The notes under the pieces: model-generated | The model's input: the letters and a program-made list of their open reading frames with translations, nothing else | What the model was told of the DNA's origin: nothing | Databases searched by the model: none | Made by a program: the position numbers and the translations under genes | Source: a phage | Sequence record: PZ534511.1 | Length of the DNA stretch: 64,000 bases | Reading direction: 5' to 3' (one strand) | In this document: piece after piece, positions 1-64,000 of the stretch | How positions within the stretch are numbered: position 1 is the stretch's first letter | Layout of the letters: each line of letters opens with the position of its first letter

Positions 1-120
1 CAGCGTGGCGGTGAAGTCTTTCATTTCGTCACGTGGTGTTTTAGTGCAATACCAGATCTCAGGCTTGCCGATCTGTAAGTTGCGTAAAAATTCTGTTTTG
101 CCTGTTTTGTTAGTGATCAT
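1..120 (-). CDS. hypothetical protein (N-terminal part; gene continues beyond window start)
   Basis: Minus-strand ATG at 118-120 with GAGGT upstream; translation MITNKTGKTEFLRNLQIGKPEIWYCTKTPRDEMKDFTATL runs off the window edge. Confidence 0.3.
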   Translation of the reverse strand, partial: MITNKTGKTEFLRNLQIGKPEIWYCTKTPRDEMKDFTATL

Positions 121-324
121 TTGCCAACCTCACCCGATACCGTTGGAAGACAAGATCATATTAGACATGGTTGCAATCAGGCCAATACCCAGGGCAATAG
201 CTAGGATCACCGCATCAATTAATTTCTGTTTCATCTTGTTTTCCTCTTCTTGTTCCAGGTGGCGGACCATTCCACCGCCTTATGTATTATGCTTTGTAAG
301 ATGGTTGTTTGTTTTCAAACTATT

Positions 325-504
325 TTAACGATAATCATCGTACGCTTTATTAACCTGGCGAATATAACATTCAAAAGCCAGATCAATAGATTTATATTCA
401 CGGATATACTCACCATAGGAAACCACATACATTTCTATAGCTTCCTCATATGCGAGGAGAATAGAATCCAAGCCTACGATCTCAGTCTTTGCAATAATAG
501 CCAT
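325..504 (-). CDS. hypothetical small protein (~59 aa)
   Basis: Minus-strand ORF below the 60 aa track cutoff, found by manual translation (MAIIAKTEIVGLDSILLAYEEAIEMYVVSY...); co-directional with neighbours. Confidence 0.3.
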   Translation of the reverse strand: MAIIAKTEIVGLDSILLAYEEAIEMYVVSYGEYIREYKSIDLAFECYIRQVNKAYDDYR

Positions 505-689
505 GATTTTTATCCTCTTTGTGGTTGGTGGGGCTTGCCCCTTTGATTTATATACTACAGTCTTATATGGTCATGTCAACTATTTTCAAAAAATTTTTCT
601 GCTGTGATATTTTTCCCGGTAGGGTTCGCTACTTTCAAAATTCTATCATGCACCGGACGCCCAAAAGAATAAGCGCCGTACACAGTAAA

Positions 690-881
690 CTAATAATCGC
701 CGTCAGGTTGTACTATTACCGCCGCATAGGGTACGCCTTTTTCGTTATTGCTGACAAAATAGATCACGTTGCCATTAATAGCCTCGGTGCGTTTAATTTG
801 TTCCATCATGATGATTTGCCTCTCTTTATTTTCATAATTGGGGGCCTTTTCGGCCCCGCCAGGTTTATTTGTTGATAGCAT
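690..881 (-). CDS. hypothetical small protein (likely starts at internal ATGATG near 806)
   Basis: Track ORF; internal Met pair preceded by AGAGAGG RBS; the upstream part overlaps a GGGGCC..GGCCCC hairpin. Confidence 0.3.
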   Translation of the reverse strand: MLSTNKPGGAEKAPNYENKERQIIMMEQIKRTEAINGNVIYFVSNNEKGVPYAAVIVQPDGDY

Positions 882-1149
882 GCAGCGGGAAAGGTACGCC
901 AGGTTGATAGATAACTTTTACAACCTCATCAGGACAAAAGAAGTTGCAGAACTCACCGCAATAGGCCTCATCCTCTTTTAGCTCTTCATCGACATACTCA
1001 AAAAAGTAGTCGATGCTTGGATAATCCTGACCGGGATTATAGTCAACCATTGTCAGGACTAGTTCAAGATCGTTGCGTAGGATATGCATACCCGCTTTTA
1101 AGTATTTTGCTTCCATTTCTACTACATCGCCAACGGTAACAATAGCCAT
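865..1149 (-). CDS. hypothetical acidic early protein
   Basis: Track ORF 94 aa; RBS ATAGGAG upstream; promoter-like TTGCAT..GATAAT plus 5'-UTR hairpin upstream. Confidence 0.5.
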   Translation of the reverse strand: MAIVTVGDVVEMEAKYLKAGMHILRNDLELVLTMVDYNPGQDYPSIDYFFEYVDEELKEDEAYCGEFCNFFCPDEVVKVIYQPGVPFPLHAINK

Positions 1150-1374
1150 GGTTTTAACTCCTATCTATCCGGTTAATGATTGGGGGCCGCCCCCCTGACA
1201 CGTCCTATTATCCATATTGTAGGGCTTGATGCAAGTACTTCTTTAAAAATTTTTTAAGCGCCTTGGGGGCCGCTGTAGCGCCAAAATAATAAAGGCCATG
1301 CAACCGCATAGCCTTTATGTGATTATATCGCTGCAGGCCCTGCCATGGGCCTTATTTTGCATCATTTGCTGGAA

Positions 1375-1695
1375 TTATTCAGAGAAAACATCGTTCACAA
1401 TAGCGATCACAATGCCGCCCACCTTGTCACGGTCAACAATGCACAAATCACCATAGATCATGTGGTAGTCTGGATGATCTTTCACGGAATAGTCAATGAG
1501 TGTCTTCTTATCGTCCAGCTTTTTGACTTCCATGGTCATTGTAATGAATTGATCGTTAAATGCACTATTGCGGAAGATCATTACCTGGCCGCCTTGACAT
1601 CCAGTGATCTCAACTTCCACGCCGTCTACGATCTGACCATCAAAGAAATAAAGATTATTGGCGGGTATAAACATGATCATTGCTCCTTTTTGCAC
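1375..1695 (-). CDS. hypothetical protein
   Basis: Track ORF 106 aa; RBS AAAGGAG before ATG; preceded by a copy of the 45 bp promoter-hairpin repeat. Confidence 0.5.
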   Translation of the reverse strand: MQKGAMIMFIPANNLYFFDGQIVDGVEVEITGCQGGQVMIFRNSAFNDQFITMTMEVKKLDDKKTLIDYSVKDHPDYHMIYGDLCIVDRDKVGGIVIAIVNDVFSE

Positions 1696-1718
1696 TGATT
1701 ATTTTAACAGGGTTTAAA

Positions 1719-1763
1719 TTTACTTTATTGATGGTCCTGGAGTCAAGACCATCTAAAAATAAA
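1719..1763 (-). repeat. 45 bp intergenic promoter-hairpin repeat, copy 1 (GATGGTC..GACCATC variant)
   Basis: Near-identical to copies at 5426-5470 and 6059-6103; contains TTGACT -35-like element and TAAAYT -10-like element on the minus strand; stem carries a compensatory C>T / G>A change. Confidence 0.7.
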
Positions 1764-1765
1764 TT

Positions 1766-2035
1766 TTACAGGCCTACAATCTCTTTGATTCGTTTAACTG
1801 CTGCCTCAGCGCCTTGGGGGTAGAAATTATGATAACCAATCACGCGGGTAATACTGATCGCCACCTGATGATCTTCATAATACCCCTTGAATATTTCTTG
1901 ACCATCAACCAGCACAGCAATTTTTTCTTCTTTTTTGAAGTTAATAACGCGGATATTGTTGCTCATTTTGTTTCTCCTTTTGGAACTTTGTCTATGTGGT
2001 GGGGGAGTGTCTCCCCGTTGATTGTTATTATCCAT
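1766..2035 (-). CDS. hypothetical protein (probable start at internal Met near 1966, MSNNIRVINF...)
   Basis: Track ORF; internal ATG preceded by AAAAGGAGAAAC RBS; promoter TTGCAA-16-GATAAT and GGGGAG..CTCCCC UTR hairpin upstream. Confidence 0.5.
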   Translation of the reverse strand: MDNNNQRGDTPPPHRQSSKRRNKMSNNIRVINFKKEEKIAVLVDGQEIFKGYYEDHQVAISITRVIGYHNFYPQGAEAAVKRIKEIVGL

Positions 2036-2213
2036 ATTCTGGACCGGATTGCAACACCCCGGAAGAAAAATTTTTTGAAAAGTTAGGCCCCCAGGGATCG
2101 GGGGCCGTTATCAGGTGCGTACAGCGATAAAATACATCCCTACGCCTAACAATATTTCAAGGGCGATGATCTCCAGCCATACCATAACACGGCGCGCCTT
2201 ATCGGTGCGGGGC

Positions 2214-2396
2214 TTATCCTTGGGTGTCATCGTCTCCCCCTTTCCTCCTGTTAGTAGTGACGTGGTTTGCAATGGCCCCCAGGAGTATTATCACCACGCA
2301 CATTACAAGAAAAATTATCTCTGTCGTTGTTCGATCCATTGTTATAAAATTCCTTAAGATCAGGCCTGAAAATAAAGCTTTCATTATTGAATCCAT
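2214..2396 (-). CDS. hypothetical small membrane protein (probable start at internal Met near 2339)
   Basis: Track ORF; hydrophobic stretch IIFLVMCVVIILLGAIA; AAGGAA RBS before the internal ATG. Confidence 0.3.
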   Translation of the reverse strand: MDSIMKALFSGLILRNFITMDRTTTEIIFLVMCVVIILLGAIANHVTTNRRKGGDDDTQG

Positions 2397-2449
2397 CCCG
2401 CCAGGCGGCTGGCCTCAAATCTTCACTAAATGGATTAATTAACGTGGTA

Positions 2450-2854
2450 TTATTTAAACGGCTGGCCCACATATTTTCTATTCCTCTCAAATAAGCGATC
2501 CGCCTCAGTTAAACAAATCTCATGGGCGTGATCTCTGGTTTTAGCTTCATCGAAAACCTGTTGTGCAAGGCTGCAACGTAGGGAGACTGGAAGATCACTA
2601 TAATAGGCGTTGACAAACGTTTGAGCGTCGTACAGGTCTGAAAATACTTTACCCTTTCTATTATTCCCCTTGTCAACAATTGCAAGGATAACCAATACAA
2701 TAGTTGCAACCACCCCCAGGAAAATAGATATAATAAACCATAAAAAGGCGGATCTTCCCATCTTGCCAGCGATCCAGGCGTTAAACAAGGCAACCAATAC
2801 AGCCAAAATAATAAATTCCATTCTATGTACCTCTTTTACAGTTCTGATTAACAA
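2450..2854 (-). CDS. hypothetical membrane protein
   Basis: Track ORF; two predicted TM segments (FIILAVLVALFNAWIAG, FLWFIISIFLGVVATIVLVILAIV); probable start at MEFIIL. Confidence 0.5.
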   Translation of the reverse strand: MLIRTVKEVHRMEFIILAVLVALFNAWIAGKMGRSAFLWFIISIFLGVVATIVLVILAIVDKGNNRKGKVFSDLYDAQTFVNAYYSDLPVSLRCSLAQQVFDEAKTRDHAHEICLTEADRLFERNRKYVGQPFK

Positions 2855-2885
2855 TAAGGCGGCAAATATGCCGCCTGTTACCTGA

Positions 2886-3266
2886 TTAAAAATTATCGCC
2901 GTAAATCTTTCCGCTTTCTACCCATACCACCACGCGAGGCATACTATCCCACACGTCTTGTTTTAGATTGAGCGCGTGCAATTCTTCGGTGGTGCTCATA
3001 CCGGGCACGGGCTGATTGTATACTGCAAAACGACCACCCGCATAATCATAGGCTAGAGTTAAATCACACTGGATCATCTTTTTGATCATGGCATTAAGCA
3101 TGGCGTTAGCCGCATACTGATCACGTTTTAAAGGCAACTCTTTGATTAGTTTGCGATAGTTTTCGATATGGTCGCACACTGTTTCACGCGGAAGATCTTT
3201 CATATCCTCGCGAAAGGTAACCAGGTTAAACATAACGGTGTCAATAGCTTTAGTAGTGTTTTTCAT
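2886..3266 (-). CDS. hypothetical protein
   Basis: Track ORF 126 aa; RBS AGAGGAAAAC; promoter TTGCAA-16-TATATT at 3321-3348. Confidence 0.55.
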   Translation of the reverse strand: MKNTTKAIDTVMFNLVTFREDMKDLPRETVCDHIENYRKLIKELPLKRDQYAANAMLNAMIKKMIQCDLTLAYDYAGGRFAVYNQPVPGMSTTEELHALNLKQDVWDSMPRVVVWVESGKIYGDNF

Positions 3267-3320
3267 GATGTTTTCCTCTTTGTTTTGTGTGGGGGCAAAC
3301 GTCTTGCCCCCTTGAGTTTT

Positions 3321-3348
3321 AATATAGCAGGTTTTTAGGTTATTGCAA
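3321..3348 (-). promoter_or_regulatory. sigma70-like promoter (TTGCAA-16-TATATT) followed by GGGGGCAA..TTGCCCCC 5'-UTR hairpin
   Basis: Hexamers and spacing read directly on the minus strand upstream of the 2886..3266 gene. Confidence 0.5.
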
Positions 3349-3356
3349 CACTTTAT

Positions 3357-3980
3357 TTATGAAAAAGTCATCTCGCCATCTTCATCCACATCAAACCGCC
3401 AATCATTGGCCTCGATAAGGCCGATCAGGTTTTCGGTAGTGAATTGTTCAAGATAGGCCCCCTCCAGGTCTACGTAAACCTTGCGGGATAGCTCCCGTAC
3501 CGTCTCGGTGATCAGCTCTTCCAGGTCTTCCACTTTGTTTTCTTGTTTGGCGGTCAGATCTAGCCAGGTGGTATCAATGTATCCGCTTACAGTGTTTTCA
3601 TGGCTGTAATGGCTGTACTTGTCGCGTTCAACACTGGCTGATAACTCGCCATCGTGCATTGTGCCGAACAAGTGACGAATTGATCGGAACTTGGTCAGGG
3701 CCTTTACTTTACGCAAAAATTTTTCTAAATCCACGTTTTCAGCACTGATTGAAGCGCCGTCACCCTGGCACCAAAAGCCGGACCAATGTACTTCGGTATC
3801 TTCAAGGCCGTACTCTGGAAAGATATATTCTTTGTAGTGTTCAATTACACTTTCTGCAAAAAAGTCATCCCCGCTGTGTTCTTCTCTTTCGCGTACCATT
3901 TCAATGGCTTTTTCTTTTTGTTCGTCGGTCAGCACGTCGAAAGATAAATTGTAACCTGTGGTAATGTTAACGGTGGTCAT
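3357..3980 (-). CDS. hypothetical acidic early protein (207 aa)
   Basis: Track ORF; strong RBS AACAGGAGAAAATATC; highly acidic; preceded by promoter TTGACA-16-TATACT. Confidence 0.6.
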   Translation of the reverse strand: MTTVNITTGYNLSFDVLTDEQKEKAIEMVREREEHSGDDFFAESVIEHYKEYIFPEYGLEDTEVHWSGFWCQGDGASISAENVDLEKFLRKVKALTKFRSIRHLFGTMHDGELSASVERDKYSHYSHENTVSGYIDTTWLDLTAKQENKVEDLEELITETVRELSRKVYVDLEGAYLEQFTTENLIGLIEANDWRFDVDEDGEMTFS

Positions 3981-4036
3981 GATATTTTCTCCTGTTTTCT
4001 TTGTTAGTGGCGGGAAGTTTTCCCGTTTACGTGTTT

Positions 4037-4064
4037 AAGTATACTTATCAAGATTTACTTGTCA
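4037..4064 (-). promoter_or_regulatory. sigma70-like promoter (TTGACA-16-TATACT) with downstream GGCGGGAA..TTCCCG 5'-UTR hairpin (4010-4026)
   Basis: Read on the minus strand: TTGACAagtaaatcttgataagTATACT, then hairpin, then RBS and ATG of the 3357..3980 gene. Confidence 0.6.
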
Positions 4065-4315
4065 ACACTATTTTTTAAATTATTGTGGCGCAAAATGTTT
4101 AAAATCTCCTCAACGTCATCAACACGGCGGCAATTTTTAAACGCTACCAATTGCCCCATGATTTTAATCACTGGGCGGCCTTGCCAGTGCCCCTGGAGAA
4201 AGCGCGCCTTGACTTTATCGGTGGAACTATCACGCCACCAAATAGCCTTGTTGTTGCAGTAGTAAAAATTATTCAGGACAACATCAACTTTATCAAAATT
4301 TTTTAATTTACGCAT
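4055..4315 (-). CDS. hypothetical protein
   Basis: Track ORF 86 aa; co-directional early gene. Confidence 0.45.
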   Translation of the reverse strand: MRKLKNFDKVDVVLNNFYYCNNKAIWWRDSSTDKVKARFLQGHWQGRPVIKIMGQLVAFKNCRRVDDVEEILNILRHNNLKNSVDK

Positions 4316-4533
4316 GGCGTTTACTCCTTTCTCTCTTTGATGTGGTTAGTATAGCTAACCTGTTGACGATGTCAATGATATTTTTAACGCCATAAAACGG
4401 CCTTGGGCGATGTTTTCAGGTTAAAGGGGGCGATTGCATAGGTGGGGGCCTTTTTGGCGCTTACAGGGCCAACCAGGGGCGCTATTCGTAGGATAGAAAT
4501 AAAAAGCCCCGCACAATGGCGGGGCGTTGGTTG

Positions 4534-4755
4534 TTATTTGTCTTTATGGCGGTATCGTTCTGCCTGTCGTTCACGTTCCAAAAGTAGGCCGGGCAATTTA
4601 CGATCATAATGATTACGCCAGATCTTCCCAAACCTTTTTGGCTTATTCAGTTTATTGTTACGCTGGCGGCGTTCTGGCAGCTCTTCGGAATCATGAGGGC
4701 GCTTTACAATTTTCTCGAAATTAATTTTCATATATTCCCCCCTTGCTAACTTCAA
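4534..4755 (-). CDS. hypothetical small basic protein
   Basis: Track ORF; Arg/Lys-rich; probable start at MKINFEKIV. Confidence 0.4.
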   Translation of the reverse strand: MKLARGEYMKINFEKIVKRPHDSEELPERRQRNNKLNKPKRFGKIWRNHYDRKLPGLLLERERQAERYRHKDK

Positions 4756-5137
4756 TATTGGCCTGAATAGCCCGGATACGGCGCTTTATAACTTCCTGAT
4801 CTGTGTGATCGTATCCCCAAAAGTCTACAATTTTTGCGCCCCCAGCCTTTAGGCGGTATAGTGTTTCCTGCATTTTGTAAGCCGGGATCGGTCGCGGTGT
4901 TACCTGGTCGCCCTTCTCATTCTTGTACTTGATAATGTAGTCTTCATTGTCGTTGAATACCCAAAATGGGTATTCTGTGAGCGCGTTGCTCTCTTTTTCG
5001 TTTTTAGATTGGATCTTGTTTACAATTAAAGCCGTAGCAATAGCGCCAATAATAAAACTTGCCCCGCTGATCATGTACTTTCTCCTTTCATTGTGTTGAT
5101 AAACTGTCTTTATAGATGGCCCTGCTACCAGGACCAC
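4721..5137 (-). CDS. hypothetical membrane-anchored protein (probable start near 5074, MISGASF...)
   Basis: Track ORF; internal ATG preceded by AAAGGAGAAAG RBS; N-terminal TM helix FIIGAIATALIV. Confidence 0.5.
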   Translation of the reverse strand: MVLVAGPSIKTVYQHNERRKYMISGASFIIGAIATALIVNKIQSKNEKESNALTEYPFWVFNDNEDYIIKYKNEKGDQVTPRPIPAYKMQETLYRLKAGGAKIVDFWGYDHTDQEVIKRRIRAIQANIEVSKGGIYEN

Positions 5138-5149
5138 CGAAAAAACAGC

Positions 5150-5395
5150 TTATTTGACGATACCGACAAAACAGATCCCGCCTTCCCCTATATAGGCAAT
5201 ATCGGTAATTTTATAATTTGTCAAGATCCGCGTGTTCAGATCATTAATAAAATCGGTCATCGCGTTGGTGTAGTTGTCTTCCGTGTCTAAGGCATAATCC
5301 CAGGTGTAAACCTTTTTACGTCCGAAGCCTTTTACCATGATACGGGCGCTTTTGGTGTTGGTGGGCGCATAATATTTTGTGATTAGTGCTGCCAT
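5150..5395 (-). CDS. hypothetical protein
   Basis: Track ORF 81 aa; RBS AATGAGGAG; preceded by 45 bp repeat copy 2. Confidence 0.5.
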   Translation of the reverse strand: MAALITKYYAPTNTKSARIMVKGFGRKKVYTWDYALDTEDNYTNAMTDFINDLNTRILTNYKITDIAYIGEGGICFVGIVK

Positions 5396-5425
5396 GGTTT
5401 TAACTCCTCATTAGTTCAGTGTTAA

Positions 5426-5470
5426 CAGTGTAAAGTTTACTTTATTGATGGCCCTGGAGTCAAGGCCATC
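5426..5470 (-). repeat. 45 bp intergenic promoter-hairpin repeat, copy 2
   Basis: TTTACTTTATTGATGGCCCTGGAGTCAAGGCCATCTAAAAATAAA; identical to copy 3. Confidence 0.7.
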
Positions 5471-5482
5471 TAAAAATAAATT

Positions 5483-5824
5483 TTACTCGTTTTCTTCCAG
5501 CTCTGAAAGCTCTTCTTTCATTTCTTCCAGCTCTGTCTGCAATTCCTGGTATTCTTCATCGTCCTCAATATCCAGGCTGTCGATGTAGTCGCTAAATCCG
5601 CAGCGGTAAGCGATAGGATCTAACTCCTTGAGGATACGCGACGGAAGAAAAGAAATGTTTCCGATCATAATTTCGCCGTAGATCTCGTCTAACCATTCAT
5701 CATAGTTTTCGTCGTACTTGTCCTCGTCGATTTCAAAGTTATCGATCTTATTCTCAAGGTCTGCGATCTGTTTTTTCAGTTCAGCGATCTGCATAGCTTT
5801 TTCTGCGGCGGTCATAGTAGTCAT
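5483..5824 (-). CDS. hypothetical highly acidic coiled-coil early protein (113 aa)
   Basis: Track ORF; Asp/Glu very abundant (EELQTELEEMKEELSELEENE); driven by consensus promoter at 5875-5902. Confidence 0.55.
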   Translation of the reverse strand: MTTMTAAEKAMQIAELKKQIADLENKIDNFEIDEDKYDENYDEWLDEIYGEIMIGNISFLPSRILKELDPIAYRCGFSDYIDSLDIEDDEEYQELQTELEEMKEELSELEENE

Positions 5825-5874
5825 GGTGTTTTTCTCCTTTTGTGTATTCTGGGAAGTTTTCCCGTTTATGTGCT

Positions 5875-5902
5875 TATTATATCGATTTAAGTTAGCTTGT
5901 CA
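5875..5902 (-). promoter_or_regulatory. consensus sigma70-like promoter (TTGACA-16-TATAAT) followed by GGGAAGTTTTCCC 5'-UTR hairpin (5850-5863)
   Basis: Minus strand reads TTGACAagctaacttaaatcgaTATAAT; both hexamers perfect consensus. Confidence 0.65.
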
Positions 5903-6058
5903 ATTAAAAGTTTAAGAAAAATTTTGCGACACCGTTGGCGCTACCCATCAACATTTGCGCCAGGATGTACCCAATGATGCAAACGATAATAGTTACCTTT
6001 GTGTGCTGGCGTGTAGTACTCATCTTTAAGCCCCCCTTTCCGCTCAACTGTGGTTAGT

Positions 6059-6103
6059 TTACTTTATTGATGGCCCTGGAGTCAAGGCCATCTAAAAATA
6101 AAC
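6059..6103 (-). repeat. 45 bp intergenic promoter-hairpin repeat, copy 3
   Basis: Identical to copy 2. Confidence 0.7.
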
Positions 6104-6499
6104 TCAGTAAGTTTTCAGTACTTTCCCGTCCAACCTGTCTAACTGAATCTCAATAGCTGCAGAAAACCTATTGTAAACCACATCGCCCAGGGAGTCCAGC
6201 CAATCTATGACGTTATACACCTGCTCTTTATTCTTGCAAGTCCGGATCCGTTTCATTACGTAAGACGGATCAATATTAGCGCTCTCGTTGTTGTGGTCAT
6301 GCGCCTGGCCTGCTGCGCTAGTTATAGATTTTACAACCACCTGAAAGGGCTTTAAGGTGCCTTTTGCGTTCATCTCACGCGCTTTCGCGGCGCGGTTGTT
6401 GTATGTTACACAACGGTGGCAAATGTTGACCAAATGCATATCAATAATTTTTTCATCGTTTGCCAGTTCGTTCATGATGCGGCGTACGTTCTTATTCAT
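6104..6499 (-). CDS. hypothetical protein
   Basis: Track ORF 131 aa; RBS AAAGGAAAAAAGATC; promoter TTGACA-16-TAAACT at 6549-6576 with 5'-UTR hairpin 6523-6540. Confidence 0.55.
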   Translation of the reverse strand: MNKNVRRIMNELANDEKIIDMHLVNICHRCVTYNNRAAKAREMNAKGTLKPFQVVVKSITSAAGQAHDHNNESANIDPSYVMKRIRTCKNKEQVYNVIDWLDSLGDVVYNRFSAAIEIQLDRLDGKVLKTY

Positions 6500-6548
6500 G
6501 ATCTTTTTTCCTTTGTGTTGGCGGGAAACATTCCCGCCTTTTGTGTAT

Positions 6549-6576
6549 AGTTTACTTGAATTTTGCAGCGTGTCAA
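6549..6576 (-). promoter_or_regulatory. sigma70-like promoter (TTGACA-16-TAAACT) with GGCGGGAA..TTCCCGCC 5'-UTR hairpin
   Basis: Read on the minus strand upstream of the 6104..6499 gene. Confidence 0.55.
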
Positions 6577-6583
6577 TAATTTT

Positions 6584-6982
6584 TTATTCGTGGGCACATG
6601 TTACAATGTGTTTTTTATAGCCCAGGTGGTCAGCAAGTGCCGACAAAAACTCTTCTTCGTAGATCCAGCCGTCGGCAGTGATCCCCATAGCATTTAATGC
6701 GCCCTCAAGTGCTGCGTTAGCTTTATCGTAACCGTGACCGCTCGCCTTGCCGCCAGTATAACCGTACTTATTGTTCTTGTTGTCGTGAATCCAAAACACG
6801 CAGTAGTGAGTGTTCCCGCTGGCGGCGGCATAATACCGGATCTCAGCTACTTCGTGCAAATTATTGTCATCGTCCAGGCCCACCAGATTATAAGCCTTGT
6901 AAAATCCACGATCACGGCGGCAGTTCTTGACATCAGAAAAAGAAAAGTCCGCATTATCAAAATTAAAGGTAGTGGTTTTCAT
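6584..6982 (-). CDS. hypothetical protein
   Basis: Track ORF 132 aa; RBS AAGAGGATAAAATC. Confidence 0.55.
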   Translation of the reverse strand: MKTTTFNFDNADFSFSDVKNCRRDRGFYKAYNLVGLDDDNNLHEVAEIRYYAAASGNTHYCVFWIHDNKNNKYGYTGGKASGHGYDKANAALEGALNAMGITADGWIYEEEFLSALADHLGYKKHIVTCAHE

Positions 6983-7046
6983 GATTTTATCCTCTTAGTG
7001 TCTTTTGTGCTTTTAGTGTATTTGGTGTCGGACTATATGTCAATAC

Positions 7047-7322
7047 TTATTTTTTATTAAACCAGTGGTTGATCTGTCCTTTTGTCAGGGCGCAACGATC
7101 AAGCTGTTGCAGGGTATAGCTATGACCGCGACGAAATTTATAAAGGCCTTGCCCGTTGTTAATGGTTACATCCACCCGGCAAATCACTTGATTGGTGACC
7201 ACCTGGCGAGTGTTGCGACGTACTTTGATCCCGTATGCGTTCATAAATTTATCCTCTTTACTGGTTAGTGCGGTGTTGTTCACCTTGTAGGGTAATAATA
7301 CCATGATTAACCTTGTTGTCAA
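7047..7322 (-). CDS. hypothetical small basic protein (probable start near 7244, MNAYGIKVRR...)
   Basis: Track ORF; internal ATG preceded by AAAGAGGATAAATTT RBS; promoter-like TTGACA..TATTAC upstream. Confidence 0.45.
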   Translation of the reverse strand: MTTRLIMVLLPYKVNNTALTSKEDKFMNAYGIKVRRNTRQVVTNQVICRVDVTINNGQGLYKFRRGHSYTLQQLDRCALTKGQINHWFNKK

Positions 7323-7325
7323 CGA

Positions 7326-7571
7326 CTATTTTAAATTATTTTTATGATAGAATCCACCTGCCGCCCCCCGCCAGGTTAACCACCATTTTTTTTCGTACTC
7401 TTCTTTATGTTCCAACGCTCCCGCCATAACCTTTTCAACCAGGGCGATAGCTTCCGTATCATTAATCACTACATTTCCCAGGCGAGTAGCATTACCTTTC
7501 ATTTTTGTACCTCTTCTGTAGCTGTTTACTTTATAGTGCGGACCTGCCAGGCTGGCCCCGCCAGGTTGCAA
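7326..7571 (-). CDS. hypothetical small protein (probable start near 7502, MKGNATRLGN...)
   Basis: Track ORF; internal ATG preceded by AGAAGAGGTACAAAA RBS; the N-terminal extension overlaps GC-rich hairpin sequence. Confidence 0.4.
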   Translation of the reverse strand: MQPGGASLAGPHYKVNSYRRGTKMKGNATRLGNVVINDTEAIALVEKVMAGALEHKEEYEKKWWLTWRGAAGGFYHKNNLK

Positions 7572-7610
7572 CGGTTAGCGCATCAGGTTAGAAAAATTTT
7601 TTGAAAAGTG

Positions 7611-7639
7611 TTGACAGCGGCCCCGCCAGGCGGCATAAT
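7611..7639 (+). promoter_or_regulatory. plus-strand sigma70-like promoter (TTGACA-17-CATAAT)
   Basis: Near-consensus hexamers with 17 bp spacer; faces away from the minus-strand early genes into a noncoding region. Confidence 0.55.
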
Positions 7640-7645
7640 ATACCT

Positions 7646-7745
7646 ATCGAAAGGACGGCAGGCACCGGTGACGGGGGAGACAACCACCGGGGATGGGCGC
7701 TTCATAAAATGAGAACGGTTATCATTATCATTTAAAAATTTATGC
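7646..7745 (+). ncRNA. candidate small structured RNA, unit A (GC-rich stem-loop with GAGACAA loop motif, then AT-rich hairpin and U-rich tail)
   Basis: Lies just downstream of the 7611-7639 promoter; no ORF with RBS; shares GGGAGACAAYCACCGGG and GAGAAYNNTTATCATT motifs with unit B. Confidence 0.35.
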
Positions 7746-7789
7746 AAAAAATCCTTGCCTTCTTTGTCCTGTGTGATACTATAATAACA

Positions 7790-7880
7790 AGCCGGGGCAG
7801 CAGGGGCCGGGAGACAATCACCGGGCCTGCCCGTTATTCTGCAAACGAGAATAATTATCATTCAAAATTCTAAATAAGAA
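7790..7880 (+). ncRNA. candidate small structured RNA, unit B (paralogue of unit A)
   Basis: Preceded by TTGCCT..TATAAT promoter-like sequence (7755-7785, 19 bp spacer, weaker); stem GGGCAG..CTGCCC enclosing GGCCGGG/CCGGGCC with loop AGACAATCA. Confidence 0.3.
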
Positions 7881-7945
7881 TCCCTCGCATTTAATAAATT
7901 TAATTAGCATGCTAATTACCCTCCGTAACAATTTCCTATAAAACA

Positions 7946-8160
7946 GTGCCCCATAAAATATTCCCATATAGAAATTTTAAAAATCCATTTCTGAAAACGA
8001 AAAATAGATTTCGTCCCCAAAAATTTCAGGTCGAGATCCGGAACGATTTCCAGAAAATCCGATTCAGAAAACGAAAAACAGATCGAGTACTGAGAAATTT
8101 ATCGAGAAAAATTTTCAGAAAATCCAAGCCCTGGAATGAAAAGTAGATCGAGTACCTGGA
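7946..8160. repeat. AT-rich iteron-like direct repeats (GAAAACGAAAAAYAGAT, AGATCGAGTAC x2, CAGAAAATCC x2, AAATCCATTT)
   Basis: Short imperfect direct repeats read directly; the only large noncoding stretch in the window (about 7.87-8.46 kb). Confidence 0.5.
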
Positions 8161-8467
8161 AAGCTGCACCGCAACTTCAAGATAGTGGTTAGATTGTTAC
8201 CATAGAAGGTCAAGGGTAAGTGGAGGAAGTTCTAGTAGAGGGAGGTTAGCATGTGTGGGAAATCTATAATGGTGGTCTGGAATATGGTGCAAACGATAGG
8301 ATGAGCTATTCAGCTTGTCGCGCCTACTCTGAAAAATCCATTTTAGTTTTCGATCCATTTTCTGATTTTCTAAGAATTTTAAAATATCCAGCCCGGTGAA
8401 ATATCAAAAGGAGGAAATCCATTTTAGAAATCCCCCTTATACTTGATATGCCAGGAATTTTCAAGTA

Positions 8468-8797
8468 TCAGTTGTCTTTGTTTTTAGGTTTGTACATGCG
8501 CAGAGGTATGGTCTTTGTAACATTCCATTTCCTCAACCCTTCCCAGCTCCAGTTGTGGGCGTGGTATCCGGTTATGCATGCACTACTGGAGTGATCGTAA
8601 GCATAAGAGAACGCTAAGCGCACCAGGTGGGGCCAGTCCTTCCATGGTTGTGGACCGTAAGCTTTTCTCCAACACCGACACAAACTAAATGTCTCAAGAA
8701 TAGGAAGGATAACAAATCCATACACCGCCACCAGAATAGCCAGCGCAATGATTGTCAGGAATACATACCCTGCAGTTGAAATGATGATCTCTGTCAT
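8468..8797 (-). CDS. hypothetical membrane protein
   Basis: Track ORF 109 aa; N-terminal TM segment IIISTAGYVFLTIIALAILVAVYGFVILPIL. Confidence 0.5.
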   Translation of the reverse strand: MTEIIISTAGYVFLTIIALAILVAVYGFVILPILETFSLCRCWRKAYGPQPWKDWPHLVRLAFSYAYDHSSSACITGYHAHNWSWEGLRKWNVTKTIPLRMYKPKNKDN

Positions 8798-9057
8798 TTG
8801 TCCTCCCCTTTCTTACGAATATAGATGTGAGAGCCTGCCTGTATATAAATTTCTCGACCATCTTCTGCAAAGATATGAAATACACGATCACCTTCGTACT
8901 CGATACGAGATATTTTCATAATGGTCTTTCCACCTGGGATACGGATCTCGTCCCCCACAGCGATGTTCCATGCAGATTTAAGCTTAAACATCTGCACCTT
9001 CCTTTGGGAGCTCGAACTCTGGCATAGCCATATACGCCACAACAGGGTTGTAATCAA
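8794..9057 (-). CDS. hypothetical protein
   Basis: Track ORF; 4 nt overlap with the downstream gene suggests translational coupling. Confidence 0.4.
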   Translation of the reverse strand: MITTLLWRIWLCQSSSSQRKVQMFKLKSAWNIAVGDEIRIPGGKTIMKISRIEYEGDRVFHIFAEDGREIYIQAGSHIYIRKKGEDK

Positions 9058-9229
9058 AGTAGAAATGACCGTTAATTATCCCAGTTTTGTGAGCATAGTC
9101 ACCAGATCCTGCAAGAACAACCTCGCAAACTCCGAAATCAACCTTGCCATTCTCATCTGCCATGGCTACAATATACTTTCCTAGAGGCATGTTTTTAACG
9201 CCGTCTACAAATGTCCACCCTTTGTTCAT
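8984..9229 (-). CDS. hypothetical protein
   Basis: Track ORF 81 aa. Confidence 0.4.
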   Translation of the reverse strand: MNKGWTFVDGVKNMPLGKYIVAMADENGKVDFGVCEVVLAGSGDYAHKTGIINGHFYFDYNPVVAYMAMPEFELPKEGADV

Positions 9230-9250
9230 AACTTTATCTCCTGGACTTTC

Positions 9251-9583
9251 TTAAGGTAACCAGTAAACAATTTCGCCTTTCAGTTCCATGTCGTTACCGA
9301 CATAGATTTTCCAGCCATCCATTTTAGCCACTGCAGGAGTGAAGTCCGAAGAACCACTAACCTCTTTCCAAGTCCCGTAGTCAGGTTGCCAGATATAGAA
9401 TCCACCTTCCTTGTCCCATGCTCCATATACCACATCGAGCAGGTTGCCCATTGCAACAATAGTAGGCCGTGGGAATAATACATCTACAGATGCGCCACAA
9501 TTTCGGGTATCTTTTAAGTTGCAATCCCAAAAGATGTCTGCCAGTGTGGCGGCGATAGCTTTACGTCTTTCCAATGTTACCAT
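9251..9583 (-). CDS. hypothetical protein
   Basis: Track ORF 110 aa. Confidence 0.45.
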   Translation of the reverse strand: MVTLERRKAIAATLADIFWDCNLKDTRNCGASVDVLFPRPTIVAMGNLLDVVYGAWDKEGGFYIWQPDYGTWKEVSGSSDFTPAVAKMDGWKIYVGNDMELKGEIVYWLP

Positions 9584-9593
9584 GGCACGATAC

Positions 9594-9785
9594 TCACTTG
9601 TTGTTAATAAGTTCTAAAACTTTCTGTCTTACTTTGTCAAGGTCTGTGGATTCAAAAACTGCACGATATCCCCAACTTTGCCCATAGGAGTGACTGCAAT
9701 CCCCGTAGCACCATTGCTCAATTTGATAGTATTCAAGGAACGGGTGCTGTCTAACTATGATACCATCCCGGTTAAAAATTACCAT
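9594..9785 (-). CDS. hypothetical small protein
   Basis: Track ORF 63 aa. Confidence 0.35.
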   Translation of the reverse strand: MVIFNRDGIIVRQHPFLEYYQIEQWCYGDCSHSYGQSWGYRAVFESTDLDKVRQKVLELINNK

Positions 9786-9848
9786 AATACATCACCCTCT
9801 GTTAGTTTATGCGTATATTATACACTGCAGTTTTCAGATGTCAACCTC

Positions 9849-10100
9849 TTACAGATTGCTCCAGTACAATCGGCATTTACATTTTGGGCAATGAGGTTCT
9901 TTTATGTAGTAACCGTCAGTCTTTGGAACACTTTTTGGTGCAGTTTTAAGATTGTACCTGGTAAAACATCGGAAGCAGGTTACCTCTCCCACCTGTTGAT
10001 CGTTGATCCACTCACCGGAGTAAAGTTCTTTCTTGTTTCTCATAATTCTCTCCCAAATCCTCTGCAATCTTATACCAAAATCTCCAGCCAGAAAGCACAC
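9849..10100 (-). CDS. hypothetical zinc-ribbon protein
   Basis: Track ORF; paired Cys motifs CFRCF ... CPKCKC. Confidence 0.45.
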   Translation of the reverse strand: MCFLAGDFGIRLQRIWERIMRNKKELYSGEWINDQQVGEVTCFRCFTRYNLKTAPKSVPKTDGYYIKEPHCPKCKCRLYWSNL

Positions 10101-10294
10101 GGGAACACTTTGAGGATTGAATCTTTACTTGGCTCGGAAGTTCTTTTTCCGTATGGTAGGTAGAAATACCCTCCTGCAGATTCGAATATAGCTCCTTCGG
10201 TTGTATCTACCACAGCAAGAATTAAGATTTTAGTCTCCACAGTGCTCTCCTCTCTTAGTTGTCGTGGAAACTATATCACCTCAGAAGATGGTCG

Positions 10295-10834
10295 TCAACA
10301 CTTTTTGTACTCCACCACGACAATATCTATGTCGAAAGTGGCAAGGTTAATAACGTCCTCTACGTGTTCCAACTTCAAACCGCCTATGCCGCACCCGATC
10401 TTAGGGATGTAGAATGGTAAAGTCGATCCGCTGAATACTTCATTGACTAGCTCAAAGCCTTTCAGGATTGAGAAATACTCAGCATTAGGTCCTGGGTAGA
10501 ACTGGGTATATAGATTGATTCCGTAGACAATACCTATCGGAGATAAGTGCTCCCATCGGGAGAACGCACCCAGTTTACTTAGGCAACCGTATCTAGTCTC
10601 TTTGTCGGCTGACAGTGCTTGAGGAAACTCACGGGCAATCTGTTTTGCTATACCCTTGCCCATTGTGTGGAAGCAGTTACAACCGTGGATCAGGTGACCA
10701 GCACCACTCTTAAAAAGGGAGATTAAATCTCCCTCTACAGTATCAATAATCACGGTAAGCCAGCTCCTCTTCCGCAATTTCAAAAAACTCAGTCCAGCAC
10801 TGTGGCATATTGGAGTTACCGAAGTGGCTTTCAT
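10295..10834 (-). CDS. macro-domain protein (ADP-ribose binding/hydrolase fold); probable GTG start near 10747
   Basis: Motif GAGHLIHGCNCFHTMGKGIAKQIAREFP resembles the macro-domain N-terminal Gly-rich signature; AAGAGGAG RBS precedes an in-frame GTG that overlaps the upstream stop (GTGATTATTGA). Confidence 0.55.
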   Translation of the reverse strand: MKATSVTPICHSAGLSFLKLRKRSWLTVIIDTVEGDLISLFKSGAGHLIHGCNCFHTMGKGIAKQIAREFPQALSADKETRYGCLSKLGAFSRWEHLSPIGIVYGINLYTQFYPGPNAEYFSILKGFELVNEVFSGSTLPFYIPKIGCGIGGLKLEHVEDVINLATFDIDIVVVEYKKC

Positions 10835-11168
10835 AGTAAAGGTTCTTACCGCTAGGAAGGTAGAAATCTGTTACCTCATAAAATCCACAATCGTCGCACT
10901 CACCTTCTTCAAACTTGGCCTTAACCTTAATACCGAGGAAGGTGAAAAGTTTATGGACATCTTCAGTTTCGAACTCCCAGGGAATGTTGTTTTCCGCATC
11001 GGTGTAGAACTGGATCAGCAGACCATTGTCCAGTTTACCAAAATACTCTGTGAAGTAACTTCCTTCCCAGAAATCTTTATGACAAATAATATCCATGCGT
11101 TTGCCCATAATAATGGTGTGAGCGTTTTGGGCATCGTCACGAATCAGTTTTGGCATTTCATAGATCAT
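10743..11168 (-). CDS. hypothetical protein
   Basis: Track ORF 141 aa; stop overlaps the proposed macro-domain start. Confidence 0.5.
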   Translation of the reverse strand: MIYEMPKLIRDDAQNAHTIIMGKRMDIICHKDFWEGSYFTEYFGKLDNGLLIQFYTDAENNIPWEFETEDVHKLFTFLGIKVKAKFEEGECDDCGFYEVTDFYLPSGKNLYYESHFGNSNMPQCWTEFFEIAEEELAYRDY

Positions 11169-11236
11169 CTTAGTTCTCCGGGTTCAACAGGTGGTGGTGC
11201 TACAGGAAGATCATAAAACATGGCTATCACAGTCTC

Positions 11237-11434
11237 TTACACAGGAATTGCTTCAAATAGACCGTTATCTATACCGTCCTTCAGATAGAGATTATATTCT
11301 ATGTCGGTATCTGTATAAAGGGCAGCATCCAGCATTCTATCTGTGAGTCCATCCATCGGGTGGAGAAACCACCACCCACGCCAGTCAAAGTAACAGCCTG
11401 GTGCATCTTCTCTTACACGGATTCGATAAATCAT
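11237..11434 (-). CDS. hypothetical small protein
   Basis: Track ORF 65 aa. Confidence 0.35.
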   Translation of the reverse strand: MIYRIRVREDAPGCYFDWRGWWFLHPMDGLTDRMLDAALYTDTDIEYNLYLKDGIDNGLFEAIPV

Positions 11435-11530
11435 GGGCAGTGGCCTCCTGTTAGTTATACATCCCAGTTTTCTTCGTTCATCACGTCCTCCCGTTCTATG
11501 AAGTTATAATTACACACCTTTCAACTTGTG

Positions 11531-11947
11531 TCAACAGAAAACTTCAACAAATTCTTCCACAGTTTTAATGTCGTGGGAAAAAGGTTTACGGCTATAACGG
11601 GCAATAGCACTATCAACCACCGCCCGGTACTCCAAATCTTCAGAATATTTCATGAAGCATTGCAGCGTCTCTGGGCAGATAGCTAAATAGCTCCACCACC
11701 CCTCTTCAGATTGGTAGTCGAATCCCATACTCTCCAACCATGAAGCATATACGCCTGCACCTTCAAGCCAGTGAGTATTTTCATCCAGAAACTTGTTAAT
11801 AGACATGTGAGCTTCTAAGCATTTATCCAGCTCTTTTCCGTTAACCAGCCATGCACTGACTGTGGCGCATCCAAGGTCTACAGATTGAGTTGACAGGTTG
11901 TATTGGTCATAGTTCTCAGGTTTAACAATGATATCTTCTAATGTCAT
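11531..11947 (-). CDS. hypothetical protein
   Basis: Track ORF 138 aa; RBS AAGGAGATCTGAAAA. Confidence 0.5.
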   Translation of the reverse strand: MTLEDIIVKPENYDQYNLSTQSVDLGCATVSAWLVNGKELDKCLEAHMSINKFLDENTHWLEGAGVYASWLESMGFDYQSEEGWWSYLAICPETLQCFMKYSEDLEYRAVVDSAIARYSRKPFSHDIKTVEEFVEVFC

Positions 11948-11961
11948 TTTTCAGATCTCCT

Positions 11962-11995
11962 TATACAAAAATGCCCCACCATTTCGGGCAGGGCT
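11962..11995 (-). terminator. rho-independent terminator (minus strand)
   Basis: Minus-strand hairpin GCCCTGCCCGAAATGGTGGGGC followed by ATTTTTGTAT; G-U wobbles make the stem minus-strand specific. Confidence 0.55.
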
Positions 11996-12009
11996 ATGTT
12001 AACTAGATG

Positions 12010-12588
12010 TTAGAAGTATTCATAGAGGTATCCATCGGGAGCTGGAATTTTTTCATGAATGTAGTAACCAACATATATTCCGGTTTCTCTGCTGCAAGAG
12101 TTGTGGGATACCCACTCTTTAAGAACGTTGCCATTCATGTCCAACCTCCTTACATTTTTGCACCGTCTACCGCTGGTGCTTCTATGTAACAAAATATCCT
12201 CTGTCTGCTTGTCTTTATTTTCTCCCCAGGTCGTTAAACGGATATTATCAAAAGAGTACCCTTTGAAATCATCTATCCTGTCACAAGAAGGCTTTTTCCT
12301 TTTGTCGTATCCGCTGGCTACCCACTGATCATACAACTCTTTGTAACCGTTCAGGTATAGCCACTCCTTAAACTCTTTTTTGGTGTAAGTCGGAGGAGGG
12401 TGACCTCTTTGCTTGCTGTTGCACTTTTGAGTCTTGTACAACACACGTATTACACCTTTTTCTGAAGAGTCTTTAGCAAATTGGTCAGCCTCCCTGCTGG
12501 CCTTCTTACAGCACTCTTTGCACGTTGATTTGTTGCTGGTATAGAAGTCGGAGGCCTCCTTGTCCTCCCCACAACGTTTGCATTTCAT
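12010..12588 (-). CDS. putative homing-endonuclease-like protein (zinc finger plus degenerate HNH-like motif)
   Basis: N-terminal CKRCG..TCKECC; PSCDRIDDFKGYSFDNIRLTTWGEN resembles an HNH core with His replaced; free-standing between replication genes. Confidence 0.4.
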   Translation of the reverse strand: MKCKRCGEDKEASDFYTSNKSTCKECCKKASREADQFAKDSSEKGVIRVLYKTQKCNSKQRGHPPPTYTKKEFKEWLYLNGYKELYDQWVASGYDKRKKPSCDRIDDFKGYSFDNIRLTTWGENKDKQTEDILLHRSTSGRRCKNVRRLDMNGNVLKEWVSHNSCSRETGIYVGYYIHEKIPAPDGYLYEYF

Positions 12589-12596
12589 AACTGACC

Positions 12597-13823
12597 TTAG
12601 AAAGGGATCGAGTCATCGAACTCATACTGCGCCGGATTCTGATCCATCGGGTCATCTTCCTCATCATTTACAGGAGGAGCGTCTATAGTGTTTTGCTGTG
12701 GAGCAGCTTCCTGCTTGGCAGCTTGAGGTTCTTGATGGTCAGTGGACCCAGCACCGTTCTTGATCCAATCGTACAACGGCTCAGCCAGATTAGTCAAGAC
12801 ATCTTTTGCTTCTGCAGTAATTGCCGCTGCAAAATCCTCAACTTTCGTTTTCTTGTCAATACGGCGACAAGCGTTCAACACCGCATTACCGACACTGGCA
12901 CCTACTTCATCTTCGGTTCGGTTGGTGGCTTGAGCATACTCTTTCTTAAGCTCAATGGTGACTACGTGCAGTGTTTTAGCCACACCTAGTGGGTCGTCTA
13001 CCTTAAACCCGCGATCCAGGATGATTTGCAACGCGTTGATGCTATGTCCCGTCTCCACACCAATAGGGTCGTAAGAGGATTTACGCTTGCCACCAGAGCC
13101 TTGAGTGCCGTTCTCTGCCTTAGGGGGATAGGCTTTGAAACCACTGATAATGTTTCCGGTGTCTTTGTCAACAATGGCTGCAACACGACCACCTACCACC
13201 AGGTCTTTAAGCTGCTCATCAGTTACAACCATAGCACCTTCGCCAATCTTGTGGTCATTAACAGTAACCACGTTGCCAACAATCTGAGTCACATCGCCAT
13301 AGATGCGTAAAACGTCCTGATTGGCATTCTGCTGAGGTTTCTGCTTCTGGCCTTGTGATTGTGCACCTTGTTGCTGTTTTTGCTGCTGAGTCGCTGCTGG
13401 AGCCTCTCCTGCACCCAGCTTGACCATCTTAGCCAGTGAGCCTTTGTAATAGGTCTTACCGTTATGCTCGTTTGCCTTCAAAGGGATATTTACGATCCAT
13501 CCCGGCGTTACGGTTTCCCACTTGTCATCAATTTTAACAGAGACAGAGTCTTGATGACCAGGTTTAAGCAGCTTATCACCCATGCTGATCCAAACTTCTT
13601 CACCACCTTGAAGCAGGTTATCAGAGGAATCCAGTTCAGAAATCAGTAAAGAGATGGTGTGGCTGGATTCAATTTTCTTACCTTGCCACACAGTGGTTTT
13701 AATACCTGTTGTAGGATCAGCACCTTTGATAGGCTTGATGCTGACACGTTTAATCATGCCGTGAGCCAGTAAAACAGTTTCACGCGGATTCATCGGGTTA
13801 GCGAATTGTTGAATAACGCTCAT
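12597..13823 (-). CDS. single-stranded DNA-binding protein-like with acidic C-terminal tail
   Basis: C-terminus YEFDDSIPF matches the canonical SSB acidic tail ending in IPF; Gln-rich linker; location in the replication module. Confidence 0.6.
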   Translation of the reverse strand: MSVIQQFANPMNPRETVLLAHGMIKRVSIKPIKGADPTTGIKTTVWQGKKIESSHTISLLISELDSSDNLLQGGEEVWISMGDKLLKPGHQDSVSVKIDDKWETVTPGWIVNIPLKANEHNGKTYYKGSLAKMVKLGAGEAPAATQQQKQQQGAQSQGQKQKPQQNANQDVLRIYGDVTQIVGNVVTVNDHKIGEGAMVVTDEQLKDLVVGGRVAAIVDKDTGNIISGFKAYPPKAENGTQGSGGKRKSSYDPIGVETGHSINALQIILDRGFKVDDPLGVAKTLHVVTIELKKEYAQATNRTEDEVGASVGNAVLNACRRIDKKTKVEDFAAAITAEAKDVLTNLAEPLYDWIKNGAGSTDHQEPQAAKQEAAPQQNTIDAPPVNDEEDDPMDQNPAQYEFDDSIPF

Positions 13824-14188
13824 TATTTGTCTCCTTGTTCTTCGTTAGTGTTTGCCGTATGTGCAAACCCTGCTTGAATTAATTTGTCCTGAACTTGAGC
13901 CAACAGCCCCATTGCAAAACTTGTAGTCCCAGAGAGGGCCATTAGCATATCTCGTTGTTGAGCTACCCAACCTAAGGCATAGTCCAAACGACGATATTTT
14001 TCTTCTTCACGCAGAGCCTGAAATAATTGTTCAGCCTCCGGTTGTTGTGTGAGCTCCTGAAGTCTTCCCATGAAAGAAGAAAGCACTAGCAAAAGAGACA
14101 CTTGATCTTTACTTAACCCTAAGAAAAATTCTTGAGGTTGTTCTTGCTCGTTCATTGCAACCGACGTTTGATCGTTCATTTGTTCCAT
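13823..14188 (-). CDS. hypothetical protein
   Basis: Track ORF 121 aa; start overlaps the stop of the upstream gene. Confidence 0.45.
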   Translation of the reverse strand: MEQMNDQTSVAMNEQEQPQEFFLGLSKDQVSLLLVLSSFMGRLQELTQQPEAEQLFQALREEEKYRRLDYALGWVAQQRDMLMALSGTTSFAMGLLAQVQDKLIQAGFAHTANTNEEQGDK

Positions 14189-14271
14189 TATGGAATCTCC
14201 GATTTTATTTGAACAACATAGAAGGAGACACTATTTTAGCATCCCCTTCTGCAAATTACAATAGGTATTTG

Positions 14272-14517
14272 TTAGCCAATCACTTCAAAAGTTCCCCAAT
14301 TCCCGTCTAGCAGGCAGGTGATCGGATCCCCATCGTCGTCAAAGATTTCAAAGTTTTCAGCATCCAGGATGTGGTCCTCGAACACAATACTCTCGTCGCC
14401 ACCACCAGAAATAACAGCGTATTCCTTACCTTGAGTCAAGTTTTGACACCCTTTGCCACCAAAACCTACTTCCACACAACGTACTTTCTGTCCTGCGCGA
14501 GCAACTGCTTCAGCCAT
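14272..14517 (-). CDS. hypothetical protein
   Basis: Track ORF 81 aa; RBS AGGAGACCTTAAG. Confidence 0.45.
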   Translation of the reverse strand: MAEAVARAGQKVRCVEVGFGGKGCQNLTQGKEYAVISGGGDESIVFEDHILDAENFEIFDDDGDPITCLLDGNWGTFEVIG

Positions 14518-14534
14518 CTTAAGGTCTCCTGATA

Positions 14535-14855
14535 TTAATCGTCAAGTTCAAAATAGATTTTAACAGCTTCATCAAAGATTGGAATCCCGATGTTGTTGAT
14601 AAGCTGCCAAACTACCATATCTTTACCTGGGTCTGGGAGAATGTCAACCTTTCTCCATGCGCTGTATATCCAGTTTGGACCACCTTCTGCACTAACTGGC
14701 AGATTTTCACCAGCCTCCTGCAGATACTTATACAGCAAAAGATATTCTGGATACTCTAGAACACTGTCCTCTGTAGTATATAGCAGTTCACGGTATACTT
14801 TTAAAAACCCTGCTGGGGTGATGTTTTCAGTCTTCATTTGCTGCTTCTCCTGCAT
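14535..14855 (-). CDS. hypothetical protein
   Basis: Track ORF 106 aa. Confidence 0.45.
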   Translation of the reverse strand: MQEKQQMKTENITPAGFLKVYRELLYTTEDSVLEYPEYLLLYKYLQEAGENLPVSAEGGPNWIYSAWRKVDILPDPGKDMVVWQLINNIGIPIFDEAVKIYFELDD

Positions 14856-15219
14856 TCATCAGATCTGCCATAGCGTCACCCACGAAGAGAACAACCACAT
14901 CGTTGACAGCGTCAGCATCATCTTTATTGACGTTGCTGAATTTAGGACACACAGCAATGATCATATAGACACCGTTACCAACCTGAACTGTCCGTGTGGT
15001 GCACATCATGGCGGTATTTGTGCCTTCTTTGAAGGCGAAGCCTTGAAGACGCTCCTCTAAAGTGTTACCGGTAGATTTCAGAAGCGCCAGCTCGTCCAAG
15101 TCATAGATGATATCTCCGGAAGTTAGTGTTGCCTTGCCATCAGACACCATAATAACTCCATCAGCACCGTCAAGCTTAGAGGCTTCAAAGATATCAATAT
15201 CCCAAATATTTTTCATCAC
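14827..15219 (-). CDS. hypothetical protein
   Basis: Track ORF 130 aa. Confidence 0.45.
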   Translation of the reverse strand: MMKNIWDIDIFEASKLDGADGVIMVSDGKATLTSGDIIYDLDELALLKSTGNTLEERLQGFAFKEGTNTAMMCTTRTVQVGNGVYMIIAVCPKFSNVNKDDADAVNDVVVLFVGDAMADLMNAGEAANED

Positions 15220-15536
15220 GCTTCCTCGTCGTCTAAGGAGTTGAAGATTTCACCGAAGTATTCTAAGACTTCTAGCTCCCGTGTGGTGCAGAAAACACAG
15301 TCACCGTTGTCATCCTCGATAACGGCCTCTTTACCCAGCACATCTACTTCAAGTTTATCGTTCAACAGGACGGCCCCTGTGTAAACTTTGTCAGCTGTGC
15401 AGTCCCGAAAAGCGGAGTCCTTCTCCAGATAGTCTGGCTTAACCTTGGCTTTAATTCGTTGATATTGTTTGGTCATTGCTATGGTCTCCTTTTTCTTAGA
15501 TGGGGCCATTATATCTGGCCCCATCTTTCTTGTCAA
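15216..15536 (-). CDS. hypothetical protein, paralogue family A (FRDCT / DxxGDxVxCT motifs)
   Basis: Shares AF[RK]DCT and DD[NE]GD[CS]V[FW]CT motifs with the adjacent 15540..15794 gene. Confidence 0.5.
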   Translation of the reverse strand: MTRKMGPDIMAPSKKKETIAMTKQYQRIKAKVKPDYLEKDSAFRDCTADKVYTGAVLLNDKLEVDVLGKEAVIEDDNGDCVFCTTRELEVLEYFGEIFNSLDDEEA

Positions 15537-15539
15537 GTA

Positions 15540-15794
15540 TTAATGTTCAGGTTTTACAAAAACCACTTCGTTAACGGTGCACCAGACAGAATCTCCTTCA
15601 TCATCTTTAAAGGTAAGGCACTGGGCTGAGTTTTCCAGCTCATCAATCTCTTCTTGTGATAAAGGAGCCCCTTCTTCCAAAAGGGCTTTTACTAAAGGGT
15701 TCTCACAAAACTCTGCTTCATAAATAGCACCAAGCGTGCAATCTTTAAAAGCTCGGTCATTTGCAACGCATGCTGGTTTCAACATGATTTTCAT
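15540..15794 (-). CDS. hypothetical protein, paralogue family A
   Basis: See 15216..15536; tandem paralogue. Confidence 0.5.
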   Translation of the reverse strand: MKIMLKPACVANDRAFKDCTLGAIYEAEFCENPLVKALLEEGAPLSQEEIDELENSAQCLTFKDDEGDSVWCTVNEVVFVKPEH

Positions 15795-15870
15795 TTTAGC
15801 AGTCTCCTCAATTATTTAAAAATCAACTCTCTGTTTGTGTGAAGCATCTTATATCTAATCTTACTTCTTG

Positions 15871-16269
15871 TCAATGACTATTTTCAATCAGCCACACAGG
15901 GTCGAGGTAAATTTGTTGGCGTGTTGCCCAATGACAAACTTCATTGTACGTCTGAACCTCTTTGTCTGTCAATTCACGAATAGGCTCATCTATACCCTCA
16001 TTTTTGTGGTAATCCCATTCTGCGTCTATCTCCCACAGCCATGACTTGTTGTCACCACGCTTACGCACACAGAAGTCACCAGGGCGGCCTGCCAGTGCAT
16101 TTAAGAACTCGTTCTCCACTCGCTCCTGGAGAATACTGAGGAGCAAAACGTTGGAGCATGATCGTAAAATATGCTTCAGCTCACAGTCATCGATCTCAAC
16201 TTCGATACGTTGTTTGACTGTGTGGGTACCTTTTACTAACATTCTACCTCCTCTAAACGAACTCTGCAA
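15871..16269 (-). CDS. hypothetical protein
   Basis: Track ORF 132 aa. Confidence 0.45.
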   Translation of the reverse strand: MQSSFRGGRMLVKGTHTVKQRIEVEIDDCELKHILRSCSNVLLLSILQERVENEFLNALAGRPGDFCVRKRGDNKSWLWEIDAEWDYHKNEGIDEPIRELTDKEVQTYNEVCHWATRQQIYLDPVWLIENSH

Positions 16270-16447
16270 GGGTTGTGTTGTTCACTGCACCACAGTAAAT
16301 GGAGTATCCCAGCCCATTAGAGTGCAGAAACCACGGAGTGCCGAAATTATCTTTCACGTAGACATCGCCGTTGCTTGTAAAGGGCCAATATTCTTCACCA
16401 AGGGTGAAATACCTACTCATACCCTCAGCCAGATACTTTACTTTCAT
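16253..16447 (-). CDS. hypothetical protein, paralogue family B
   Basis: Shares the pattern W[FY][IL]xH..NG.Y.IY...L..FV with 16444..16671 and the C-terminus of 16668..17042. Confidence 0.45.
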   Translation of the reverse strand: MKVKYLAEGMSRYFTLGEEYWPFTSNGDVYVKDNFGTPWFLHSNGLGYSIYCGAVNNTTLAEFV

Positions 16448-16671
16448 AGGTCCTCTTCAACAGCTACAAACTTGGCAAGCAGGGTGGTTCCGTAGATATG
16501 ATACTCACCGTTTGCCAGATGGGAGATAAACCAGGCAATCCCTTCCTCGTCTTTAATCATCTTGTTTGCACGATCTTTATCGTAATAAACCTCGTAGGTC
16601 TTTCCTTCTTTAAAGAAGGACAGGTCTGTCATCTTTTCTTCTACAAAAGTAGCTTTAACCAAAGTTGTCAT
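16444..16671 (-). CDS. hypothetical protein, paralogue family B
   Basis: See 16253..16447. Confidence 0.45.
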   Translation of the reverse strand: MTTLVKATFVEEKMTDLSFFKEGKTYEVYYDKDRANKMIKDEEGIAWFISHLANGEYHIYGTTLLAKFVAVEEDL

Positions 16672-17042
16672 TGATCGGTCTCCTTCTTGTTAAGTCTGAA
16701 TACTGCAATAATAGCATTCCCAAGGTGCAGTGTCAAATCATTTCCAAGATACCACAACATTCCACGGTCATCTTTAATGAAAGGGTAACAATCTGGTGCC
16801 TTCCAGACATTGTACACTTTCCCAACCTGAAAGAAATCAGGCCCTGTTGGGATTTTGGTGCCAGGCCACACTTGAGATACCTGAACACACTCCACCTGCA
16901 TAATAACAGGAATAGTCATGGATGTAAATGTTTTTGTTGGTTCTACTACCATAAAAGTCTCCTCTTTGCTCAACAACACTTCCATGTGTTGATAGTTTAC
17001 ATTAGTGACAATCACCCCAATTACGACCACACAAGTATTCAC
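16668..17042 (-). CDS. hypothetical protein, paralogue family B
   Basis: C-terminal half matches family B; overlaps the end of DNA polymerase exon 2. Confidence 0.45.
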   Translation of the reverse strand: MNTCVVVIGVIVTNVNYQHMEVLLSKEETFMVVEPTKTFTSMTIPVIMQVECVQVSQVWPGTKIPTGPDFFQVGKVYNVWKAPDCYPFIKDDRGMLWYLGNDLTLHLGNAIIAVFRLNKKETDQ

Positions 17043-17355
17043 CTGTGATCTGGAACGGGACTCCCATCATTTTAGAAGCTTGCCAGAAGCAATGCACCAC
17101 CATTTCACCCACAGGGCTCCAGATAAGTTCAAGCTTTCCGTCATCGTTCAGGATAGGATCGTACACCGTGTTTCCGTCTCTGTCAACCACTTCGTTTCCG
17201 TCCTCATCCTTGCGTGCCTTTTTGTACTTATGACCGTCGAACACATGAAGTTTGGCTTCCTGCTCTGCCTTAAATGCTTCCAATTCTTCAATTGTGTCGA
17301 AGGTGTACACAGTCTTATACTTAGGCGTGTCAGGGACCTGAAGTTGGTACTCATC
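17002..17355 (-). CDS. DNA polymerase (family A), exon 2 (C-terminal part carrying the DE of motif C)
   Basis: Begins GAU GAG (DEYQLQV...), which joined to exon 1 ...YYH gives HDEYQLQV, matching T7 gp5 motif C VHDEIQV; C-terminus GRNWGDCH matches T7 gp5 GPNWAICH. Confidence 0.75.
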   Translation of the reverse strand, partial: DEYQLQVPDTPKYKTVYTFDTIEELEAFKAEQEAKLHVFDGHKYKKARKDEDGNEVVDRDGNTVYDPILNDDGKLELIWSPVGEMVVHCFWQASKMMGVPFQITGEYLCGRNWGDCH

Positions 17356-18198
17356 CATCTGTTCAGGTAGGTCGTTAAGCTACCCCGCACCATTACGTGC
17401 ATAGCCATACAGTTTCCTGTATGGATCGGACTACCTCACTGCCTTGGTAACAAGGCACCTCCCATTTCGACCGCACTTGCTGGCCTACTCTACTCGCTTC
17501 TTCACACCAACCTGTGTTGGAGCTATGCTTTCGATAGTCTCTGAACGTTACTACCAGGTGTAGTTTTTAGAGATATGTTTCCACTGTCTTCTTTGCTTTA
17601 TAGCCCTGACGGTCTCATAAGGATATCCAAGATCCCTAATCTCGCATTGTCGTAGACCACTCTGCAACAGTTCGCAAATCTCTATTACCTCATCTTCTGT
17701 CAGCACAGCGTTGGCATTATACTCACCAACTGGCCTTACTCTGAGGTCATTATCATAGGCGTGCTTGATATTTCCACCAGGGGTGGTCCATTCCAGGTTC
17801 CAGTATGCATTGTTGTACTTATTCCCATCCTTATGGTTCACCCATGTGAGCCTTTCAGGATCCGGGTTTGATACAAAGCATTCAGCAACCAGGTGGTGGA
17901 CACCTTTTGTGCACTGCTTCCCCTCGATTAGCATGGTTACGCAAAGGTAACCTCTACCATTATCAAAACAAAACATTGTTGTATGATCACGTTTCGATAA
18001 AGGTATTGTTCCATCATCAAACACGGTATACCCGTGATAATCAGCTGTTCTAGCCATTTTAACTACACCCCTTTAGTCTTCGCTGCGGATTAGCATATTG
18101 AGCTTTTACCATACTCAGGTGTAAAAGTCAACTTAGCTTTCCCGTCAATTAAAGAGGTTATTCGACATAGATCACTCTATGAAGCCACAATGTTATTT
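17356..18198 (-). mobile_element. group I self-splicing intron interrupting the DNA polymerase gene, with HNH homing endonuclease ORF in the P6 region
   Basis: Minus-strand RNA carries conserved elements P (AAUUGACGGGAAAG, 18137-18150), Q (AAUCCGCAGC, 18082-18091), R (GUUCAGAGACUA, 17535-17546), S (UAGUCC, 17428-17433), and a P9-like hairpin with GAAA loop (17406-17424); 5' exon ends in U, with GUGG available as guide sequence; intron ends in G. Confidence 0.75.
17551..18057 (-). CDS. HNH homing endonuclease (intron-encoded)
   Basis: Motif WVNHKDGNKYNNAYWNLEW (HNH core); C-terminal helix-turn-helix-like region; lies between intron elements Q and R. Confidence 0.8.
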   Translation of the reverse strand: MARTADYHGYTVFDDGTIPLSKRDHTTMFCFDNGRGYLCVTMLIEGKQCTKGVHHLVAECFVSNPDPERLTWVNHKDGNKYNNAYWNLEWTTPGGNIKHAYDNDLRVRPVGEYNANAVLTEDEVIEICELLQSGLRQCEIRDLGYPYETVRAIKQRRQWKHISKNYTW

Positions 18199-20622
18199 AT
18201 GGTAATAGATAATACGACGGACACCTTCATCGTACCACCCACGCTTCACCATTTGGTGGTGCATGAGTATCCCAACTAAGTCACACAGCGATGCACCACC
18301 ATTCTGTTGGTATGCATTAAGTAAAGAGTGTTTAGATCGGGTCCAGATAGCATGACCATCAAAAGAGTAGATAAACTTCTTACCCGTTGCTTCCCAGAAT
18401 TTCTCCAGATCCTCTTTACGCCCCTTAAGACCAGGGTTGGCATCCCAAAGTGCATCGATTACCCTTTGTCCCAACTCTGGAGAGATGTCCAGCATATCTG
18501 CAACTTTATCTTTTTGTGCCCCGTACATAACCCCATACGTGATAGGTTTACCGTCGTTACGAGACACCTCTCTGCCTGCTACTTTTGTATATGCCTCAGC
18601 ATTGTTTTGGTGTGCGTCCCCGTTACTTACAACATCATAATACAAGCCGTTGTCGAACTCAAAGGCACCCCAAGCCCCGATAAGCTGCTCTAAGTTGGAC
18701 CCGTCAATACCGATCTGAAAGTATCCAGGAGGAACACCCCACAGACTACGCATCTCTTTACCCATAACCACTTTAGGAGATGGTTTAGGCATGTTTGCAC
18801 AAATACTGTGTTTCTGTCGTGAAGTGTTTGTTAACCCAGAACTTTTAGCAGGAAGCTTATGGTCAATCTTCAAACGTGGGTGATTAAGAAGACCAGTATC
18901 AACCTTATCCTCCTTGATTGGATCAAGGACCGATCTGCGGTTTCGCAATGATAACCACAAGACGATATCTTTAGCCATCTCTCCGTTCAATTTTTCAAGA
19001 TTCGGGCATAGGTGTCCAAACGTATCTTTCAGTTGCGGAGAAGTAATAAGTGCCCTAGCTTTTCTACGTATTTTCCCGAATACTTCCTTTTTAATCCTTT
19101 CGGAGTTAGGAAAGCTTCGGAACTTGTGCACGGTTGTCTGGAACTTAGCATCAGTTTTGTTCCAGAAGTTGATAATCAGGTCACAATACTCTGACTCTAA
19201 AAGCTCGTCCATATATGCATATACTCGTGCATCAACATCTGCATCAGGTAGAGCTTTCTTCTTGCTGTCTTTAGTTACATCCTTAGTTCTCCACATTGTC
19301 GGAAGCCAACCAGCACTGATCAGGTATCGCTTAATGTCGTCCTGGTTGCTGATTTTCATAGGTATCTTGCAGTCCGGCATTCGCTTCTGCTGTAGATCAC
19401 TTATTGCCTGATCCATTAGCTCTTTAGGTAAAGGTTGTGGTGTGGAGGTGCCCTTAATATAGCCTCTCAAGAAATCAGCCATCTTATCGGGGTCTTTGCA
19501 GCCCATCTCTTCACACCATTTTATCCCTATCTTACTGACATCTCCTGTAGAGGTAAATGCTCGCTTAGGTGGGGCTTTGAACTCTAAAGCGCTCATGTCT
19601 ACAGGGTAGCCAAGCTTATCTTTTAACCATTTCCAGCCATTATTGGAAATTGTCCCATCTTGGTTGAACGGCTTTTCAGGGAATTTAGGCCGCTGAGATA
19701 TTGATAACTCTTTTAAAGGAAGTTGAGGTTCAACACGATCAGCGATCTCTTTCATCCACGCATCACAGCGGTCACGTAAAGCAATAGCCCCGTCTATGTC
19801 GAAATACACACCCTGACGGGCCTGCAGCTCCATCAGGAAGTGCTGCAGCATGCCTCGGCGTAATGCGTTCTTCCAGGTGATCTTCTTGAACCCTTTCGGC
19901 TTCTCTTTGGCAGGATCGTACATAAAGTTCTGCATGTCAGATTTGCCGTAGAATACACCTTTTGATTCCGCTACCAGCTCTTTCCAGAGCAGCTCCTGGA
20001 TGATAACGTCCTCGAATACACGATCCACATACTTCCACAACGGAAGATCGCGCCAGTCATCAATTTGAACTTTCTGGTTACCAAGGGCGTAGCCCCATGC
20101 CATAAGGCCGTGAGGACCAACAGGCTGCATTTTCTTAGTAACCGGGTTGAATACAGAGTCCGGACAACCTTTTGGTAAAGGGCGATCAGGCCACAAAATT
20201 CGACTCATCGCCAACGTATCAAACAGGTTAACCTGGTGGTCGTTGATAGTCCCCATGCATTTAGGATCACGGAACATATCAAAATGAATACCGGATAATC
20301 TTTCCATCAGCATAAAGTCATAACTGTAGCAGTTATGGCAGTTCAAAGCTGTTGGTGACCAGTCGGAATTGCCTGTAAGCCAACCTTCCAACTCCGAAAA
20401 ATCTGCTATGCGAACTTCAAAATCTTTATAAAGAGTTTTCTTTGCCAGAATGAAGTTCTTGGCCTTTTCTATATCCTCCTCGGAGTAGTGTGTGCGGTCA
20501 TTTAGAGGAAGGAACAGCATAAAACGGTTCTTATTCAGCTCTTTAAACAGACCGCAGTGATAATAAAGATCTGGGTCTTCCAAAAGCCCAGAGGCCTCCA
20601 GATCGAAGCACCAATTACTCAT
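18199..20622 (-). CDS. DNA polymerase (family A, T7 gp5-like), exon 1 with 3'-5' exonuclease and polymerase motifs A/B
   Basis: N-terminal FDLEASGL (Exo I, DxE); motif B RNDGKPITYGVMYGAQ; ORF stops 2 codons after ...YYH, before motif C, which is supplied by exon 2. Confidence 0.8.
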
Positions 20623-21353
20623 ACTGTCCCCTCCTGTTTCTTCTCAGCATTCTTTCTTGCAGCTATTGCATCGTCCCTATTCTTGAAATACCCAAGGCAT
20701 TTCCTTTTACCATCTACATAAATTCTGGCTACCCATCTTTCATGGGTTTTATCCCAATTCACCCCTGAGCAACCGCTGGTATTATTATACTGCACGGCTC
20801 TTCCACTCTTGTGCGAAAAACCATTATCTTCGAAGAACTTTCTTGCCCACTCTGCCTCTTCAAAAGTTCTGTACTGGCCTAGCCAGACCCTTTCCCCTAC
20901 AGAGTCTGTGCCTTGAGCTATCCATGCATCTCTTTCTTCAGAATAGTGCACCCCGACCCTGCCAGATTTGTTGTTGCTACGAGGTATCTTGCAACTTTTC
21001 TTTTTGTTATCTGTGGGCTCGAGTAGTTGCAAATTTTGAATACTGTTATCAGCCACACCACCTGTTTCCCTTATCTCCTTGATGTGGTCAACCTCATACC
21101 CTTCCGGTACAGGGCCGTTAAACATTTCCCAGATTATGACGTGGGCACCTTTAGTGCAATGCTTTCCTAGACTAACTACAGGCCTGCCATCAGCATCTTG
21201 CCCCTTGTCAGCTCTGGAGCCTGCTGAAGTTTTAACATATCCTACACCGCTACCTGCCAGAATGTCTATCTTCCAAAAAAGATTTTGACCGTCATACTCC
21301 AGTATCTCTGACCACAGGTGGTTGGCTACACAGTGGTCTCTGAACTCGTTCAT
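20619..21353 (-). CDS. HNH endonuclease with C-terminal AP2 DNA-binding domain (free-standing homing endonuclease)
   Basis: HNH core GYEVDHIKEI..NSIQNLQLL; C-terminal AP2-like segment VGVHYSEERDAWIAQ..WLGQYRTFEEAEWARKF; 4 nt overlap with the polymerase start. Confidence 0.75.
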   Translation of the reverse strand: MNEFRDHCVANHLWSEILEYDGQNLFWKIDILAGSGVGYVKTSAGSRADKGQDADGRPVVSLGKHCTKGAHVIIWEMFNGPVPEGYEVDHIKEIRETGGVADNSIQNLQLLEPTDNKKKSCKIPRSNNKSGRVGVHYSEERDAWIAQGTDSVGERVWLGQYRTFEEAEWARKFFEDNGFSHKSGRAVQYNNTSGCSGVNWDKTHERWVARIYVDGKRKCLGYFKNRDDAIAARKNAEKKQEGTV

Positions 21354-21411
21354 AAAGTGTTCTCCTTAAAGGGGAGGCGGTTGTACTACCCCTCCCACTC
21401 TTTGTTAAACA

Positions 21412-23490
21412 TTAAAAAGGTGTTTCATCATCTTCAAAACCGGGGACCGGATCAGAAGATGGATCATCGTACTGGAGGTCTTCCTGCGTGTCAACAGGCT
21501 TAATAGTAGGAGTTACAACCTTATCAGCTACAACCTTGCCCATAGGTGTTTCTACAACTGCATGCTCTTGGTCCTCAAACATGGCCTGAGGTCTCCAAAC
21601 AACCTCCCCACCTTCTCCGTCTGTAAACATCTGCATTTCTTTGTCCCAGTACCAATTACTGGCATCATGGAACTTACCTGTATGTGGGTCCATAACCAAA
21701 GTATCCGCAATACCCAATGTTTTTGCTGGACGGTTTTTAAGACCTACTAAACGGACACGACCACGAGAACGATCTACCATTTCTTCAGCCTCAACACCTA
21801 TGACTACCCAACTCAACTGTTCAAGCCCAGCCGATCCTCGCAAATTCTCTTTTCGCACAGGATACCAGAAAGGTAACGGGTTACCATCCTTGTCCTTAGG
21901 AGGCACAATCTCTGTACGTTTGAGGTGAGCGATCACTAGGATAAACACGTTAAACTGCTTACAAAACGCAGCCAGTTGGGTCATAGCCATGTCCAGCTCT
22001 TTTCGCTCATCCTTAACATTAAGCCCTGAAATTACCATGGACAGGTGATCCAGCACAATATAACGGCAATGGTACAGGCAAACCATTTGCTTAAGCTTGG
22101 TAATCAACTCGTCCACCGGAATAGATCCGAAATGTTTGAACACTTTGATTTTTCCAGCTTTTGCCCATGATTGGTGAATCTCTGCGTGTTCTTGATCAGT
22201 TAAAAACTGGCTAGGATCTTCAACAAACTCTTTAACATCAAACCCTAACTGGTTTGCATACAAGGAGTTAATTGCTTCCTCTGGGTCCTCCTCAAGATGA
22301 ATCATGCATAGACGATCATCCTCTTCGTAATCATCAGCCTTTGGACATGTCGGGTCCATTAGGTATCTTGCAATACAGTGTTCCAGTTTTTTAGCTACAG
22401 TTGTTTTACCGCCTCCTGATGGACCTGTAAGCATTACAAGTGTCCCTTTGTGCAAGCCTTTCAGCATTTTTTGCAGTTTTGGGAACTCTGCGCTGATATC
22501 TACCCCGTTGGAAGTCTTTTTCCGCAAAGATTCGATAGAGAAGTCTTCTAAATCCGACACAGCATCCGGCACATACTTAACAGGATGCCGGAACATGTTT
22601 ACAATATCTTCCAGCTTTTTAGCCTTCAGCATGTCACGGATATCTTTTACACCATCAGGGTCGTTTACCTCGCCAGGATATTCCACGTGGTAAACGTTAT
22701 CAGCCATCAAAAATGCTGCGATATTATGTGTGGCTTCAACACCTTTGATAACGTGTTTTTGCTTCTCTATCTCGTTAGCTGCATCGTTGTCCATTGCAAG
22801 GACCACTGTTCCGTAGCTACGGATAAATTTCTCATTGTTTGCAAAAGTATCTACTGCGTTTGCACATCCACAGTTAATTCCAACAAAAGGTAGGCAGGGT
22901 TTTCCTGCCAGATCACCACCGTTGATAACTGCGTCGATCCCGTCCTGGACCTCTTTAGCCCACTGCTTCACTTTTGCCGGGGCTTTAGCGTTGGTGAGAA
23001 TCCCTTTTACTTGTATCTGATATGCAGCCTGCCATGCTGCAATAACATCACCTTCTCCCTCACAAACGTTAATCTGCTTACGGTTGTTGGAAGATGCACA
23101 CAGCTTTTGACCAAACATCTGGGAGTTAGCCTTCACTATGCCTACTACAGACCAGTGCCCTTTCTGCTCTTTCGGCTTAGTCCAGTCACGCTTTTTGAAA
23201 CCGGACAGATTTCCGTAGCGGTCGTAATATGGGAAATATGTTGCAGTGACTGTCACACCATCTTCTTGGGACAATGCTGATCGCACACCAAAATATTGTG
23301 CAGCCATCAGACCGATATTTTGTTGTGGGACAGGGACAATTTTAGTATTTTCTAAAACAGTCTCTACAGTTTCAACCTCTTTTTCATCACGATAGTCTCG
23401 TTTCATACTACCCCCACTTTTGTATCTTGTTGCAACCGGGTTTGGCTCACCGAAACGGTTGTATGCAGATGCCATAAATTTACTTCCCAT
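21412..23490 (-). CDS. bifunctional DNA primase-helicase (T7 gp4-like: TOPRIM plus DnaB-family helicase)
   Basis: TOPRIM motifs CEGEGDVIA and MDNDAANE; Walker A GPSGGGKTT; Walker B IVLDHL; acidic C-terminal tail EDDETPF. Confidence 0.8.
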   Translation of the reverse strand: MGSKFMASAYNRFGEPNPVATRYKSGGSMKRDYRDEKEVETVETVLENTKIVPVPQQNIGLMAAQYFGVRSALSQEDGVTVTATYFPYYDRYGNLSGFKKRDWTKPKEQKGHWSVVGIVKANSQMFGQKLCASSNNRKQINVCEGEGDVIAAWQAAYQIQVKGILTNAKAPAKVKQWAKEVQDGIDAVINGGDLAGKPCLPFVGINCGCANAVDTFANNEKFIRSYGTVVLAMDNDAANEIEKQKHVIKGVEATHNIAAFLMADNVYHVEYPGEVNDPDGVKDIRDMLKAKKLEDIVNMFRHPVKYVPDAVSDLEDFSIESLRKKTSNGVDISAEFPKLQKMLKGLHKGTLVMLTGPSGGGKTTVAKKLEHCIARYLMDPTCPKADDYEEDDRLCMIHLEEDPEEAINSLYANQLGFDVKEFVEDPSQFLTDQEHAEIHQSWAKAGKIKVFKHFGSIPVDELITKLKQMVCLYHCRYIVLDHLSMVISGLNVKDERKELDMAMTQLAAFCKQFNVFILVIAHLKRTEIVPPKDKDGNPLPFWYPVRKENLRGSAGLEQLSWVVIGVEAEEMVDRSRGRVRLVGLKNRPAKTLGIADTLVMDPHTGKFHDASNWYWDKEMQMFTDGEGGEVVWRPQAMFEDQEHAVVETPMGKVVADKVVTPTIKPVDTQEDLQYDDPSSDPVPGFEDDETPF

Positions 23491-24274
23491 TAATTCTGCT
23501 CCTTACTACAGGCTCGTTTGCTAAGAATACGGCTTTTGCCCAGCCACGTGGTGTGAGGCTTCGAATCATCTTCGTTCTTGCACTCTTTCCACCCAGCTTG
23601 GCGTGTTGCATGGAATACCCGCTAACCACGTCAACTATTTGCGGGACAGGTTTTGTGGCTGGGATTATAAATCCATTACCTATCCAGCCGCAAGTTATTT
23701 TTGGATAGGCATCACGTGGAGCTATAAATTCAGGAAACCATGGATTTACATCATCTTCCGGTAAATACCCGCCATAATCCGAAGGGTGAAAACGGTAATC
23801 AGGTTTGCGCCACAGTGTGGACATAACACCTACAGGATTCTCTACATGCCACGGGCAATCGTAAATCTCTCCCAACTCTTCCGCAACCCGAGCATCCTTT
23901 ACAGCATTAATTTGGATCAGTGGGTCCTTAGCCAGCTTTTTCTTAAAGTGTGCAGCTCCTGATACCGCTAAATGCGTGCACGGAGGAAATGCAAGAATAA
24001 AGTCTGGAGCTGGATACATGCAAAAAGTTTCTTGAGGGAACCATGGGTCAATCCAATAATCCACATAGTGAATGTTAGGATGATCGGTTATCACCTCTGC
24101 ATAACTGCCGTGGTCAGCACCTTCTGCATTAAAGCACAGGCACAGGTACCCAGCTTTTGCCCAGTCAATAACTGCACCACCAGACCCGTCAAATAGACTC
24201 CACACAACACCTTTGTGGTAGTGTTCTTTGTAGATGAATTTCAATTTGCTGTCTCCTAATGCAAAAAGCCCCAC
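23480..24274 (-). CDS. C5-cytosine DNA methyltransferase-like protein
   Basis: Motif I SLFDGSGG, motif IV FPPCTHLAVSG (Pro-Cys), motif VI HVENPVG (ENV); small size (264 aa). Confidence 0.55.
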   Translation of the reverse strand: MGLFALGDSKLKFIYKEHYHKGVVWSLFDGSGGAVIDWAKAGYLCLCFNAEGADHGSYAEVITDHPNIHYVDYWIDPWFPQETFCMYPAPDFILAFPPCTHLAVSGAAHFKKKLAKDPLIQINAVKDARVAEELGEIYDCPWHVENPVGVMSTLWRKPDYRFHPSDYGGYLPEDDVNPWFPEFIAPRDAYPKITCGWIGNGFIIPATKPVPQIVDVVSGYSMQHAKLGGKSARTKMIRSLTPRGWAKAVFLANEPVVRSRINGK

Positions 24275-24290
24275 CCTTTCGGGCAGGGCC
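24260..24290 (-). terminator. rho-independent terminator (minus strand)
   Basis: Minus-strand hairpin GCCCTGCCCGAAAGGGTGGGGC followed by TTTTTGC. Confidence 0.5.
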
Positions 24291-24295
24291 TAGTG

Positions 24296-24778
24296 TTAAA
24301 CCCGGATACCTATTGTATACTCGGTGGATACCAATGTCAAATCTAAATTTAAAATTTCTTGCATCTCATAGTATGCGTCCAGGGTGAGATACATTTCCCC
24401 ATCCTTTTCTACATACTTGTCCAAGTGCTTGAGGCATTTCGGATAACTATCGAGTGCAGCTTTCAGACACTCAAATTCTGTGCTGTTGATGAATCCTTCC
24501 ATCTTGGCTACCCGTTCTGGAGTAACGATAGCACTGTAGTGAGATTTAGCTTCCTGGATGCAATGGGTCCAAGCATCAACTTTCTCTTCGAAAAGTCCGA
24601 AGAACTTCTTTTTAGTGAGCTTCAGATTCTTTAAGTGCTTAAGCACTCGGTTGCCGATCACAGCCACATCACGAAACTTAAGGATCACTTTGTCGATATC
24701 CTCGCGGCCTATTTTCACAAAGCAAGCCTCACACATTTCAGGAGCTGCGTAACCTACTTTCCACATAAAATCTGACAT
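24296..24778 (-). CDS. hypothetical protein
   Basis: Track ORF 160 aa; RBS AATAAGGAGATAG. Confidence 0.5.
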   Translation of the reverse strand: MSDFMWKVGYAAPEMCEACFVKIGREDIDKVILKFRDVAVIGNRVLKHLKNLKLTKKKFFGLFEEKVDAWTHCIQEAKSHYSAIVTPERVAKMEGFINSTEFECLKAALDSYPKCLKHLDKYVEKDGEMYLTLDAYYEMQEILNLDLTLVSTEYTIGIRV

Positions 24779-24790
24779 AACACTATCTCC

Positions 24791-25189
24791 TTATTCTTCC
24801 TGAAAAGCTATGATATCATATGAACTTGCAGATGATCCTGGTGAAGAATGACTCCAATCCAGGTCATCAGAGTAGTCAGCGTACTGTGCACCGCTACGTA
24901 GTTTGTATTTTACCCACTTACCTGGTGCAGGGTTTTCACCACCTTCCCATACTTCCCAGCCTTCTGGCAGGCCGTCCTGAGCATAGTCATCCACCTCACT
25001 AATGATCTTAGGGTTTGGCACCAAGATCCCCGCAGGCTCTTCCTTCCGGATAAGTGTCCACACAGCGTAGGTATCTGAGCAGGCGCATGATAGCAAAGTA
25101 TATCCACTATTCAGAACTTCTGCAAGCTCTTTTTCAGCATCTTCCAATTTAGTTAAGTGGTATTGGATAATCTTCACACCTGTAATCAT
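24791..25189 (-). CDS. hypothetical protein
   Basis: Track ORF 132 aa. Confidence 0.5.
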   Translation of the reverse strand: MITGVKIIQYHLTKLEDAEKELAEVLNSGYTLLSCACSDTYAVWTLIRKEEPAGILVPNPKIISEVDDYAQDGLPEGWEVWEGGENPAPGKWVKYKLRSGAQYADYSDDLDWSHSSPGSSASSYDIIAFQEE

Positions 25190-25533
25190 CAGAAACCTCC
25201 CACTTCTTCAGCAAATGCAGCTGCTGTCGTCGCTGCATCCAGATAGGACTCTAGTTCACGGGCTGCACGTTTGTAAATTGAGTGTCGCAAATCGTTTGGC
25301 AGTTGGTGGAAGTCCACCTCTTCACCGTTGTGGTAAACATGCACATCGGTAATTTGTCTAAATCCGTAATAGTCAACATCAGAATCACGGCACTCCGGGT
25401 CTGGCAACTGGACAACTGCCTGAGCTTCTACAGTAAACATATCGTCAAGTTCGAAATCGATTTCAAAAGTGTATGGTTTATAACGTTTCATCATTTGATT
25501 GTACTCTTTATTGATCAGACATATCTTTCGCAA
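25189..25533 (-). CDS. hypothetical protein
   Basis: Track ORF 114 aa. Confidence 0.45.
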   Translation of the reverse strand: MRKICLINKEYNQMMKRYKPYTFEIDFELDDMFTVEAQAVVQLPDPECRDSDVDYYGFRQITDVHVYHNGEEVDFHQLPNDLRHSIYKRAARELESYLDAATTAAAFAEEVGGF

Positions 25534-26833
25534 TTAAGGCCGGGGTAAGTTTGTAATAACGGAAGCCACCACCACCTTGCCAGTTTACAGACTTAGAAAT
25601 ACCACCTTGATCTTCGCCATCGATCACTTTTTCCAAGCGCGGAATAATATGGGTATGACAATGATCACCCAGTTCGATCAAGATCCAACGTCTTTTCATT
25701 TTGTGAGCTACAGCAGCAGTAGTTCCCGAACCACCGAATGAATCCAATACCAAATCGCCTTCTCGCGTACACATCTCGAAAATCCGCTTCAAAAGCGCTT
25801 CTGGTTTTTTACCATTTTTGAAACTAACGCCACCTTCATTTGCTATTCCATTCCAACTAATATCTGTCCAAACATCAGTTATTAGTTCCGCAGGCTGCAT
25901 CTCACCGTCAATTTCCAAAAGCCTGTTGGAGTAAAAGACCATTTGCCTACCATTTGCGATATAAAATCCTTCAACATCCTCATTTGGATGTACATAAACC
26001 TTATCCCTGTCTTTCTTTGACTTCTCGATAGTTTCTTTTCTCTTTATTTTAGCACCACCACCAATTGCAACAGATTGAAATACACGTTCTGCATTATCAA
26101 TTGCGAATTGTGCTAATTCATCATCGAATGTGTCAGGCAGTTTTTTCTTGGCTTCTTTTGCATCTTTATAGCCATTGGCCTTTGCAAACGCATCGGCAAT
26201 ACCACACCACGTCCAATTTTTATAATGGTCATCCGGGTTTAATAGGTATTTGTTATATCCTGTATCATACCCTTTAGGTATATAGATTTTGTTAAGCGGT
26301 TTCTGGTTGCGATCTTTTGCATATACAAGCAAAAAGTTTGCTGTGGAGAAAACTGTGGCTCCTGTTGCCTTAAATCCTGAAGGGGAATTTGTGGTCATCG
26401 AGATGGTATTTAACTGATTTGCACGACCAAAAATCTCGTCCATCAAAACTTTTAAATACGCCATTTCGCAACCATCTAAGTGAACGAATATTACCCCATC
26501 ATCACTCAGAAGATTACGAATTATTTCTAACCTATCCCTCATTAAGCCCAGCCAAATGGAATGCTCCAGGCTATCATCGTAGTGCTCAAAAGCCCTCCCG
26601 GTATTGAATGGTGGGTCTATGTAAACACACTTCACTTTGCATGCATACTCTTGCTCTAGCGCCTTCAATGCTAATAAGTTATCTCCAAAAATCAGTTTAT
26701 TATCAAAAATATCGTTTTCGGTCACCTTCTGGCTGTGGTAAGATTTGCTAGAATCTTCTAACAAAATGTGCGGCTCTAACTTTTTGCGCTCGTTTTTACC
26801 TATCCAGGTAAGTTCTAATTTGGTTTTACTCAT
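25508..26833 (-). CDS. DNA N6-adenine/N4-cytosine methyltransferase (beta-class amino-methyltransferase)
   Basis: Catalytic motif IV VYIDPPFNTG followed C-terminally by the AdoMet motif LVLDSFGGSGTT (beta-class order). Confidence 0.7.
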   Translation of the reverse strand: MSKTKLELTWIGKNERKKLEPHILLEDSSKSYHSQKVTENDIFDNKLIFGDNLLALKALEQEYACKVKCVYIDPPFNTGRAFEHYDDSLEHSIWLGLMRDRLEIIRNLLSDDGVIFVHLDGCEMAYLKVLMDEIFGRANQLNTISMTTNSPSGFKATGATVFSTANFLLVYAKDRNQKPLNKIYIPKGYDTGYNKYLLNPDDHYKNWTWCGIADAFAKANGYKDAKEAKKKLPDTFDDELAQFAIDNAERVFQSVAIGGGAKIKRKETIEKSKKDRDKVYVHPNEDVEGFYIANGRQMVFYSNRLLEIDGEMQPAELITDVWTDISWNGIANEGGVSFKNGKKPEALLKRIFEMCTREGDLVLDSFGGSGTTAAVAHKMKRRWILIELGDHCHTHIIPRLEKVIDGEDQGGISKSVNWQGGGGFRYYKLTPALIAKDMSDQ

Positions 26834-26894
26834 CGTTTGGTGCTCTCCTTAGTTTTTGTGGGGAGGAGTGCCTCCCCTTTATACTCACACCTTA

Positions 26895-27236
26895 CTACTC
26901 AAGGTCTTCAGAGTCAAGCTCAAAAAGAATCAAACTGTGCATGCCTGCAGAGAGATTAACACACCCTGCAACAATAAGGGTTTGATAGTAAGGTCCAGCA
27001 CCCTCAATGTCTTCGTTAAAATCTACAACAAGGTAGTCACCTTTGTTAAAGGTGTATTTGTCCGATGTAAACGCAAAACCTGCCCAGTCTCCTACTGCAG
27101 GATCTTTATCAGTCACCTTTGTTAGCAGTAGATCTTTTTCACGAGATCTTTTAGTAAAATCGTGAATCACAACATTCTTCTCTTCAGGAGTCGGATTGCC
27201 ACACACGTAGTTAACGATATTTCTCCACAAACTCAT
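26895..27236 (-). CDS. hypothetical protein
   Basis: Track ORF 113 aa; start overlaps the stop of the helicase gene. Confidence 0.45.
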   Translation of the reverse strand: MSLWRNIVNYVCGNPTPEEKNVVIHDFTKRSREKDLLLTKVTDKDPAVGDWAGFAFTSDKYTFNKGDYLVVDFNEDIEGAGPYYQTLIVAGCVNLSAGMHSLILFELDSEDLE

Positions 27237-28603
27237 ACGTCCCCCTCTTCTGCTCTGGTTTCAAAATCTTTCCTGACAATTTTGTCTAAGTCAGGGAATG
27301 TTGTATTGTAAAACTCTACGACTCGCGGGTCAACAATAATGTCAACTTCTCTTAGTGGACGCAACAAGTTTATTCCTTGTATTGTCTTAACCCGACTCAA
27401 AGCAACATACGTCATCCCAGGAGAGAAAGCTCCGTTCTTTCCAAGGTCCAGGTTGTAACAATCTAGCGTAAGTCCTTGACTTTTATGAGATGTTACGGCG
27501 TACCCAGATTTCAGAGGAAGTTGCTTGTATGACCCAATCACTACCCTCTCTATAAACTTCTCCATCTTCCTTTCTGCAATGTTGTATCTCTGAGAGGGCT
27601 TATACTCGTTATTCTCCCACAACCTCTGCTCTATGTCAACCTGTGTTCCATCTTCAAGCTCTACCACCACCGCCTTGTTCTTAAATTTAACAATTGTGGC
27701 ACGTGTTCCGTTAACATAATAAGGTACCTTGTGCGTCGGGTCAACATCGTTGGCGGTTATCATAACTTTCATGCCAATTTTCAACTTCATCTCCTGCTCA
27801 ACTGGCAGGGTGGAGGGAAACTTACCCTTCATTTCACCAGTGTATACCTTCTCTGGGGCGTTGATGGCATCATAGAACCTTCTGTTCACTTCCTCTGCTT
27901 GTTTGTTGGTGGCGCAAATTGTGAGAGCGTCTGTTGGTACACCGCCTTTGTAACAGCGAGCATTAAGTTCTGCTACAACCTCTTTTATGCGACGACCCTC
28001 ACGAACACAGTTGAGCATTGTGGCAAATCGAATAGACTCCTGTCGGAACTGATCTACTAAGGCTATGTTGTGGAGGTCAAGCTCTTTCCAAGATTCGGTA
28101 TAGCAACACAGGTCCGTATGGTAGAAGTTGAAGTAGGCTTCCTTCTCCATAGAAGAGACAACAGGAGGTGCCTGGTAAAAATCGCCAAACAATATGACCT
28201 GTATGCCTCCGAAAGGTTTGTCATTTTTTCGAAGGAAGCGGAGTTTCCTATCCATCTCTATAAACTTATCAGCACGGATCATAGAGATTTCATCGATAAT
28301 CAGGATGGTAAATGCCTTGCTTTTCAAAGGCTTTGCTGTTTTTGCCCTTATTGCGGTCCAGTCTGACTCCATGCTCACACCTGCTGCAAGATCGAAGGTT
28401 CGGTGTGCTGTTGCTCCATTAACGTTTAAAGCGGCTACCCCTGTCGGGGCAACCGTTATGCAAGAGTCTCCATACATTGACTGGATCATGTTGATGAGAT
28501 ACGTCTTCCCACAACCTGCAGGTCCTGAAACGAAGACATTCTCACCACTCATGATTGCAACGAGGGCAGCATCTGTGCCTACATCATACTGCCCTTTTTC
28601 CAT
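27233..28603 (-). CDS. Dda/PIF1/RecD-like superfamily 1 DNA helicase
   Basis: Walker A GPAGCGKTY near the N-terminus; Walker B-like IIDEISM; size and position typical of phage Dda-like helicases. Confidence 0.7.
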   Translation of the reverse strand: MEKGQYDVGTDAALVAIMSGENVFVSGPAGCGKTYLINMIQSMYGDSCITVAPTGVAALNVNGATAHRTFDLAAGVSMESDWTAIRAKTAKPLKSKAFTILIIDEISMIRADKFIEMDRKLRFLRKNDKPFGGIQVILFGDFYQAPPVVSSMEKEAYFNFYHTDLCCYTESWKELDLHNIALVDQFRQESIRFATMLNCVREGRRIKEVVAELNARCYKGGVPTDALTICATNKQAEEVNRRFYDAINAPEKVYTGEMKGKFPSTLPVEQEMKLKIGMKVMITANDVDPTHKVPYYVNGTRATIVKFKNKAVVVELEDGTQVDIEQRLWENNEYKPSQRYNIAERKMEKFIERVVIGSYKQLPLKSGYAVTSHKSQGLTLDCYNLDLGKNGAFSPGMTYVALSRVKTIQGINLLRPLREVDIIVDPRVVEFYNTTFPDLDKIVRKDFETRAEEGDV

Positions 28604-29808
28604 TACGCCTCCTCGTAAAGAATGTCGATAGTGTTACCGTCACGATCAACTACATATTCAATAGGGTCTCCATCTTTGCGTGCTTCCGGAGCTACCACAA
28701 TCTCATAGCGGCATGCACGGCACTTAGCGCTATTGTGTTGGTATGGCACACTAACCACATCTGCAGGGTCAACCATAACAGTCATTACAGTGCCGTAGCT
28801 CTTTGCATACTCTTTGCTGGCGCAGTGTAAGCCATAAGAGCACGCAGCTTCCGGATCATCCTCTACAAAGTTACGAGGCATGGATACAAAAGCCCCCTGG
28901 TATTGTGGAACTTTACCACTGTGCCAATCCACCCACTTGCTGCCGTTAAACTGAACCCCTTTGTAGCAAATGATTCGACCATCTTCTGCAATCTGGATAT
29001 CGTTGGCCTGCATAAAATCGTAGAGCATGTTTACAGATTTTGCAGAAGGATTGCGCAGCAGGCGAACGAGGAATTTCACATAGCGGTCATCCAGTGTTCC
29101 GTCTGCATAATCTTTCTCAATTTTCTTTGCAATGGTGGATCGCATCTCTACACCGTAGTAGTAGAGCTTACCATCTTTCATGACCAGGTTGTCTGCAAGT
29201 GTGGTGAACTCATTCTTGCGTTCCAGCCAGACAAGGATTTCACCAATTGCCTCATCATATTCCTGAACAGAGATATGGTCGAAGACTTTCTGGTAAACTT
29301 CCTCACTTTCGCTGCGGCGAATTTCAAAAATGCCTTCGTTGCAGGTGATCTGGAGGAGTTCCCCACAAATAACTACCAAAGGCTCAATACTTCGAGTCTG
29401 TTGCTGAGATACGCTGCTCACCACCTCCAGCACCGGATCTTTGACTTCTACTAAAGGTTCTTCTGACTTGATTGCTACCCCAGTGAACCCCACACCATGA
29501 ACAACACACAGTGGGTATACCACGCCCCAACGTTTAACGGACCCTTCGCCTAAATCTAAGATCATGGCGTACTTACCGTTATCTTCCAGACCGTATCGAA
29601 ATAAACGGGCCTCTTCGCGGGTTTCAAAATCCTCACGGGTGTAGCAGACGCTGTCACGGTCAGGATCGAACAACTCTGGGGCACCAACTGCCAGTGTCCA
29701 GGTTGTGTCGCCTTTCTCAATGGCACATGTGAAACCCTTCTTCTCAAGTTCTGCACGGCGGTCTCGTGCTTCTTTACGGGTTTTGAAATGTTCGTAGATG
29801 AAAATCAT
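28603..29808 (-). CDS. hypothetical protein (possible rIIB-like partner of the adjacent GHKL ATPase)
   Basis: Track ORF 401 aa immediately downstream of the rIIA-like gene; assignment by synteny only. Confidence 0.35.
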   Translation of the reverse strand: MIFIYEHFKTRKEARDRRAELEKKGFTCAIEKGDTTWTLAVGAPELFDPDRDSVCYTREDFETREEARLFRYGLEDNGKYAMILDLGEGSVKRWGVVYPLCVVHGVGFTGVAIKSEEPLVEVKDPVLEVVSSVSQQQTRSIEPLVVICGELLQITCNEGIFEIRRSESEEVYQKVFDHISVQEYDEAIGEILVWLERKNEFTTLADNLVMKDGKLYYYGVEMRSTIAKKIEKDYADGTLDDRYVKFLVRLLRNPSAKSVNMLYDFMQANDIQIAEDGRIICYKGVQFNGSKWVDWHSGKVPQYQGAFVSMPRNFVEDDPEAACSYGLHCASKEYAKSYGTVMTVMVDPADVVSVPYQHNSAKCRACRYEIVVAPEARKDGDPIEYVVDRDGNTIDILYEEA

Positions 29809-29818
29809 CTTGGTCTCC

Positions 29819-31801
29819 TTATTTGATGTTATTCTTTGTATCGATCAGTTCACGGTATTCAATCATAGCAGGAGTGTCCCAATATTTCAAGCCTACATGC
29901 TTCAAAAGTGGGTATTTCTTTTCCAATCTTGCAATATAGGCCTTCCCGCATTTAACTCGGTTGGCGATTAAGATTTTGGCACGATGATTTAGCTCACTGT
30001 GCTTCCACGCGGTGTTACCTTCCCACTTGTGGAAATGTGGCCGATAATTTCCAAAATCTTGCATGGGAATAATTTTCCCTAATTGTCTATACAGGCTGTC
30101 ATATGAAGTTTCATTTGCTGCGCGAGTCAGTAAGAATTTCCAAGCATCCTCTTTCAACAAATGTTCCACATTTTTCTCTGTAACATACTGGCAATCAGGA
30201 TCAGTCCAAAGCAGACGGGATTCTGATACCAGGTACAGGTCTTCCCCTTCAGGAATCTGGAGTGCCGCACGCACACGGTCATAATTTTGCTGGTAGATGT
30301 TACTCAGCTGTCCCAGCCAACAACTTCCACGTTGGATATCACCTTCATAAGGAATGCAGTGCTTAATCTTCTTGAACTCTGCCTTAGTAATACGTTCACG
30401 ACGGAAGTAACCATCCTTCTCAAGCTTTTTAACCCAATAACCTGGCTCGTAATGAGTTTTTGTTTCACCTTTCTTCGCAGGTCGGCGAGGGAGCTCTGAT
30501 AACAATTTGACAGTATCTGCAAAGAACGGATGGTGTGCCGCCTCTTTAAACTCTTTCACTAGATCCGTATTCCGGCAATAGAAAACGTTGCGTCCGGTGA
30601 TTTCGCTTAAATAGTTACACTTATTTCGGTTATATTTGCCATCTCCGTCGTTAAATACAAGGTATACACCTCGTAAGAACTCCGACTTTCCGTAACGAGC
30701 ATAGCCTATGCGGCCTTTATTTAAGCCTCCAGCGAAAATTTCACAATCGCCTAAGTCGCCAAGCCCTGTTTCTTCCCATCTGTCCCACATAAAATTCTTA
30801 CCGAAGATGTGCCCGAACACTCCACTGTTCTTCATCATCTCACGTGCTTCTGAGGATGTTTTTGCTGTCTCCAATTCCGCAACAACTTCTGCCCCACGAA
30901 GACGGATACCCTCTTTGACAAAAGCCTCCAGACGCTCTTGGAATCCACCATCGTCGTGCCCCTCTATGGTCCATTCGCGCCCAGGGTTAATATTGCAATC
31001 CCCGATAGGGATCTCTACACAGATTGCAGGGTAGTCTGTCAATGTTTCCAGAAACTTAGAGCGGTAAGGTTGGTGTCCCATCACCACACGGCTCTCATCA
31101 GAGCTGGTATAACCTTTCAGGATGGTCATTTTCCAACCATCCTTCTCGTAGTGATACTGCGCCTCAACCTTATCACCTTCCAGCATCTTACTGGTCATAG
31201 GGTCGGTAACGGTAAACGGAAACTTTGCATAGCGTAGGCATGACGCAATAGCAGTGCGATATTTCAGGACATGCTCTTTCTTAACATGGAACTGAACTTT
31301 TACCCCGTTGTGCTCTTCAGTCTTCCGCTCACGGATCTTGGTAACGTTTGGGATACCCTGATCCAAGAACAATAGATATGTGCTTTCAACACCATTGTGC
31401 ACACTGATAACATCGAAAGTGTCCACCATACTGAACGGAGCCTTTGAACCAACACCTTTATTACCTACCAGAGCGTTGCTGTTGCGCTTGGTTGACTCCC
31501 CGAGATTCATGAAAGTGTTGCGGACCATCTCTTCTGACATGCCCAATCCAACGTCCTGCACAAAGAAGTATGGTTCAAGGTCTGTAGGAGAGTGAATAAT
31601 GATCGGTACATCACCCCGTCCAGACTCAACATGGGAGTCCACGGCATTGAAGATTGGTTCACGGCAGCTTGCCAGCACCTTATCTTCGTAAATCCCTTTA
31701 ATGATTAGCCCAAAAGTCTCTTTGTTCAGAGAAATTGAGCCCCTGGTGACCTCCATATTCCCGGTTAGTACCGCTTTAGTTTCATTACTGTTTACAATCA
31801 T
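29819..31801 (-). CDS. GHKL/HATPase_c-domain protein, rIIA-like
   Basis: Bergerat-fold motifs NAVDSH (N box), QDVGLGMS (G1), GNKGVGSKAPF (G2) in the N-terminal third; 660 aa. Confidence 0.5.
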   Translation of the reverse strand: MIVNSNETKAVLTGNMEVTRGSISLNKETFGLIIKGIYEDKVLASCREPIFNAVDSHVESGRGDVPIIIHSPTDLEPYFFVQDVGLGMSEEMVRNTFMNLGESTKRNSNALVGNKGVGSKAPFSMVDTFDVISVHNGVESTYLLFLDQGIPNVTKIRERKTEEHNGVKVQFHVKKEHVLKYRTAIASCLRYAKFPFTVTDPMTSKMLEGDKVEAQYHYEKDGWKMTILKGYTSSDESRVVMGHQPYRSKFLETLTDYPAICVEIPIGDCNINPGREWTIEGHDDGGFQERLEAFVKEGIRLRGAEVVAELETAKTSSEAREMMKNSGVFGHIFGKNFMWDRWEETGLGDLGDCEIFAGGLNKGRIGYARYGKSEFLRGVYLVFNDGDGKYNRNKCNYLSEITGRNVFYCRNTDLVKEFKEAAHHPFFADTVKLLSELPRRPAKKGETKTHYEPGYWVKKLEKDGYFRRERITKAEFKKIKHCIPYEGDIQRGSCWLGQLSNIYQQNYDRVRAALQIPEGEDLYLVSESRLLWTDPDCQYVTEKNVEHLLKEDAWKFLLTRAANETSYDSLYRQLGKIIPMQDFGNYRPHFHKWEGNTAWKHSELNHRAKILIANRVKCGKAYIARLEKKYPLLKHVGLKYWDTPAMIEYRELIDTKNNIK

Positions 31802-32298
31802 TTATTGCGCTCCTTGTAGTAGATATGGCTCCCGAATTGAGCTGTCCTCTGCATCTTTTTTGCCCATTTCGGTCGTACTTTGGTTGTATGGTAGTGTGTT
31901 GCTCCACCTGTTATGTCCATAGCCATGTATGCAACATGGTTGTTATTATAGACCTTTAGAAGCATCTTTGCAAGACTTTTAGCGTGATCCCATGAATCTT
32001 TTTCTGTCACCTTAAAAGTTTTGCCGTGGTTTGTCCACGAAAACTGGTTAGGTTGGTAGACAATCTTTCTTATAGTGTCTGGGTATTTAGGGTGGGATTT
32101 CCTGTTTAGTGTGGCAAACCCAGATGCCAGCATACCCATCGTGCCATCTCCTCTAGCTTCCCTGTAGATATTGCATGCCAGAATGTTTTCCTTAGTATCT
32201 GATGGCTTGCAAGTATGATATACTTTTTGTTTTGGTGCTGCAACAACAGGCAGCGATAAAAGTGCGCTCAAAATAATAGCAAAGATCTTAATTTTCAC
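31798..32298 (-). CDS. SleB/CwlJ-family cell wall hydrolase with N-terminal signal peptide (candidate secreted endolysin)
   Basis: Signal-like N-terminus MKIKIFAIILSALLSLPVVAAP; motif NIYREARGDG..LNR typical of the SleB hydrolase family. Confidence 0.55.
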   Translation of the reverse strand: MKIKIFAIILSALLSLPVVAAPKQKVYHTCKPSDTKENILACNIYREARGDGTMGMLASGFATLNRKSHPKYPDTIRKIVYQPNQFSWTNHGKTFKVTEKDSWDHAKSLAKMLLKVYNNNHVAYMAMDITGGATHYHTTKVRPKWAKKMQRTAQFGSHIYYKERNK

Positions 32299-32330
32299 AA
32301 TGACTCCAAATAGAAAATCCCCGCCGAAGC
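32295..32330 (-). terminator. rho-independent terminator (minus strand)
   Basis: Minus-strand hairpin CCCCGCTTCGGCGGGG followed by ATTTTCTATTT. Confidence 0.55.
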
Positions 32331-32347
32331 GGGGGAGGTCTTAGAAA

Positions 32348-32776
32348 TTAATCGTAGTGTGCCAAAATCTCTCCATCGTTGCAAGTTCCCTCTACAAAGT
32401 TATGAAGATTCATGCACTCATCTTGATAGAAGAATTTACCGCTTTTCAGCCGTAGGCCAAACAACTCCGCATCTCCACGATGGCAAGCCTCTACAAGTTC
32501 ATAGATTTCATACGGCAACTCTCCGTCGTCATGGAAGAATCCAGCCTTATCGTTGACATAAATGAAGAAATAATCACTGCTATCGCAAGCGTCCAATATT
32601 TTAAACCAGACTTCATCTACATCTTTTTCTCGGATATCGATCACGCAAGTGGAGCTGCATTCGTACTCCTTCTCCGGCTCCTCGGTCAATACCACCAGGT
32701 AGTTTCCCCGCTTACCTACTTTAGCCATACAACCCCCCTTAAGCTTTAGCCAAAATGGCGCTAAACTCTTCACCAA
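32348..32776 (-). CDS. hypothetical protein
   Basis: Track ORF 142 aa. Confidence 0.45.
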   Translation of the reverse strand: MVKSLAPFWLKLKGGCMAKVGKRGNYLVVLTEEPEKEYECSSTCVIDIREKDVDEVWFKILDACDSSDYFFIYVNDKAGFFHDDGELPYEIYELVEACHRGDAELFGLRLKSGKFFYQDECMNLHNFVEGTCNDGEILAHYD

Positions 32777-33923
32777 ACTCTTTTACAATCTTCATCAGGT
32801 TTGGGTATGCTTTGATCAGCTGAGCAACAATCTTGTCACGCCCTTTACCGATAAGCAAGGCATTTCCTAAGGCATTAGGTTTCATCATCGCCATAAAGAC
32901 TGAGAATACAAAATCTCGGTTCTCGTCCTTGAAGTTTTCCCAAAGGAAATCGAGGAAGTTTGCCACGCAGCTGACAAGATCTTCGTCTGAGATACTTGCA
33001 TTTTCCATCATATTGCGAATAGCGATACAACCTTCAGATCCAAGAATCCACAAAATGTCTGGCTGCTTAGGACCTACGTATTCTTTGCAGCCACCTGCCA
33101 TAATCCGACCGATTTCCGGTAAATTACGTTTCTTGGTGTGGTAAGTCCAGATCTCTACCGCTGCAGTGTGACCAATAGCACCTTGTAGAAGAACACGGGC
33201 CATAGCGTCAGAAATAATACCGCTGTCAAAATCGTGCAAGATGTCAGATGCAGCAACCCAAGATCGTGGTGTGGCAAAAGATGGACAATTAATCTCAGCC
33301 ATAGCCTCATAATTATCAATAGCTGATGGAACTCTTTTCAGATACCCAATTACAGAGGAGTGAACCCCGTTGAGGAATGCGTAGTCCTCAATAAACACCT
33401 CTGCATTGCTTGTAACCTCTACAATGATAAAACGGTTAGCCAGAGGGGCTTCGAGCGCCGAAAGAACCGCACCATCTGTAGAACGGTTACCCGCAGCCAC
33501 AAAAACAGAACCTTTAGGGAATGCATAGGTGCCGCACTTGTGGTCAAGCATAATTTGCATTGCAACCTTTTGCAGGTAGTTATCTGCATGAGTGAGCTCA
33601 TCCAGAAAGATAATTCCGCTCCAGTCAGGATCCGCAGGCCAAAATTCTGGAATTGCAAACACTGTACGTGTAGTTCCATCCGCTTCTACAGGGATAGGTA
33701 GCCCAGATAAGTCGGCAGGATCTTTATCTGACAGTCGCACGTCAACAAGGTTGTCATCTCGCTCACCGAACATATTATCAGCGATCTGCTTCATCACCTG
33801 GCTTTTACCCACACCCATTGGTCCCAAAATTAGGACAGATCGGCTATGACGTTGGGCAAACTGAATAATAGCTGGCAACTCACGGACAGTGATTTGACCA
33901 CTTTCGAATACGTTTCTTGACAT
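32739..33923 (-). CDS. MoxR-like AAA+ ATPase
   Basis: Walker A ILGPMGVGKSQ; Walker B IIFLDELTHAD; size about 390 aa. Confidence 0.65.
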   Translation of the reverse strand: MSRNVFESGQITVRELPAIIQFAQRHSRSVLILGPMGVGKSQVMKQIADNMFGERDDNLVDVRLSDKDPADLSGLPIPVEADGTTRTVFAIPEFWPADPDWSGIIFLDELTHADNYLQKVAMQIMLDHKCGTYAFPKGSVFVAAGNRSTDGAVLSALEAPLANRFIIVEVTSNAEVFIEDYAFLNGVHSSVIGYLKRVPSAIDNYEAMAEINCPSFATPRSWVAASDILHDFDSGIISDAMARVLLQGAIGHTAAVEIWTYHTKKRNLPEIGRIMAGGCKEYVGPKQPDILWILGSEGCIAIRNMMENASISDEDLVSCVANFLDFLWENFKDENRDFVFSVFMAMMKPNALGNALLIGKGRDKIVAQLIKAYPNLMKIVKEFGEEFSAILAKA

Positions 33924-34192
33924 TAGTAAAAGTCCTCTACTTGTGTGTAAGTGTTTTCAAAGTTTTCCAAAACAGATATCACATCGAATCTGTCAATATC
34001 ATACGTGACTCTCCAGTTGTACGCAACCCTTTCTGCTGTTGCCTCTTCTGGCGCTAGTCGTCTGCTGGCATAAAAGAGTGTTGGAGTACACTTTCTTGCT
34101 TGCCCTCTAACTTTCCCATAATAATATCTGTGAATATCTTTGTCAAAATTTAACTCTTTTTCTGCACGAAGTTCATATTGCTGGTATAACAT
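33923..34192 (-). CDS. hypothetical protein
   Basis: Track ORF 89 aa. Confidence 0.4.
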   Translation of the reverse strand: MLYQQYELRAEKELNFDKDIHRYYYGKVRGQARKCTPTLFYASRRLAPEEATAERVAYNWRVTYDIDRFDVISVLENFENTYTQVEDFY

Positions 34193-34236
34193 CTCTACTA
34201 CTCCTTAAGCAGCATCCTTGCCGCCATTCCTGCCCA

Positions 34237-34617
34237 CTAAAATGCAGTCCGAATCCAGACAAGGTTCTTATCTGCCCAATCATAGAGGCAAGTCATTGCA
34301 CTATTGAATTGCTCACACGGAGGATAATCTTCTTCCATCTGGCGCATAGCAGAGCCTTGTGGGTAAAGCTCCCGTGCTGCAAACCACGCGTCGTAGTCAT
34401 CAACGGTGTCGAAGTAGTATACAACATCCTCTAACTCAGGATCGAACTTTGAACTATCAGGATCCAGTTGTTCAGGGAACTTGGAGCGTAACTTGCCAGC
34501 CACAATACTTGCCAACTCGCTAACATGCTTATTGTCCCACTCCACTAGCTTCCCGTCTTCAGTGATGCGTCCTAACCACTGATCATGAAGGTCAACTGTT
34601 GTCTTCCACTGAGCCAT
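34237..34617 (-). CDS. hypothetical protein
   Basis: Track ORF 126 aa. Confidence 0.45.
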   Translation of the reverse strand: MAQWKTTVDLHDQWLGRITEDGKLVEWDNKHVSELASIVAGKLRSKFPEQLDPDSSKFDPELEDVVYYFDTVDDYDAWFAARELYPQGSAMRQMEEDYPPCEQFNSAMTCLYDWADKNLVWIRTAF

Positions 34618-34619
34618 TA

Positions 34620-34877
34620 TCAGTCCACCTCTTCTTCTCGTTGTAGTTCAAGATACCCGTAGGTCTGGACATCTTGAAGGGTGTGGAACTCCCCCTCTGC
34701 CGCTAAGGCACGAACAACTTGGCACAAAACCTTATGAGGAACTTCATCCAAACCTAGATTCAGTGCAGGAAACACCTTATCTAAGTCAACAAAATAAACG
34801 AACTGTAGCTCACCAGCTTCAAAAGGTGTATCTTCAATAAACATCTTCTCGGCATTAGTCAAGATCTGCACTTTCAT
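34620..34877 (-). CDS. hypothetical protein
   Basis: Track ORF 85 aa. Confidence 0.4.
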   Translation of the reverse strand: MKVQILTNAEKMFIEDTPFEAGELQFVYFVDLDKVFPALNLGLDEVPHKVLCQVVRALAAEGEFHTLQDVQTYGYLELQREEEVD

Positions 34878-35254
34878 TATTCTACCTCCTCTTCTTTTTC
34901 TTCGGCATTAGTTTCATGGCTACCCCACTCGGGAGTTTCCACCTCGATAGTAAACTCACGCACTACACGGTAATTGCCCATGAAGCGCTCTACTTCGTCA
35001 AGGCTTATGGAGAGGCCATTGGCAACCAGGTCTGCAGCACCCTCTTCTACCAGGTAGTCCAGATTGGCTTCCAGAGCCTTAGGTTCAAACCCTGTCAATG
35101 CAATCAGATAACCTTCCCCTTCATCAGGGAGGACAATACAGCCCAATTGATTTTCTTTAAAAAGGCAGTGACCATCATTATTGATTGGGTGTTCATTGCA
35201 GTAAATAGCTGCACGATAAGTAACTTTAGACATCGGTAAGGTCTCCTTAGGCAA
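34877..35254 (-). CDS. hypothetical protein (probable start at MSKVTYRA, near 35233)
   Basis: Internal ATG preceded by AAGGAGACC RBS; its first codons lie within a 28 bp inverted repeat shared with 37072-37099. Confidence 0.45.
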   Translation of the reverse strand: MPKETLPMSKVTYRAAIYCNEHPINNDGHCLFKENQLGCIVLPDEGEGYLIALTGFEPKALEANLDYLVEEGAADLVANGLSISLDEVERFMGNYRVVREFTIEVETPEWGSHETNAEEKEEEVE

Positions 35255-35525
35255 TTGTCATTTTACATTCTTGAAATTTTAACACAAGACGGTGATTGTG
35301 TCTAGTGTCTAAAAAGATTTTTTCAACCATCAGGCACACGGTATAACCGTCCATCTTGTTGACAACAAAATCTCCAGGATGAGGGAGGATGTCTCCCGGA
35401 TTGGGGAAACATAGTCCACTCAGAAAGGCATCGTCAGTGGTGGACTTAATAGATTTCCACACACTGTCTGCCTGAACATGTTCACCGACGTAATATACAT
35501 TACCACATGCCTTCATCATAGTCAA
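35247..35525 (-). CDS. hypothetical protein
   Basis: Track ORF 92 aa. Confidence 0.4.
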   Translation of the reverse strand: MTMMKACGNVYYVGEHVQADSVWKSIKSTTDDAFLSGLCFPNPGDILPHPGDFVVNKMDGYTVCLMVEKIFLDTRHNHRLVLKFQECKMTIA

Positions 35526-36421
35526 ACCCTCGCATAAATTAAACTTGTATCAGTATACTTCTTTAATGGGTAAATATCCTGTCCATAGATGCAATCATTA
35601 AACACCTCATCTACCCAAAGGCTACACTTATATCCCATCATTTCTAAAACACCCATCTCTTCTTCGGTAAACTTATCACCGCTCTTGCAAGATGTCAATA
35701 CCTCATTCTGAACTCTTGCTACCTCGAAGCGGTTATTGGCAATATCGCTATTGGCGATCAAATACTCACCTAGAGGGTGTGCGGCATTAAAGATGCACAG
35801 CGGACGGCTGACGTAATAGTCTCCAGGTGTATAAAAATTGTTGAGGTCTTTCACTAGAACATTCTTATCAGTCACTTCATTTATAACATCATGCATATCG
35901 CACATCTTTATATGTTTGAGGATTCCATCCCCCATCACAAAATAAAAACTTGCTGAGACACTTTCGGCATAGATCTTACTAGATCCGTTGTAGTTGTATT
36001 TTACTCGGATGCTAACGGGGGTTTTTCCTGTCGCGTTAGCCATCATCCAAAGAAATGGCAGCTCATACTTCTCCTCTGAGGAAACAAAAGGTGAGGTAGC
36101 CAGAGATCGAAAACCTCCAGAGAAGTTGAAAGTTACAGAACCGCTCCGGCGGTATGATACCGCGTATTCTACTTTTATATCGACATACCCATTGGAATAG
36201 GTGTGTCCTTCATTATCTAAATATGTCCACTTATCAGACCCAGATACCAATCTACGCTCAATAACCTTCATCACTATAGGAATTAATGGGTTGGTACAAA
36301 CCGCTTTTGAAGTAGCTTTATCATCTAAAGCCTCGTAAATTGCAGAAAGGATGTCCCCAGCTGAAAGATTGGTTGTTATGTCCTGTTTCCACCGCGTACT
36401 AAAACTGTTAAGATTTGCCAT
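35522..36421 (-). CDS. hypothetical protein
   Basis: Track ORF 299 aa; RBS TAGGAGCAC; promoter TTGACT-17-TATAGT at 36452-36480. Confidence 0.5.
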   Translation of the reverse strand: MANLNSFSTRWKQDITTNLSAGDILSAIYEALDDKATSKAVCTNPLIPIVMKVIERRLVSGSDKWTYLDNEGHTYSNGYVDIKVEYAVSYRRSGSVTFNFSGGFRSLATSPFVSSEEKYELPFLWMMANATGKTPVSIRVKYNYNGSSKIYAESVSASFYFVMGDGILKHIKMCDMHDVINEVTDKNVLVKDLNNFYTPGDYYVSRPLCIFNAAHPLGEYLIANSDIANNRFEVARVQNEVLTSCKSGDKFTEEEMGVLEMMGYKCSLWVDEVFNDCIYGQDIYPLKKYTDTSLIYARV

Positions 36422-36451
36422 AAGTAAGTGCTCCTATGTTAGTTTTCTTTC

Positions 36452-36480
36452 GAATGGGTGCACTATATTGTGGAGTTAGA
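36452..36480 (-). promoter_or_regulatory. sigma70-like promoter (TTGACT-17-TATAGT), divergent partner of the 36504 promoter
   Basis: Read on the minus strand upstream of the 35522..36421 gene. Confidence 0.5.
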
Positions 36481-36497
36481 GTAAAGTCAACACGTTT

Positions 36498-37541
36498 TTG
36501 ATGTTGACATCTGTTGAGACAATTGATACGATTTCTTCACTTACAGAGCACGAGAGACGACTCATGAATCTTGAAAAATATTATACACCAGAAGAGTTAG
36601 AGCGCTTGCTCAAAAAATATAGACGCAAACAGAATAACGCACGGAAACGAGATATAGAGTTCGACCTGTCATGGGAAGAATACCTCCTATTTGGTAAAAA
36701 ACTTTTAGGAGATGGAGTATGCGACTATACCCTTATACCTTTTGACATGCACACAGATGAAAACGGGCTGGGGAATCCTTTCTACCCATCTCTGGAGCGG
36801 ATAGATGATGAAGGTCCTTATGCGGCTGATAACTGTTGTGTGGTGGGATTGAGATGCAACTCTCTAAAGGACTGTCTGGTAGATAAAAAGACTGCAGTCT
36901 TGATTAAAGACGAAACTGATCGAAAAATTGTCCAGCAGATGATGCTCCACCTGAGCGAAGAGCGTATGGAGAAATTGAAAGGTGATTATACTTTTGAAGA
37001 TTTCATCTTGCAATATGGAACGGAAGAGGATAAACTAGCACTCTTTGACGAAGAAGAGGAGGAAGATATGCTACCGATGTCTAAAGTTACTTATCGTGCA
37101 CCCAAGAAGCACATTTCCGACATTGTAAACGAGCCTATCACAGAAGAGATTGAAGAAATGACGCAACAGGTGCATGAAGAGGAAAAAGAGACTCAGGAGG
37201 TCGAAGAGGAGCTTACAGAAGAGGTTCCTGCACTACCTGATGATGTTGAGATTGCCAAAGCTTACACTTTCTATTGTCAAACGTTCTACGATGTAGGTAT
37301 GAAAGTTGATCTGTCATTCAGCCAATTTAAGAGTTCGTATATTCGCAAATGCTGTGCTTTAACTGGTGAACGTCTTGGAGCTGGACTTAAACCCCTGTTG
37401 GTGACCGACTGGAATAAAGGTTTCACTAAAGGAAACTTTATGGTAGTATCTCCAATTATGGAGAAAGCTATGACAGATCTTATGAAGACCACCCGCATGA
37501 CAATGACCGAGTTGGCAGGTATTTTCAAACACGTTAAATAA
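36498..37541 (+). CDS. protein with two tandem degenerate HNH/endonuclease VII-like domains (probable true start about 36564, MNLEKYY...)
   Basis: Internal duplication (DLSWEEY..GVCDYT.. and DLSFSQF..CCALTG..); CxxC..N..CN..K-like remnants; track start is TTG inside the promoter; contains internal MSKVTYRA start-like repeat. Confidence 0.4.
   Translation: MMLTSVETIDTISSLTEHERRLMNLEKYYTPEELERLLKKYRRKQNNARKRDIEFDLSWEEYLLFGKKLLGDGVCDYTLIPFDMHTDENGLGNPFYPSLERIDDEGPYAADNCCVVGLRCNSLKDCLVDKKTAVLIKDETDRKIVQQMMLHLSEERMEKLKGDYTFEDFILQYGTEEDKLALFDEEEEEDMLPMSKVTYRAPKKHISDIVNEPITEEIEEMTQQVHEEEKETQEVEEELTEEVPALPDDVEIAKAYTFYCQTFYDVGMKVDLSFSQFKSSYIRKCCALTGERLGAGLKPLLVTDWNKGFTKGNFMVVSPIMEKAMTDLMKTTRMTMTELAGIFKHVK
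36504..36532 (+). promoter_or_regulatory. sigma70-like promoter (TTGACA-17-TACGAT) driving the plus-strand island
   Basis: Hexamers read directly; overlaps the first codons of the over-extended track ORF. Confidence 0.5.
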
Positions 37542-37553
37542 TGACAGGGGCCA

Positions 37554-39035
37554 ATGGCCCCTTCTGGAGTTTTAATGGATAGCAGAAGTTCAGAAATCAT
37601 TGCCTCGCAGAAAGATGATGCCCTGAGAATGTTGCAGGCTGCACGTATGTATCTCCTTGAAAAGCTGCCGTTTTATGGCACACTACTGTCAGGGTTGCAG
37701 TTCGTAGAAAACCACACATGGTGCTCCACCATGGCAACCGACCATAAACGCATCTACTACAGCCCTGAGTTCATTATGGGGTTGGCGGATGAGCGTAAAA
37801 CCATTCTTAAAGCATCTCTGACTGACAAGCAGTTTGAGATGGCTGAGGTTTTCTATTCCCCAAAATCTGTGAAAGAGGTGGCCTTTCTTCTGTCACATGA
37901 GGTGGGGCATATTATCTGTGATCATCTGGTCCGTGGTAAAAGCTTTGAGCCGGAACTGTTCAATATTGCTTGTGATCACGTTATCAACACAGGTCTTGTG
38001 GTTGACTTTAGCAAGCCTCCTTGTGTTTTCTTCCCGAAGGGGAAAAGCACTGAGTTCGTAAAAGGTAAGCCTTTTGGCTTCTTAGCTAATTGCTACTGCG
38101 ACATGAGGTTTCATGGATGGATTGCTGAGAACGTCTATGCAGTTCTTGATAAACAAAGAGATCAGAATGGCGGTAAAAGTAAGAACGGTAAAGGTGAGAA
38201 CTCCCAAGGAGATAAACGACAAACCGATGATCACATGAGCGGGAACGGTGGCACTAGTGATGATCTTGGAAAGGCTATGGGGTATGATCAGCCGCAACCA
38301 GTAATCAGTCAATCTGACAAAGATCAGGCCATGCAGGACTCTGGTGACATGTTGGAAGCAGCAATGCAAGCTTCAGGAGGTCGTTGCCCCGAGGCGGTGC
38401 GCGAGTTTGTCAAAAACAGAGGCAAGCCTGTAATCAATTATATAGATATTATTAAGCAACGTATGTTATCTAAAAGAAAGGCTGAGTTAACCTACAGAAA
38501 ACCTGGTCGCCGATCTGGGTCTTTGACCACCACAATGCGAAAAGTTGGAGCTATAAACAAGAATCAACACGTTATTGTTCCTGGTCGTAATCCGGAAAAC
38601 ACTATAGATATTGTAGTGGCTTTAGACGTTTCTGGGTCGATCTCACAAAGAACTTTAAAGAAAATGTTCAATGAGATCACCGGGTTGTGCAATTTGTATA
38701 AAGAGTTTAAGGTTACTATGTTCTGTTGGTCAACGGAGGTTGGAGAGGTTAAAGTATACACTCGCGGTAACATCGATGAGATGATTAACTATGAGGTCCA
38801 CTCAACATGGGGCACAACAGCCGCCTGCGTGTTCGAGTATCTGGATGCTAACATACCGAATGCAAAAGATGTCATCGTCCTTACCGACCTCTACTTTGAG
38901 CATAACTTTGAACAAAAGGCTGTTGACAACAAGTGGAAAAAGTACGATACTTTATGGGTTCTCACCGAAGGGTATAATAAAAATTATATCCCGAGCTTTG
39001 GGAAAACTGTGGAATTAATCGAGTACGCTAAGTAA
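37554..39035 (+). CDS. VWA-domain protein with N-terminal HExxH metallopeptidase-like motif
   Basis: HEVGHIICDH motif near residue 115; MIDAS motif VALDVSGSIS in the C-terminal half. Confidence 0.6.
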   Translation: MAPSGVLMDSRSSEIIASQKDDALRMLQAARMYLLEKLPFYGTLLSGLQFVENHTWCSTMATDHKRIYYSPEFIMGLADERKTILKASLTDKQFEMAEVFYSPKSVKEVAFLLSHEVGHIICDHLVRGKSFEPELFNIACDHVINTGLVVDFSKPPCVFFPKGKSTEFVKGKPFGFLANCYCDMRFHGWIAENVYAVLDKQRDQNGGKSKNGKGENSQGDKRQTDDHMSGNGGTSDDLGKAMGYDQPQPVISQSDKDQAMQDSGDMLEAAMQASGGRCPEAVREFVKNRGKPVINYIDIIKQRMLSKRKAELTYRKPGRRSGSLTTTMRKVGAINKNQHVIVPGRNPENTIDIVVALDVSGSISQRTLKKMFNEITGLCNLYKEFKVTMFCWSTEVGEVKVYTRGNIDEMINYEVHSTWGTTAACVFEYLDANIPNAKDVIVLTDLYFEHNFEQKAVDNKWKKYDTLWVLTEGYNKNYIPSFGKTVELIEYAK

Positions 39036-39041
39036 GAGAGG

Positions 39042-39308
39042 ATGGTATTTATGGCAACAGAGGTAGTAATTAAAGCTGAACGCCCAGTTAAAAAAGCTAT
39101 CAACACGTTCCCTGTAGGAACCATTGTGAGCATGATTACAGAGTCAGGCCGTGTATCTACACTGCTAATCGTGAAATCTGCATGCTCATCTTGTGTGTGG
39201 GCATACGATCTTGACGAGAAAGAACTGAAAGATTTTGTTGGGGAGCTGAAAGCAACAGAGCTTGACGCTCGTATCGAAGTATTTGGTGAAACTATGAAGG
39301 AAGAGTAA
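39042..39308 (+). CDS. hypothetical protein
   Basis: Track ORF 88 aa; RBS AGAGAGGATGG. Confidence 0.45.
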   Translation: MVFMATEVVIKAERPVKKAINTFPVGTIVSMITESGRVSTLLIVKSACSSCVWAYDLDEKELKDFVGELKATELDARIEVFGETMKEE

Positions 39309-39571
39309 TGACTACAAAAATCACTATTGCAGAACCAAAAGCTAACACGCAACCTATCGAAAAGTTTAAATGCGGTGAGGTGGTAACATTCACACCGGAT
39401 AATGAAGATGCTAAGATTTTTGCCATGGTCACAGCCGAGTGGATGTGTGACAATACCACACAGGTGCTGCGTTTTGACACCTATCTTACAGATGAAATCA
39501 GGAACGACAAGATTGTGACTGGTGTGGATACTGAGATTATTTTCTACAAGAGCTTTTTAGAGGGTTTCTGA
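39308..39571 (+). CDS. hypothetical protein
   Basis: Track ORF 87 aa; start overlaps the upstream stop. Confidence 0.45.
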   Translation: MTTKITIAEPKANTQPIEKFKCGEVVTFTPDNEDAKIFAMVTAEWMCDNTTQVLRFDTYLTDEIRNDKIVTGVDTEIIFYKSFLEGF

Positions 39572-39572
39572 T

Positions 39573-39806
39573 ATGGCAAAAATTCGTAAATTATCCAGCA
39601 ATCAGGTTGTGAAAGACTTTGAATCTGGAGAGATTTTGTATGTTCGTGATGCAGATGATGAAGGTGAAGATCTTGTTATGCTGGTAGGGCACGCTGAAGA
39701 CGGATGCATACAGGCTGTTTTTCTTGAAACAGCTATGGTGCACTGGATAGAGCTGGACCTGAAAGCACGAAAACCTAAAGCAGAAATCCTGATTTACGAA
39801 GATTAA
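39573..39806 (+). CDS. hypothetical protein
   Basis: Track ORF 77 aa. Confidence 0.45.
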   Translation: MAKIRKLSSNQVVKDFESGEILYVRDADDEGEDLVMLVGHAEDGCIQAVFLETAMVHWIELDLKARKPKAEILIYED

Positions 39807-39822
39807 CAAAAAGGAGATAACC

Positions 39823-40272
39823 GTGTTGAGCAAACGTGAATGCGACAGCATTAGCCTGAATTCTTATAAGAAACAATGGTTTGGGGTGGAAGTTTGCCGA
39901 CTGCGGCTAGGATCCTACCTGAACTTCGTCTATTATGAGAGTGACAGTCGTATCGTTTCTTATGAAGTGTTCTACACTAAGAACACATTCGAACTGCGCC
40001 GTAAAGTAGATGGCGGGAGAACTACCGCTCAGAATAATTGGGAAACTATCCTACCTACAGATGTTATAGGAAGTCCCCTGAATGTATCTGAAGATGAAAA
40101 TCTTATGGTTCATGCTATGATGGGACTTGACAGCTTAGAGCTGGCAATCTATGATATGTCCATCGAAGCAGTTAAGCTGGACTACATCGAAAACACTTTA
40201 GAGGAAGGTATCAAGAAGTTTCTCAGTGAGAAATTAAAAGACCACTTTCATAAGGAGCTATACCTGTTATGA
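39823..40272 (+). CDS. hypothetical protein
   Basis: Track ORF 149 aa; RBS AAAGGAGATAACC. Confidence 0.5.
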   Translation: MLSKRECDSISLNSYKKQWFGVEVCRLRLGSYLNFVYYESDSRIVSYEVFYTKNTFELRRKVDGGRTTAQNNWETILPTDVIGSPLNVSEDENLMVHAMMGLDSLELAIYDMSIEAVKLDYIENTLEEGIKKFLSEKLKDHFHKELYLL

Positions 40273-40514
40273 AGACCCGTAAAGAACGTAACAAAATTTT
40301 ACCTGGAGCTCTAGAACACCTGATGAAGTGCAGATCTATTTGGCACTCTGCCAAGGAAGGGCAGAAGGTGGTTGTGGTTAGTGACAATACCAACCCGTTT
40401 GGAGATTATACCACTATGATGGCCCCGTATGTCCGTGATGGTGTTGTGGAAGTGGTCCCTTACAACGGTCTGCATGAACGGCACTTTGAAAGCACTTTGC
40501 TAGTGGAGCTATAG
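40269..40514 (+). CDS. hypothetical protein
   Basis: Track ORF 81 aa; 4 nt overlap. Confidence 0.45.
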   Translation: MKTRKERNKILPGALEHLMKCRSIWHSAKEGQKVVVVSDNTNPFGDYTTMMAPYVRDGVVEVVPYNGLHERHFESTLLVEL

Positions 40515-40516
40515 TC

Positions 40517-41083
40517 ATGGCGGTCAATGTGGCTTACAACACAGGAAAGCTTGACAGAGACATTGGGTGTCTTGTCCTTTCAGATACAGAAGAGTATTGG
40601 GGTTATGGGTTGCTGTCAGACCCACACCCGAGCAACCTTGTATCAACAGTGCTATACCGCTACGACCCTGTGCCAACGGTACACGACAAAGACATTCACG
40701 ACCTTCGGATCAAGTGTCTGGAAGATCTGCTGAACAATGGTTGCAACGATCTGCGGGTAGCCAAAGAGAAGCTTACAAACATTCACAAAGAGGAAGTGAT
40801 GAGCACCCTCAGTAAGAGATCAGTGCACAAAAAGATGATGCTGAACTTTGCAATGGGTATCTACATGGACGGGTATAAGGGAGGTGATCCGGTCCTCAAG
40901 CTTCGCTGCCCGACACTGTGGGAAAGAGTGGTTGACAGTAAGGACGGCACTGCCCTGCTCGAACTCCACACCGCAGGTTGGATTTGGCGGTATGTAGACG
41001 GATACCCTCTGTGGGCATGTGGACCTGGGGAATTTGTTGACAGACCTAGCGCGGTAGTGGACTTGCTATTACAGTTTGAATAA
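40517..41083 (+). CDS. hypothetical protein
   Basis: Track ORF 188 aa. Confidence 0.5.
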   Translation: MAVNVAYNTGKLDRDIGCLVLSDTEEYWGYGLLSDPHPSNLVSTVLYRYDPVPTVHDKDIHDLRIKCLEDLLNNGCNDLRVAKEKLTNIHKEEVMSTLSKRSVHKKMMLNFAMGIYMDGYKGGDPVLKLRCPTLWERVVDSKDGTALLELHTAGWIWRYVDGYPLWACGPGEFVDRPSAVVDLLLQFE

Positions 41084-41142
41084 AAGGTGAGTTATAAGGT
41101 ATTCATGCACCTACCAACAACAATACAACAGGAGAGACTGAG

Positions 41143-41418
41143 ATGACGAAAGAAGAGGCCGACGTATTAGATTTTGCACTAGAGGCTACGCAGGAGGCTT
41201 TGGTGTTAGCTTGGAAAATGAACCAGCGTGCTGCAGAATGCAACCGTCGCATCAATGAGATTCTGGGCATGTCTATGTATGATTTCACTATGCATGCCGG
41301 AGAGATTCCTGAACTAACTGCAGAGATGAATGATCTTGACAATAAAATTAATATCATTCTGAAGACAGCAGAAACAACCCACCAAACCGCCCGTAAATTT
41401 ATCAACGAGAAGGTGTGA
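41143..41418 (+). CDS. hypothetical protein
   Basis: Track ORF 91 aa; RBS CAGGAGAGACTGAG. Confidence 0.45.
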   Translation: MTKEEADVLDFALEATQEALVLAWKMNQRAAECNRRINEILGMSMYDFTMHAGEIPELTAEMNDLDNKINIILKTAETTHQTARKFINEKV

Positions 41419-41894
41419 ATATGGACTACAGCTACTGCGGGGAAGAAGTTCCTTTTAACTACAGTAATCTTACCACAAGCAATCCATACGAGACTCGCCA
41501 CGGCACACACATCATTGCCATCGACTTTGATGGAACGTTTAATGCGAGCCCTTTCATCTTCTCCCGCCTGATCAGGGATCTGAAGAAGGAGGGGTGGACA
41601 GTCTACCTTGTGACTTTCCGATTCATTACTCAAGACAATGTAGACATTGAGTATTGGCGCAAGGAGCTCGATGTTGGTGTGTTCTACACAGGCGGTGTGC
41701 AGAAGGCAGCCTACTTGGCGCAGTTTGATATCTACCCAGATATCTGGATTGATGATTCTCCGGCATGTATTCCGGCTAAGAATCAGTTAGAGTTTGCAAT
41801 GAAGGAGATTGAGTACAAGTCTGAGGCTAAGCGGAACGGATGGCCCTTTATTATTGAAGATTACCCAGATCCTGAACCGGAGAAAGAGCCATGA
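41415..41894 (+). CDS. HAD-superfamily phosphatase (candidate 5'-deoxynucleotidase)
   Basis: HAD motif I IAIDFDGTF and C-terminal acidic motif IWIDDSP. Confidence 0.5.
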   Translation: MNMDYSYCGEEVPFNYSNLTTSNPYETRHGTHIIAIDFDGTFNASPFIFSRLIRDLKKEGWTVYLVTFRFITQDNVDIEYWRKELDVGVFYTGGVQKAAYLAQFDIYPDIWIDDSPACIPAKNQLEFAMKEIEYKSEAKRNGWPFIIEDYPDPEPEKEP

Positions 41895-42091
41895 GGCGAA
41901 GATATCATTACCTGATGTGGAAGTTATATCATGGTGCTGCTAAAGCTTACCGCACCGTGTTTGGTAATGACAATCACTGCATTATGTTACACCTTACCGC
42001 CATTGAACATCACAATGAGTGGATTCGTGCAATCGTAATAGGTGACAAAGATTTTAAGTAAAGTATTGCTTTCTAGATGGAGACTGATTAA

Positions 42092-42472
42092 ATGTGCAAG
42101 TGTAAATCCTATAATTGGAAAGTGAAAGGTGCCAAGCATCAAAATGTTATCGTTGATGTGCCTAAAAAGCTCCGTGACGGCAAAAAACGTGTGTGCCTTG
42201 ATAAGTGCATGGCTAAGCCTATCATGAGTCTATGGGCGGCAGGATTGAAAACTCTAAACTGCTGCTGTGGTCATAACAAAGATGTTCCAAGTATCATTAT
42301 CCCAGAGGATGCAGACCCTAAAGCTTATGCCAAAATACTGACCCGCTACCCCAGCACCTTCCTGATCGGAAAATGGTGTCACGATGAACTTCAATGGTGG
42401 GTAGCATACGGTAGTATAGGTACTGCTTTTGGCTTCCCAGCTTTGTCAGAGCGCTACGTCAAAGCGTCATAA
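42092..42472 (+). CDS. hypothetical Cys-rich protein
   Basis: Track ORF 126 aa; CKCK..C..C..CCC cluster. Confidence 0.45.
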   Translation: MCKCKSYNWKVKGAKHQNVIVDVPKKLRDGKKRVCLDKCMAKPIMSLWAAGLKTLNCCCGHNKDVPSIIIPEDADPKAYAKILTRYPSTFLIGKWCHDELQWWVAYGSIGTAFGFPALSERYVKAS

Positions 42473-42577
42473 CCTATTTTAAGGCCTCAAACGAGGCCTG
42501 TGCCTTCATAAATTGCCCTACCCTGTGTGATTACCCTCCTGAACAAAATACCCCCCCAGAATCGCTTAAAATTAAAC

Positions 42578-42606
42578 TTGACACCAACACCAGATCTATG
42601 TATGAT
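42578..42606 (+). promoter_or_regulatory. sigma70-like promoter (TTGACA-17-TATGAT)
   Basis: Hexamers read directly; overlaps the first ATG of the track ORF, so the gene probably starts at the RBS-supported Met near 42637. Confidence 0.5.
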
Positions 42607-43044
42607 TATCTCACCAACCGAACAGAGGAGATCGTCATGGATAATCTTGCGGATGTAAATGTCGAAATTGTTAAACTAAAGTTCTTAGGCTTTCGAGACC
42701 CTTATTCTTTAACAGCTATACTAATGGACACTCACTTCACACCAGGTAAAGAGTACACTGCCTTCCGTTATATTTGCGGAGATCACGAATCAGCTTATAG
42801 TGTGAATACAAACCTCGGTGAGGGATATTTCATCAGAGATATCGCAGATCACTTGTGGGGTATGTGGGAGTTGGTGGAGGAAGAGAATAAATCCCTTCCT
42901 AAAGAGATTTGGGTGCACACCTTCCACACAGGTAAGTTTGGAGGTACGGAACATAAATCTATCCACTATGATGAAGAAAGTGCCATTAAACAACAAGCTG
43001 TGCTTGGTGGATCTGTAGAAAAATTTGTTAAATGCGAGGACTGA
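42598..43044 (+). CDS. hypothetical protein (probable start about 42637, MDNLADV...)
   Basis: Internal ATG preceded by AGAGGAGATCGTC RBS. Confidence 0.5.
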   Translation: MYDYLTNRTEEIVMDNLADVNVEIVKLKFLGFRDPYSLTAILMDTHFTPGKEYTAFRYICGDHESAYSVNTNLGEGYFIRDIADHLWGMWELVEEENKSLPKEIWVHTFHTGKFGGTEHKSIHYDEESAIKQQAVLGGSVEKFVKCED

Positions 43045-43047
43045 GAA

Positions 43048-43248
43048 ATGGCTGATTTTTGCAAAGATTGTTCTGAAGAGTTGTTTGGTCGTGACTGCGG
43101 AGATCTGAAAGGACTGATCACAGAGGACCAGTGGAAGGAAGGTTATGCGGCCCCTGTTATCTGTGAAGGCTGTGGTTACACCTATGTCGATCATGAAGGT
43201 AAGCGTGTCCAGCCGTCTGAAGATGGGTCGTGTTGGGAATATTACTAA
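43048..43248 (+). CDS. hypothetical zinc-ribbon protein
   Basis: CKDC ... CEGCG motifs; RBS upstream. Confidence 0.45.
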   Translation: MADFCKDCSEELFGRDCGDLKGLITEDQWKEGYAAPVICEGCGYTYVDHEGKRVQPSEDGSCWEYY

Positions 43249-43253
43249 TTATA

Positions 43254-43287
43254 AAAAGAAAGGGGCCGTCTGGCCCCTTTTTATTTG
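43254..43287. terminator. bidirectional rho-independent terminator between convergent gene blocks
   Basis: AAAAGAAAGGGGCCGTCTGGCCCCTTTTTATTT: perfect GGGGCC/GGCCCC stem flanked by an A-run and a T-run. Confidence 0.7.
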
Positions 43288-43294
43288 CCTCCTG

Positions 43295-46200
43295 TTAACT
43301 AGGGAAGTTTGTATAAGCTTCGAGATGGTATTGCTGGTTACCAGGTAGCATAACACCTATGCTTGCAACACCTAATGTTCTACCACCAGGGTTCCACTGA
43401 AACTTAAATCCAATCCAACCCGAGCTTCTGGCTGCATCAATGTTGTCACTGTACCCAAAAGTGGCTAGACCATCAACACCTGCTCCGAAAAGCAGTTGTA
43501 TCTGGTTCCTTGGTAGGCCAATAATTTCAGGTATGTAAGCACCAAAAAATGTAGGGTTGGTGGTTGTGGTCGGATTGTTCATGACCGGACCGGTAAAGAC
43601 CCTCATATTGGACGTTCCTGCAGGTCTAGGGTAAGCCCCGTCAAGAGGATTTCCTTCCCAAATAAACCACTGAGGTGCCATCTGTCTGACAGTAAACGAT
43701 GTTGAAGACGTTTTGCGGCCTGCATCATCTCTAACTACAAACTTTATGGTGACATTCCCAGTAGCTTTAAATGTTACCAGCCCTGTGGTGGCATCCACTG
43801 TTGCAATGTTGGTATTACTACTTTCCCAAGTCTTTCTAATCCCGGATACGTTGGAAGGGGTGATAGAAGGTTCCTGCATCTGCAGTTTACCGCCCACAAT
43901 CCCTATGCCGTTGCCCGGATTATACAGCACACCGACCTCGTCTATAATGTTCCCTGCTTTGAGACTATACTTCCTTGAGAAGTTGTAAGTTCCGTTATAA
44001 GTGTGTGTCCCTGAGAATGTGACATCTGCCTTCCCGTAAGAGATGCAAACCAACGCATACTTCCTGTCAGGCAACGTTTCTCCAGTCTCTGGGTGAGTTT
44101 TACCTACCTGGAACACACTCGGGTCAGTAGAGTCGTGACTATCACTAACGGAGCTTGGACCGCCCATCAACTGTGACAAACAATTCCTTACCCATGTCCA
44201 GTTATTATCGCTGGAGAAGTCCACAGTCAAATCAAACACAACCCACTCATTTGGCTTCCACACAGGTGTTGCAATGGACTTGCCTACACCGCCTCCTTGG
44301 AGTGTTGCCGACTGTTCGGTGATCAGTGCCGCATAGGCCAGAGTTCCTAAACTCAGAGTCTGGCTTGCTGTCCTCACTACCTTAGAATCAGCATCTGTGA
44401 AGTTGTTGATGATTTGGAATGTGCCATAAGTGTTTTTACAGGTAATTCTGGCGTTCAGCGTGTCAATCTTCCTCACATCTGCCATAGCAGTGTTAGACAC
44501 AGAGAAGTCAGAAGCTTTAGCTGAGTTTGCCGCAACAGCAGGATCAACGTTAAGAGTTGCGTTGAACTGACAGGCAGGGGTAACCAGCAGCTTGTTATCA
44601 CCTATTTGCTTCCATGAAATACTTTGGACAGGTAGATTCCATTTAATACCTGAGAAAACTTTAGCAACCCTTGGCCCCAAAGCTCCAGTCCTGTTGTCTT
44701 TACAGCACATAGACATGGTGATCGTTGACGGAGTTGCCTGACCGAACAATTCCTGTGCTTTTGCAGAGGACATGGTGTAGAAATTGTCCTTAACAAACTC
44801 ATCAGCGGCTAAAGATCCATCAGCCCTCCACCACTGGACCTGATACCCTGTTTTATCCCAGCCTCCAACCTGCTTCAAGTCCTCCCAAGAGATTTCCAGA
44901 TCCCCCGTGGTAGGGTTGATTGCAGCAGTTCCTGGTGTACCGGATGACCACAATGGGATATCAAACCACGCAGGTTTAACAGATTGCACTGCATTAGGAC
45001 CTATTGCAGCAGCAAGTTGTTGACCCATCAGCACGCGAGCATCTTTCACCAGGCCCCATTCTATCATAGACCCAGAGTAACCTTCTTTCTTGTAGGCAGA
45101 GGATCCGTTCAAATGGATGAGCCTGCTGCAGTCGAAGCCATACGCTCCACCACCGTTAGGATCTGCAAAGTTGGTTATGATTCTATCCCTAATATTTTTC
45201 CATGCCCTACCTCCAATCTCGTAGTCATGGTCATAACATCTTTGCAACGTTGTCCAGCAAATGATTGCCATTCTTCTGCCGCCTGTGAACCCGAAAGCGC
45301 CGTCATTCAGCTCTTTCCACAGGTAACAGTTGGTTGTCCACATAGCCCTGTGGATATTGAACCAGTTTATAGATTTGGCTGAGTTGTTCCACTGAGTCCC
45401 AGGTAATTCAGGCCACACTGCATTGACTAGCATGTCCTCTGTACCGGCATCTATTAAGAAGCCTCTTACCTTCTTGCCCATACCTACCCTGTCTTTAGCA
45501 ATCCAATTGCCAAACAGTCTCAGTTTTGGACCATAAACAACATCCTCTGGGTGCTCAAAAGAGACATACTTTAAGTAGATTGTTGGGTCACCGTAGGTGC
45601 CATCACAAACACTTTTGTGCATGTTTTCGCCAAGGTCTAGACGAAGCCCCGTCACTACTTTAGACGTGTCGGTGAATTTGTCTGTTAAGTCAAATTCATA
45701 CCACCACCACCCACCACCTAGCATAAATTTCTTGCATCGCACAGCGTCTGTGTCAGATATTCTCTTATCCCCTGCAAAAGGTGAATCAGCAAACTGATAG
45801 TGCAGAGCAGTCTCAAATAGGTGGGTGGAAGTTCCGTTCTCTGCAAGAACTTGCTTACCTATCAGATCGCACTTAATGATCATCACAACACGCTTGTATC
45901 CGTTTGTTACCGGAACTTGCATAGATATGGATGTTCCATCCATGTTCGATCTTAGATCACTCATGATGATATAGGGGTCGACAGCGTTGCCTAAAGTTTC
46001 AGGCCCTGGAATTATCTTGTATTTCTTGACCTGGCCCATAAATCTGTCACTGGCGTAAGTTGCAGCCTCAAAACAAGAGCCACCACCAGGTAATTCTCCA
46101 GGTCCCCAGAAAAATGCCCCATAGCAGTTATAGAACCACTTATTAGGGTCGTATTTGTTCTTGAAGGTCTGGACCTCGTTGGCCTGTTTTGTCAAGAAAA

Positions 46201-48922
46201 CCTGCGTGTCTGTGAAGATTGCAGGGTTTACTCTCGCCTGTCTTGGAGGGTAACCTGTAGTTTGGTTAAACCACAAATTACAAGAGTAATCCCTCATATA
46301 GTCATAATCAGAGTATTTGTTTACATCTTCGTTCCAACACATGTTTAGGTTGGTACCGCCCATGCATACAATATATTCTGCGACATACTTATCACTTCTG
46401 GTAGGAATACCTATGAACCATCTGTTAACAGGCTCATCCCAAGCTGTGCGCTCATCTTTAACGCAGATAGCAATCCAGTCATGTGTTCCTGTTTTCTTGC
46501 ACACATCTCGCTTCATACCATAGTAGAACTCTTTAGTATTCGGCTCAGGTGCATTTATCAGGTAACTCCATGCCTGATTTGCATAAGTTCCATTGGTGCG
46601 TGGATCATGATCAAAGGCATACATGATGATCCTTTCCCCACCAAGATGTTCGCCAAGAGTAACTTTGACATTCACATCGCCGTAACCATTGCGAACAACA
46701 TCCATATTATCAATAGAGATACCTCTGGGCGTGTAGGCAATTTTCAGCGAGTTATCTTCACTAGTGCCGCCAAGTGTAATCCCTATGTTGTTTGTTGTCC
46801 CGTCGACATATCTTACTGTAGCTTCCCAGCGTATTCCGAAATACCCTGCATCATGGCTGACAATTTTCAGTGTACGAGCTCCTGGGTGAGGTTTTCCAGG
46901 ATCAGGCCAAGGGTCTGGGTGTTCGTGAACAGTCAACGACGTTCCGTTCTGCTCATTAACCTGCAACATTTTACCACCCTTGCCATTAGGATTGAACTCC
47001 CACAAGGCTTGTGTTTTCACAATATTGTCATACGTGGCGCGTCTTTGATCGTAGATCTCTTGGGTCACATCATAAGTGACTGATCCAGCATCCATTCTGT
47101 GGAGTCTGACCATATACGATGTATCCCCTTCTACTGCAGGCTGGGTCCCATTCAGCCCAAAGTATACAGTATCATTAACATGGAACTGTTTGTTTCTACC
47201 GACAGTATGCCATTTACCATCAGACGGGTACGCAGGAACTATGGTGTTCCAGTTCAAAGTCCTTGTCGTATGGGTTCTGCCTGTGCCATGCTTGTCATGA
47301 TAGGTTATTTTTACAGAGTACAGGCCACGTCTGTTAACATTTCTGTTATACTGGGTGACAACAACTTCATTGGCCCCTCCGTGGTTCCAGTTGGTGGAGA
47401 ATTGGTAATTTGCATCTGTAACAACCGTGCCTGCAGCATTTACCAGTTCAATCTTGTCAATAATGAACGTAGCCCCCTCTGGCTGAGGCTTCAATTTCAT
47501 CTTGACCGTGTCACCAATGTAAATATTGCTAACGCTGCTAACACCGTTAACGTCGAAAATATCCTCAACACCCCAACTGTCTACCGGGACATTTTTATAC
47601 CAATTCTCCGGAATCTCTGTGAACCCTTGGCTGTTAAGTCTGCCGCCAAAGAGGTTATTAGATCCTGTAAAACTTCCCCTTGGGATACCTGACCACCAAA
47701 GTTTACCATTAACAACAGTAAAGGTACCTAAGAAACCTTCTCTGTGGATGCCTTGGAAATAAACACTCTCTGTCCAGCTGACTGGCAGGCGTTGCTCAAC
47801 ATATTTAGCTGTAGCAAGAGCTTGATAGTGGATAAAATCGGCCCTAGGACTATTGTTTGCAGATTGTGCACCAATATCATTACATAAGTTGCGAGAGAAC
47901 CCACGATACTGCTTAGTGCCATTATTGAAGAAAATGCCACTTGTGCCGTACCCACGAGCCATCATTACCTCATGGGTGTAGGTGATATTCAGTTCCCGCC
48001 ATGTATCATCTCCCCAAATGTTTTGACCATAAAATACGTTAACAAGCTGCTGGTCATCGGGTCTATGCATCCTCTGTGTAGCAATTACTGCCCCGTTAGG
48101 ACCACACATAAACCCTTTCCACTCCTCATCTGCAGGAATGCCCCTCAAATCGTTACGAGTAATCTGCACAGGAGGCCAAACAAGGTCGTTTCTACTGTTA
48201 TTTCTCAGAAAGTCGTAACCTGCAATCCAGAATCCGTTAGGACCACCAAAAATAACCGAGTTGTCATGAACTTCACAATTAATTCTTGGATTTTTCCAAG
48301 GACCTGTCTCTGGACTTTCAGATGTTTCACCGATCTTAACTGGAGTAGCGTGTTGACTTTTGTCAACATGAAGAGAGCCGTAAGTATTATTGCCAGAGCC
48401 GTACAGGTGAAGCATACCATCAGCCTCTGGTGCAGCAATTACCCACACGGTATTGTTTACGCCACCCATTACTTCAACAAGTCTCTCAGGATGGGTGTCC
48501 AAATGCAACCCTGTTACGATCTGTTCCGGCAAAGGTGTCCACTCTCTGACACAAACATCGTTTCCACCTGCTGCCTCCGATCCGATAAGACCAGCTGTGC
48601 AACCAATATAGAAAAATTTATTATCGAATGTGCGGATTACAAATGCACGGTCAGCTCTCCAAACATGGTCTACGTTCCAAGCTGCCTCATTAGGATAGTT
48701 TATTGTATCAAGATCTCCAGTCCGACACTCTCCGAACCTATTATAGCCAGTAATATTAAGCTGACCATCATCAAAAAGTATAGCTAAGCTATTTACATAG
48801 GATACTGTGTTGCTTGTACCATCACTGTTGTCTATTGGGTATGACAGAACAGCAAGTTCCTTAATTCCACCCCTCTTATCGAGGAAATGACGACCAAGTT
48901 TTAGCAAAGGGATTGGAAGCAT
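43295..48922 (-). CDS. giant tail fibre / host-specificity adhesin (1875 aa) with Ig-like (Big_2-type) domains
   Basis: Single uninterrupted ORF; Ig-like segment NIATVDATTGLVTFKATGNVTIKFVVRDDAGRKTSSTSFTV; Gly/Asn/Thr/Trp-rich beta-rich composition; last gene of the tail module. Confidence 0.6.
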   Translation of the reverse strand: MLPIPLLKLGRHFLDKRGGIKELAVLSYPIDNSDGTSNTVSYVNSLAILFDDGQLNITGYNRFGECRTGDLDTINYPNEAAWNVDHVWRADRAFVIRTFDNKFFYIGCTAGLIGSEAAGGNDVCVREWTPLPEQIVTGLHLDTHPERLVEVMGGVNNTVWVIAAPEADGMLHLYGSGNNTYGSLHVDKSQHATPVKIGETSESPETGPWKNPRINCEVHDNSVIFGGPNGFWIAGYDFLRNNSRNDLVWPPVQITRNDLRGIPADEEWKGFMCGPNGAVIATQRMHRPDDQQLVNVFYGQNIWGDDTWRELNITYTHEVMMARGYGTSGIFFNNGTKQYRGFSRNLCNDIGAQSANNSPRADFIHYQALATAKYVEQRLPVSWTESVYFQGIHREGFLGTFTVVNGKLWWSGIPRGSFTGSNNLFGGRLNSQGFTEIPENWYKNVPVDSWGVEDIFDVNGVSSVSNIYIGDTVKMKLKPQPEGATFIIDKIELVNAAGTVVTDANYQFSTNWNHGGANEVVVTQYNRNVNRRGLYSVKITYHDKHGTGRTHTTRTLNWNTIVPAYPSDGKWHTVGRNKQFHVNDTVYFGLNGTQPAVEGDTSYMVRLHRMDAGSVTYDVTQEIYDQRRATYDNIVKTQALWEFNPNGKGGKMLQVNEQNGTSLTVHEHPDPWPDPGKPHPGARTLKIVSHDAGYFGIRWEATVRYVDGTTNNIGITLGGTSEDNSLKIAYTPRGISIDNMDVVRNGYGDVNVKVTLGEHLGGERIIMYAFDHDPRTNGTYANQAWSYLINAPEPNTKEFYYGMKRDVCKKTGTHDWIAICVKDERTAWDEPVNRWFIGIPTRSDKYVAEYIVCMGGTNLNMCWNEDVNKYSDYDYMRDYSCNLWFNQTTGYPPRQARVNPAIFTDTQVFLTKQANEVQTFKNKYDPNKWFYNCYGAFFWGPGELPGGGSCFEAATYASDRFMGQVKKYKIIPGPETLGNAVDPYIIMSDLRSNMDGTSISMQVPVTNGYKRVVMIIKCDLIGKQVLAENGTSTHLFETALHYQFADSPFAGDKRISDTDAVRCKKFMLGGGWWWYEFDLTDKFTDTSKVVTGLRLDLGENMHKSVCDGTYGDPTIYLKYVSFEHPEDVVYGPKLRLFGNWIAKDRVGMGKKVRGFLIDAGTEDMLVNAVWPELPGTQWNNSAKSINWFNIHRAMWTTNCYLWKELNDGAFGFTGGRRMAIICWTTLQRCYDHDYEIGGRAWKNIRDRIITNFADPNGGGAYGFDCSRLIHLNGSSAYKKEGYSGSMIEWGLVKDARVLMGQQLAAAIGPNAVQSVKPAWFDIPLWSSGTPGTAAINPTTGDLEISWEDLKQVGGWDKTGYQVQWWRADGSLAADEFVKDNFYTMSSAKAQELFGQATPSTITMSMCCKDNRTGALGPRVAKVFSGIKWNLPVQSISWKQIGDNKLLVTPACQFNATLNVDPAVAANSAKASDFSVSNTAMADVRKIDTLNARITCKNTYGTFQIINNFTDADSKVVRTASQTLSLGTLAYAALITEQSATLQGGGVGKSIATPVWKPNEWVVFDLTVDFSSDNNWTWVRNCLSQLMGGPSSVSDSHDSTDPSVFQVGKTHPETGETLPDRKYALVCISYGKADVTFSGTHTYNGTYNFSRKYSLKAGNIIDEVGVLYNPGNGIGIVGGKLQMQEPSITPSNVSGIRKTWESSNTNIATVDATTGLVTFKATGNVTIKFVVRDDAGRKTSSTSFTVRQMAPQWFIWEGNPLDGAYPRPAGTSNMRVFTGPVMNNPTTTTNPTFFGAYIPEIIGLPRNQIQLLFGAGVDGLATFGYSDNIDAARSSGWIGFKFQWNPGGRTLGVASIGVMLPGNQQYHLEAYTNFPS

Positions 48923-48932
48923 TGTGTTCTCC

Positions 48933-48964
48933 AGATAAGAAAACCGCCCCGTCAGGAGCGGTTA
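48933..48964 (-). terminator. rho-independent terminator or attenuator (minus strand)
   Basis: Minus-strand hairpin AACCGCTCCTGACGGGGCGGTT followed by TTTCTTATCT. Confidence 0.45.
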
Positions 48965-48972
48965 GATATATA

Positions 48973-50718
48973 TTAACGTTGTGCAATTACTACGTCTACG
49001 ATATCACCAACACCACAATATGTTAATTGCAGCAAGGTAACACTATTAGCCTTGTTATTAATAACAGGCGTTGCCGACAGGATAGCATACTTATCGTGCA
49101 AAGTCACGTTGTGACCTACAGCATCCTGAATGACATAGATAACCGCAGTGAATGGATAAGGTTTATCTTCCGCTGATGTACCAGGCCATTGTCCTATTGT
49201 AAAATCCCCTTTCGCGTGGACAACATACATACTGGCCTGCCCGTTAGGTGTCCATGTCCCACTGGACGCGTCAACCTCCTCTAAATCAAAATCTACCTTT
49301 CCTGCGTGGAAAGTAGGGGCAGTAATGGTTTTACCCGCCTCAATTTCTTGAGAGGTGGTTATCTTGCCACTGGAGTTAATGCCATTACAAACAAAGTTGA
49401 CATTAGAGAAGTCTGGCAGCCACCCAGTCACTGTGCCGGATATTTCAAGGTTGTGAAGGTAGGTGGTGCCCGTCCCTGCTGCGTTTAAACTAACATCTCC
49501 ATTTACCTGCAAGTTTCTGGTAACGTTGCAGTTTTCAGAGTTTGCAGTTGTTGCAGTTAAAGTAGTGGTTGTCAGCTCGGTAATTACACCTTTGTTGGCT
49601 GTAAGCCCTTCCCCTTCAAAAGTTGCACGCTCATTGACTCTTAGGGTATTCAGAGCTATGTTTTGGATAGAGGCTGTACCTCGAATAACTACAGATCCGC
49701 CAACTTCTAAATCACCATTTATTAATGCGTCCCCCGTGCTTTCAATATAGCTAGGGTAAATCATGGTGCCATCGACAGAGTAGGTTATCCCTGTAACAGT
49801 GCCTGTCACCTCAAGGTTCTTAACCCTGGTGGTTCCATCTACCTGCAATGTCGGTTCGGTTGCTGCCTTCATGGCATTACCACGAATGTACACGTAGTCA
49901 AAAAAGTTATTACCTAGACCATCAAAATGCACATCGTTATTATTAGCCACTGGTTTCCCAGAAGTTATAGTGTCAGCTATAACCCTGTGGGTGGACACTT
50001 CATGAGGTTGCAGCTCTGTGCTTCTCCAGTCTGCATGCTTAGGATCACTCCACGCAAAAGTAAGTGTAGAAGTATTTGCCGTGAGGATTAGGTTCCTGAA
50101 GCGTGCAGTAGAATCTGCTCCATTAACAGGCCCATGTAAGGTGAGTGTGCCACCAACTATAGTGTTAGCAAGTTCTGTAAGACCTTTTACCACCAAAGAT
50201 CCTACAGTAACTTTCATTCCCTCCATGGCTTCAAATATGCTATCCACATAGTCAACAACAAACTCTGTGTTTGCTATAGACTCGGATTTGTCGTCCATTG
50301 GAGGCGTAGGTACTCGCGGGTCACCTTCGAACCTCGGACTGTTAAGTTTTGCGTAGTATTTTGCCATTACTGCAGAATCGGTATATAATCTCCAGTTTGG
50401 AGATTGTGAAGGATCTGCTGGCATTCTAACCGGGTTAGATTTTGATGCTGCGGGAGCGTACCACCACTGAGGGCCTGTGTCCCCTTTAAACTCGTACAGC
50501 TGGTTAAAAACTGTTGTGGATGCACCATACGCCCAAGGGATCGGTGGCGTTTTAAAATAAAGGGTGTCAAGCATGGCTTTTCGTACCGTAGGGATGGTGG
50601 TCCCATCCTCTACGACAACTTCATCCACAGCGTTACCGTTGACAATCAGGTGCAAACGTTCAGAATCAACAATTACTTGATCTACCGCCTGCTCAAAGCT
50701 TGTCATGTCTTGCGCCAT
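48973..50718 (-). CDS. tail fibre / tailspike protein (581 aa)
   Basis: Thr/Gly/Asn-rich repetitive beta-strand composition; position in the tail module. Confidence 0.5.
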   Translation of the reverse strand: MAQDMTSFEQAVDQVIVDSERLHLIVNGNAVDEVVVEDGTTIPTVRKAMLDTLYFKTPPIPWAYGASTTVFNQLYEFKGDTGPQWWYAPAASKSNPVRMPADPSQSPNWRLYTDSAVMAKYYAKLNSPRFEGDPRVPTPPMDDKSESIANTEFVVDYVDSIFEAMEGMKVTVGSLVVKGLTELANTIVGGTLTLHGPVNGADSTARFRNLILTANTSTLTFAWSDPKHADWRSTELQPHEVSTHRVIADTITSGKPVANNNDVHFDGLGNNFFDYVYIRGNAMKAATEPTLQVDGTTRVKNLEVTGTVTGITYSVDGTMIYPSYIESTGDALINGDLEVGGSVVIRGTASIQNIALNTLRVNERATFEGEGLTANKGVITELTTTTLTATTANSENCNVTRNLQVNGDVSLNAAGTGTTYLHNLEISGTVTGWLPDFSNVNFVCNGINSSGKITTSQEIEAGKTITAPTFHAGKVDFDLEEVDASSGTWTPNGQASMYVVHAKGDFTIGQWPGTSAEDKPYPFTAVIYVIQDAVGHNVTLHDKYAILSATPVINNKANSVTLLQLTYCGVGDIVDVVIAQR

Positions 50719-50727
50719 GATTTCTCC

Positions 50728-50994
50728 TTAAGCTTTTTGCTCTTCGTTTTTAACGTGGTCAGGGTGCTGGCAACCCCACCGGAGCGAGATGAATTTGCTA
50801 ATAAGCTGGGGGCAAGCTACTGAAGGCGCGTATATCCACGCATACCATTCAGGAAGCGTATCATTATACCCCATATGAATAAACACCCCAGTCATCACCG
50901 CCATGCCTATGTTCGACCATAGCTTAGATTGGGACACTTTCGTAGGGTCATCAGATGCCGCAACCAGTCCCCATAAAAACTGAGTTAGTTTCAT
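50728..50994 (-). CDS. hypothetical small membrane protein
   Basis: Predicted TM segment WSNIGMAVMTGVFIHMGY; sits between fibre genes. Confidence 0.4.
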   Translation of the reverse strand: MKLTQFLWGLVAASDDPTKVSQSKLWSNIGMAVMTGVFIHMGYNDTLPEWYAWIYAPSVACPQLISKFISLRWGCQHPDHVKNEEQKA

Positions 50995-51005
50995 TTACCC
51001 TCTTT

Positions 51006-52052
51006 TTAAGCATAAGATATAGTGATCCATTGACCATTTACAAGTTTTTGGATAGCACCTGTCCAGTAATCACCTTGATAAGGGTGTTTATAAGCGTAGT
51101 TACCAGAGCACATCACATGTCCAGGGTAGACTCTTGACTCTCTGTAGGTGGTTTTAAAACGGTTTGCTATCCTTACATCATCAACCCCTCTGCTAGGCAT
51201 AGGGATAGTAAGGTTACCGCTACTGTCTGCGCCGTTACCATTTACCCTGCGGACCACGTTTCTTCCACCAACTGTTGCATATTGGCCCCTGACGGTTTCA
51301 TCGTTACAATCAACTCTTCCACCTATTTGAGCGCTTCCGCAGGATTGTTGTCCATTAACAGTGGCTCTTGGTATCGTGACCGCATTGGCATTTGCAGAGG
51401 AACTTTTTGCATCGTTGCATTCAAGATTTCCTTGGATAGCCAGTCTTGCACGGTTGGCAGTTATAGCATTGAGCTTCATAGCTGAAAACACAGGCTGCCC
51501 ACCAGAAGGTTGAAATCTCCAACGGAACCCATCTATTTGGTGAGAAGGATCATCAAGGTCTGTGCCGTCAGCACCACCGATGTTGTCCATAATCCAGAAA
51601 TCCATCGTCGTCTTGTCTGGAGTTATGGTGGTATATATTGCCGCACTGTCTGTTGACGCAGATGCAAACTCGATTCTTTGAAGACCTAAAGTTTGAGTCT
51701 GAGTCATTATGTCTCCAGACTTGTCAACATATAGATCGTCCATTTCTTCAGGTGAGTATACATTGAGAACTTGACGTGCAGCAGCTTTGTCTGGAACGTC
51801 TGCTAGATTATTAGTGACCCTTAAGAATCTATTATCCCATCCTGGGACAACATCTTCTGTTAAATGCTTCAACCACGCAGAAAGCATGTGAAGTTCAAAG
51901 TTAACAACTTCACATGCCATTCTTTGTGTCATATCCCAACCTTTCAATCTCTCTTCTTTTTTTGGTTGAGATTTATTCAACTCTCCCGTATTTTCAAGCA
52001 CAACATCCTGATTGGCCCAAATATCAAGAGGGATAACTGGTTTAGTCATCAC
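51006..52052 (-). CDS. tail fibre protein, paralogue 2 (348 aa)
   Basis: N-terminus (PLDIWANQDVVL..KGWDMTQ) and C-terminus (QKLVNGQWITISYA) conserved with 53064..54104; 30 bp identical DNA at the 3' ends (51011-51040 vs 53069-53098). Confidence 0.6.
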   Translation of the reverse strand: MMTKPVIPLDIWANQDVVLENTGELNKSQPKKEERLKGWDMTQRMACEVVNFELHMLSAWLKHLTEDVVPGWDNRFLRVTNNLADVPDKAAARQVLNVYSPEEMDDLYVDKSGDIMTQTQTLGLQRIEFASASTDSAAIYTTITPDKTTMDFWIMDNIGGADGTDLDDPSHQIDGFRWRFQPSGGQPVFSAMKLNAITANRARLAIQGNLECNDAKSSSANANAVTIPRATVNGQQSCGSAQIGGRVDCNDETVRGQYATVGGRNVVRRVNGNGADSSGNLTIPMPSRGVDDVRIANRFKTTYRESRVYPGHVMCSGNYAYKHPYQGDYWTGAIQKLVNGQWITISYA

Positions 52053-52138
52053 GTTCTCCTGAGAAAATTCCTTAGGACTATTTTAACACTTTAGAGAACA
52101 AAATGCAAGAACGGAGTCCTTTCCGTTCTGACCTTTGT

Positions 52139-52453
52139 TTACCTTTTACTATGCTCTACGAGCATGTGCAAAATCTTTTGTACATCAGCTCGGATGCCGG
52201 AGACATCTGTCCTGACATCCTGCTTAAGGTCGTTAATATCGGCCTCTAGCTTGCTTAACCGAGTCTCGATAACGGAATCAAGTCTATCTTTTGTAACCAT
52301 ACTGTTTTTCACTAAGATGAGGTCTTTCTCCAGCTCATCCAACCTCTTGGAAATGCCTTTCCATTTGGTGTGCCACTGGTTGAAAGCCCATACACAGATC
52401 GGGACAACGGTACCCATGCAGATACCGTACAATGCCGCCAAATCCAACTCCAC
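52139..52453 (-). CDS. hypothetical membrane-anchored coiled-coil protein
   Basis: N-terminal TM LAALYGICMGTVVPICVWAF followed by heptad-like region. Confidence 0.4.
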   Translation of the reverse strand: MELDLAALYGICMGTVVPICVWAFNQWHTKWKGISKRLDELEKDLILVKNSMVTKDRLDSVIETRLSKLEADINDLKQDVRTDVSGIRADVQKILHMLVEHSKR

Positions 52454-52464
52454 AACACCTCCTC

Positions 52465-53049
52465 TTAGAGGGTAGGTCGCTCCGGGAAGAAAATGTCAGG
52501 GGCTTTAGATGTATCTATTTCAAGAAGTTTTACCCTGTACATTTTCAAATCTCTGATGTTACGTTTCTGGTCATCAGTAAGATCATATTCAAGGTCAATC
52601 ATGTCTTGATAGGCACCAATTCTAGCAGTAGCCCAAGCAAGTTCTGTCTCTATGACACCCTCTGCCTGTTGAACAAAGAATTCATTGTCTGTGACAAATT
52701 CATCACCAACTAAACGCAAAGCGTCGTGGTGAAGCATAATGTTTTCTGGTACCTCTTCTTTTTTGGCGATAACCACACGAAGACCTGGAGCAGGCCATAA
52801 GGCATCAGGTTCTTCTGTAGATGTCTTAAGAATTCCCTTCTCGTCAACAAGTAGGAAGATACACCCTGGATTTTCTTGTCGTAATGTTCGTGACTGCACA
52901 TACCAATCACCATCATCATTACGTAAAAAATACCCAGTGTATGCGGTGTAATCCTCGACCTCTTGAGGGGTCAGCTCCTTGGTTTCCTTGTTGGAGTAGT
53001 ATTCGCCAGATCCCGGTTGGTAAAGTTTAAACTCTTGAAGTATTTTCAT
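52465..53049 (-). CDS. putative tail fibre assembly/chaperone protein
   Basis: Immediately downstream of a fibre gene; size about 190 aa; assignment mainly by synteny. Confidence 0.35.
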   Translation of the reverse strand: MKILQEFKLYQPGSGEYYSNKETKELTPQEVEDYTAYTGYFLRNDDGDWYVQSRTLRQENPGCIFLLVDEKGILKTSTEEPDALWPAPGLRVVIAKKEEVPENIMLHHDALRLVGDEFVTDNEFFVQQAEGVIETELAWATARIGAYQDMIDLEYDLTDDQKRNIRDLKMYRVKLLEIDTSKAPDIFFPERPTL

Positions 53050-53063
53050 GCTAGTCCTCCGAT

Positions 53064-54104
53064 CTATGCATAATTAACAGTGATCCATTGACCATTTACA
53101 AGTTTTTGTAAAGGTCCTGCCCAGTAGGTTGAACCACGCATCTCTTTTTTGTCACCGAAATGCCAGCCTGTGACAACGTAGCCGTTGCGGATTGGAGATT
53201 CAGAAACGCCGTCCACAAGTCTTGCACCGATTCTGATGTCTTGCACACCTGTCTGCGGGATAGTGATCGTTACATCACCGTTACCGTTAGCCGTCACTCC
53301 ATTCACGGAGCGCACCACATTTCTGTTACCGACAACACAGTGCTGGCTTCTTACAACCATACTGTCACAACTTGCACCACCATTAACATATACTGACCCA
53401 GCCGTCAACTGACTAGCCACATTACAGTTGGTGAATGTTGCTGTATTGCTGATAGTAAGGTTATTGCACCTCATGTTATCGACAACTTCAACATTGCCTA
53501 CCACTTTCAACAGCGCACGATTAGCCGTGATCGCGTTAAGGTACATCAAAGTGAACTCTGGATTAATATCCGGCTGAGTTGGCTGGAATCTCCAACGAAA
53601 CGCATCTACTGTAGATGTACCACCATCATCAAACGACCCGGTATTATCACTTAACCCAAAGTCGAGAGTTGTCTTATCTGGGCCAATAGTTGTCTCTATC
53701 CAAGCCTTATCTGTCTCGGCAGCTTTAAAGTTGATACGTTGCAACCCCAAGGGGCCTGTCATTGTATCACCTGTAACTTTTACATACCTGGCGTCTGCCT
53801 CTTCCTTAGTGATAATCCCAAGGTTTCTACGGGCAACAGGGATGTTCAAAAGATCGCTCAAGTTATTATCACGTACCAGATAACGGCCTTCTTGAGCGGG
53901 GATCTGCTCGTCAGCAATGTATTTTGCCCAAGTTCCGAGCATATTGAAAATATAGTTAAGTTCTTCACAGGATGGCTTTTGACCAAGATCCCAACCTTTT
54001 CTCCACAAATCATCAATCGGGCGTAGCCTGTTCTGTCTGTGGGTGTTAGGCAGAACCTGATCCTCCTCTGCCCAAATCTCTAATGGAAAACTAGGTTTTG
54101 ACAT
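53064..54104 (-). CDS. tail fibre protein, paralogue 1 (346 aa)
   Basis: See 51006..52052; conserved termini, divergent central region. Confidence 0.6.
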   Translation of the reverse strand: MSKPSFPLEIWAEEDQVLPNTHRQNRLRPIDDLWRKGWDLGQKPSCEELNYIFNMLGTWAKYIADEQIPAQEGRYLVRDNNLSDLLNIPVARRNLGIITKEEADARYVKVTGDTMTGPLGLQRINFKAAETDKAWIETTIGPDKTTLDFGLSDNTGSFDDGGTSTVDAFRWRFQPTQPDINPEFTLMYLNAITANRALLKVVGNVEVVDNMRCNNLTISNTATFTNCNVASQLTAGSVYVNGGASCDSMVVRSQHCVVGNRNVVRSVNGVTANGNGDVTITIPQTGVQDIRIGARLVDGVSESPIRNGYVVTGWHFGDKKEMRGSTYWAGPLQKLVNGQWITVNYA

Positions 54105-54116
54105 TTTATCTCCTGA

Positions 54117-56189
54117 TTATGAGAAGTCTGGAGGGACAACATCTTCTACATACCCTTTCAGAGCAACCTGCCCCATATGAAGCACGGTAGAATCTCTGGC
54201 TGTAACAGTGATGCTGTCAGACATTACTTGCGGGTATGCCCACACATACTGTTTTACCTCAGGGTATCTATACTCTATGGTTGCCATGTTTCCGCAGATA
54301 CATCTCCATAAAAATTCTTGGTAATTCCTGGTTGGGTCGTAGCCATATACCGGAGCAAGCTCTTTACTAGGAACGAACCCTGCAAGGTATTGTATTTCAG
54401 ACGGTTGCCAACCTAACTTAACGATAGGTATGTTTACAGACTCTTTTGCCTTTTCAATACCTCCCTGCATCACCCAATCGTAGCACTCGGTGCAGAAGAA
54501 ATCAAGAGCACCTGCTTCTTTTTTATATTGGTCAGCAAGGTTCAGCTTTTGCGTAAGCTCTGTTTCCATAATGGTTGGGAAAAACAGCAGAGCTGTCATC
54601 TGAGCTGATGCAGCGTGTGCCTTTATTGCCTTTGAAATGGCCGCAATACGAGCGCCAAGCTTACCACGACAAAATGCTACATACTTGTCGTAAACACCGC
54701 CAGTTTTAGGATCGTCAATAGTCCCAATATCTAATGCATACTCACCTGTCTCATCATAAAACGCCTGCTTTGTAGGGTAATCATAAATACAAGGTCTACG
54801 AGTATCGGTATTGTACCACCACCACGGTTCACCAACCTGCATAATCACTGGCAGGTTGTTTCTCATAGCGGCTGATGCAAAATTCTTAAATACTGCAGTA
54901 AGGAAATTCATACCCTCTTCAATGGTTGGAGACAGGAGGTAGCTACAGGGTGTATACCCTGTTTTAGCGTAGTTATCGTTCCAGTCTCTTTGGGTCCATT
55001 CCAACGGGCAGGCATCGCTGAAAAGCTCAAAACTTACAGATTGCATAACGTCGAAGTTATGTCGTTTGGCATTGTACATAAAATCATCATGCCATTTATA
55101 AGCTGCAGCGTTTAGCGCCCCTGTTCTGTTTATAGACCATTGGGTTCCTGACCATGTGTAGTCATAATAATGACTCATACCAACATAATGGTTTATGGTT
55201 CCGGTATAGCCCAGACGCTTGATATTGTTCAACACCCTTAAAGGAGATACGTTCCACATATCGTCATATGCGGTGCAGATCCCAACGTCGTGCTCTTTAA
55301 CCTGAATATTGTTAAGTTGCATCATTTTCCAGCCTGTGTCTGGCTGGAGCAGATCTAGGCGCAACTCACACTCTACATTTTCCGTTCTCGGGTCTGTGCT
55401 ATTACTTACCCAGTCTTTAGGCATAAGCGGTATTAAAATCCTTCTCACCTGTCGAGGATCAACACCCATCATGTTGTTGTTCTGATCCATCCCGACGCAG
55501 TCCTCGAAATCAATATGAATCTCTGCAACATTCTTATCCTCTGAGATGCTGACAGCATATTGAGCTAAAGGAACATAGATGATTGTGCCATCAACAAGGT
55601 CTACAGTCATAATCATCTTTTCAGGGGTGGAGAAGTTGCTGGCATTGGTTATTGACATTCTGAACCAAAGCTTGGTGTTTCTCATCTCATAGTGATCATC
55701 AAACCCAATACCGAAATGGTCATACTTGTCAACTGTTTCCCAAATGCACCCAGCCATACCTCCATATGTTCTTGACACTAAACGGTTAATACAACAGTTG
55801 TTATCTGCAACAATACAGGTACTTTCAGTCTGCTGAGTAGTTGTAACCCAATACCTTGGGTGAAACATTCTCTCCTCAACAGTATCCCAAGATATCCTGT
55901 CAAGATTCTCATCTGAAACTATTGTACATTTCGCCCTTTGTGTTCCAATCATCACCCCTTGAGATTTTGATGAAAACTCCATAAAGAAGCTTCTTGGCAA
56001 CCTGTTGGGTAATTTGTCAACAATTTCCACTGGGATCTCAATACTGGTTGCCCCAATTGGGATAGTTACATCACCCTCAACATGATTATAATCCCTACCA
56101 GGAACGGCAGTATCCTGAACTGTGCGGTAATGAAACCGTGCAGCCATTGTAGAGTAATCACGGTAAGGTTTAAAAATAGCTGTTGCCAT
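54117..56189 (-). CDS. tail/baseplate-associated structural protein (690 aa)
   Basis: Large ORF in the tail module; Trp/Tyr-rich; function not assignable by eye. Confidence 0.45.
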   Translation of the reverse strand: MATAIFKPYRDYSTMAARFHYRTVQDTAVPGRDYNHVEGDVTIPIGATSIEIPVEIVDKLPNRLPRSFFMEFSSKSQGVMIGTQRAKCTIVSDENLDRISWDTVEERMFHPRYWVTTTQQTESTCIVADNNCCINRLVSRTYGGMAGCIWETVDKYDHFGIGFDDHYEMRNTKLWFRMSITNASNFSTPEKMIMTVDLVDGTIIYVPLAQYAVSISEDKNVAEIHIDFEDCVGMDQNNNMMGVDPRQVRRILIPLMPKDWVSNSTDPRTENVECELRLDLLQPDTGWKMMQLNNIQVKEHDVGICTAYDDMWNVSPLRVLNNIKRLGYTGTINHYVGMSHYYDYTWSGTQWSINRTGALNAAAYKWHDDFMYNAKRHNFDVMQSVSFELFSDACPLEWTQRDWNDNYAKTGYTPCSYLLSPTIEEGMNFLTAVFKNFASAAMRNNLPVIMQVGEPWWWYNTDTRRPCIYDYPTKQAFYDETGEYALDIGTIDDPKTGGVYDKYVAFCRGKLGARIAAISKAIKAHAASAQMTALLFFPTIMETELTQKLNLADQYKKEAGALDFFCTECYDWVMQGGIEKAKESVNIPIVKLGWQPSEIQYLAGFVPSKELAPVYGYDPTRNYQEFLWRCICGNMATIEYRYPEVKQYVWAYPQVMSDSITVTARDSTVLHMGQVALKGYVEDVVPPDFS

Positions 56190-56875
56190 TAACCCTCCTG
56201 TCTAGTTGCGTTTACTGTAATACTTTCACAATAAATGGTTGTGGTGTCCCAATCAGGTCTTACGTCAGGAACATACAGCAAAGTAGCCAGCCCACCAACT
56301 CCGAATTGGTTTTCTTCCCACACTGATCCGAAGCCAAGAGCTGTAGAGTCCCCTTCAAAACCAAAAGCTTGCCCTTGCGATTCTGTAAGACGCAAATGAC
56401 AAGGTAATGGTAGCATATCTAAGATCTGATCGATAGACTGCAATATGTCAAAGCAAGTTTTTCTAATATTTATGTCAAACCTGAAGTTGTCTCCTTTCCA
56501 CGTATCGAAATTGTCTCTTCCGAACAATTGTCGCAAGGTGGAGATGACATCTTCGCGAGTCCCGCCCCTTGATGCTGCGGCCTGCTGAATAATTAGTGTG
56601 GCACGAAAATCAGCATCTGAAAGTCCATTCCTAAGAATACCAAGTTGATTACCAACTTCGTCAAGGTATCTTCCGCTGGCATTGTTAAGCAATCTTCCTT
56701 CAGCCAAACCTACCAGCATCTTATCAACATCCTCCAACCTTTTAAGGTATACGGTTAAGAATGTGACTAAATTAACCTTCTCAGCCAGAAAATCTCCAGG
56801 CAGGTAGTCAAGACCTCCCTGAACAAAATCTGGCAGAGTGTGGATGTGGTTAACATCCGACTTAATCTCTGCCAT
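56189..56875 (-). CDS. tail/baseplate-associated protein (228 aa)
   Basis: Track ORF; start overlaps the upstream stop. Confidence 0.45.
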   Translation of the reverse strand: MAEIKSDVNHIHTLPDFVQGGLDYLPGDFLAEKVNLVTFLTVYLKRLEDVDKMLVGLAEGRLLNNASGRYLDEVGNQLGILRNGLSDADFRATLIIQQAAASRGGTREDVISTLRQLFGRDNFDTWKGDNFRFDINIRKTCFDILQSIDQILDMLPLPCHLRLTESQGQAFGFEGDSTALGFGSVWEENQFGVGGLATLLYVPDVRPDWDTTTIYCESITVNATRQEG

Positions 56876-56886
56876 ATCTCGCCGCC

Positions 56887-58377
56887 TTAAATAGTTTGTT
56901 GGAAAGTTATATTACTTTCGTCGAGGTCAAACACCTCGGTCATGTTCGCAACAATATCGTTTGTAGTGTAAGCTTCATCAGAAGCTCCTACGGATTTAAC
57001 TTGAATTACCAGCCTATTAAATCTGCCTATTGACACAGCAGCAGATGCAGCACCTACCAATTGGATATTATACAACGTATCTGCAACATCCAGTCCGTTA
57101 ACAACCTGCAAAAGAGCCTCTATAATGGCATCTTTTTCGGTTGTAGAAAGCGCAGCACCGGAGTAGGTAATTCTTACATCTAGGCGGTAGGTGTTTGCCT
57201 TGGAGTAATAAATTCTTTCAGTTTGACCGTCAGATGTAGTGACATCGTAGAAAATATTACCATAAGTCCTGTTCGTACAGGCTATAGTTTGGTAAAGTGC
57301 TTGGCAAATGTCTTCCGTTGCACCACCAAACACAACCACTTGGAACTTGTAAGGGGGTATACCTTTAGCATCAGTTTTATCGGTGTTATTGGAGAACACT
57401 CTCACTTTCTCAACACCTTTCACCTCGCTTACAGCGCTAAGGATTGCAGGACGGGTAGCCTTAGATGTTAACTGTTTTGTGCTGGAAGCTCTTAAGCGAT
57501 ACTCTGAGTCTTTCTCAACATCCCTGCCCTCATTGAATCTTTCTCGGTTGGTAAGCTTGATAAATCCACTGGGAGTAGGTGACATTGTTGTCACGGTTTC
57601 TGCCTCTCTTGACAACTCACCCGCCTCGTTAGCGATAACATCCAGTGTGATAGTTCTTTCCCCTACAATCGGGGATACTCTGAAATCTACTCTACTATTA
57701 AGTCCAACTTGATCAAGATTCGAATTGTACCCTATCCACAACGTTCCTGTCAACATATCTATCTGAATCAAATCGTCGTTCAACAGGGTTGTATTATCGA
57801 CAATGAACTGCTTAATCTCTCCGTAAAAGCTTGGCAGATCAGAAGAGTCCAGAGACTTATCTGTTAAAACCAGACTTTTTGTTTTGATACTTCCATCTGT
57901 CTGGTTGGTAATTTGAAAGTTGTATTTACCAATCCTTAGGTCTGGGGCATTTATTCTGTGAGCAATAAGATTCCCTGCTACTTGCACATCGTTGCTAAGA
58001 ACAAAGTTGCCACTGTCCAGCGTATAAGTTTTGGAATCATAAATCATATTGTACGGCACAGTTGTGTTGATTGTCAACTGGCAGGTACCTGATGATTTAG
58101 AACGGCCTCTTCGGTAAATACCTTGTCTTCCAAGAAGCTCATCTAGGTAAATACCTTCTGCCCCATACAGCGTCTGTGATGCGTATACAGATGCTGCCAT
58201 AAGAATAAGTTGATACTCTCGCTCGTTGAAGATAGTGGTCAGCTTATCTGCAACGGAGTTACTCTGTACGTTGAAGTTTTCGCCAAAAGCACGGATCAGG
58301 CTTTGCTTAGTTTCAACGATTAGGTCATTTAGGGTTGGTATAACGAAACCAGCCTCTGTCAATCCATACTTAGCCAC
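56887..58377 (-). CDS. putative baseplate/tail-tip protein (496 aa)
   Basis: Immediately downstream of the gpJ-like gene; structural-protein composition. Confidence 0.45.
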   Translation of the reverse strand: MAKYGLTEAGFVIPTLNDLIVETKQSLIRAFGENFNVQSNSVADKLTTIFNEREYQLILMAASVYASQTLYGAEGIYLDELLGRQGIYRRGRSKSSGTCQLTINTTVPYNMIYDSKTYTLDSGNFVLSNDVQVAGNLIAHRINAPDLRIGKYNFQITNQTDGSIKTKSLVLTDKSLDSSDLPSFYGEIKQFIVDNTTLLNDDLIQIDMLTGTLWIGYNSNLDQVGLNSRVDFRVSPIVGERTITLDVIANEAGELSREAETVTTMSPTPSGFIKLTNRERFNEGRDVEKDSEYRLRASSTKQLTSKATRPAILSAVSEVKGVEKVRVFSNNTDKTDAKGIPPYKFQVVVFGGATEDICQALYQTIACTNRTYGNIFYDVTTSDGQTERIYYSKANTYRLDVRITYSGAALSTTEKDAIIEALLQVVNGLDVADTLYNIQLVGAASAAVSIGRFNRLVIQVKSVGASDEAYTTNDIVANMTEVFDLDESNITFQQTI

Positions 58378-58444
58378 GTCACTCCTCCGGTATGAAAATC
58401 TCTACAAGGTATTTTACCAAATTTTGTAACAATAGTCAATCTGA

Positions 58445-58476
58445 GCATAAAAATAAACCCCGCCGAAGCGGGGCTT
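58445..58476 (-). terminator. rho-independent terminator (minus strand) after the gpJ-like gene
   Basis: Minus-strand hairpin GCCCCGCTTCGGCGGGGT (UUCG loop) followed by TTATTTTTAT. Confidence 0.65.
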
Positions 58477-58482
58477 TAAAGG

Positions 58483-61400
58483 TTAGTCGTGAGACTCGTT
58501 CCAAGGTCCCTGGAAGCTAGAGTTTGAACGACTTACTATCACAGTAGGACAGGATATTGTAACACCTGTTATAGCTGAGGTGGACCAGCGTGTGTAAATT
58601 TCAACAATAATGTCTATGGTCTGTTCACCCAGCCCTGTTATCCCGACTGCACACATACCATCGTTGTCGTTACCATACTTCTTGCCAGCGAGCAACTGGT
58701 GCCCCGCTATCCACACATTCAACTGGGAGCCTCCTAGAGTTCCGTTAAGCTTAAAGAAGAATGTTACGTTCTTACCTTGTCCTTGAACGTTATCCACGTA
58801 TCTCCATCTCCAACGGCAAACCTGCTGCTGAGAGTTGTATACTGGAGGACAGTCACCGTAGGTCTTGTGTGCAACTATTGCACCTTCGAACTGGTTAGCA
58901 CGAATAACAGAAGCCTCTACACGCCCACGGAAGGTACCTCCGGTTGCATCTATGGTGCCCCTAAAGCTACCGTTATTGGCATAAACATCCCCACGGAAGG
59001 TACCACTGGTGGCGTTAACTGCCCCTGTGAAGTTACCAGAACTGGCGTTGATGTTGCCTTTCACCCATACATCCATAAATTGGGCGTGCCCGTTCTTGTT
59101 AATATACCAACCGTATTTATGGTACCCGTTGCCATCGTAGTTGTTTGACGAAATTTCTTGTGCGATCTTGGCAGAAGAGATCGTGCCATTCTCTATAAAA
59201 GCGTCTTTCAAGAACGCTTGGTTGTTCTTGATTGCGAAAGCAAGGGTTGCTGTTCCATTTCCGGGGTTGTATACCGCAAAGTTGTTTGCACTAACCATGA
59301 AGTAGGATTGAACTTGGCCCCCAGACCCTTCCATCCCCAACTGGATACCTGCAACATATTTATTCCCTGCGGAGTCTACCTGTATTTTTGTGCCCCATTG
59401 AGCATTTACTTTACCCTCTAAGTCGGTTACAGCCTTAGATGTTGTAGCTACTGCAGCCCTAAGCTCAGATACATCCCCAACATCATTGATGATCTCCTGC
59501 TTAGCGACAGCAAGTTCTTGACGAATAGCTGACGCTGTGCCGTTGATAAGGTCCACAGTGGCTTTGTTGGTATCGGAAATTGTAGCATCCAGCGCTGTTT
59601 TTGTGGAGGTCAGTTTTCCATCCAAAGCATCAATCGCTTGCTTGTTGGTAGAGATCTCCCCACGTGCAGAAGTTATTTGCTCTGACAGTGCAGATGTTTT
59701 CTGATTCAACAAGTCAGTGGTGGCCTTGTTGGTATTGGCAATCAAGGTGTTGAGGTCAGTTTTTGCGGTAGTTATCTTGCCGTCAAGGGTGGTATAGTTT
59801 TTAGATACCGTCGCGTTTGTCTGACTAATCTTTTGATCCAGAGTTTCAGATGTCCTGTTCAAAAGATCTACAGTGGCTTGGTTAGTGCTCAAGATGCTTG
59901 CGTCAAGTTCTGTTCTCTGAGTATTGATCTTACCATCCAGAGTTTTATCTCCGGCTAAATACCCGCTCTCAACTCCCCCTATCTGCTCTACCAGCTCACC
60001 TTTGGCGGCAACCAATTTCTCATCTAAAGCCTCTGTCTTTTTGTTCAGAAGATCAGTAGTTGCTTTATTGGTTGTCTCGATTAGAGATGCCAGTCTGCCA
60101 CTTTCAGTGTTCAGATCGTTGGTGAATTTGTTCTGTGCAGCAACAAGTTTCCTATCCAGCGCTGTAATGTTACCATTGACATCTTCAAACTTCTGAGTTG
60201 TTTCTGTAACTACCGCACCTATTCTGTCCCCAAGTTGCTGGAACGCTTCATCTACCCTACCATCCATGTACCTGTTAAGTTCTGTGACACGATTTTCAAC
60301 CTCTTCAATAGAGGAATCCAAAGTGCTCATCAACTCTTTATAAGTTTCTGTCTTTTTGAATTCAGCATCTATCTGAGGCATCAAATCCTCAATAGAGGTG
60401 TAGCAGCGTGCAGCGCATTCTACAAACTGAGAACTACCAAAAGCGTTTGTGGTTCGAATATACCAATAATAAACCTTATCGTTCTGCAGACCTTCAGATG
60501 TCCAAGTTGAACCAACACCCATACGGGTGGCGTTTGAAGTAACGGTTGCATCACTGGTGTCTGGCAACCTTGTCATACCGGATGTCCAAAAGTCATACTG
60601 GGTGCTAACACTTGCTAAATCCCTACTATGCGGAATCAAGGTGATAGCAAAGTATCCTTGCTTAACCTCTACAGAAACCGGAGCTTCAGGTGCCTGAATG
60701 TTAAACTCACAATACGCTTCTGGAGATACACCACCTTTATAAGATGTTGCAACCACGGTTGCTGTGTATGACCCTTTGGTCAAACCTTCTACTCTGACAA
60801 ACTGCTCAACTGTCTGTGCTGTCCAAACAATCTCTCCGTTCTTTCTTACCTGCACAATATTTTGAGCGTAAGTCCCAACGTTGTCCCAAGCCAAAACACC
60901 GTGAGTTACTTCCCCAGCTTGGAGAACGGAGTATCTGAAGTTTTGCGGTTGAGCTACACCAGATGGAGATATCGGAATATCTACATTGCCAGAATCCGGA
61001 AGTTGCCCTGTGGCATCATTCCACTCTTTAGCATCTTGACGAAGTTTTACCTTGACACCACCCTTTTTGGTAAACTCCCATTCAAGAACCCTCATTTCTT
61101 GGCCCACTATACCTATACTTGGAAGGTTCATTGTAACGTAACGACCAGGTTTAAATTTAAAACCTCGCATATTGCAGGTGACTTCAATAATCCTGCCAGC
61201 TCTCGCGCGTCTTAAGAAGATTGCAGAAACACGCTGAGCTTGATAAGGGCTGGTAACAAAGCGATAGTCTATATCGATTATCTTTCTTTCTCCATCCTTC
61301 TCTATCCACTCTGGGACAAACACTGATGGAAAATCTGTTTCAGAATACCCTTTGGTCGGACTAGTGAATCTGCCGGTTATTGTGTTGGATCTTTTGTCAA

Positions 61401-62322
61401 ATGAGGCTTCCGGGTAGATCTTGACCTCACCACAGACACAATCCTCACTCAGTGTCATTGTTGCCGGGCCATAGTATGCACCAACCAGCAAACCATACTT
61501 ACCAGCTACATAGCTGAGATCTGCGCCACAAGCTTTCAGCATTTCTGCCATAATACTTGCTGGGGCCTCATCCATATCGAACTCGCCATTAATTGTGTAA
61601 CGACGCTCGCTGGTTCCGTCTGCGTTTCTTACAGCCTCGTCGCATATGTTGGCAGCCTCCTTGAAGGACTCCCAGTTGATGGTTTCGTCAGGACATTTAA
61701 GGTACGTTCTTAAATAGTCCAGAATCACCAAGGCAGCGTTATTGGTATACACCTCTTTACTAGTGCGAGGATCATAGCATTTTTTACCAACCTTGACGAG
61801 TGTGACGTTTGGCAACCCAAAAGGAAACTTGTTAGGGTCAAACCTAAAGCTGACCCGTAGCCAACTGATCCCTCTACCTATCATGTCCGGTGACCACGAT
61901 GGGCAGTGTGTGCCCATGAAAGGATCAGAGGTTTTTCTATCGTTATGTAGCTCCCACGATACCAAATCCCCATACGAAGAAATAGGATTACCGTCGATAA
62001 GTATATCTTCTATACCTTCCAGAGGGTGATTGGCAAGAACAATAGCACAATGAAGGGTTCTGTCCCTGTCCTGCTCCAAAAACGCAAGCAATCCAGATGT
62101 ACGTGTCTTCCCATACACTACAGAGCAAGGTGCAGCAGAAGATCTGAGAAGCTTTTGTCTATCTTGCTGACTTCTGTAAGATTTGTTTCCCTCGAAAATC
62201 TTATCCAGAGTTCTGGTGGTAACAGTGTTCAGGCTGTCAGCCAGAGCTGCCTTGGATGCGTTCCAGTCATAACTTGAAGATCTTGCAGAAGCAACGATGT
62301 TATCAATCATTGCAATTGGCAT
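58483..62322 (-). CDS. central tail fibre / tip attachment protein, lambda gpJ-like, with coiled-coil repeat insertion
   Basis: Segments KQGYFAITLIPH..YYWYIRTTNAFGSSQFVE and KIQVDSAGNKYVAGIQLGMEGSGG..FMVSANNFAVYNP align with lambda gpJ regions ([64 protein letters not shown]); repeated TDLLN[KQ]KT..L[DS][EQ]K units. Confidence 0.7.
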   Translation of the reverse strand: MPIAMIDNIVASARSSSYDWNASKAALADSLNTVTTRTLDKIFEGNKSYRSQQDRQKLLRSSAAPCSVVYGKTRTSGLLAFLEQDRDRTLHCAIVLANHPLEGIEDILIDGNPISSYGDLVSWELHNDRKTSDPFMGTHCPSWSPDMIGRGISWLRVSFRFDPNKFPFGLPNVTLVKVGKKCYDPRTSKEVYTNNAALVILDYLRTYLKCPDETINWESFKEAANICDEAVRNADGTSERRYTINGEFDMDEAPASIMAEMLKACGADLSYVAGKYGLLVGAYYGPATMTLSEDCVCGEVKIYPEASFDKRSNTITGRFTSPTKGYSETDFPSVFVPEWIEKDGERKIIDIDYRFVTSPYQAQRVSAIFLRRARAGRIIEVTCNMRGFKFKPGRYVTMNLPSIGIVGQEMRVLEWEFTKKGGVKVKLRQDAKEWNDATGQLPDSGNVDIPISPSGVAQPQNFRYSVLQAGEVTHGVLAWDNVGTYAQNIVQVRKNGEIVWTAQTVEQFVRVEGLTKGSYTATVVATSYKGGVSPEAYCEFNIQAPEAPVSVEVKQGYFAITLIPHSRDLASVSTQYDFWTSGMTRLPDTSDATVTSNATRMGVGSTWTSEGLQNDKVYYWYIRTTNAFGSSQFVECAARCYTSIEDLMPQIDAEFKKTETYKELMSTLDSSIEEVENRVTELNRYMDGRVDEAFQQLGDRIGAVVTETTQKFEDVNGNITALDRKLVAAQNKFTNDLNTESGRLASLIETTNKATTDLLNKKTEALDEKLVAAKGELVEQIGGVESGYLAGDKTLDGKINTQRTELDASILSTNQATVDLLNRTSETLDQKISQTNATVSKNYTTLDGKITTAKTDLNTLIANTNKATTDLLNQKTSALSEQITSARGEISTNKQAIDALDGKLTSTKTALDATISDTNKATVDLINGTASAIRQELAVAKQEIINDVGDVSELRAAVATTSKAVTDLEGKVNAQWGTKIQVDSAGNKYVAGIQLGMEGSGGQVQSYFMVSANNFAVYNPGNGTATLAFAIKNNQAFLKDAFIENGTISSAKIAQEISSNNYDGNGYHKYGWYINKNGHAQFMDVWVKGNINASSGNFTGAVNATSGTFRGDVYANNGSFRGTIDATGGTFRGRVEASVIRANQFEGAIVAHKTYGDCPPVYNSQQQVCRWRWRYVDNVQGQGKNVTFFFKLNGTLGGSQLNVWIAGHQLLAGKKYGNDNDGMCAVGITGLGEQTIDIIVEIYTRWSTSAITGVTISCPTVIVSRSNSSFQGPWNESHD
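59450..60300 (-). repeat. tandem imperfect DNA repeats encoding coiled-coil heptad units inside the gpJ-like gene
   Basis: Recurring units such as GGTCCACAGTGGCTTTGTTGGTATCGG, GTCAGTGGTGGCCTTGTTGGTATTGG, ATCTACAGTGGCTTGGTTAGTGCTC, ATCAGTAGTTGCTTTATTGGTTGTC. Confidence 0.6.
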
Positions 62323-62759
62323 TAATACCTCCAGACATCAACAACGATAGAATCTTTCATGTCGAACATAAAGACCCCTTTATCACCTTTAGCCCAAATC
62401 TGGTTGTTCCAGAACACACCAGCGGTGAGCCCGTTCAGACCTTCGAAAATGACAATATCTCCACGCTGAGCCTGTTTAGGAGTATCCAGCCGAGTCATAA
62501 AGAGATCAAAAATAGTAGGCAGGTGTGTGGTTTTGAAACGAAGCATGCACCATCTTTTGCTTTCCAACTCTGTTTTATACGTTCCTTCAAAGTTAGAAAG
62601 AAAATCTGTTCCGTATTGGGCATCAACACACTTAGCCGCAAAGGTGCAACAATCGTGGAATCCCCATTCAAAAGGTATGGTGGCCTCTTCGTCAAACACT
62701 TTCCACAATCTTTCTTGCCAATCCACTAAACGAGGATGTGTGCTCATTAAACCTCCCAA
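62322..62759 (-). CDS. tail assembly protein, NlpC/P60-like (lambda gpK-like)
   Basis: Cys-containing motif FEWGFHDCCTFAAKCV immediately upstream of the gpJ-like gene, as in lambdoid tail-tip gene order. Confidence 0.45.
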   Translation of the reverse strand: MGGLMSTHPRLVDWQERLWKVFDEEATIPFEWGFHDCCTFAAKCVDAQYGTDFLSNFEGTYKTELESKRWCMLRFKTTHLPTIFDLFMTRLDTPKQAQRGDIVIFEGLNGLTAGVFWNNQIWAKGDKGVFMFDMKDSIVVDVWRY

Positions 62760-63313
62760 ATGATCGGGCGGCTCGCCACCTGATCCACATATTTAAAAAA
62801 TCTGTCGTTATCGTTTCTTGAGCTGTGGCTTTCCTCCGTGTACCGATAAGGAAAACCTCTTAACCAGCTGTTGAAGATGGAGGAGATGGATATGGACAAA
62901 GCACTATTCTCGCCTGTCTGAATAGCCATATCTGTTATAAGGCCGTCAAACAAGCCATTAGTTGTAACAGGCAGACCATTCTCCATAGCGGTAATGTACA
63001 ACGTGGCACGACAACCAGAATACTCCGTCTTCAGCAGATCACCCACATACTTAGGATCAAACCCGTTCAATGTCGCTACCACAGATCCGAAGTTGGTGGC
63101 ATCTTTCTCAGACACAGCAGTTAACGTTGCTGATCCACCTATCCCTATAAAATGTTGCCCCTCAATTACTACAACACCAGTGCCTGAGCACACCCTGACA
63201 GTTCCTGTCGGTAGCTCCAGCTTTGCAGCAATTAAGATCTCAACACCATCAAGCTCCAGCTTTTCAAGAAATAAATTATCTAATGGCGCTCTGATCATCT
63301 TAGAAATCCTCAA
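62747..63313 (-). CDS. minor tail protein (lambda gpL-like by position)
   Basis: Synteny upstream of K-like and J-like genes; 188 aa. Confidence 0.4.
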   Translation of the reverse strand: MRISKMIRAPLDNLFLEKLELDGVEILIAAKLELPTGTVRVCSGTGVVVIEGQHFIGIGGSATLTAVSEKDATNFGSVVATLNGFDPKYVGDLLKTEYSGCRATLYITAMENGLPVTTNGLFDGLITDMAIQTGENSALSISISSIFNSWLRGFPYRYTEESHSSRNDNDRFFKYVDQVASRPIIWEV

Positions 63314-63890
63314 AGAAGTTGATAACTATATTATCACCTTTTTGCATAGCATCGACTTTTTGCTTAATTTTATAAATATCTCTGATATGAAACCTACCCT
63401 TCGGAGATTGAGTTATTATCTTCATGGTGTCCCCTGCGGCAATAGGCTTTCTAAGTCTTGGAGATATGCCTATAACAGCAGACCCAACACCATCACTACG
63501 CACTGGAGCTGTTACCACTTTCAATTCATCATTGACAGATATTTTATCCCCAGCTCTAGCTATGTCTCTGTTTGGCTCCCATCCGACCGTCTTCAAAAAA
63601 TCGTCGTTACCAGTAGGCCCAAGGGCGATTGGCTCATTAGTTGTTACTGAGTGACCGTAAGTTTTAATAAGAAAGATGTTTCCATCTTTATACACCTGAT
63701 CAACAAAGCTCTTAAGCTCTAGCAACTGTGACTCGCTGATATTGGAGACCGTCAAAGTGCCTTTCCAGTTAGGTGTGGCATAGGTTACTTTTTGCGTTTT
63801 ACCTGTAAATGGACTTTTAAACGTAACAATATCTGCCAGCAGCTCCAATCTAATATCTGGAAGATATCTAGGCCTTTCCCATAAAAACAT
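63300..63890 (-). CDS. minor tail protein (lambda gpM-like or distal tail protein, by position)
   Basis: Synteny; 196 aa; overlapping starts and stops suggest translational coupling. Confidence 0.4.
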   Translation of the reverse strand: MFLWERPRYLPDIRLELLADIVTFKSPFTGKTQKVTYATPNWKGTLTVSNISESQLLELKSFVDQVYKDGNIFLIKTYGHSVTTNEPIALGPTGNDDFLKTVGWEPNRDIARAGDKISVNDELKVVTAPVRSDGVGSAVIGISPRLRKPIAAGDTMKIITQSPKGRFHIRDIYKIKQKVDAMQKGDNIVINFFEDF

Positions 63891-63949
63891 TGTGCCTCCG
63901 GGTTAAACAATCATGATAGCTATTTTACCAGATTTTAAGTTAATACGCA

Positions 63950-63983
63950 ATACAAACAAAAAGCCCCCGCCGAAGCGAGGGCA
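63950..63983 (-). terminator. rho-independent terminator (minus strand) upstream of the minor tail gene block
   Basis: Minus-strand hairpin GCCCTCGCTTCGGCGGGGGC followed by TTTTTGTTTGT. Confidence 0.6.
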
Positions 63984-64000
63984 AAACAGTTACTTCAGTT

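What the first reader, a model, noticed from the sequence alone, without database searches (positions are those of the whole stretch)
43295..48922. Single 1875 aa tail fibre/adhesin gene with Ig-like domains
One uninterrupted 5.6 kb ORF ends the tail module. It has beta-rich repetitive composition and at least one Big_2-like Ig domain. Proteins of this size usually carry receptor-binding or depolymerase activity and determine host range.
Basis: partly seen in the sequence, partly recalled or inferred. Interest (0 to 1): 0.5.

Follow-up and report, generated by a model that had tools for sequence, protein, structure and literature searches.

The report
Giant Ig-domain tail adhesin gene
This is the already catalogued 1875-residue "gene 27" protein of rV5-like E. 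coli phages, most likely an optional, low-copy adhesin on the tail rather than a classical fibre or sugar-cutting spike; no experiment has yet shown what it does.

Summary
The ORF is real: window 43295-48922, minus strand, 1875 codons, uninterrupted. It has one significant Big_2 domain (aa 1682-1733) and is the last gene of the tail-fibre/baseplate operon.

The window is a Vequintavirus. The gene is the ortholog of rV5 gene 27 and is 99.4% identical in DNA to phages DrSchubert and Mangalyan. It is annotated in over 100 genomes as "Ig-like domain protein" or "lateral tail fiber protein with intimin domain", so it is not new.

No beta-helix, glycosidase or lyase domain was found, and no internal sequence repeats.

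Architecture:
- aa 1-450: conserved RCC1-like module. It also heads the last tail-operon gene in related genera, in proteins of 567-1976 aa.
- aa 451-829: beta-sandwich domains.
- aa 830-1331: module found only in this lineage (CBM-like jelly-roll plus a helical part). It has no relatives among 1.84 billion representative proteins.
- aa 1332-1750: chain of Ig/FN3-like domains.
- aa 1751-1875: tip that occurs as two discrete alleles.

A terminator-like hairpin precedes the gene in every lineage examined. Virion evidence is weak: three poor peptides in the rV5 proteome. The gene is deleted or broken in a few isolates.

Best reading: an accessory, low-copy, tail-associated glycan adhesin. This is inferred, not shown.

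The parts
43295..48922 (-). Complete CDS, 1875 aa plus stop. Ortholog of rV5 gene 27 (phrog_15684).
   Evidence: phrog_15684 matches over the full length at 4431 bits. DNA is 99.4% identical to DrSchubert and Mangalyan. rV5 Table S3 gives gene 27 as 13497-19133, 1878 aa.
48942..48963 (-). Terminator-like hairpin with a 9-bp GC-rich stem, a tetraloop and a TTTTCTTAT tail. It lies between the stop codon of the upstream 581-aa fibre gene and the RBS of this gene, and corresponds to rV5 't028'.
   Evidence: The folded 51-nt stretch containing it has an MFE of -16.7 kcal/mol, z = -3.5. rV5 Table S4 lists the same element. An equivalent hairpin with a different stem sequence sits at the same place in the 8 other loci examined, including loci from other genera (ESCO5, 4MG).
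48929..48932 (-). GGAG ribosome-binding site, 7 nt upstream of the ATG.
   Evidence: Read from the sequence.
47573..48922 (-). aa 1-450: the most conserved module, RCC1-like (probably a beta-propeller). Inferred to be the virion-attachment domain.
   Evidence: About 75% identity even in homologs that are 40-58% identical overall. phrog_11922 'tail protein' 2.3e-26 and phrog_4219 RCC1 4.3e-7. Pfam RCC1-like domain only sub-threshold, 3.8e-4. Homologous to the N-termini of ESCO5 gp226 and 4MG_038, which do pass the Pfam RCC1 cut-off. The AlphaFold model of this part is not confident.
46436..47572 (-). aa 451-829: beta-sandwich (Ig-like) spacer domains.
   Evidence: AlphaFold segment 1 has 42% strand here; pLDDT is 55-78 for aa 450-565 and about 80 for aa 735-850. 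A weak Bact_surface_Ig-like match occurs at the same position in homologs.
45548..46108 (-). aa 939-1125: beta-jelly-roll with a fold like a carbohydrate-binding module, inserted in the lineage-specific central module. It contains a local variability hot spot at aa 951-1000.
44930..46435 (-). aa 830-1331: central module confined to this lineage, consisting of helical parts (aa 830-938 and 1126-1331) around the jelly-roll. It is strongly conserved, with invariant residues E1162, D1163, N1186-W1187-F1188-N1189, H1191-R1192, E1280 and E1288.
   Evidence: Invariant columns in alignment A1. An exhaustive HMM search with aa 826-1340 against 1.84 billion representative proteins found only this family, 3 hits. 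No Pfam or PDB hit. The helical parts were modelled at pLDDT about 25, so their fold is unknown.
43673..44929 (-). aa 1332-1750: chain of FN3/Ig-like beta-sandwich domains.
   Evidence: pLDDT is 50-77 for aa 1332-1570 and 80-92 for aa 1590-1760. Foldseek against the PDB matches cadherin ectodomains, NUP210, the Sap and SbsB S-layer proteins and the PrgB Ig-like domains, E 1e-11 to 1e-7. phrog_215 'structural protein with Ig domain' 1.1e-29. BFVD models of the APECc02 and V18 C-terminal fragments agree with the model (TMt 0.79 and 0.88).
43724..43879 (-). aa 1682-1733: the Pfam Big_2 match, which is the 'intimin domain' of the BASEL annotation.
43298..43672 (-). aa 1751-1875: C-terminal tip domain that occurs as two alleles. 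Inferred ligand-binding end.
   Evidence: Among 7 orthologs, 30 of 50 columns vary in aa 1751-1800, whereas elsewhere synonymous changes far outnumber amino-acid changes. tblastn finds 38 records at >=95% identity and 76 records at about 62%, with none in between, and no match outside the genus. The allele does not track the similarity of the rest of the gene.
43259..43280 (-). Terminator hairpin downstream of the stop codon, at the point where transcription from the two strands converges (rV5 't027'; the overlapping rV5 't026' is on the other strand).
   Evidence: The folded 50-nt stretch containing it has an MFE of -16.7 kcal/mol. rV5 Table S4.

Best explanation
The gene encodes the Vequintavirus 'gp27' protein. 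I read it as an accessory, low-copy adhesin on the tail, built as a single chain of globular domains rather than as a classical trimeric fibre shaft.

Inferred mechanism:
1. The gene is transcribed late, by read-through of the terminator-like hairpin that closes the preceding fibre genes. This would keep its amount below that of the other fibre proteins.
2. The highly conserved N-terminal RCC1-like module (aa 1-450) docks the protein on a conserved part of the baseplate or fibre network. The same module heads the last tail-operon gene in at least five related lineages.
3. About ten beta-sandwich domains form a flexible arm.
4. The central module, which includes a CBM-like jelly-roll, and the Ig-like domains give weak, multivalent binding to surface glycans.
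5. The two-allele C-terminal domain (aa 1751-1875) contacts a host-surface ligand that varies between strains.

The protein would improve adsorption on some natural hosts or substrates. It would not be needed on laboratory K-12, where published work points to the enterobacterial common antigen and the LPS core as the receptors.

Shown here: the ORF, its position, the Big_2 domain, the conservation gradient, the two tip alleles, the hairpin, and the absence of relatives of the central module.

Inferred: presence in virions, the attachment role of the N-terminus, glycan binding, low copy number, and any effect on host range.
For: Position and synteny:
- It is the last gene of the tail-fibre/baseplate operon in this window and in DrSchubert.
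- The corresponding gene is also last in ESCO5, 4MG, L012 and L023.

Shared N-terminal module:
- aa 1-207 are 30-39% identical to the N-terminus of the last tail-operon gene in Phapecoctavirus and Seunavirus.
- Between ESCO5 gp226 and the 1936-aa long form L015, pairwise BLASTP similarity runs through about aa 1-445/490. For this protein directly, similarity beyond aa 207 rests on short matches near aa 392-485.
- The proteins carrying this module are 567, 890, 1641, 1875-1878, 1936 and 1976 aa long.

Conservation polarity:
- In distant homologs, identity is about 75% in aa 1-450 and 15-30% in aa 1450-1875.
- Within the genus, synonymous changes far outnumber amino-acid changes, except at three hot spots. 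The strongest is aa 1751-1875.
- That tip exists as two discrete alleles, reassorted relative to the rest of the gene.

Fold evidence:
- Big_2 domain.
- Strings of Ig/cadherin-like domains.
- Matches to Ig-rich tail proteins of phages N4, SU10 and R4C, and to many carbohydrate-binding modules.

Virion evidence:
- Locus 27 appears in the rV5 virion MudPIT table with 3 peptides and 9 spectra.
- RCC1-like proteins (phrog_4219) are genuine virion proteins of the related phage W70 (PMC11370258).

Dispensability:
- APCEc02 lacks aa ~434-1416, V18 is fragmented, and DrSchubert is frameshifted in a T6 run.
- Published genetics point to the enterobacterial common antigen and the LPS core glucose as the receptors on K-12 (PMC8594841).

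Hairpin:
- A hairpin lies just upstream of the RBS in all 9 loci examined, with different stem sequences.
Against: - Virion presence is not established. The three rV5 peptides are non-tryptic or semi-tryptic with low DeltaCN (0.10-0.40). They sit at the bottom of the table next to rIIA, a non-structural protein, and the authors did not mark gp27 as having MS support.
- The RCC1-like assignment of the N-terminus is sub-threshold in this protein (20 bits against a cut-off of 150; PDB profile search E=2.2). AlphaFold did not fold it (pLDDT 25-60).
- The oligomeric state is unknown. A trimeric assembly cannot be excluded from monomer models built on a 16-sequence alignment.
- No binding or host-range data exist for any ortholog in the papers I could reach.
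- The truncated or fragmented copies in APCEc02, V18 and DrSchubert could partly be assembly or homopolymer sequencing errors.
- The hairpin may simply stabilise the upstream mRNA. Its effect on expression of this gene is untested.
Confidence: 0.5

Rival explanations
1. It is a classical homotrimeric lateral tail fibre subunit, one of the three lateral fibre sets of Vequintavirinae as in the BASEL annotation. The N-terminus would join another fibre protein and the C-terminus would act as the trimeric receptor-binding tip.
For: - BASEL annotates it as 'lateral tail fiber protein with intimin domain'.
- Maffei et al. list it among the three largest fibre genes with allelic variation, here moderate.
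- It sits in the fibre operon.
- It has the N-conserved, C-variable polarity of such proteins.
- rV5 micrographs occasionally show thin 70-nm fibres (PMC3606486).
- Which genes make which fibres is still open for this group.
Against: - The N-terminal module is RCC1-like, a fold that normally acts as a monomer.
- No chaperone gene follows it; the downstream genes converge on it from the other strand.
- The gene is broken or deleted in some isolates.
Confidence: 0.17
2. It is a decoration protein not involved in receptor recognition, in the manner of Hoc. It would sit on the capsid, neck or tail tube, and its Ig-like domains would mediate loose adherence to mucus or other environmental glycans.
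For: - The Big_2 and Ig-like domains match phrog_215 'structural protein with Ig domain', which PHROGs places in the head and packaging category.
- The gene appears dispensable.
- The host is a gut phage host (established knowledge: Fraser et al. 2006 on phage Ig-like domains; the 'bacteriophage adherence to mucus' idea).
Against: - The gene lies at the end of the tail-fibre operon in all five lineages, not in the head module.
- 208 kDa with a conserved 500-aa module is far larger than known decoration proteins.
- A tip with two discrete alleles argues for a ligand that varies between strains, not a generic glycan.
Confidence: 0.12
3. It is not a virion component. It would be a late-expressed soluble protein released at lysis or acting inside the cell, for example a surface-glycan-modifying enzyme or a factor in superinfection or defence. 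The central conserved module would be the active part.
For: - It was not accepted as MS-supported in rV5 despite offering many tryptic peptides.
- It is separated from the fibre genes by a terminator-like hairpin.
- The central module is strongly conserved, with invariant acidic and histidine residues, and has no known relatives.
- The gene is dispensable in some isolates.
Against: - No signal peptide is obvious from inspecting the N-terminus, though no predictor was run. No enzymatic family was detected.
- Ig-like chains and the N-conserved, C-variable polarity are typical of virion surface proteins.
- Homologs of the N-terminal module are annotated as tail proteins (phrog_11922), and RCC1-like proteins are virion components in phage W70.
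Confidence: 0.12
4. It is a depolymerase tailspike: a capsule- or O-antigen-degrading enzyme of the beta-helix or glycosidase type.
For: - Large size and position among fibre genes that do carry glycosidase or deacetylase domains.
- A CBM-like jelly-roll next to an unmodelled conserved helical domain is a layout seen in glycan-active enzymes.
Against: - No Pfam, PHROG or PDB match to any GH, PL, CE or pectate-lyase family.
- Fold searches return no beta-helix.
- The central module has no homologs at all among 1.84 billion representative proteins, so it cannot be assigned to any enzyme family.
Confidence: 0.06

Closest known systems
rV5 gene 27 product and its orthologs (phrog_15684; GenBank 'Ig-like domain-containing protein'; BASEL 'lateral tail fiber protein with intimin domain', e.g. 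DrSchubert bas50_0041)
   Same: The same gene: 99.4% DNA identity and 99.6% amino-acid identity to the nearest records, the same length (1875-1878 aa), the same synteny and the same flanking terminators.
   Different: Nothing substantive. This copy carries the less common of the two tip alleles (38 records against 76). It is intact where DrSchubert has lost one T in a T6 run.
Last-gene-of-tail-operon proteins of related genera: Phapecoctavirus ESCO5 gp226 (890 aa, 'tail protein', phrog_11922), Seunavirus 4MG_038 (567 aa), and an IMG/VR lineage (1641 aa)
   Same: A homologous N-terminal RCC1-like module of about 450 aa, Ig-like domain(s) towards the C-terminus, the same genomic position, and the same upstream hairpin.
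   Different: They lack the central module (aa 830-1331) and most of the beta-sandwich arm. Their C-terminal parts are unrelated to this one; ESCO5 has a weak DUF285-like region.
Ig-rich, single-chain tail adhesins of other phages (N4 gp65 non-contractile sheath, SU10 'surface protein', R4C 'Megatron') and bacterial multi-Ig surface proteins (intimin/invasin, Leptospira Lig proteins, S-layer Sap/SbsC, PrgB)
   Different: Sequence identity is only 8-22%. There is no intimin beta-barrel or LysM anchor and no identified C-type-lectin tip. The N-terminal propeller-like module and the central module have no counterpart in these proteins.
T4 Hoc and other Ig-like decoration proteins of phage heads and tails
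   Same: Ig-like domains exposed on the virion surface, non-essential, and thought to give weak glycan adherence (established knowledge; phrog_215 hit).
   Different: This protein is ten-fold larger, is encoded in the tail-fibre operon, and has a tip with two alleles and a conserved central module.
Carbohydrate-binding modules with a beta-jelly-roll fold (CBM27, 28, 8, 11, 30, 4, 22)
   Different: Sequence identity is 5-13%. No binding-site residues could be compared, and the jelly-roll is a very common fold.

Membership tests
rV5 gp27 orthologous group (phrog_15684) | Full-length sequence similarity | tested here: met
   phrog_15684 matches aa 1-1874 against profile positions 1-1877 of 1878, 4431 bits. 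108 phage records cover at least 80% of the gene at 80-99% DNA identity.
rV5 gp27 orthologous group (phrog_15684) | Conserved position: last gene of the tail-fibre operon, followed by convergent small genes | tested here: met
   The same holds in a 40%-identical homolog.
Big_2 bacterial Ig-like domain (PF02368) | Pfam score above the gathering threshold | tested here: met
   34.7 bits against 22.8, aa 1682-1733.
RCC1-like repeat beta-propeller | RCC1 or RCC1-like-domain profile match above the curated cut-off in this protein | tested here: not met
   PF25390 scores 20.3 bits against 150, and RCC1_2 scores 13.7 against 22. phrog_4219 gives 4.3e-7. The PDB profile search gives only HERC2 RLD at E=2.2.
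RCC1-like repeat beta-propeller | Homology to proteins that pass the RCC1 threshold | tested here: met
   ESCO5 gp226 (PF00415 24.2 bits against 21.7) and 4MG_038 (36.9 against 21.7). BLASTP of this protein against them gives 3e-28 and 2e-12.
RCC1-like repeat beta-propeller | Seven-bladed propeller fold | tested here: inconclusive
   The AlphaFold model of aa 1-450 has pLDDT 21-66, so no reliable fold was obtained.
Homotrimeric phage tail fibre / tailspike | Encoded in the tail or baseplate module | tested here: met
Homotrimeric phage tail fibre / tailspike | Fibrous trimerisation folds (triple beta-helix, coiled coil, beta-spiral) or a C-terminal intramolecular chaperone | tested here: not met
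   None was detected by Pfam or PHROG. Fold searches return monomeric Ig strings and CBMs. Only monomer models were made and no coiled-coil predictor was run, so trimerisation as such was not tested.
Homotrimeric phage tail fibre / tailspike | Conserved N-terminal attachment part and variable C-terminal receptor-binding part | tested here: met
Homotrimeric phage tail fibre / tailspike | Presence in purified virions | tested here: inconclusive
   rV5 Table S5 lists 3 peptides, 9 spectra and 3.1% coverage, all of low quality. Table S3 does not flag the protein as MS-supported.
Homotrimeric phage tail fibre / tailspike | Homotrimeric state | not testable with these tools
   Needs SEC-MALS, cryo-EM or multimer prediction.
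Depolymerase tailspike (pectate-lyase-like beta-helix, GH/PL/CE domains) | A recognisable catalytic domain or beta-helix | tested here: not met
   No such hit. The central module has no relatives.
Intimin/invasin family | Big_2 repeats | tested here: met
Intimin/invasin family | N-terminal outer-membrane beta-barrel and LysM anchor | tested here: not met
   The N-terminus is RCC1-like, and no intimin/invasin beta-barrel or LysM family appears among the Pfam matches at E<=1. The 'intimin domain' of the annotation is only the Big_2 domain.
Hoc-like decoration proteins | Ig-like domains | tested here: met
Hoc-like decoration proteins | Encoded with, and bound to, the capsid | tested here: not met
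   The gene lies in the tail-fibre operon. Its location on the particle was not tested.
Carbohydrate-binding module (beta-jelly-roll) | Jelly-roll fold | tested here: inconclusive
Carbohydrate-binding module (beta-jelly-roll) | Glycan binding | not testable with these tools
   Needs a glycan array or ITC.

The most novel reading that the evidence does not exclude
The protein is the founding example of a distinct kind of phage host-recognition appendage. It would be a single-chain fibre anchored by an RCC1-like propeller, and its 500-aa central module (aa 830-1331) would be a new glycan-active enzyme or lectin domain. That module is confined to this lineage and combines a helical domain carrying invariant E1162/D1163/H1191/E1288 with a CBM-like jelly-roll.

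This appendage would be a fourth adsorption device, beside the three lateral fibre sets described for Vequintavirinae. Its amount would be set by the conserved terminator-like hairpin in front of the gene.
Probability: 0.2. Interest if true: 0.55.

Novelty: already known. Interest (0 to 1): 0.3.

Why it matters
rV5-like phages are used in phage therapy and food-safety work because of their broad host range, yet it is still unsettled which genes build which of their fibres (PMC8594841; the phi92 structure paper PMC13450770 leaves fibre II unassigned). This 208-kDa protein is the largest product of the fibre locus and has never been characterised.

Three points make it a well-defined target for deletion, allele-swap and localisation experiments:
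- It is probably not a depolymerase or a classical trimeric shaft.
- Its C-terminal 125 residues come in two reassorting alleles.
- It seems dispensable in some isolates.

As a sequence finding it is ordinary, because the gene is already in more than 100 database records.

Tried and rejected
- **Family and PDB sequence searches.** Pfam and PHROG scans of the whole protein and of homologs gave only Big_2/Ig and weak RCC1 hits. PDB sequence searches with the protein and with two profiles gave nothing significant beyond Ig-like domains; HERC2 RLD reached only E=2.2.
- **Exhaustive HMM search.** The profile of aa 826-1340 found only the protein's own family, 3 hits.
- **AlphaFold, aa 1-850.** Mean pLDDT was 48.5 and the propeller region was not folded, so I did not use this model for fold searches.
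- **AlphaFold, aa 830-1875.** Both helical parts of the central module came out at pLDDT about 25, so no fold could be assigned to them.
- **Second word-indexed homolog search (N-terminus only).** It returned just three near-identical fragments and added nothing.
- **Repeats.** Self-BLASTP and Tandem Repeats Finder found no internal repeats. tblastn of each segment against the window found no paralogs.
- **Literature.** The phiTE and phi92 cryo-EM papers do not mention an RCC1-like or Ig-rich fibre protein. The CB7 paper has no RCC1 text. The phi92 2012 and PVP-SE1 2011 papers are not held, so virion proteomics of the positional homologs could not be checked.
- **PF26918.** This family is precomputed on homolog P0001, but rescanning P0001 against the local Pfam copy did not return it.
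- **Readings considered and rejected.** A depolymerase or beta-helix tailspike, because no supporting domain was found. Membership of the intimin family, because only the Big_2 domain is shared.
Full report
**Observation**

The window has a single ORF at 43295..48922 on the minus strand. It starts with ATG and runs for 1875 codons with no internal stop. A GGAG ribosome-binding site lies 7 nt upstream. Pfam places one significant Big_2 domain at aa 1682-1733 (E=1.7e-8, 34.7 bits against a cut-off of 22.8).

The genes upstream on the same strand match PHROG families for tail fibres, a fibre assembly chaperone and baseplate proteins. The genes downstream lie on the other strand, and the GC skew changes sign there. 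So the ORF does close the tail module.

Self-BLASTP finds no internal repeats and Tandem Repeats Finder finds nothing of note. "Beta-rich" is roughly right: DSSP on the AlphaFold models gives 34% strand and 14% helix, with two helical stretches.

**Identity**

The gene is 99.4% identical in DNA to Escherichia phages DrSchubert and Mangalyan. 108 phage records cover at least 80% of it at 80-99% identity, nearly all of them Vequintavirus.

It is the ortholog of rV5 gene 27 (13497-19133, 1878 aa, "conserved hypothetical protein", Big_2; PMC3606486 Table S3). It belongs to phrog_15684, which it matches end to end. GenBank calls it "Ig-like domain-containing protein". The BASEL collection calls it "lateral tail fiber protein with intimin domain". 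The object is therefore already known and annotated, but I found no experimental work on it.

**Anatomy**

- **aa 1-450.** This is the best conserved part, at about 75% identity even in metagenomic homologs that are only 40-58% identical overall. It matches phrog_11922 "tail protein" (2.3e-26) and phrog_4219 "regulator of chromosome condensation" (4.3e-7).
  - The Pfam RCC1-like domain match is sub-threshold in this protein.
  - The module is homologous to the N-termini of ESCO5 gp226 (Phapecoctavirus, 890 aa) and 4MG_038 (Seunavirus, 567 aa). Both pass the Pfam RCC1 cut-off and also carry Big_2 domains.
  - Between family members (ESCO5 gp226 and the 1936-aa long form), pairwise comparison extends the homology over about 445-490 residues.
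  - The AlphaFold model of this part is not confident, so the propeller fold is inferred rather than shown.
- **aa 451-829.** Beta-sandwich domains of moderate model confidence.
- **aa 830-1331.** A strongly conserved module with many invariant Trp, Cys, Glu, Asp and His residues.
  - Its middle part (aa 939-1125) is modelled with pLDDT 70-87 as a beta-jelly-roll.
  - The flanking parts are predicted helical but at pLDDT about 25.
  - An exhaustive profile search of 1.84 billion representative proteins with aa 826-1340 found only the protein's own family. The module is confined to this phage lineage and cannot be assigned to any enzyme or lectin family.
- **aa 1332-1750.** A chain of FN3/Ig-like domains, with pLDDT up to 92.
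  - Foldseek matches cadherin ectodomains, NUP210, S-layer proteins and the PrgB Ig-like domains.
  - BFVD models of the APECc02 and V18 C-terminal fragments agree with my model (TMt 0.79 and 0.88).
- **aa 1751-1875.** The C-terminal domain.

**Variation**

Among seven Vequintavirus orthologs, synonymous differences far outnumber amino-acid differences along almost the whole gene. The exceptions are three hot spots: aa 251-300, aa 951-1000 and, by far the strongest, aa 1751-1875.

The last 125 residues occur as two discrete alleles. 38 records are at least 95% identical to this window and 76 records, including rV5, LL12 and Murica, are about 62% identical, with nothing in between and no match outside the genus. 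The differences cluster in two patches around a conserved core. The allele does not follow the similarity of the rest of the gene, which indicates recombination.

This is the pattern expected of a ligand-binding tip on a conserved scaffold.

**Wider family and context**

A scan of IMG/VR and the other loci shows the N-terminal module at the head of proteins of 567, 890, 1641, 1875-1878, 1936 and 1976 aa. Wherever the surrounding genes were examined (ESCO5, 4MG, L012, L023), the gene is the last of the tail-fibre operon.

In all nine loci examined, a GC-rich hairpin lies between the stop codon of the preceding fibre gene and the RBS of this gene. The stem is 8-10 bp with a tetraloop and a mostly T-rich tail, and the stem sequence differs between lineages. 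It corresponds to rV5 terminator t028.

There is no room for a promoter between the hairpin and the RBS. Transcripts of this gene must therefore pass through the hairpin. I infer reduced expression relative to the other fibre genes, but this is untested. A second hairpin terminates the gene.

**Virion evidence**

The rV5 MudPIT table lists locus 27 with 3 peptides, 9 spectra and 3.1% coverage. The peptides are non-tryptic or semi-tryptic with low DeltaCN. They sit next to rIIA, a non-structural protein, at the bottom of the list, and the authors did not flag gp27 as MS-supported in Table S3. I treat virion presence as suggested, not established.

RCC1-like proteins (phrog_4219) are clear virion components of the related phage W70 (PMC11370258). 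The 2026 phi92 structure paper could not resolve or assign fibres I and II and does not mention such a protein (PMC13450770).

**Dispensability**

- Phage APCEc02 keeps only nt 1-1301 and nt 4248-5628 of the gene. It therefore lacks aa ~434-1416, and the remainder is split into three ORFs.
- V18 has a shortened copy split into four ORFs.
- DrSchubert has lost one T from a T6 run at codon 1792, which cuts off the tip.

Some of these changes may be sequencing or assembly errors. Taken together they suggest that the protein is not needed for growth on laboratory hosts. That fits the genetic evidence that these phages use the enterobacterial common antigen and the LPS core glucose on K-12 (PMC8594841).

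**Interpretation**

The best-supported reading (confidence about 0.5) is an accessory, low-copy, tail-associated adhesin built as a single chain of globular domains:

- a conserved N-terminal RCC1-like module for docking;
- an arm of about ten beta-sandwich domains;
- a lineage-specific central module with a CBM-like domain;
- a tip that exists as two alleles and binds a ligand that varies between strains.

The rivals are a classical trimeric lateral fibre (0.17), a Hoc-like decoration protein (0.12), a non-virion late protein (0.12) and a depolymerase tailspike (0.06).

No beta-helix, GH, PL or CE domain was found by any method.

**Verdict**

The gene is already known, being near-identical to annotated genes in more than 100 genomes, so the finding itself is ordinary. 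What remains of interest:

- the protein is uncharacterised;
- it carries a conserved 500-aa module with no relatives anywhere;
- it has a tip with two alleles;
- it has a conserved upstream hairpin;
- it bears on the open question of which genes build the multiple fibres of rV5-like phages.

Interest is 0.3.

Noticed in passing
window 48942-48963 (-); also L001, L002, L003, L012, L015, L017, L021 and L023, in each case just upstream of the big gene: A terminator-like GC-rich hairpin lies between the preceding fibre gene and the RBS of this gene in every lineage examined. The stem sequence differs between lineages while the structure is kept. There is no room for a promoter after it, which suggests conserved attenuation or mRNA processing ahead of the last gene.
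   Followed up: partly
window 58455-58476 (-) and 63963-63982 (-): Two further strong terminator-like hairpins divide the minus-strand tail module into sub-units. The one at 58455-58476 is followed by a promoter-like site (58411-58439: TTGACT, 17 nt, TAAAAT, with a TG) ahead of the baseplate gene.
   Followed up: no
GenBank MG0656xx records: Fifteen or sixteen unannotated records of 128-143 kb named 'Campylobacter phage' carry this E. coli Vequintavirus gene at about 93% DNA identity. They are probably mislabelled or came from contaminating coliphages.
   Followed up: no
P0020; P0002: A protein labelled 'hypothetical protein, partial [Eggerthella lenta]' is 96% identical to the N-terminus. Another, labelled 'Escherichia coli', sits on a 124-kb contig. 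Both look like phage sequence inside bacterial assemblies.
   Followed up: no
L001 (DrSchubert), codon 1792 of the ortholog; L004 (APCEc02); L005 (V18): The ortholog is disrupted in some isolates: loss of one T in a T6 run (DrSchubert), a roughly 2.9-kb internal deletion plus frameshifts (APCEc02), and several deletions (V18). These are either real loss of an accessory gene or assembly errors.
   Followed up: partly
L012 6211-7965 (homolog of window 48973-50718, the 581-aa gene just upstream): The upstream 581-aa fibre protein belongs to Pfam families named after phage phiTE protein 241 (PF26208/PF26209). It may therefore correspond to a protein of phage phiTE, whose cryo-EM structure has been published.
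   Followed up: no
window 42790-43194 (-): A 134-aa minus-strand ORF just downstream of the gene has no PHROG match. It overlaps the plus-strand ORF 42598-43044, the position of a CDS annotated in DrSchubert. It is probably not a gene.
   Followed up: no
window 43298-43672 (-): The two tip alleles differ mainly in two patches, aa ~1752-1796 (including a 3-residue indel) and aa ~1838-1875, around an almost invariant core (FGAYIPEIIGLPRNQIQLLFGAGVDGLATFGYSDNIDAARSSGW). This points to a defined binding surface.
   Followed up: partly

Follow-up and report, generated by a model that had tools for sequence, protein, structure and literature searches.

The stretch analysed here, hereafter the window, comprises 64,000 nucleotides of phage DNA (record PZ534511.1) and represents an rV5-like Vequintavirus; Escherichia phage A51.2 is 100% identical. 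Its tail-fibre region contains two short genes whose products of 88 and 104 amino acids are termed A88 and B104 (families A and B). On the minus strand the gene order is fibre, Tfa, B104, fibre paralogue, A88, fibre, with the following features:

53064-54104, minus strand: fibre gene, the most upstream of the block listed here
52465..53049, minus strand: Tfa, tail-fibre assembly chaperone, 194 aa (Pfam Caudo_TAP, E 1e-11; phrog_136)
52458..52464, minus strand: Shine-Dalgarno site GAGGAGG of B104, read from the sequence
52139..52453, minus strand: B104, orthologue of rV5 gp31, GTG start, 104 aa, phrog_5345 match
52108..52129, minus strand: terminator-like hairpin with a stem of 8-9 bp and a weak T tract, in the 86-nt gap directly after B104
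51006..52052, minus strand: second short tail-fibre paralogue, rV5 gp30 (phrog_4465, E 2e-166)
50998..51003, minus strand: Shine-Dalgarno-like site AGAGGG of A88, read from the sequence
50728..50994, minus strand: A88, orthologue of rV5 gp29, ATG start, 88 aa, phrog_1322 match
48973-50718, minus strand: fibre gene, next after A88

A preliminary description of this DNA had placed two short ORFs at 50728..50994 and 52139..52453 between fibre genes. Both positions proved exact; the ORFs lie on the minus strand, are conserved and are preceded by Shine-Dalgarno sites, and the gene order confirmed their place among the fibre genes. The AGAGGG site is located 3 nt 5' of the A88 start and 2 nt past the stop of the upstream fibre gene. 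The GAGGAGG site lies 4 nt 5' of the B104 start and overlaps the TAA stop codon of Tfa (52465-52467), so that the Tfa and B104 genes are tightly coupled. Genes of the fibre operon are separated by gaps of 9-12 nt, and a convincing promoter was not found within the operon around A88 and B104. From their position inside the tail-fibre operon, late expression would be expected for both genes. In the rV5 paper, gp30 was reported to be 42% identical to gp33.

A88 and B104 are real genes and not chance ORFs. Public rV5-like records contain annotations of both, and tblastn retrieved A88 from 369 and B104 from 224 phage records, with identities as low as 23-35% but conserved length and motifs. The two genes are conserved in Vequintavirinae, in phi92/phAPEC8-like phages and in Aeromonas phages; A-family proteins share 46-56% identity between genera. 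Phages carrying both families infect Escherichia, Salmonella, Klebsiella, Cronobacter, Pectobacterium (flagellotropic phages) and Aeromonas, while their fibres diverge.

Synteny around the two genes differs between lineages. B-family genes directly follow Tfa in every lineage examined, even where the A gene has moved; in phi92-like phages a distance of four genes separates A from B. In sister genera a gene for a protein with four transmembrane (TM) segments, here called X, lies between B and A. In PVP-SE1, phiTE, KpS8 and Av-05 these three genes are contiguous or overlapping, and the gene in front of A is X, not a fibre gene, in PVP-SE1, phiTE and their relatives. X was not found in Vequintavirus records, in which the second short-fibre gene occupies its place between B104 and A88. 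The hairpin at 52108..52129 probably marks the junction at which this fibre gene took the place of X.

Each of the two products had been described as a protein with a single TM helix, the longer one with a coiled-coil tail. This held for B104, which contains one strong N-terminal TM segment (residues 5-24, Kyte-Doolittle 1.9 over 19 residues) and, behind it, a long helical tail of the coiled-coil type. Its AF2 model (pLDDT 87.5) consists of helices 5-50 and 55-103 with a break at 51-54. The N-terminus MELDL is acidic and the basic junction KWKGISKR comes right after the TM segment; from this charge distribution an N-out/C-in topology is predicted. For A88 the single helix gave way to two weakly hydrophobic segments at about residues 25-43 and 50-71 by hydropathy. 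AF2 placed helices at 22-43 and 49-72 with low confidence (pLDDT 61). The maximum Kyte-Doolittle value is only 1.05 in the present copy, while family means are 1.4-1.7 and 1.0-1.6 for the two segments; according to the rV5 paper, gp29 has no TM domain by TMHMM and Phobius. With a net charge of +2.8 at the N-terminus and -1.3 in the loop, topology prediction, which had been proposed as a check, would make A88 a helical hairpin with both ends inside (N-in/C-in). Some relatives of A88 have an additional N-terminal TM segment and are thus three-TM forms. Small size, at least one predicted TM segment and a hydrophilic charged C-terminal tail (RWGCQHPDHVKNEEQKA in A88) are traits that A88 shares with holins.

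A88 matched phrog_1322 over its full length (residues 1-87 of 87, E 2.7e-32), a family which PHROGs labels 'moron / membrane protein' without a function. A profile search of 1.84 billion proteins yielded 139 clusters (50% identity) related to the A88 family at E<=1e-3. All 126 aligned relatives matched phrog_1322, and six of the 126, all distant members, also matched Pfam DUF2644 (PF10841; best E 6.3e-7), an uncharacterised family from Mu-like and other phages. A88 itself had no match to DUF2644 or NCBIfam, a sequence-profile search of the PDB with the A family gave no match, and a full-text literature search on DUF2644 found no paper. A88 and the phrog_1322 family have in common the signature S-H/Q-T/S-K-x-W-x-N ... 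S-K-x-I/L-x-L-R/K-W/Y-G.

B104 matched phrog_5345 (E 1.5e-48) and is homologous to genes located after Tfa in Aeromonas phages (97%) and phi92-like phages (76%). Foldseek of its model against BFVD returned nothing below E 0.47, and a word-indexed homologue search gave close relatives only. Scans against Pfam and NCBIfam, which covered A88, B104, the relatives of both and protein X, returned coiled-coil noise or nothing. A conserved motif, MVTKD, is present at residues 52-56 of B104, exactly at the helix break of the AF2 model. It resembles the beta-layer motif of trimeric coiled coils, of the MATKDD type in Tcar0761 and in the DUF1640/MCUR1-CCDC90B membrane proteins (Hartmann et al. 2016, PMC4786415; PDB 6h9l), which is defined as [aliphatic]-A-T-K-[polar]-[DE] breaking a heptad coiled coil and goes with a parallel trimer. 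In the B family the motif has the form x-[VA]-[TS]-K-[DEA] at a fixed position: MVTKDR in B104, MVTKEK or MVSKDS in sister genera and YATKAE in phi92-like phages. A profile search of the PDB aligned the B104 motif to the MATKE repeats of 6h9l at a marginal E of 5e-4 with coiled-coil bias. The motif suggests a trimer, and B104 would probably form a parallel trimeric coiled coil in the cytoplasm.

Published data on virions and mutants were searched for products of the two families. The mass spectrometry file of the rV5 virion contained no A88 or B104 peptides, a weak negative as small membrane proteins are easily missed. From virions of phage CB7, gene products 31, 36 and 37 were detected and 32-35 were not; the order of genes in the related phages phiTE and CR9 would make CB7_33-35 the homologues of B, X and A. 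The cryo-EM papers on phiTE and phi92 make no mention of proteins of the A88 or B104 type. No CRISPRi or transposon data on rV5-like phages came up in a literature search, and no experiment on a member of the A or B family was found.

The relatives of A88 that bear on its function reside in Mu-like phages. Alignment of A88 with the subfamily from their lysis cassettes gave an hhalign probability of 99.35% (E 6e-21, 79 columns), a profile comparison that makes A88 a homologue of the membrane protein encoded in those cassettes. Ralstonia phage RS138 has a late activator followed by endolysin, A homologue and Rz-like spanin. Pseudomonas phage Bise has Mor, an M15 endolysin without an N-terminal TM segment, the A homologue and an Rz-like protein, followed by a coiled-coil protein with an N-terminal TM segment, a Mu gp26-like protein (an assignment from its position and from inspection of the sequence, without an HMM match) and TerS. 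On a metagenomic contig an Rz-like protein likewise comes after the A homologue. Of 62 non-redundant viral loci of the A family, 51 have a co-directional upstream ORF, and about 26-28 of these 51 ORFs encode peptidoglycan hydrolases of six to seven different families: (i) VanY/M15_4 (14 loci); (ii) Amidase_2 (six); (iii) M15_3 (two); and also GH108, GH19, Amidase_3 and CHAP. Downstream of the A gene, 24 viral loci encode a protein of 114-224 aa with an N-terminal TM segment, of the i-spanin type. A Mor/C activator immediately precedes the endolysin gene at 13 of 40 loci, and at about ten of the 62 Mu-like loci a gene 0.5-2 kb downstream of A encodes a coiled-coil protein (80-134 aa, N-terminal TM segment). 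In Bise and RS138, and at many other viral loci, no multi-TM protein other than the A-family member lies between the soluble endolysin and the spanin, the place classically taken by a holin. A holin role is assigned to the A family in Mu-like phages by position and elimination only. Mu itself lyses its host without a holin, which makes a non-holin lysis role for the family conceivable.

The remaining lysis genes of rV5 were considered along with A88. The endolysin gp89 is lambda-R-like and has no signal-anchor (SAR) domain, TM segment or N-terminal hydrophobic segment; being soluble, it needs a true holin. A SAR endolysin combined with a pinholin or releasin, an idea taken from the KP12 paper, was rejected for rV5 as gp89 has no N-terminal hydrophobic segment. 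The spanins of rV5 are the Rz/Rz1-type pair ORF67/66, located beside TerL. In the rV5 genome gp29 is found at 20.9 kb, the spanin genes at 60.9-61.6 kb and the endolysin gene at 71.5 kb. Adjacency to endolysin and spanin genes, as seen for the homologues of A88 in Mu-like phages, is therefore absent from rV5-type genomes, where A88 lies far from both. Such adjacency is not a strict requirement for a holin, since T4 t is also located apart from e. As holin of rV5 the original paper proposed gp129, a protein of 78 aa with two TM domains and a basic C-terminus. This choice was based on topology only; the gene lies among small ORFs of the non-structural region and outside the window.

Given its homology to the Mu-like cassette protein, the soluble endolysin and the location of the spanin genes elsewhere, A88 is the best holin candidate. 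On balance, and with some reserve, we regard it as probable that A88 is the holin and B104 a lysis-linked membrane coiled coil, both being remnants of a conserved block of small membrane proteins. Of the four suggestions made for the two ORFs in the preliminary description (holin, spanin-like component, superinfection exclusion, receptor masking), the holin is thus retained for the 88-aa product only. The ancestral block would have had the order B (one TM segment plus coiled coil), X (four TM segments), A (two TM segments), of which rV5-like phages keep B and A, and would immediately follow the gene of the fibre chaperone within the late tail-fibre operon, much as T4 t follows gene 38. During late expression A88 would build up in the inner membrane, folded as an N-in/C-in hairpin, and, at a set time, form holes through which soluble gp89, encoded some 50 kb away, could gain access to the cell wall. 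Disruption of the outer membrane would follow, by the Rz/Rz1-type spanins that are encoded elsewhere. B104 would be held by its N-terminal TM anchor, and some 80 residues would extend into the cytoplasm as a parallel, probably trimeric, beta-layer coiled coil; a candidate role is that of a membrane-anchored partner or regulator of the holin or lysis system. Its target would most likely be the holin, possibly through interaction with A88, or the lysis pathway, in the way of an antiholin or a releasin; receptors are the less likely target. The low hydrophobicity of A88, whose TM segments TMHMM and Phobius missed in rV5, its distance from the other lysis genes, the lack of a DUF2644 or NCBIfam match and its low-confidence AF2 model count against its being a holin, as does the reliance on position and elimination in Mu-like phages. 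Against a lysis role of B104 counts that Tfa, not A88, is its most constant neighbour; a role in fibre assembly also fits.

Such a role would make the two proteins membrane-anchored morphogenesis factors: B104 together with Tfa would fold or dock trimeric fibres or baseplates, and A88 would be an accessory of the second short fibre, which lacks a dedicated Tfa. The location of B-family genes after Tfa in every lineage examined, the Shine-Dalgarno site overlapping the Tfa stop, the trimer to which the beta-layer motif points, as in fibres, and the location of A88 directly after the fibre paralogue agree with this idea. A profile search of the PDB also gave weak coiled-coil matches of B104 to fibritin, reovirus sigma-1 and a short tail fibre, but these are generic, with E values of at least 0.015. 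The homologues of A88 in Mu-like phages, however, reside in lysis cassettes far from fibre genes, and A is preceded by X instead of a fibre gene in PVP-SE1, phiTE and their relatives. We know of no precedent for a membrane-integral fibre chaperone, and altogether consider a morphogenetic function unlikely. A small chance is likewise given to A88 serving lysis in an accessory capacity, for instance as antiholin or other regulator, with the true rV5 holin being another small membrane protein, for example gp129. The naming of gp129 in the rV5 paper, the frequent occurrence of holin and antiholin together in lysis cassettes and the example of Mu, in which membrane proteins of lysis need not be holins, speak for it. 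However, gp129 was picked by topology and lies among the small ORFs of the non-structural region; confirmed holins are late genes (Mu paper), and at many loci the A-family protein is the sole multi-TM protein between soluble endolysin and spanin.

Superinfection exclusion or receptor masking had been suggested for the two small membrane proteins beside the fibre genes; A88 and B104 would then be counterparts of T5 Llp, Cor or T4 Imm and Sp. T4 Imm (83 aa, two TM segments) and Sp (97 aa, one TM segment) are indeed similar to them in size and topology. The suggestion is nevertheless unsupported, since both families are conserved across hosts and receptors while the neighbouring fibres diverge. 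Co-transcription with late structural genes would be too late for exclusion, the A family is found elsewhere in lysis cassettes, and neither protein matched an exclusion protein in Pfam, PHROG or NCBIfam; we therefore hold this function to be improbable, with somewhat less assurance for B104. The spanin-like alternative fared worse. An N-terminal TM segment followed by a helical domain of about 80 residues is reminiscent of Rz-type proteins, and B104 might accordingly be seen as i-spanin-like or as a unimolecular outer-membrane disruptor. Yet its charges predict N-out/C-in, the opposite of the N-in/C-out topology of i-spanins; no lipoprotein partner is adjacent or embedded, the sole overlapping ORF on the same strand lacking a lipobox; and rV5 already has its Rz/Rz1-type pair near the terminase gene, which leaves this possibility very slight. 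Returning to lysis by A88, a bolder version, which we rate as a long shot, is that the B-(X)-A block is a lysis-timing module purposely built into the fibre operon, in which B104, made right after the chaperone, would sense or bind intermediates of trimeric fibres or Tfa and gate A88; lysis would thereby await complete virions, as an assembly checkpoint. In a lesser version, phrog_1322/DUF2644 could be a large unrecognised holin family of Mu-like temperate phages and large virulent myoviruses.

Phages of the rV5-like type (Vequintavirus as well as PVP-SE1, phiTE, phi92 and phAPEC8, which are related to it) have been isolated widely and are components of cocktails for biocontrol and therapy. 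A holin was never firmly assigned in this group, the published guesses being based on topology and concerning other genes. If the A88 family is the holin, the lysis pathway of the group would be complete, annotations would have to be corrected in hundreds of genomes including Mu-like prophages (now 'membrane protein', 'moron' or DUF), and a target for engineering of lysis timing would be at hand. B104, as a TM-anchored cytoplasmic coiled coil with a putative beta-layer, is unusual; it would add to the few non-holin membrane proteins linked to lysis and raises the question why its gene always follows that of the fibre chaperone.

Compared with known systems, B104 is membrane-anchored like the DUF1640 proteins, but its anchor is N-terminal rather than C-terminal. 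It has a single motif versus the repeats of beta-layer proteins, and most B members have V in place of A at position 2. In overall design B104 is similar to the releasin of Mu, gp25 (DUF2730, PF10805; Chamblee et al. 2022, PMC9239132). By prediction it has the releasin architecture of an N-terminal TM segment in N-out/C-in orientation, a basic junction and a helical domain of about 70-80 aa. The two proteins share a length of about 100 aa, an M-[DE]-L start, the basic membrane-cytoplasm junction and, as predicted for B104, a cytoplasmic helical domain and virtually no periplasmic part, and in Mu-like phages carrying an A-family gene the gp25 position is filled by proteins of B104-like design. 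The likeness is architectural only, and the assignment of B104 as a releasin was rejected as every hhalign comparison was non-significant. No member of the B family matched PF10805; hhalign probabilities were 0.5% against Mu gp25 and 18.8% against an alignment of ten gp25-position equivalents, and comparisons with the 92-aa protein of Bise and a metagenomic 144-aa neighbour were not significant. Locus searches with gp25 and the Bise protein for DUF2730 diversity returned close relatives only. Moreover, releasins are encoded within five genes downstream of the endolysin, whereas B104 is about 50 kb away; the Mu type I/II releasin pairs with a SAR endolysin, while the rV5 endolysin has no SAR domain to release; and the beta-layer motif of B104 is absent from gp25.

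A88 differs from characterised holins in its unusually low hydrophobicity and has no sequence similarity to them (no Pfam, NCBIfam or PDB match). In design it would be closest to class II holins such as S68 of phage 21, with two TM segments and N-in/C-in topology, as it is likewise small and has two helices, a positive N-terminus and a charged tail. T4 T, with one TM segment and a large periplasmic domain, is unlike A88. The genomic setting, however, is that of T4, whose gene order is 37, 38, t with the holin gene directly after the tail-fibre chaperone gene 38. In large virulent phages the phrog_1322 gene has moved away from the endolysin neighbourhood, and like T4 t, A88 is located in a late structural operon, downstream of the fibre and chaperone block and apart from the endolysin gene.

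Both short ORFs embedded among the fibre genes are clearly real genes. A88 (88 aa; orthologue of gp29 of phage rV5) and B104 (104 aa; orthologue of rV5 gp31) are present at 50728-50994 and 52139-52453, respectively, each with a Shine-Dalgarno site, which in the case of B104 overlaps the stop codon of the gene for the tail-fibre assembly chaperone (Tfa). Gaps from A88 and B104 to adjoining genes are 9-12 nt. The genes of the region are as follows.

Genes around A88 and B104, in minus-strand order
56887-58377, minus strand: baseplate J-like gene
between the baseplate J-like gene and the 690-aa protein gene, minus strand: 228-aa baseplate protein
54117-56189, minus strand: 690-aa protein with TIM-barrel 'non-contractile tail sheath' domain
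53064-54104, minus strand: short fibre, rV5 gp33
52465-53049, minus strand: Caudo_TAP fibre chaperone (Tfa), gp32
52139-52453, minus strand: B104, gp31
51006-52052, minus strand: second short fibre, gp30
50728-50994, minus strand: A88, gp29
next after A88, minus strand: 581-aa fibre, gp28
next after gp28, minus strand: 1875-aa Ig-domain fibre, gp27

The segment 50.0-53.2 kb has 117 matching records, chiefly of rV5-like phages (Vequintavirus); identity is 100% with Escherichia phage A51.2 and at least 95% with most of them. By tblastn, 369 phage records contain A88 and 224 contain B104, with length and motifs kept; the records cover phages of Escherichia, Salmonella, Klebsiella, Cronobacter, Pectobacterium, Erwinia, Serratia and Aeromonas. 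Copies of these genes that are 98-99.7% identical also occur in sixteen records under the name 'Campylobacter phage' (host C. jejuni; e.g. MG065655, 'Campylobacter phage C2'); their host attribution looks doubtful, contaminating coliphages being one possibility.

Several features of the surrounding region were also recorded. In the 690-aa protein of this contractile-tailed phage, a Calx-beta domain occurs together with N-terminal and TIM-barrel 'non-contractile tail sheath protein' domains (PF23844, PF23845; E 4e-80); in BASEL records the protein is annotated as a lateral fibre bearing glycosidase and deacetylase domains. The short fibres gp30 and gp33 are paralogues (the rV5 paper gives 42% identity), and Tfa follows gp33 only, gp30 being without a chaperone. 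For gp30, the mechanical ORF list starts at GTG 52052 (348 aa) and public records one codon downstream at ATG 52049 (347 aa); the sequence at this site (52049-52052) is aggagaacGTGATG. GC skew is positive at about 36000-44000 of the window, a block of plus-strand genes flanked by two minus-strand regions, and negative elsewhere; the block matches the transcription-unit switch of rV5 (genes 11-26).

The preliminary description, which gave each protein a single transmembrane (TM) helix, holds in essence, with one exception: A88 has two helices. B104 does have one strong TM segment at its N-terminus (KD 1.9, residues 5-24), and the rest forms a long helical tail. A88 carries two segments (residues ~25-43 and ~50-71) which, being weakly hydrophobic, were missed by TMHMM and Phobius in rV5 gp29.

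Along its entire length A88 matched phrog_1322 ('membrane protein'; E 2.7e-32); Pfam and NCBIfam gave no match. A profile built from 29 relatives (the A family) retrieved 139 clusters at E<=1e-3 from 1.84 billion proteins; all 126 aligned clusters matched phrog_1322, and six Pfam DUF2644. In the family signature, S-H-T-K-x-W-x-N precedes TM1; a short loop of acidic character leads to TM2, after which come S-K-x-L-S-L-[RK]-[YW]-G and a charged tail that varies among members. Some members have an additional, strongly hydrophobic TM at the N-terminus. Distant members sit in lysis cassettes. Ralstonia phage RS138 has the order late activator, endolysin, A-family member and Rz-like spanin. Pseudomonas phage Bise has Mor, an M15-type endolysin, the A-family member, an Rz-like protein, a 92-aa coiled-coil protein with N-terminal TM, a Mu gp26-like protein (assigned by position and sequence inspection only) and TerS; this is the order of the Mu late operon, with the 92-aa protein at the place of Mu gp25. 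Profile alignment (hhalign: 99.35%, E 6e-21, 79 columns) identifies the Vequintavirinae and Mu-like A subfamilies as homologous.

The cassette association was quantified from 80 viral loci with the Mu-like A subfamily, 62 of them non-redundant. A co-directional ORF lies immediately upstream in 51 of the 62, and some 26-28 of these 51 ORFs encode peptidoglycan hydrolases of six to seven unrelated families. Downstream, a 114-224-aa protein of i-spanin type with an N-terminal TM was found at 24 loci (three of the 24 reach Pfam Phage_lysis), and a Mor/C-type activator directly precedes the endolysin in 13 of 40 loci. Small coiled-coil proteins whose TM is C-terminal or central, XhlA-like in design, occur in the cassettes of RS138 (73 aa, 6023-6244 of the locus) and of a metagenomic contig (144 aa, 613-1047 of the locus); alongside the N-terminal TM type, they may represent another recurrent class of coiled-coil membrane partner. 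In Stenotrophomonas phage Moby (NC_048802) an unannotated three-TM A-family gene (~5990-6318 of the locus, plus strand) is followed by an annotated terminator; a hypothetical CDS recorded antisense to it at this site is probably a mis-annotation. Several Menderavirus records appear similar, with features at A-family matches listed as 'none' or 'terminator'.

Among the roles proposed earlier (holin, spanin-like component, superinfection exclusion or receptor masking), homology, gene context and predicted topology support only that of a holin, and for A88 alone; we infer all functions of A88 and B104 from these three kinds of evidence. The endolysins next to the A-family gene in Bise and RS138 are without an N-terminal hydrophobic segment and therefore need a hole-forming holin; the A-family member is the sole multi-TM protein between endolysin and spanin. 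Judged from its sequence, A88 has the hallmarks of a holin: it is small, with two helices and a charged C-terminal tail, and its positive N-terminus (family mean +2.8) and acidic loop (-1.3) predict an N-in/C-in class II topology. Confirmed holins are all late genes (Chamblee et al. 2022, PMC9239132), and the A88 gene lies within the fibre operon, which by its content is presumably late. This location has a precedent in T4, where the holin gene t follows 37 (fibre) and 38 (fibre assembly). In the phi92-like phage BME3, an 81-aa A88 homologue was credited by the authors, from in silico analysis, with 'topology II holin' features and annotated 'membrane protein-holin'; no experimental test of this role was found in the literature. 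A spanin function is disfavoured by the wrong predicted topology, the missing lipoprotein partner and the location of the rV5 spanins (ORF67/66) elsewhere, adjoining the terminase gene. Superinfection exclusion and receptor masking fit poorly with a conservation independent of host and receptor, a presumably late operon and homologues in lysis cassettes.

The only published holin proposal for rV5 is gp129, based on two predicted TM domains and a basic tail; its gene lies outside the window, in a group of small ORFs at 94 kb in the rV5 genome. The rV5 endolysin gp89 (156 aa) has no SAR or TM segment and is lambda R-like by our own sequence inspection. A system of SAR endolysin and pinholin/releasin was rejected for rV5 because its endolysin is soluble; a SAR-type endolysin was reported for the related phage KP12. 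Directly after the rV5 endolysin gene lies ORF90 (68 aa; 2110-2316 of the rV5 locus, outside the window), with its own predicted sigma-70 promoter and a strongly hydrophobic, signal- or lipoprotein-like N-terminal segment (MKDFLLAILFMAACLACGVVFAG...).

A88 and B104 are probably not virion components. The rV5 virion MS table contains no tryptic peptide of either protein. In phage CB7 virions, CB7_31, 36 and 37 were detected and none of CB7_32-35, of which CB7_33-35 should be the homologues of B104, X (see below) and A88 by the gene order of the relatives phiTE and CR9. Cryo-EM studies of phi92 and phiTE did not assign proteins of either type.

PVP-SE1, phiTE, KpS8, CR9 and Av-05 share the gene order fibre, Tfa, B (relatives of B104, 104-112 aa), X (128-157 aa, 4-5 TM), A (86-91 aa) and next fibre. 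Stops and starts of B, X and A overlap or nearly abut in PVP-SE1, phiTE, KpS8 and Av-05; CR9 has a shorter X, with a 68-nt gap between B and X. None of the 110 records with gene X is from Vequintavirus. In the window gp30 lies exactly at the site expected for X, suggesting that X was displaced by a duplication or insertion; an 86-nt gap with a terminator-like hairpin (52108-52129) precedes gp30. In phi92/phAPEC8-like phages A is relocated directly upstream of a baseplate wedge gene, and the position after Tfa is retained by a B-like protein of 111-113 aa (hhalign to the B family, 76% probability). An Aeromonas phage has a Tfa-like gene, B (hhalign 97%), an unannotated gap and A. The synteny thus marks B, (X) and A as a block of genes for membrane proteins within the fibre module that is both old and conserved.

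B104 matched phrog_5345 (unknown function; E 1.5e-48); beyond this, Pfam, PHROG and NCBIfam scans gave coiled-coil noise only. The acidic N-terminus (MELDL) and the basic segment after the TM (KWKGISKR), both kept across the B family, predict an N-out/C-in orientation; the coiled coil would thus be cytoplasmic and tethered to the membrane. In a PDB profile search the best match of the B family was 6h9l (E 5e-4), with the conserved motif 'eMVTKd' aligned to its 'MATKED' repeats. Parallel trimeric coiled coils form beta-layers at the motif [aliphatic]-A-T-K-[polar]-[DE] (Hartmann et al. 2016, PMC4786415). In B104 the motif occupies residues 52-56, exactly at the helix break of the AF2 model (pLDDT 87.5; helices 5-50 and 55-103), and motifs of this type (MVTKE, MVSKD, YATKAE, AVTQD) keep their position across the family. 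Motif match, modelled helix break and positional conservation make a trimeric stalk likely, and B104 is best described as a conserved, membrane-tethered, cytoplasmic and probably trimeric coiled coil.

From the tight coupling of B, X and A in sister genera we infer that B104 may be a holin partner or regulator. A lysis regulator is the most likely role; next comes a fibre-assembly factor, consistent with the invariable position of the B family after Tfa. About 10 of the 62 A-family loci encode a coiled-coil protein with N-terminal TM and gp25 design 0.5-2 kb downstream. Mu gp25, the releasin, is needed for release of the Mu SAR endolysin, and its family (DUF2730, PF10805) also occurs in Mu-like phages with cytoplasmic endolysins (PMC9239132). 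Membership of B104 in the releasin family was rejected: no B-family member matched PF10805, hhalign of the B family was not significant (0.5% with gp25, 18.8% with ten positional equivalents), and the rV5 endolysin, unlike that of Mu, is without a SAR domain. 'Releasin-like' is therefore an analogy, not membership. It refers to the overall design of B104, which is strikingly similar to that of Mu gp25, a 99-aa protein with an MDL start, an N-terminal TM predicted N-out/C-in, a basic junction and a helical cytoplasmic domain.

Follow-up and report, generated by a model that had tools for sequence, protein, structure and literature searches.

The window analyzed here (64,000 nucleotides of phage sequence record PZ534511.1) derives from a Vequintavirus, i.e., an rV5-like coliphage, and its short-fibre locus is the already-described pair of paralogous short tail fibres with one chaperone of rV5-like E. 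coli phages. Downstream of the baseplate genes, the gene order is fibre A, Caudo_TAP chaperone, 104-aa protein, fibre B and 88-aa protein (Table 1); these genes correspond one to one to rV5 gp33, gp32, gp31, gp30 and gp29, respectively, and their order matches the annotations of both rV5 and the BASEL phage DrSchubert. The locus is 99.9% identical at the nucleotide level to that of DrSchubert, where both fibre genes bear the annotation "short tail fiber protein" and the gene between them is labelled "tail fiber chaperone".

Table 1. Genes and sequence elements of the short-fibre locus (positions in the 64,000-nucleotide window)
Feature	Position	Strand	Basis
Fibre A, short tail fibre, 346 aa, ATG start	53064..54104	-	ORF; rV5 gp33 homologue
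Fibre A tip, aa 286-332, variable C-terminal domain	53109..53249	-	family alignment, domain identities
30-nt repeat copy 1, CAAAAACTTGTAAATGGTCAATGGATCACT, encoding QKLVNGQWIT	53079..53108	-	fibre A 3' end
Tail fibre assembly chaperone, 194 aa	52465..53049	-	Pfam Caudo_TAP (E 1e-11); phrog_136 (E 1e-36)
104-aa protein	52139..52453	-	ORF; rV5 gp31 homologue; phrog_5345
Terminator-like hairpin, 8-bp stem then T-rich tail	52108..52129	-	just after 104-aa gene; consensus scan
Late-promoter-like motif TGTTAAAATA, predicted	52079..52088	-	upstream of fibre B
Fibre B, paralogous short tail fibre, 347 aa	51006..52049	-	ORF; rV5 gp30 homologue
Fibre B tip, aa 288-333	51051..51188	-	domain identities
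30-nt repeat copy 2, exact	51021..51050	-	fibre B 3' end
88-aa small protein	50728..50994	-	ORF; rV5 gp29 homologue; phrog_1322 "membrane protein"

The sequence-only reading had recognized two tail fibre genes of one family, and both were indeed assigned to phrog_4465 (E = 1.8e-171 for fibre A and E = 2e-166 for fibre B); neither the fibres nor the small proteins matched any family in Pfam or NCBIfam. It had given the two proteins 348 and 346 aa, of which the second length was confirmed; the first would require a GTG start at 52052, while the ATG at 52049 is the most likely start of fibre B, as it is used by every annotated relative and is preceded by AGGAG at a suitable spacing. Fibre A is 100% identical to a DrSchubert "short tail fiber protein", and is orthologous by position to the one short tail fibre that sister genera and phi92-like phages have. 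Its residues 1-108 match residues 1-111 of the phiTE short tail fibre (PDB 9cuy; E = 1.4e-19), and its residues 286-343 match the tip of Mu gpS (PDB 5yvq; phmmer E = 1.7e-6). The N-terminus of fibre B also matches the phiTE short fibre (9cuy; E = 1.1e-9); fibre B alone gave no significant sequence match to gpS. Structure prediction, proposed earlier as a check on both fibres, yielded AlphaFold2 monomer models of low confidence (pLDDT 63 and 58), which are thus usable only for a Foldseek search; for each model the sole significant match was Mu gpS (5yvq_A; E = 3e-7 for fibre A and E = 4.5e-6 for fibre B).

The tip of fibre A lies between two conserved motifs, GVQDIR and P[LI]QKLVNGxW, and is of a type common to the short fibres of Av-05, Seunavirus and phi92-like phages (55-57% identity), including the fibre of the phi92-like phage PaulScherrer (about 57-60% identity). 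This tip type also occurs in fibres of 52-kb Salmonella phages, for which tblastn matches were confined to residues 287-344.

Fibres A and B align over their full length with 43% identity (E = 2e-94), and identity varies considerably along the alignment, i.e., 38% for residues 1-110, 59% for residues 111-200, 35% for residues 201-285, 33% for residues 286-332, and 86% for the last 14 residues. The central block is the most conserved part and the N-terminus is among the most diverged, so that the conserved attachment region and divergent, receptor-binding middle proposed from sequence alone do not hold; of the two supposedly shared ends, only the C-terminal tail (QKLVNGQWIT[VI][NS]YA in both fibres) is borne out. 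By homology to the Mu gpS tip (PDB 5yvq), the receptor-binding part is likely the C-terminal tip (approx. residues 286-332 in fibre A) rather than the middle.

An assembly chaperone and a small membrane protein had also been placed between the two fibre genes, and both assignments were upheld. The Caudo_TAP chaperone, a homologue of rV5 gp32, is the only one in the locus and adjoins fibre A; among relatives, its similarity tracks the similarity of the A tips. The 104-aa protein, whose gene comes after the chaperone gene in every relative examined, shows one N-terminal hydrophobic segment (aa 5-23) and is coiled-coil-like in the remainder. The 88-aa gene is conserved after the fibre locus in all relatives; a hydrophobicity scan of its product found no segment above the threshold used, and its "membrane" label thus rests on the PHROG and record annotations.

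Among the related loci L015, L021 and L022, identity reaches 96-99% in the flanking genes and 79-93% in the fibre body, but falls to about 48% in the C-terminal part of the fibre and to 13-34% in the chaperone. In a single-fibre sister clade, fibre tip and chaperone have been swapped together as a cassette, and chaperones are tip-specific in this fibre family. As tip and chaperone co-vary elsewhere in the family, it is unusual that two tips so different from each other come with a single chaperone. A cognate Caudo_TAP gene directly downstream is found for fibre A, whereas the 88-aa gene comes next after fibre B, which may not need the chaperone for folding.

The whole 3.5-kb locus is collinear in approx. 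114 Vequintavirus genomes (94.7-99.9% nucleotide identity). Fibre A occurs with at least 95% identity in 116 records, and 117 records encode fibre B with an identity of 90% or more. Within the genus, dN/dS is 0.03 for fibre A, 0.07 for fibre B and 0.02 for both tips, and both fibres are kept intact by strong purifying selection. The two-copy state is also found in two deeper lineages, i.e., L017-19 and L013/L031/L032. The idea that one copy is a non-functional duplicate was ruled out by the dN/dS values and by conservation across the three lineages.

The 3' ends of the two fibre genes carry an exact 30-nt direct repeat in the window, as reported from sequence alone; exact identity is found in only some Vequintavirus genomes (including rV5 and DrSchubert), and the copies differ at 0-4 of 30 positions among the Vequintavirus loci compared. 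The encoded peptide, QKLVNGQWIT, represents a family-wide conserved C-terminal strand. No match to the repeat arose in 100 shuffles, even when 3 mismatches were tolerated. With the peptide identical and the codon usage of the phage taken into account, the probability of identical codons throughout is approx. 1e-4, and the codons include several that the phage does not prefer; codon bias was thus rejected as the cause of the identity. Residues identical between the paralogues use the same codon at 13 of 16 positions in the last 40 alignment columns, as compared to 39 of 127 elsewhere.

Comparisons with the L017 lineage (approx. 75% nucleotide identity) revealed that synonymous codons covary between the paralogues, although at three codons only: CTG, GTC and CAG are used in both L017 fibres, and CTT, GTA and CAA in both fibres of the window. 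Codon identity between the paralogues in both genomes was found at 9 of 11 sites in the tail as compared to 11 of 111 elsewhere (P = 6e-7; Fisher's test), and covarying codons at 3 of 11 as compared to 4 of 111 (P = 0.016). Over the final 14 codons, the two paralogues of one genome show a dS of 0.26-0.27, as compared to 0.65-0.69 between orthologues. No gene-wide concerted evolution of fibres A and B was found between the window and L017 (24 "concerted" versus 28 "anti" sites); the concerted signal is confined to the 3' end.

In the other deep lineage, fibre A of L031 is 98-100% identical to fibre A of L032 except at nt 943-1043, where stretches of 59 and 39 nt match its own fibre B exactly; here, 12 consecutive informative sites switch ancestry (a tract of approx. 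100 nt). In the L013 lineage, both fibres have an A-type tip (the two tips are 79% identical to each other), and the 30-mer differs at 7 of 30 positions between the paralogues, which argues that homogenization is episodic. Gene conversion between the 3' ends of the fibre paralogues is thus seen in metagenomic relatives.

One could also hypothesize that the 30-mer is an RNA or DNA element (e.g., a structure with a regulatory role, or a signal acting on the gene downstream), held identical by selection at the nucleotide level. Each copy lies just upstream of the start of the next gene, and no more than 3 of the 30 positions of the fibre B copy are changed between the window and the L013 lineage, even though the genes are about 55% identical overall. 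However, no RNA structure is shared by the two copies (z = -2.44 in the fibre A context, which depends on A-specific flanks, z = -0.06 in the fibre B context and z = -0.92 for the 30-mer alone), the 30-mer varies at synonymous sites both within the genus and between lineages, and the downstream genes and their ribosome-binding sites differ. Such an element would also leave the L031 tract of approx. 100 nt unexplained. We consider this explanation very unlikely.

The sequence-only reading had suggested, as one of two options, a recombination substrate for host-range switching. In such a device, the shared ends would swap receptor-binding cassettes within one phage population or between related phages, as in the Mu G segment or by cassette exchange. 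The exact direct repeat, the gene conversion between paralogues in relatives, the exchange of tip and chaperone in the sister clade, and the A-type tips on both L013 fibres all speak for such a device. On the other hand, the two genes have the same orientation, and a search for inverted repeats in 48900-56300 found none longer than 19 nt (79% complementarity), which excludes a Mu-type invertible switch. Crossing-over between the direct 30-mers would delete the chaperone gene, the 104-aa gene and most of fibre B, and no such deletion occurs among the approx. 114 genomes. Moreover, both tips are nearly invariant within the genus at the protein level, in line with their dN/dS, and no considerable allelic variation was described by Maffei et al. 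2021 (PMC8594841). As the approx. 114 genomes carry the locus unchanged, there is no cassette exchange or switching within the genus; what the comparison of related phages does uphold are the conversion at the 3' ends and the tip-chaperone swap outside the genus, which are rare evolutionary events rather than a programmed switch. A switching device is thus very unlikely, and the 30 identical bases are best read as the footprint of occasional sequence copying between the genes.

Fibre B differs from fibre A in its genomic setting. In sister genera (synteny of Av-05, Seunavirus and Mydovirus), a gene for a 157-aa polytopic membrane protein occupies the fibre B slot, and in one clade the slot is empty; a remnant of the 157-aa gene was sought in the window and none was found. 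Synteny indicates that fibre B is an insertion or replacement in the slot of this gene. The hairpin upstream of fibre B folds with -17.5 kcal/mol as RNA (z = -3.67; none of 200 shuffles folds as well). The promoter-like motif (TGKTAAAATA) occurs in 4 copies in the window, as compared to 0.49 expected, and the putative late promoter P030 of rV5 (Table S4C) lies at the equivalent position. Fibre B thus appears, from these predicted signals, to head a transcription unit that also includes the gene for a 581-aa fibre.

The docking region and tip of fibre B are distinctive as well. Of 81 family-conserved columns, 16 are altered in all B-type sequences, and 12 of these 16 fall within the first 100 residues. 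The B tip is 33% identical to the A tip, and is 91% conserved in L017; it is the most conserved part of the gene across lineages (dN = 0.058, as compared to 0.12-0.27 elsewhere in the gene). An exhaustive HMMER search of 1.84 billion representative proteins with the B tip found 18, none closer than fibre A, and a word-indexed search returned only a 69-aa fragment.

These features could also mean that fibre B is no independent receptor binder, and serves instead as an adaptor or branch on another fibre (e.g., the 581-aa fibre) or as a subunit of mixed trimers with fibre A. The 12 altered N-terminal positions, the apparent co-transcription with the 581-aa fibre gene, and the high conservation of residues 111-200 between A and B are in accordance with such a role, as are the complex multi-fibre baseplates of phi92-like phages (PMC13450770). 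However, fibre B keeps a complete fibre architecture, including the Mu-S-like C-terminal region, and the strong conservation of its tip across lineages is as expected of a ligand-binding end. In addition, we know of no precedent for heterotrimers in this fibre family. Overall, a role as adaptor or mixed-trimer subunit seems improbable.

Published data on rV5 and its relatives bear on the roles of both fibres. Kropinski et al. 2013 (PMC3606486) reported rV5 gp30 and gp33 to be 42.3% identical and suggested that two LPS chemotypes may be recognized; dual receptor specificity of fibres A and B, as also proposed by the sequence-only reading, is plausible. The text of that paper lists gp30, gp32 and gp33 among the proteins detected by proteomics; in its supplementary MS table (19 proteins), none of 5 fibre A and fibre B peptides searched for was found. 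In the relative LL12, loss of waaG alone drops plating to about 1e-6 (PMC7229145), which argues against two independent, redundant receptors; it is more readily explained if both fibres depend on the same core region, or if only one of them is essential.

Overall, the reading we favor, and consider probable, is that the locus encodes two paralogous short fibres of the Mu gpS/phi92 gp147/phiTE type, along with one chaperone, and that the 30-mer is a footprint of gene conversion. Fibre A would be the ancestral baseplate fibre, located after the baseplate wedge genes and the lateral-fibre gene, with a wedge-docking joint as in phiTE and a Mu-S-like C-terminal tip, and followed by its cognate chaperone. 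Fibre B would be an old extra copy, specific to this phage lineage, which replaced the membrane-protein gene and opens a late transcription unit of its own; it has altered docking residues and, in Vequintavirus, a tip that seems to be found nowhere else. We infer that both fibres are built into the virion, that the target of each tip is a surface structure that is conserved and invariant (most likely within the LPS core), and that the single chaperone serves both fibres via the C-terminal strand that they have in common, P[LI]QKLVNGQWIT. Short-tract conversion between the paralogues would have left the 30 identical nucleotides, and would be tolerated here because the peptide is identical in both fibres. 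Selection would normally remove conversion that extends into the tips, yet such conversion did reach fixation in a related lineage.

More tentatively, the locus might represent a standing two-tip system, in which recurrent short-tract conversion anchored on the C-terminal strand either keeps two tips (as in Vequintavirus) or copies one tip onto the other fibre body (as in L013/L031), with fibre B docking at a different baseplate site, recognizing a second conserved LPS-core epitope and using the chaperone of fibre A via the common strand; we regard this as possible but rather doubtful. If true, it would provide a route of intragenomic tip reassortment distinct from the usual exchange of tip and chaperone between phages. 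The conversion footprints by themselves leave the understanding of the system unchanged, and represent a small, clean case of concerted evolution between phage receptor-binding paralogues. Therapeutic and biocontrol phage collections commonly contain rV5-like phages, whose short fibres are probably responsible for the last, irreversible step of contact with the LPS core. The strict conservation of both paralogues, the probable receptor-binding role of the C-terminal tip, the unique B tip and the altered docking region of fibre B can guide engineers as to which segments to swap or delete. The fibre locus is not the site of natural host-range variation in the genus, which, according to Maffei et al. 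2021 (PMC8594841), sits in the large lateral fibre genes.

With regard to known systems, the genes themselves do not differ from rV5 gp30/gp33 with gp32; the slot replacement, the altered docking residues of fibre B, the unique B tip and the gene conversion at the 3' ends were not found in the 2013 and 2021 descriptions. T4 gp12 likely has the same role, i.e., that of a short fibre on the baseplate which attaches to the LPS core once primary adsorption has taken place, and an HHpred similarity to it was reported by Kropinski et al. (PMC3606486). Chains of gp12 in the PDB appeared neither in our sequence search (E up to 1) or profile search (E up to 0.01) nor among the listed Foldseek matches, and the chaperone is gp57A in T4 as compared to a Caudo_TAP protein here; T4 gp12 is a functional analogue, not a shown family member.

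The likeness to Mu GpS and GpU (PDB 5yvq; baseplate 9ki1), also noted by Maffei et al. 2021 (PMC8594841), is one of homology at the C-terminal tip, the part of GpS to which the chaperone binds (family profile E = 9e-14; profile residues 284-349 versus gpS residues 438-503), with the terminal motif P.QK.[VI]NG.W in both; a Caudo_TAP gene lies immediately downstream of fibre A, and tip and chaperone travel together in this family. In Mu, however, S/U and S'/U' lie in opposite orientation in an invertible segment with its own invertase, whereas here both fibre genes are complete and point the same way, there is a single chaperone, and inverted repeats of note are lacking. The fibres also have 346-347 aa, as compared to 504 aa in Mu, and an N-terminus of the phiTE type. 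This N-terminal wedge-docking joint is homologous to that of the phiTE short fibre and phi92 gp147 (fibre III; E = 2.8e-35 in the family profile search for the phiTE-type joint), whose genes likewise follow the wedge genes. Residues 3-92 of the phiTE short fibre dock on wedge protein 1 (PMC11972413), and phi92 gp147 was modelled as a downward fibre and proposed to serve irreversible binding (PMC13450770). Of such fibres, phi92 and phiTE have one, while Vequintavirus and two related lineages have two.

The open reading frames proposed in the sequence-only reading of this locus were present as described, and the two related fibre proteins that it recognized, here termed fibre A (a short tail fibre, homologue of rV5 gp33) and fibre B (its paralogue, homologue of rV5 gp30), aligned end to end with 43% identity (E 2e-94), both terminating in QKLVNGQWIT[VI][NS]YA. 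Both fibres were assigned to the same PHROG family of tail fibres (E 1e-171 for A and 1e-166 for B). The two genes do enclose a chaperone, identified by a Caudo_TAP match, and a small protein for which a hydrophobicity scan showed a single hydrophobic segment. The start of fibre B is almost certainly the ATG at 52049, which gives a protein of 347 aa and is shared by all annotated relatives.

Features of the tail fibre locus (window positions)
Feature	Position	Strand	Remarks
Fibre A	53064-54104	minus	upstream gene; rV5 gp33 = tail fibre, 346 aa
30-mer copy, fibre A	53079-53108	minus	DNA encoding QKLVNGQWIT
Chaperone	between fibre genes	minus	Caudo_TAP, E 1e-11; rV5 gp32 = tail fibre assembly protein
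104-aa protein	52139-52453	minus	between fibre genes; one hydrophobic segment, coiled-coil-like part; rV5 gp31
Fibre B	51006-52049	minus	downstream gene; rV5 gp30 = tail fibre, 347 aa
30-mer copy, fibre B	51021-51050	minus	DNA encoding QKLVNGQWIT
88-aa protein	50728-50994	minus	rV5 gp29, annotated membrane protein

A megablast search with the region 50700-54200 matched 117 phage records, almost all Vequintavirus (rV5-like coliphages); in 114 of these, a single match spanned 80% or more of the query with an identity of 94.7-99.9%, and the closest was BASEL phage DrSchubert (99.9%). The genes of the locus are already annotated in the DrSchubert and rV5 records. Kropinski et al. 2013 (PMC3606486) reported gp30 and gp33 to be 42.3% identical and possibly to recognize two LPS chemotypes, while Maffei et al. 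2021 (PMC8594841) described homology to Mu GpS and GpU, without considerable allelic variation, in phages that all depend on an LPS core extending to the first outer-core glucose. Genetic work on the relative LL12 found the same core requirement (waaC, waaF and waaG; PMC7229145). Both the core finding and its "dual specificity" reading were already in the literature. The fibre pair is thus a real feature, correctly spotted, but an ordinary one that was already described; our additions, i.e., a membrane-protein gene replaced by fibre B and footprints of gene conversion, are modest. The matches also included 16-21 "Campylobacter phage" records (host C. jejuni; e.g., MG065655, "Campylobacter phage C2"), which, among the matches listed, were 98-99.4% identical to the rV5-like coliphage locus; their host label looks doubtful. 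Outside the locus, the giant lateral fibre gene measures 5628 nt (1875 aa; 43295-48922) as compared to 5457 nt in DrSchubert (1767-7223 of its sequence). The window thus does not come from DrSchubert itself, and the two phages differ in one of the allelically variable lateral fibre genes.

The proposed architecture of conserved ends and a divergent middle was partly misread. Identity between the fibres was 38% over residues 1-110, 59% over 111-200, 35% over 201-285, 33% over 286-332 and 86% over the last 14 residues. The N-terminal 80-110 residues of both fibres matched the phiTE short tail fibre (PDB 9cuy; E 1.4e-19 for A and 1e-9 for B), in which residues 3-92 form the joint for docking to wedge protein 1 (PMC11972413), and the last approx. 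60 residues of fibre A matched the Mu GpS tip in its complex with GpU (PDB 5yvq; E 1.7e-6 alone and 9e-14 with a family profile). AlphaFold models, which were monomers of poor quality (pLDDT 63 and 58), gave 5yvq_A as the sole significant Foldseek match in the PDB for fibre A and fibre B alike. Because the homologies place the phiTE joint at the N-terminus and the Mu GpS tip at the C-terminus, the receptor-binding and chaperone-binding part would be the variable C-terminal tip (residues 286-332 of fibre A and 288-333 of fibre B), not the middle of the protein.

Host-range switching, which had also been suggested, found no support within the genus. The locus was collinear in 6 of the most divergent Vequintavirus genomes, across which fibre A showed 12-59 nucleotide differences and only 0-6 amino acid differences, and fibre B 39-80 and 10-16, respectively. 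Selection was purifying (dN/dS between the window phage and HMD-6 was 0.03 for fibre A, 0.07 for fibre B and 0.02 for each tip). In 116 records, fibre A reached an identity of 95% or more, and in 117, fibre B one of 90% or more; every listed record with a near-identical copy showed two matching places, and more distant phages one. A Mu-like inversion is excluded by the direct orientation of the two fibre genes and the lack of any inverted repeat around the locus beyond an imperfect one of 19 nt. Crossing-over between the direct 30-mers would have deletion of the chaperone as its sole outcome.

The reported stretch of 30 identical bases near the 3' ends of both genes, encoding QKLVNGQWIT, proved to be exact. 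Codon bias was rejected as its cause, as the chance that both genes spell the shared peptide with the same ten codons is approx. 1e-4 given the codon usage of this phage, and several of the codons are non-preferred ones. Elsewhere in their genes, fibres A and B share the codon at only 39 of 127 identical residues. Exact identity occurs in only some Vequintavirus genomes (0-4 differences among the genomes fetched). Protein constraint alone is insufficient to explain the DNA identity, as the orthologous fibres of other genera use other codons for this motif. No shared RNA structure was found at the 30-mer. Three codons that read CTT, GTA and CAA in both window copies are CTG, GTC and CAG in both paralogues of the two-fibre lineage L017. 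Codons that are equal between paralogues in both genomes made up 9 of 11 in the tail as compared to 11 of 111 elsewhere (p 6e-7), and codons that covary between the genomes 3 of 11 and 4 of 111, respectively (p 0.016). Within a genome, the paralogues showed a dS of 0.26-0.27 in their last 14 codons, as compared to 0.65-0.69 between orthologues. In a further two-fibre lineage (L013, L031 and L032), an A-type tip is present on both fibres, the identity between the A and B tips being 79% in L013 as compared to 33% in the window. Fibre A of L031 is 98-100% identical to that of L032 except at nt 943-1043, where runs of 59 and 39 nt match fibre B of L031 exactly and ancestry switches at 12 consecutive informative sites; this tract of approx. 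100 nt is a clean, recent conversion. Overall, the L017 codons, the tips of the L013 lineage and the L031 tract speak for gene conversion between the fibre A and fibre B genes. Concerted evolution was not detected across the whole genes (24 concerted as compared to 28 anti-concerted sites). Conversion probably affects the 3' regions of the fibre genes occasionally, with converted sequence persisting where both genes encode the same peptide and events that erase the tip difference usually being purged.

The single fibre of sister genera is orthologous to fibre A: fibre A was 52-56% identical at the N-terminus and 55-57% at the tip to the fibres of Av-05, NINP13076 and PaulScherrer, and is closer to these than fibre B is to anything. 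Of 81 columns conserved in the family alignment, 16 were changed in all B-type sequences, 12 of them in the first 100 residues, which suggests that docking is altered. Among 1.84 billion representative proteins, searched exhaustively, the B tip had no closer relative than fibre A; when the window is compared with a lineage of approx. 75% nucleotide identity, this tip is the best-conserved part of fibre B (91% amino acid identity, dN 0.058). In Av-05, Seunavirus and Mydovirus, the fibre gene is followed in turn by genes for the chaperone, the 104-aa protein, a polytopic membrane protein of 157 aa, the 88-aa protein and a fibre of 580-600 aa. Vequintavirus fibre B occupies precisely the slot between the 104-aa and 88-aa genes, which one metagenomic clade with a single fibre has empty; the window retains no remnant of the 157-aa gene. 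Fibre B thus stands in place of the membrane-protein gene. The gap before it (52053-52138, 86 nt) is unusually long within this tightly packed locus and contains a hairpin that resembles a terminator (52108-52129, z -3.67) and, beyond it, a TGTTAAAATA motif that resembles a late promoter (52079-52088) and was predicted for rV5 as the putative late promoter P030 (PMC3606486). With this predicted terminator and promoter in the gap, fibre B appears to head a late transcription unit of its own. Motifs of this class are also present at 1700-1709 and, in front of other structural genes, at 58410-58419 and 63921-63930.

The fibre locus of all relatives includes genes for small proteins that are annotated as, or predicted to be, membrane proteins (e.g., Av-05, L002 6949-7422; PaulScherrer, L005 6555-6896). 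The chaperone is always followed by the 104-aa protein, whose 113-aa counterpart in phi92-like phages showed a weak Rz-like spanin match (phrog_739, E 5e-4). The 88-aa protein occurs throughout and is extended at its C-terminus in some lineages (117-140 aa). Lineages differ in the 157-aa protein: some have it, some lack it and some have fibre B in its place. Lysis, superinfection exclusion and fibre assembly are possible roles. Upstream of fibre A, a 690-aa protein (54117-56189) shows Calx-beta and N4 gp65-like domains, the latter being a non-contractile tail sheath N-terminal domain and a TIM barrel (PF23844, PF23845); it matches the lateral fibre linked by others to N4 glycan receptor binding.

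Three members of the single-fibre clade (L015, L021 and L022) have flanking genes that are 96-99% identical and fibre bodies that are 79-93% identical, with only approx. 48% identity in the C-terminal part of the fibre and 13-34% in the chaperone; tip and chaperone were therefore swapped together, the boundary on the fibre side being a conserved GVQDIR motif. These nearly identical backbones with three different tips, each with its own chaperone, are a clear case of natural cassette exchange. Given such joint swapping, it is notable that the window has a single chaperone for two different tips. The sole C-terminal element common to fibres A and B is the terminal strand, which may let them share this chaperone.

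As for the virion, the main text of the rV5 paper lists gp30, gp32 and gp33 among the proteins detected by proteomics (PMC3606486); none of five peptides searched for from the two fibres was present in its mass spectrometry table (Additional file 5, 19 proteins). The severe phenotype of the single gene waaG in LL12 argues against two independent, redundant receptors. Heterotrimers of fibres A and B, or a branched arrangement, are less likely alternatives to two separate fibres. In Mu, the chaperone GpU remains attached to GpS, to whose tip the C-terminus of fibre A is homologous. A recent study assigned the phi92 homologue gp147 to the downward "fibre III", a proposed mediator of irreversible binding (PMC13450770); phi92-like phages carry this single homologue, whereas the phage studied here carries two fibres.
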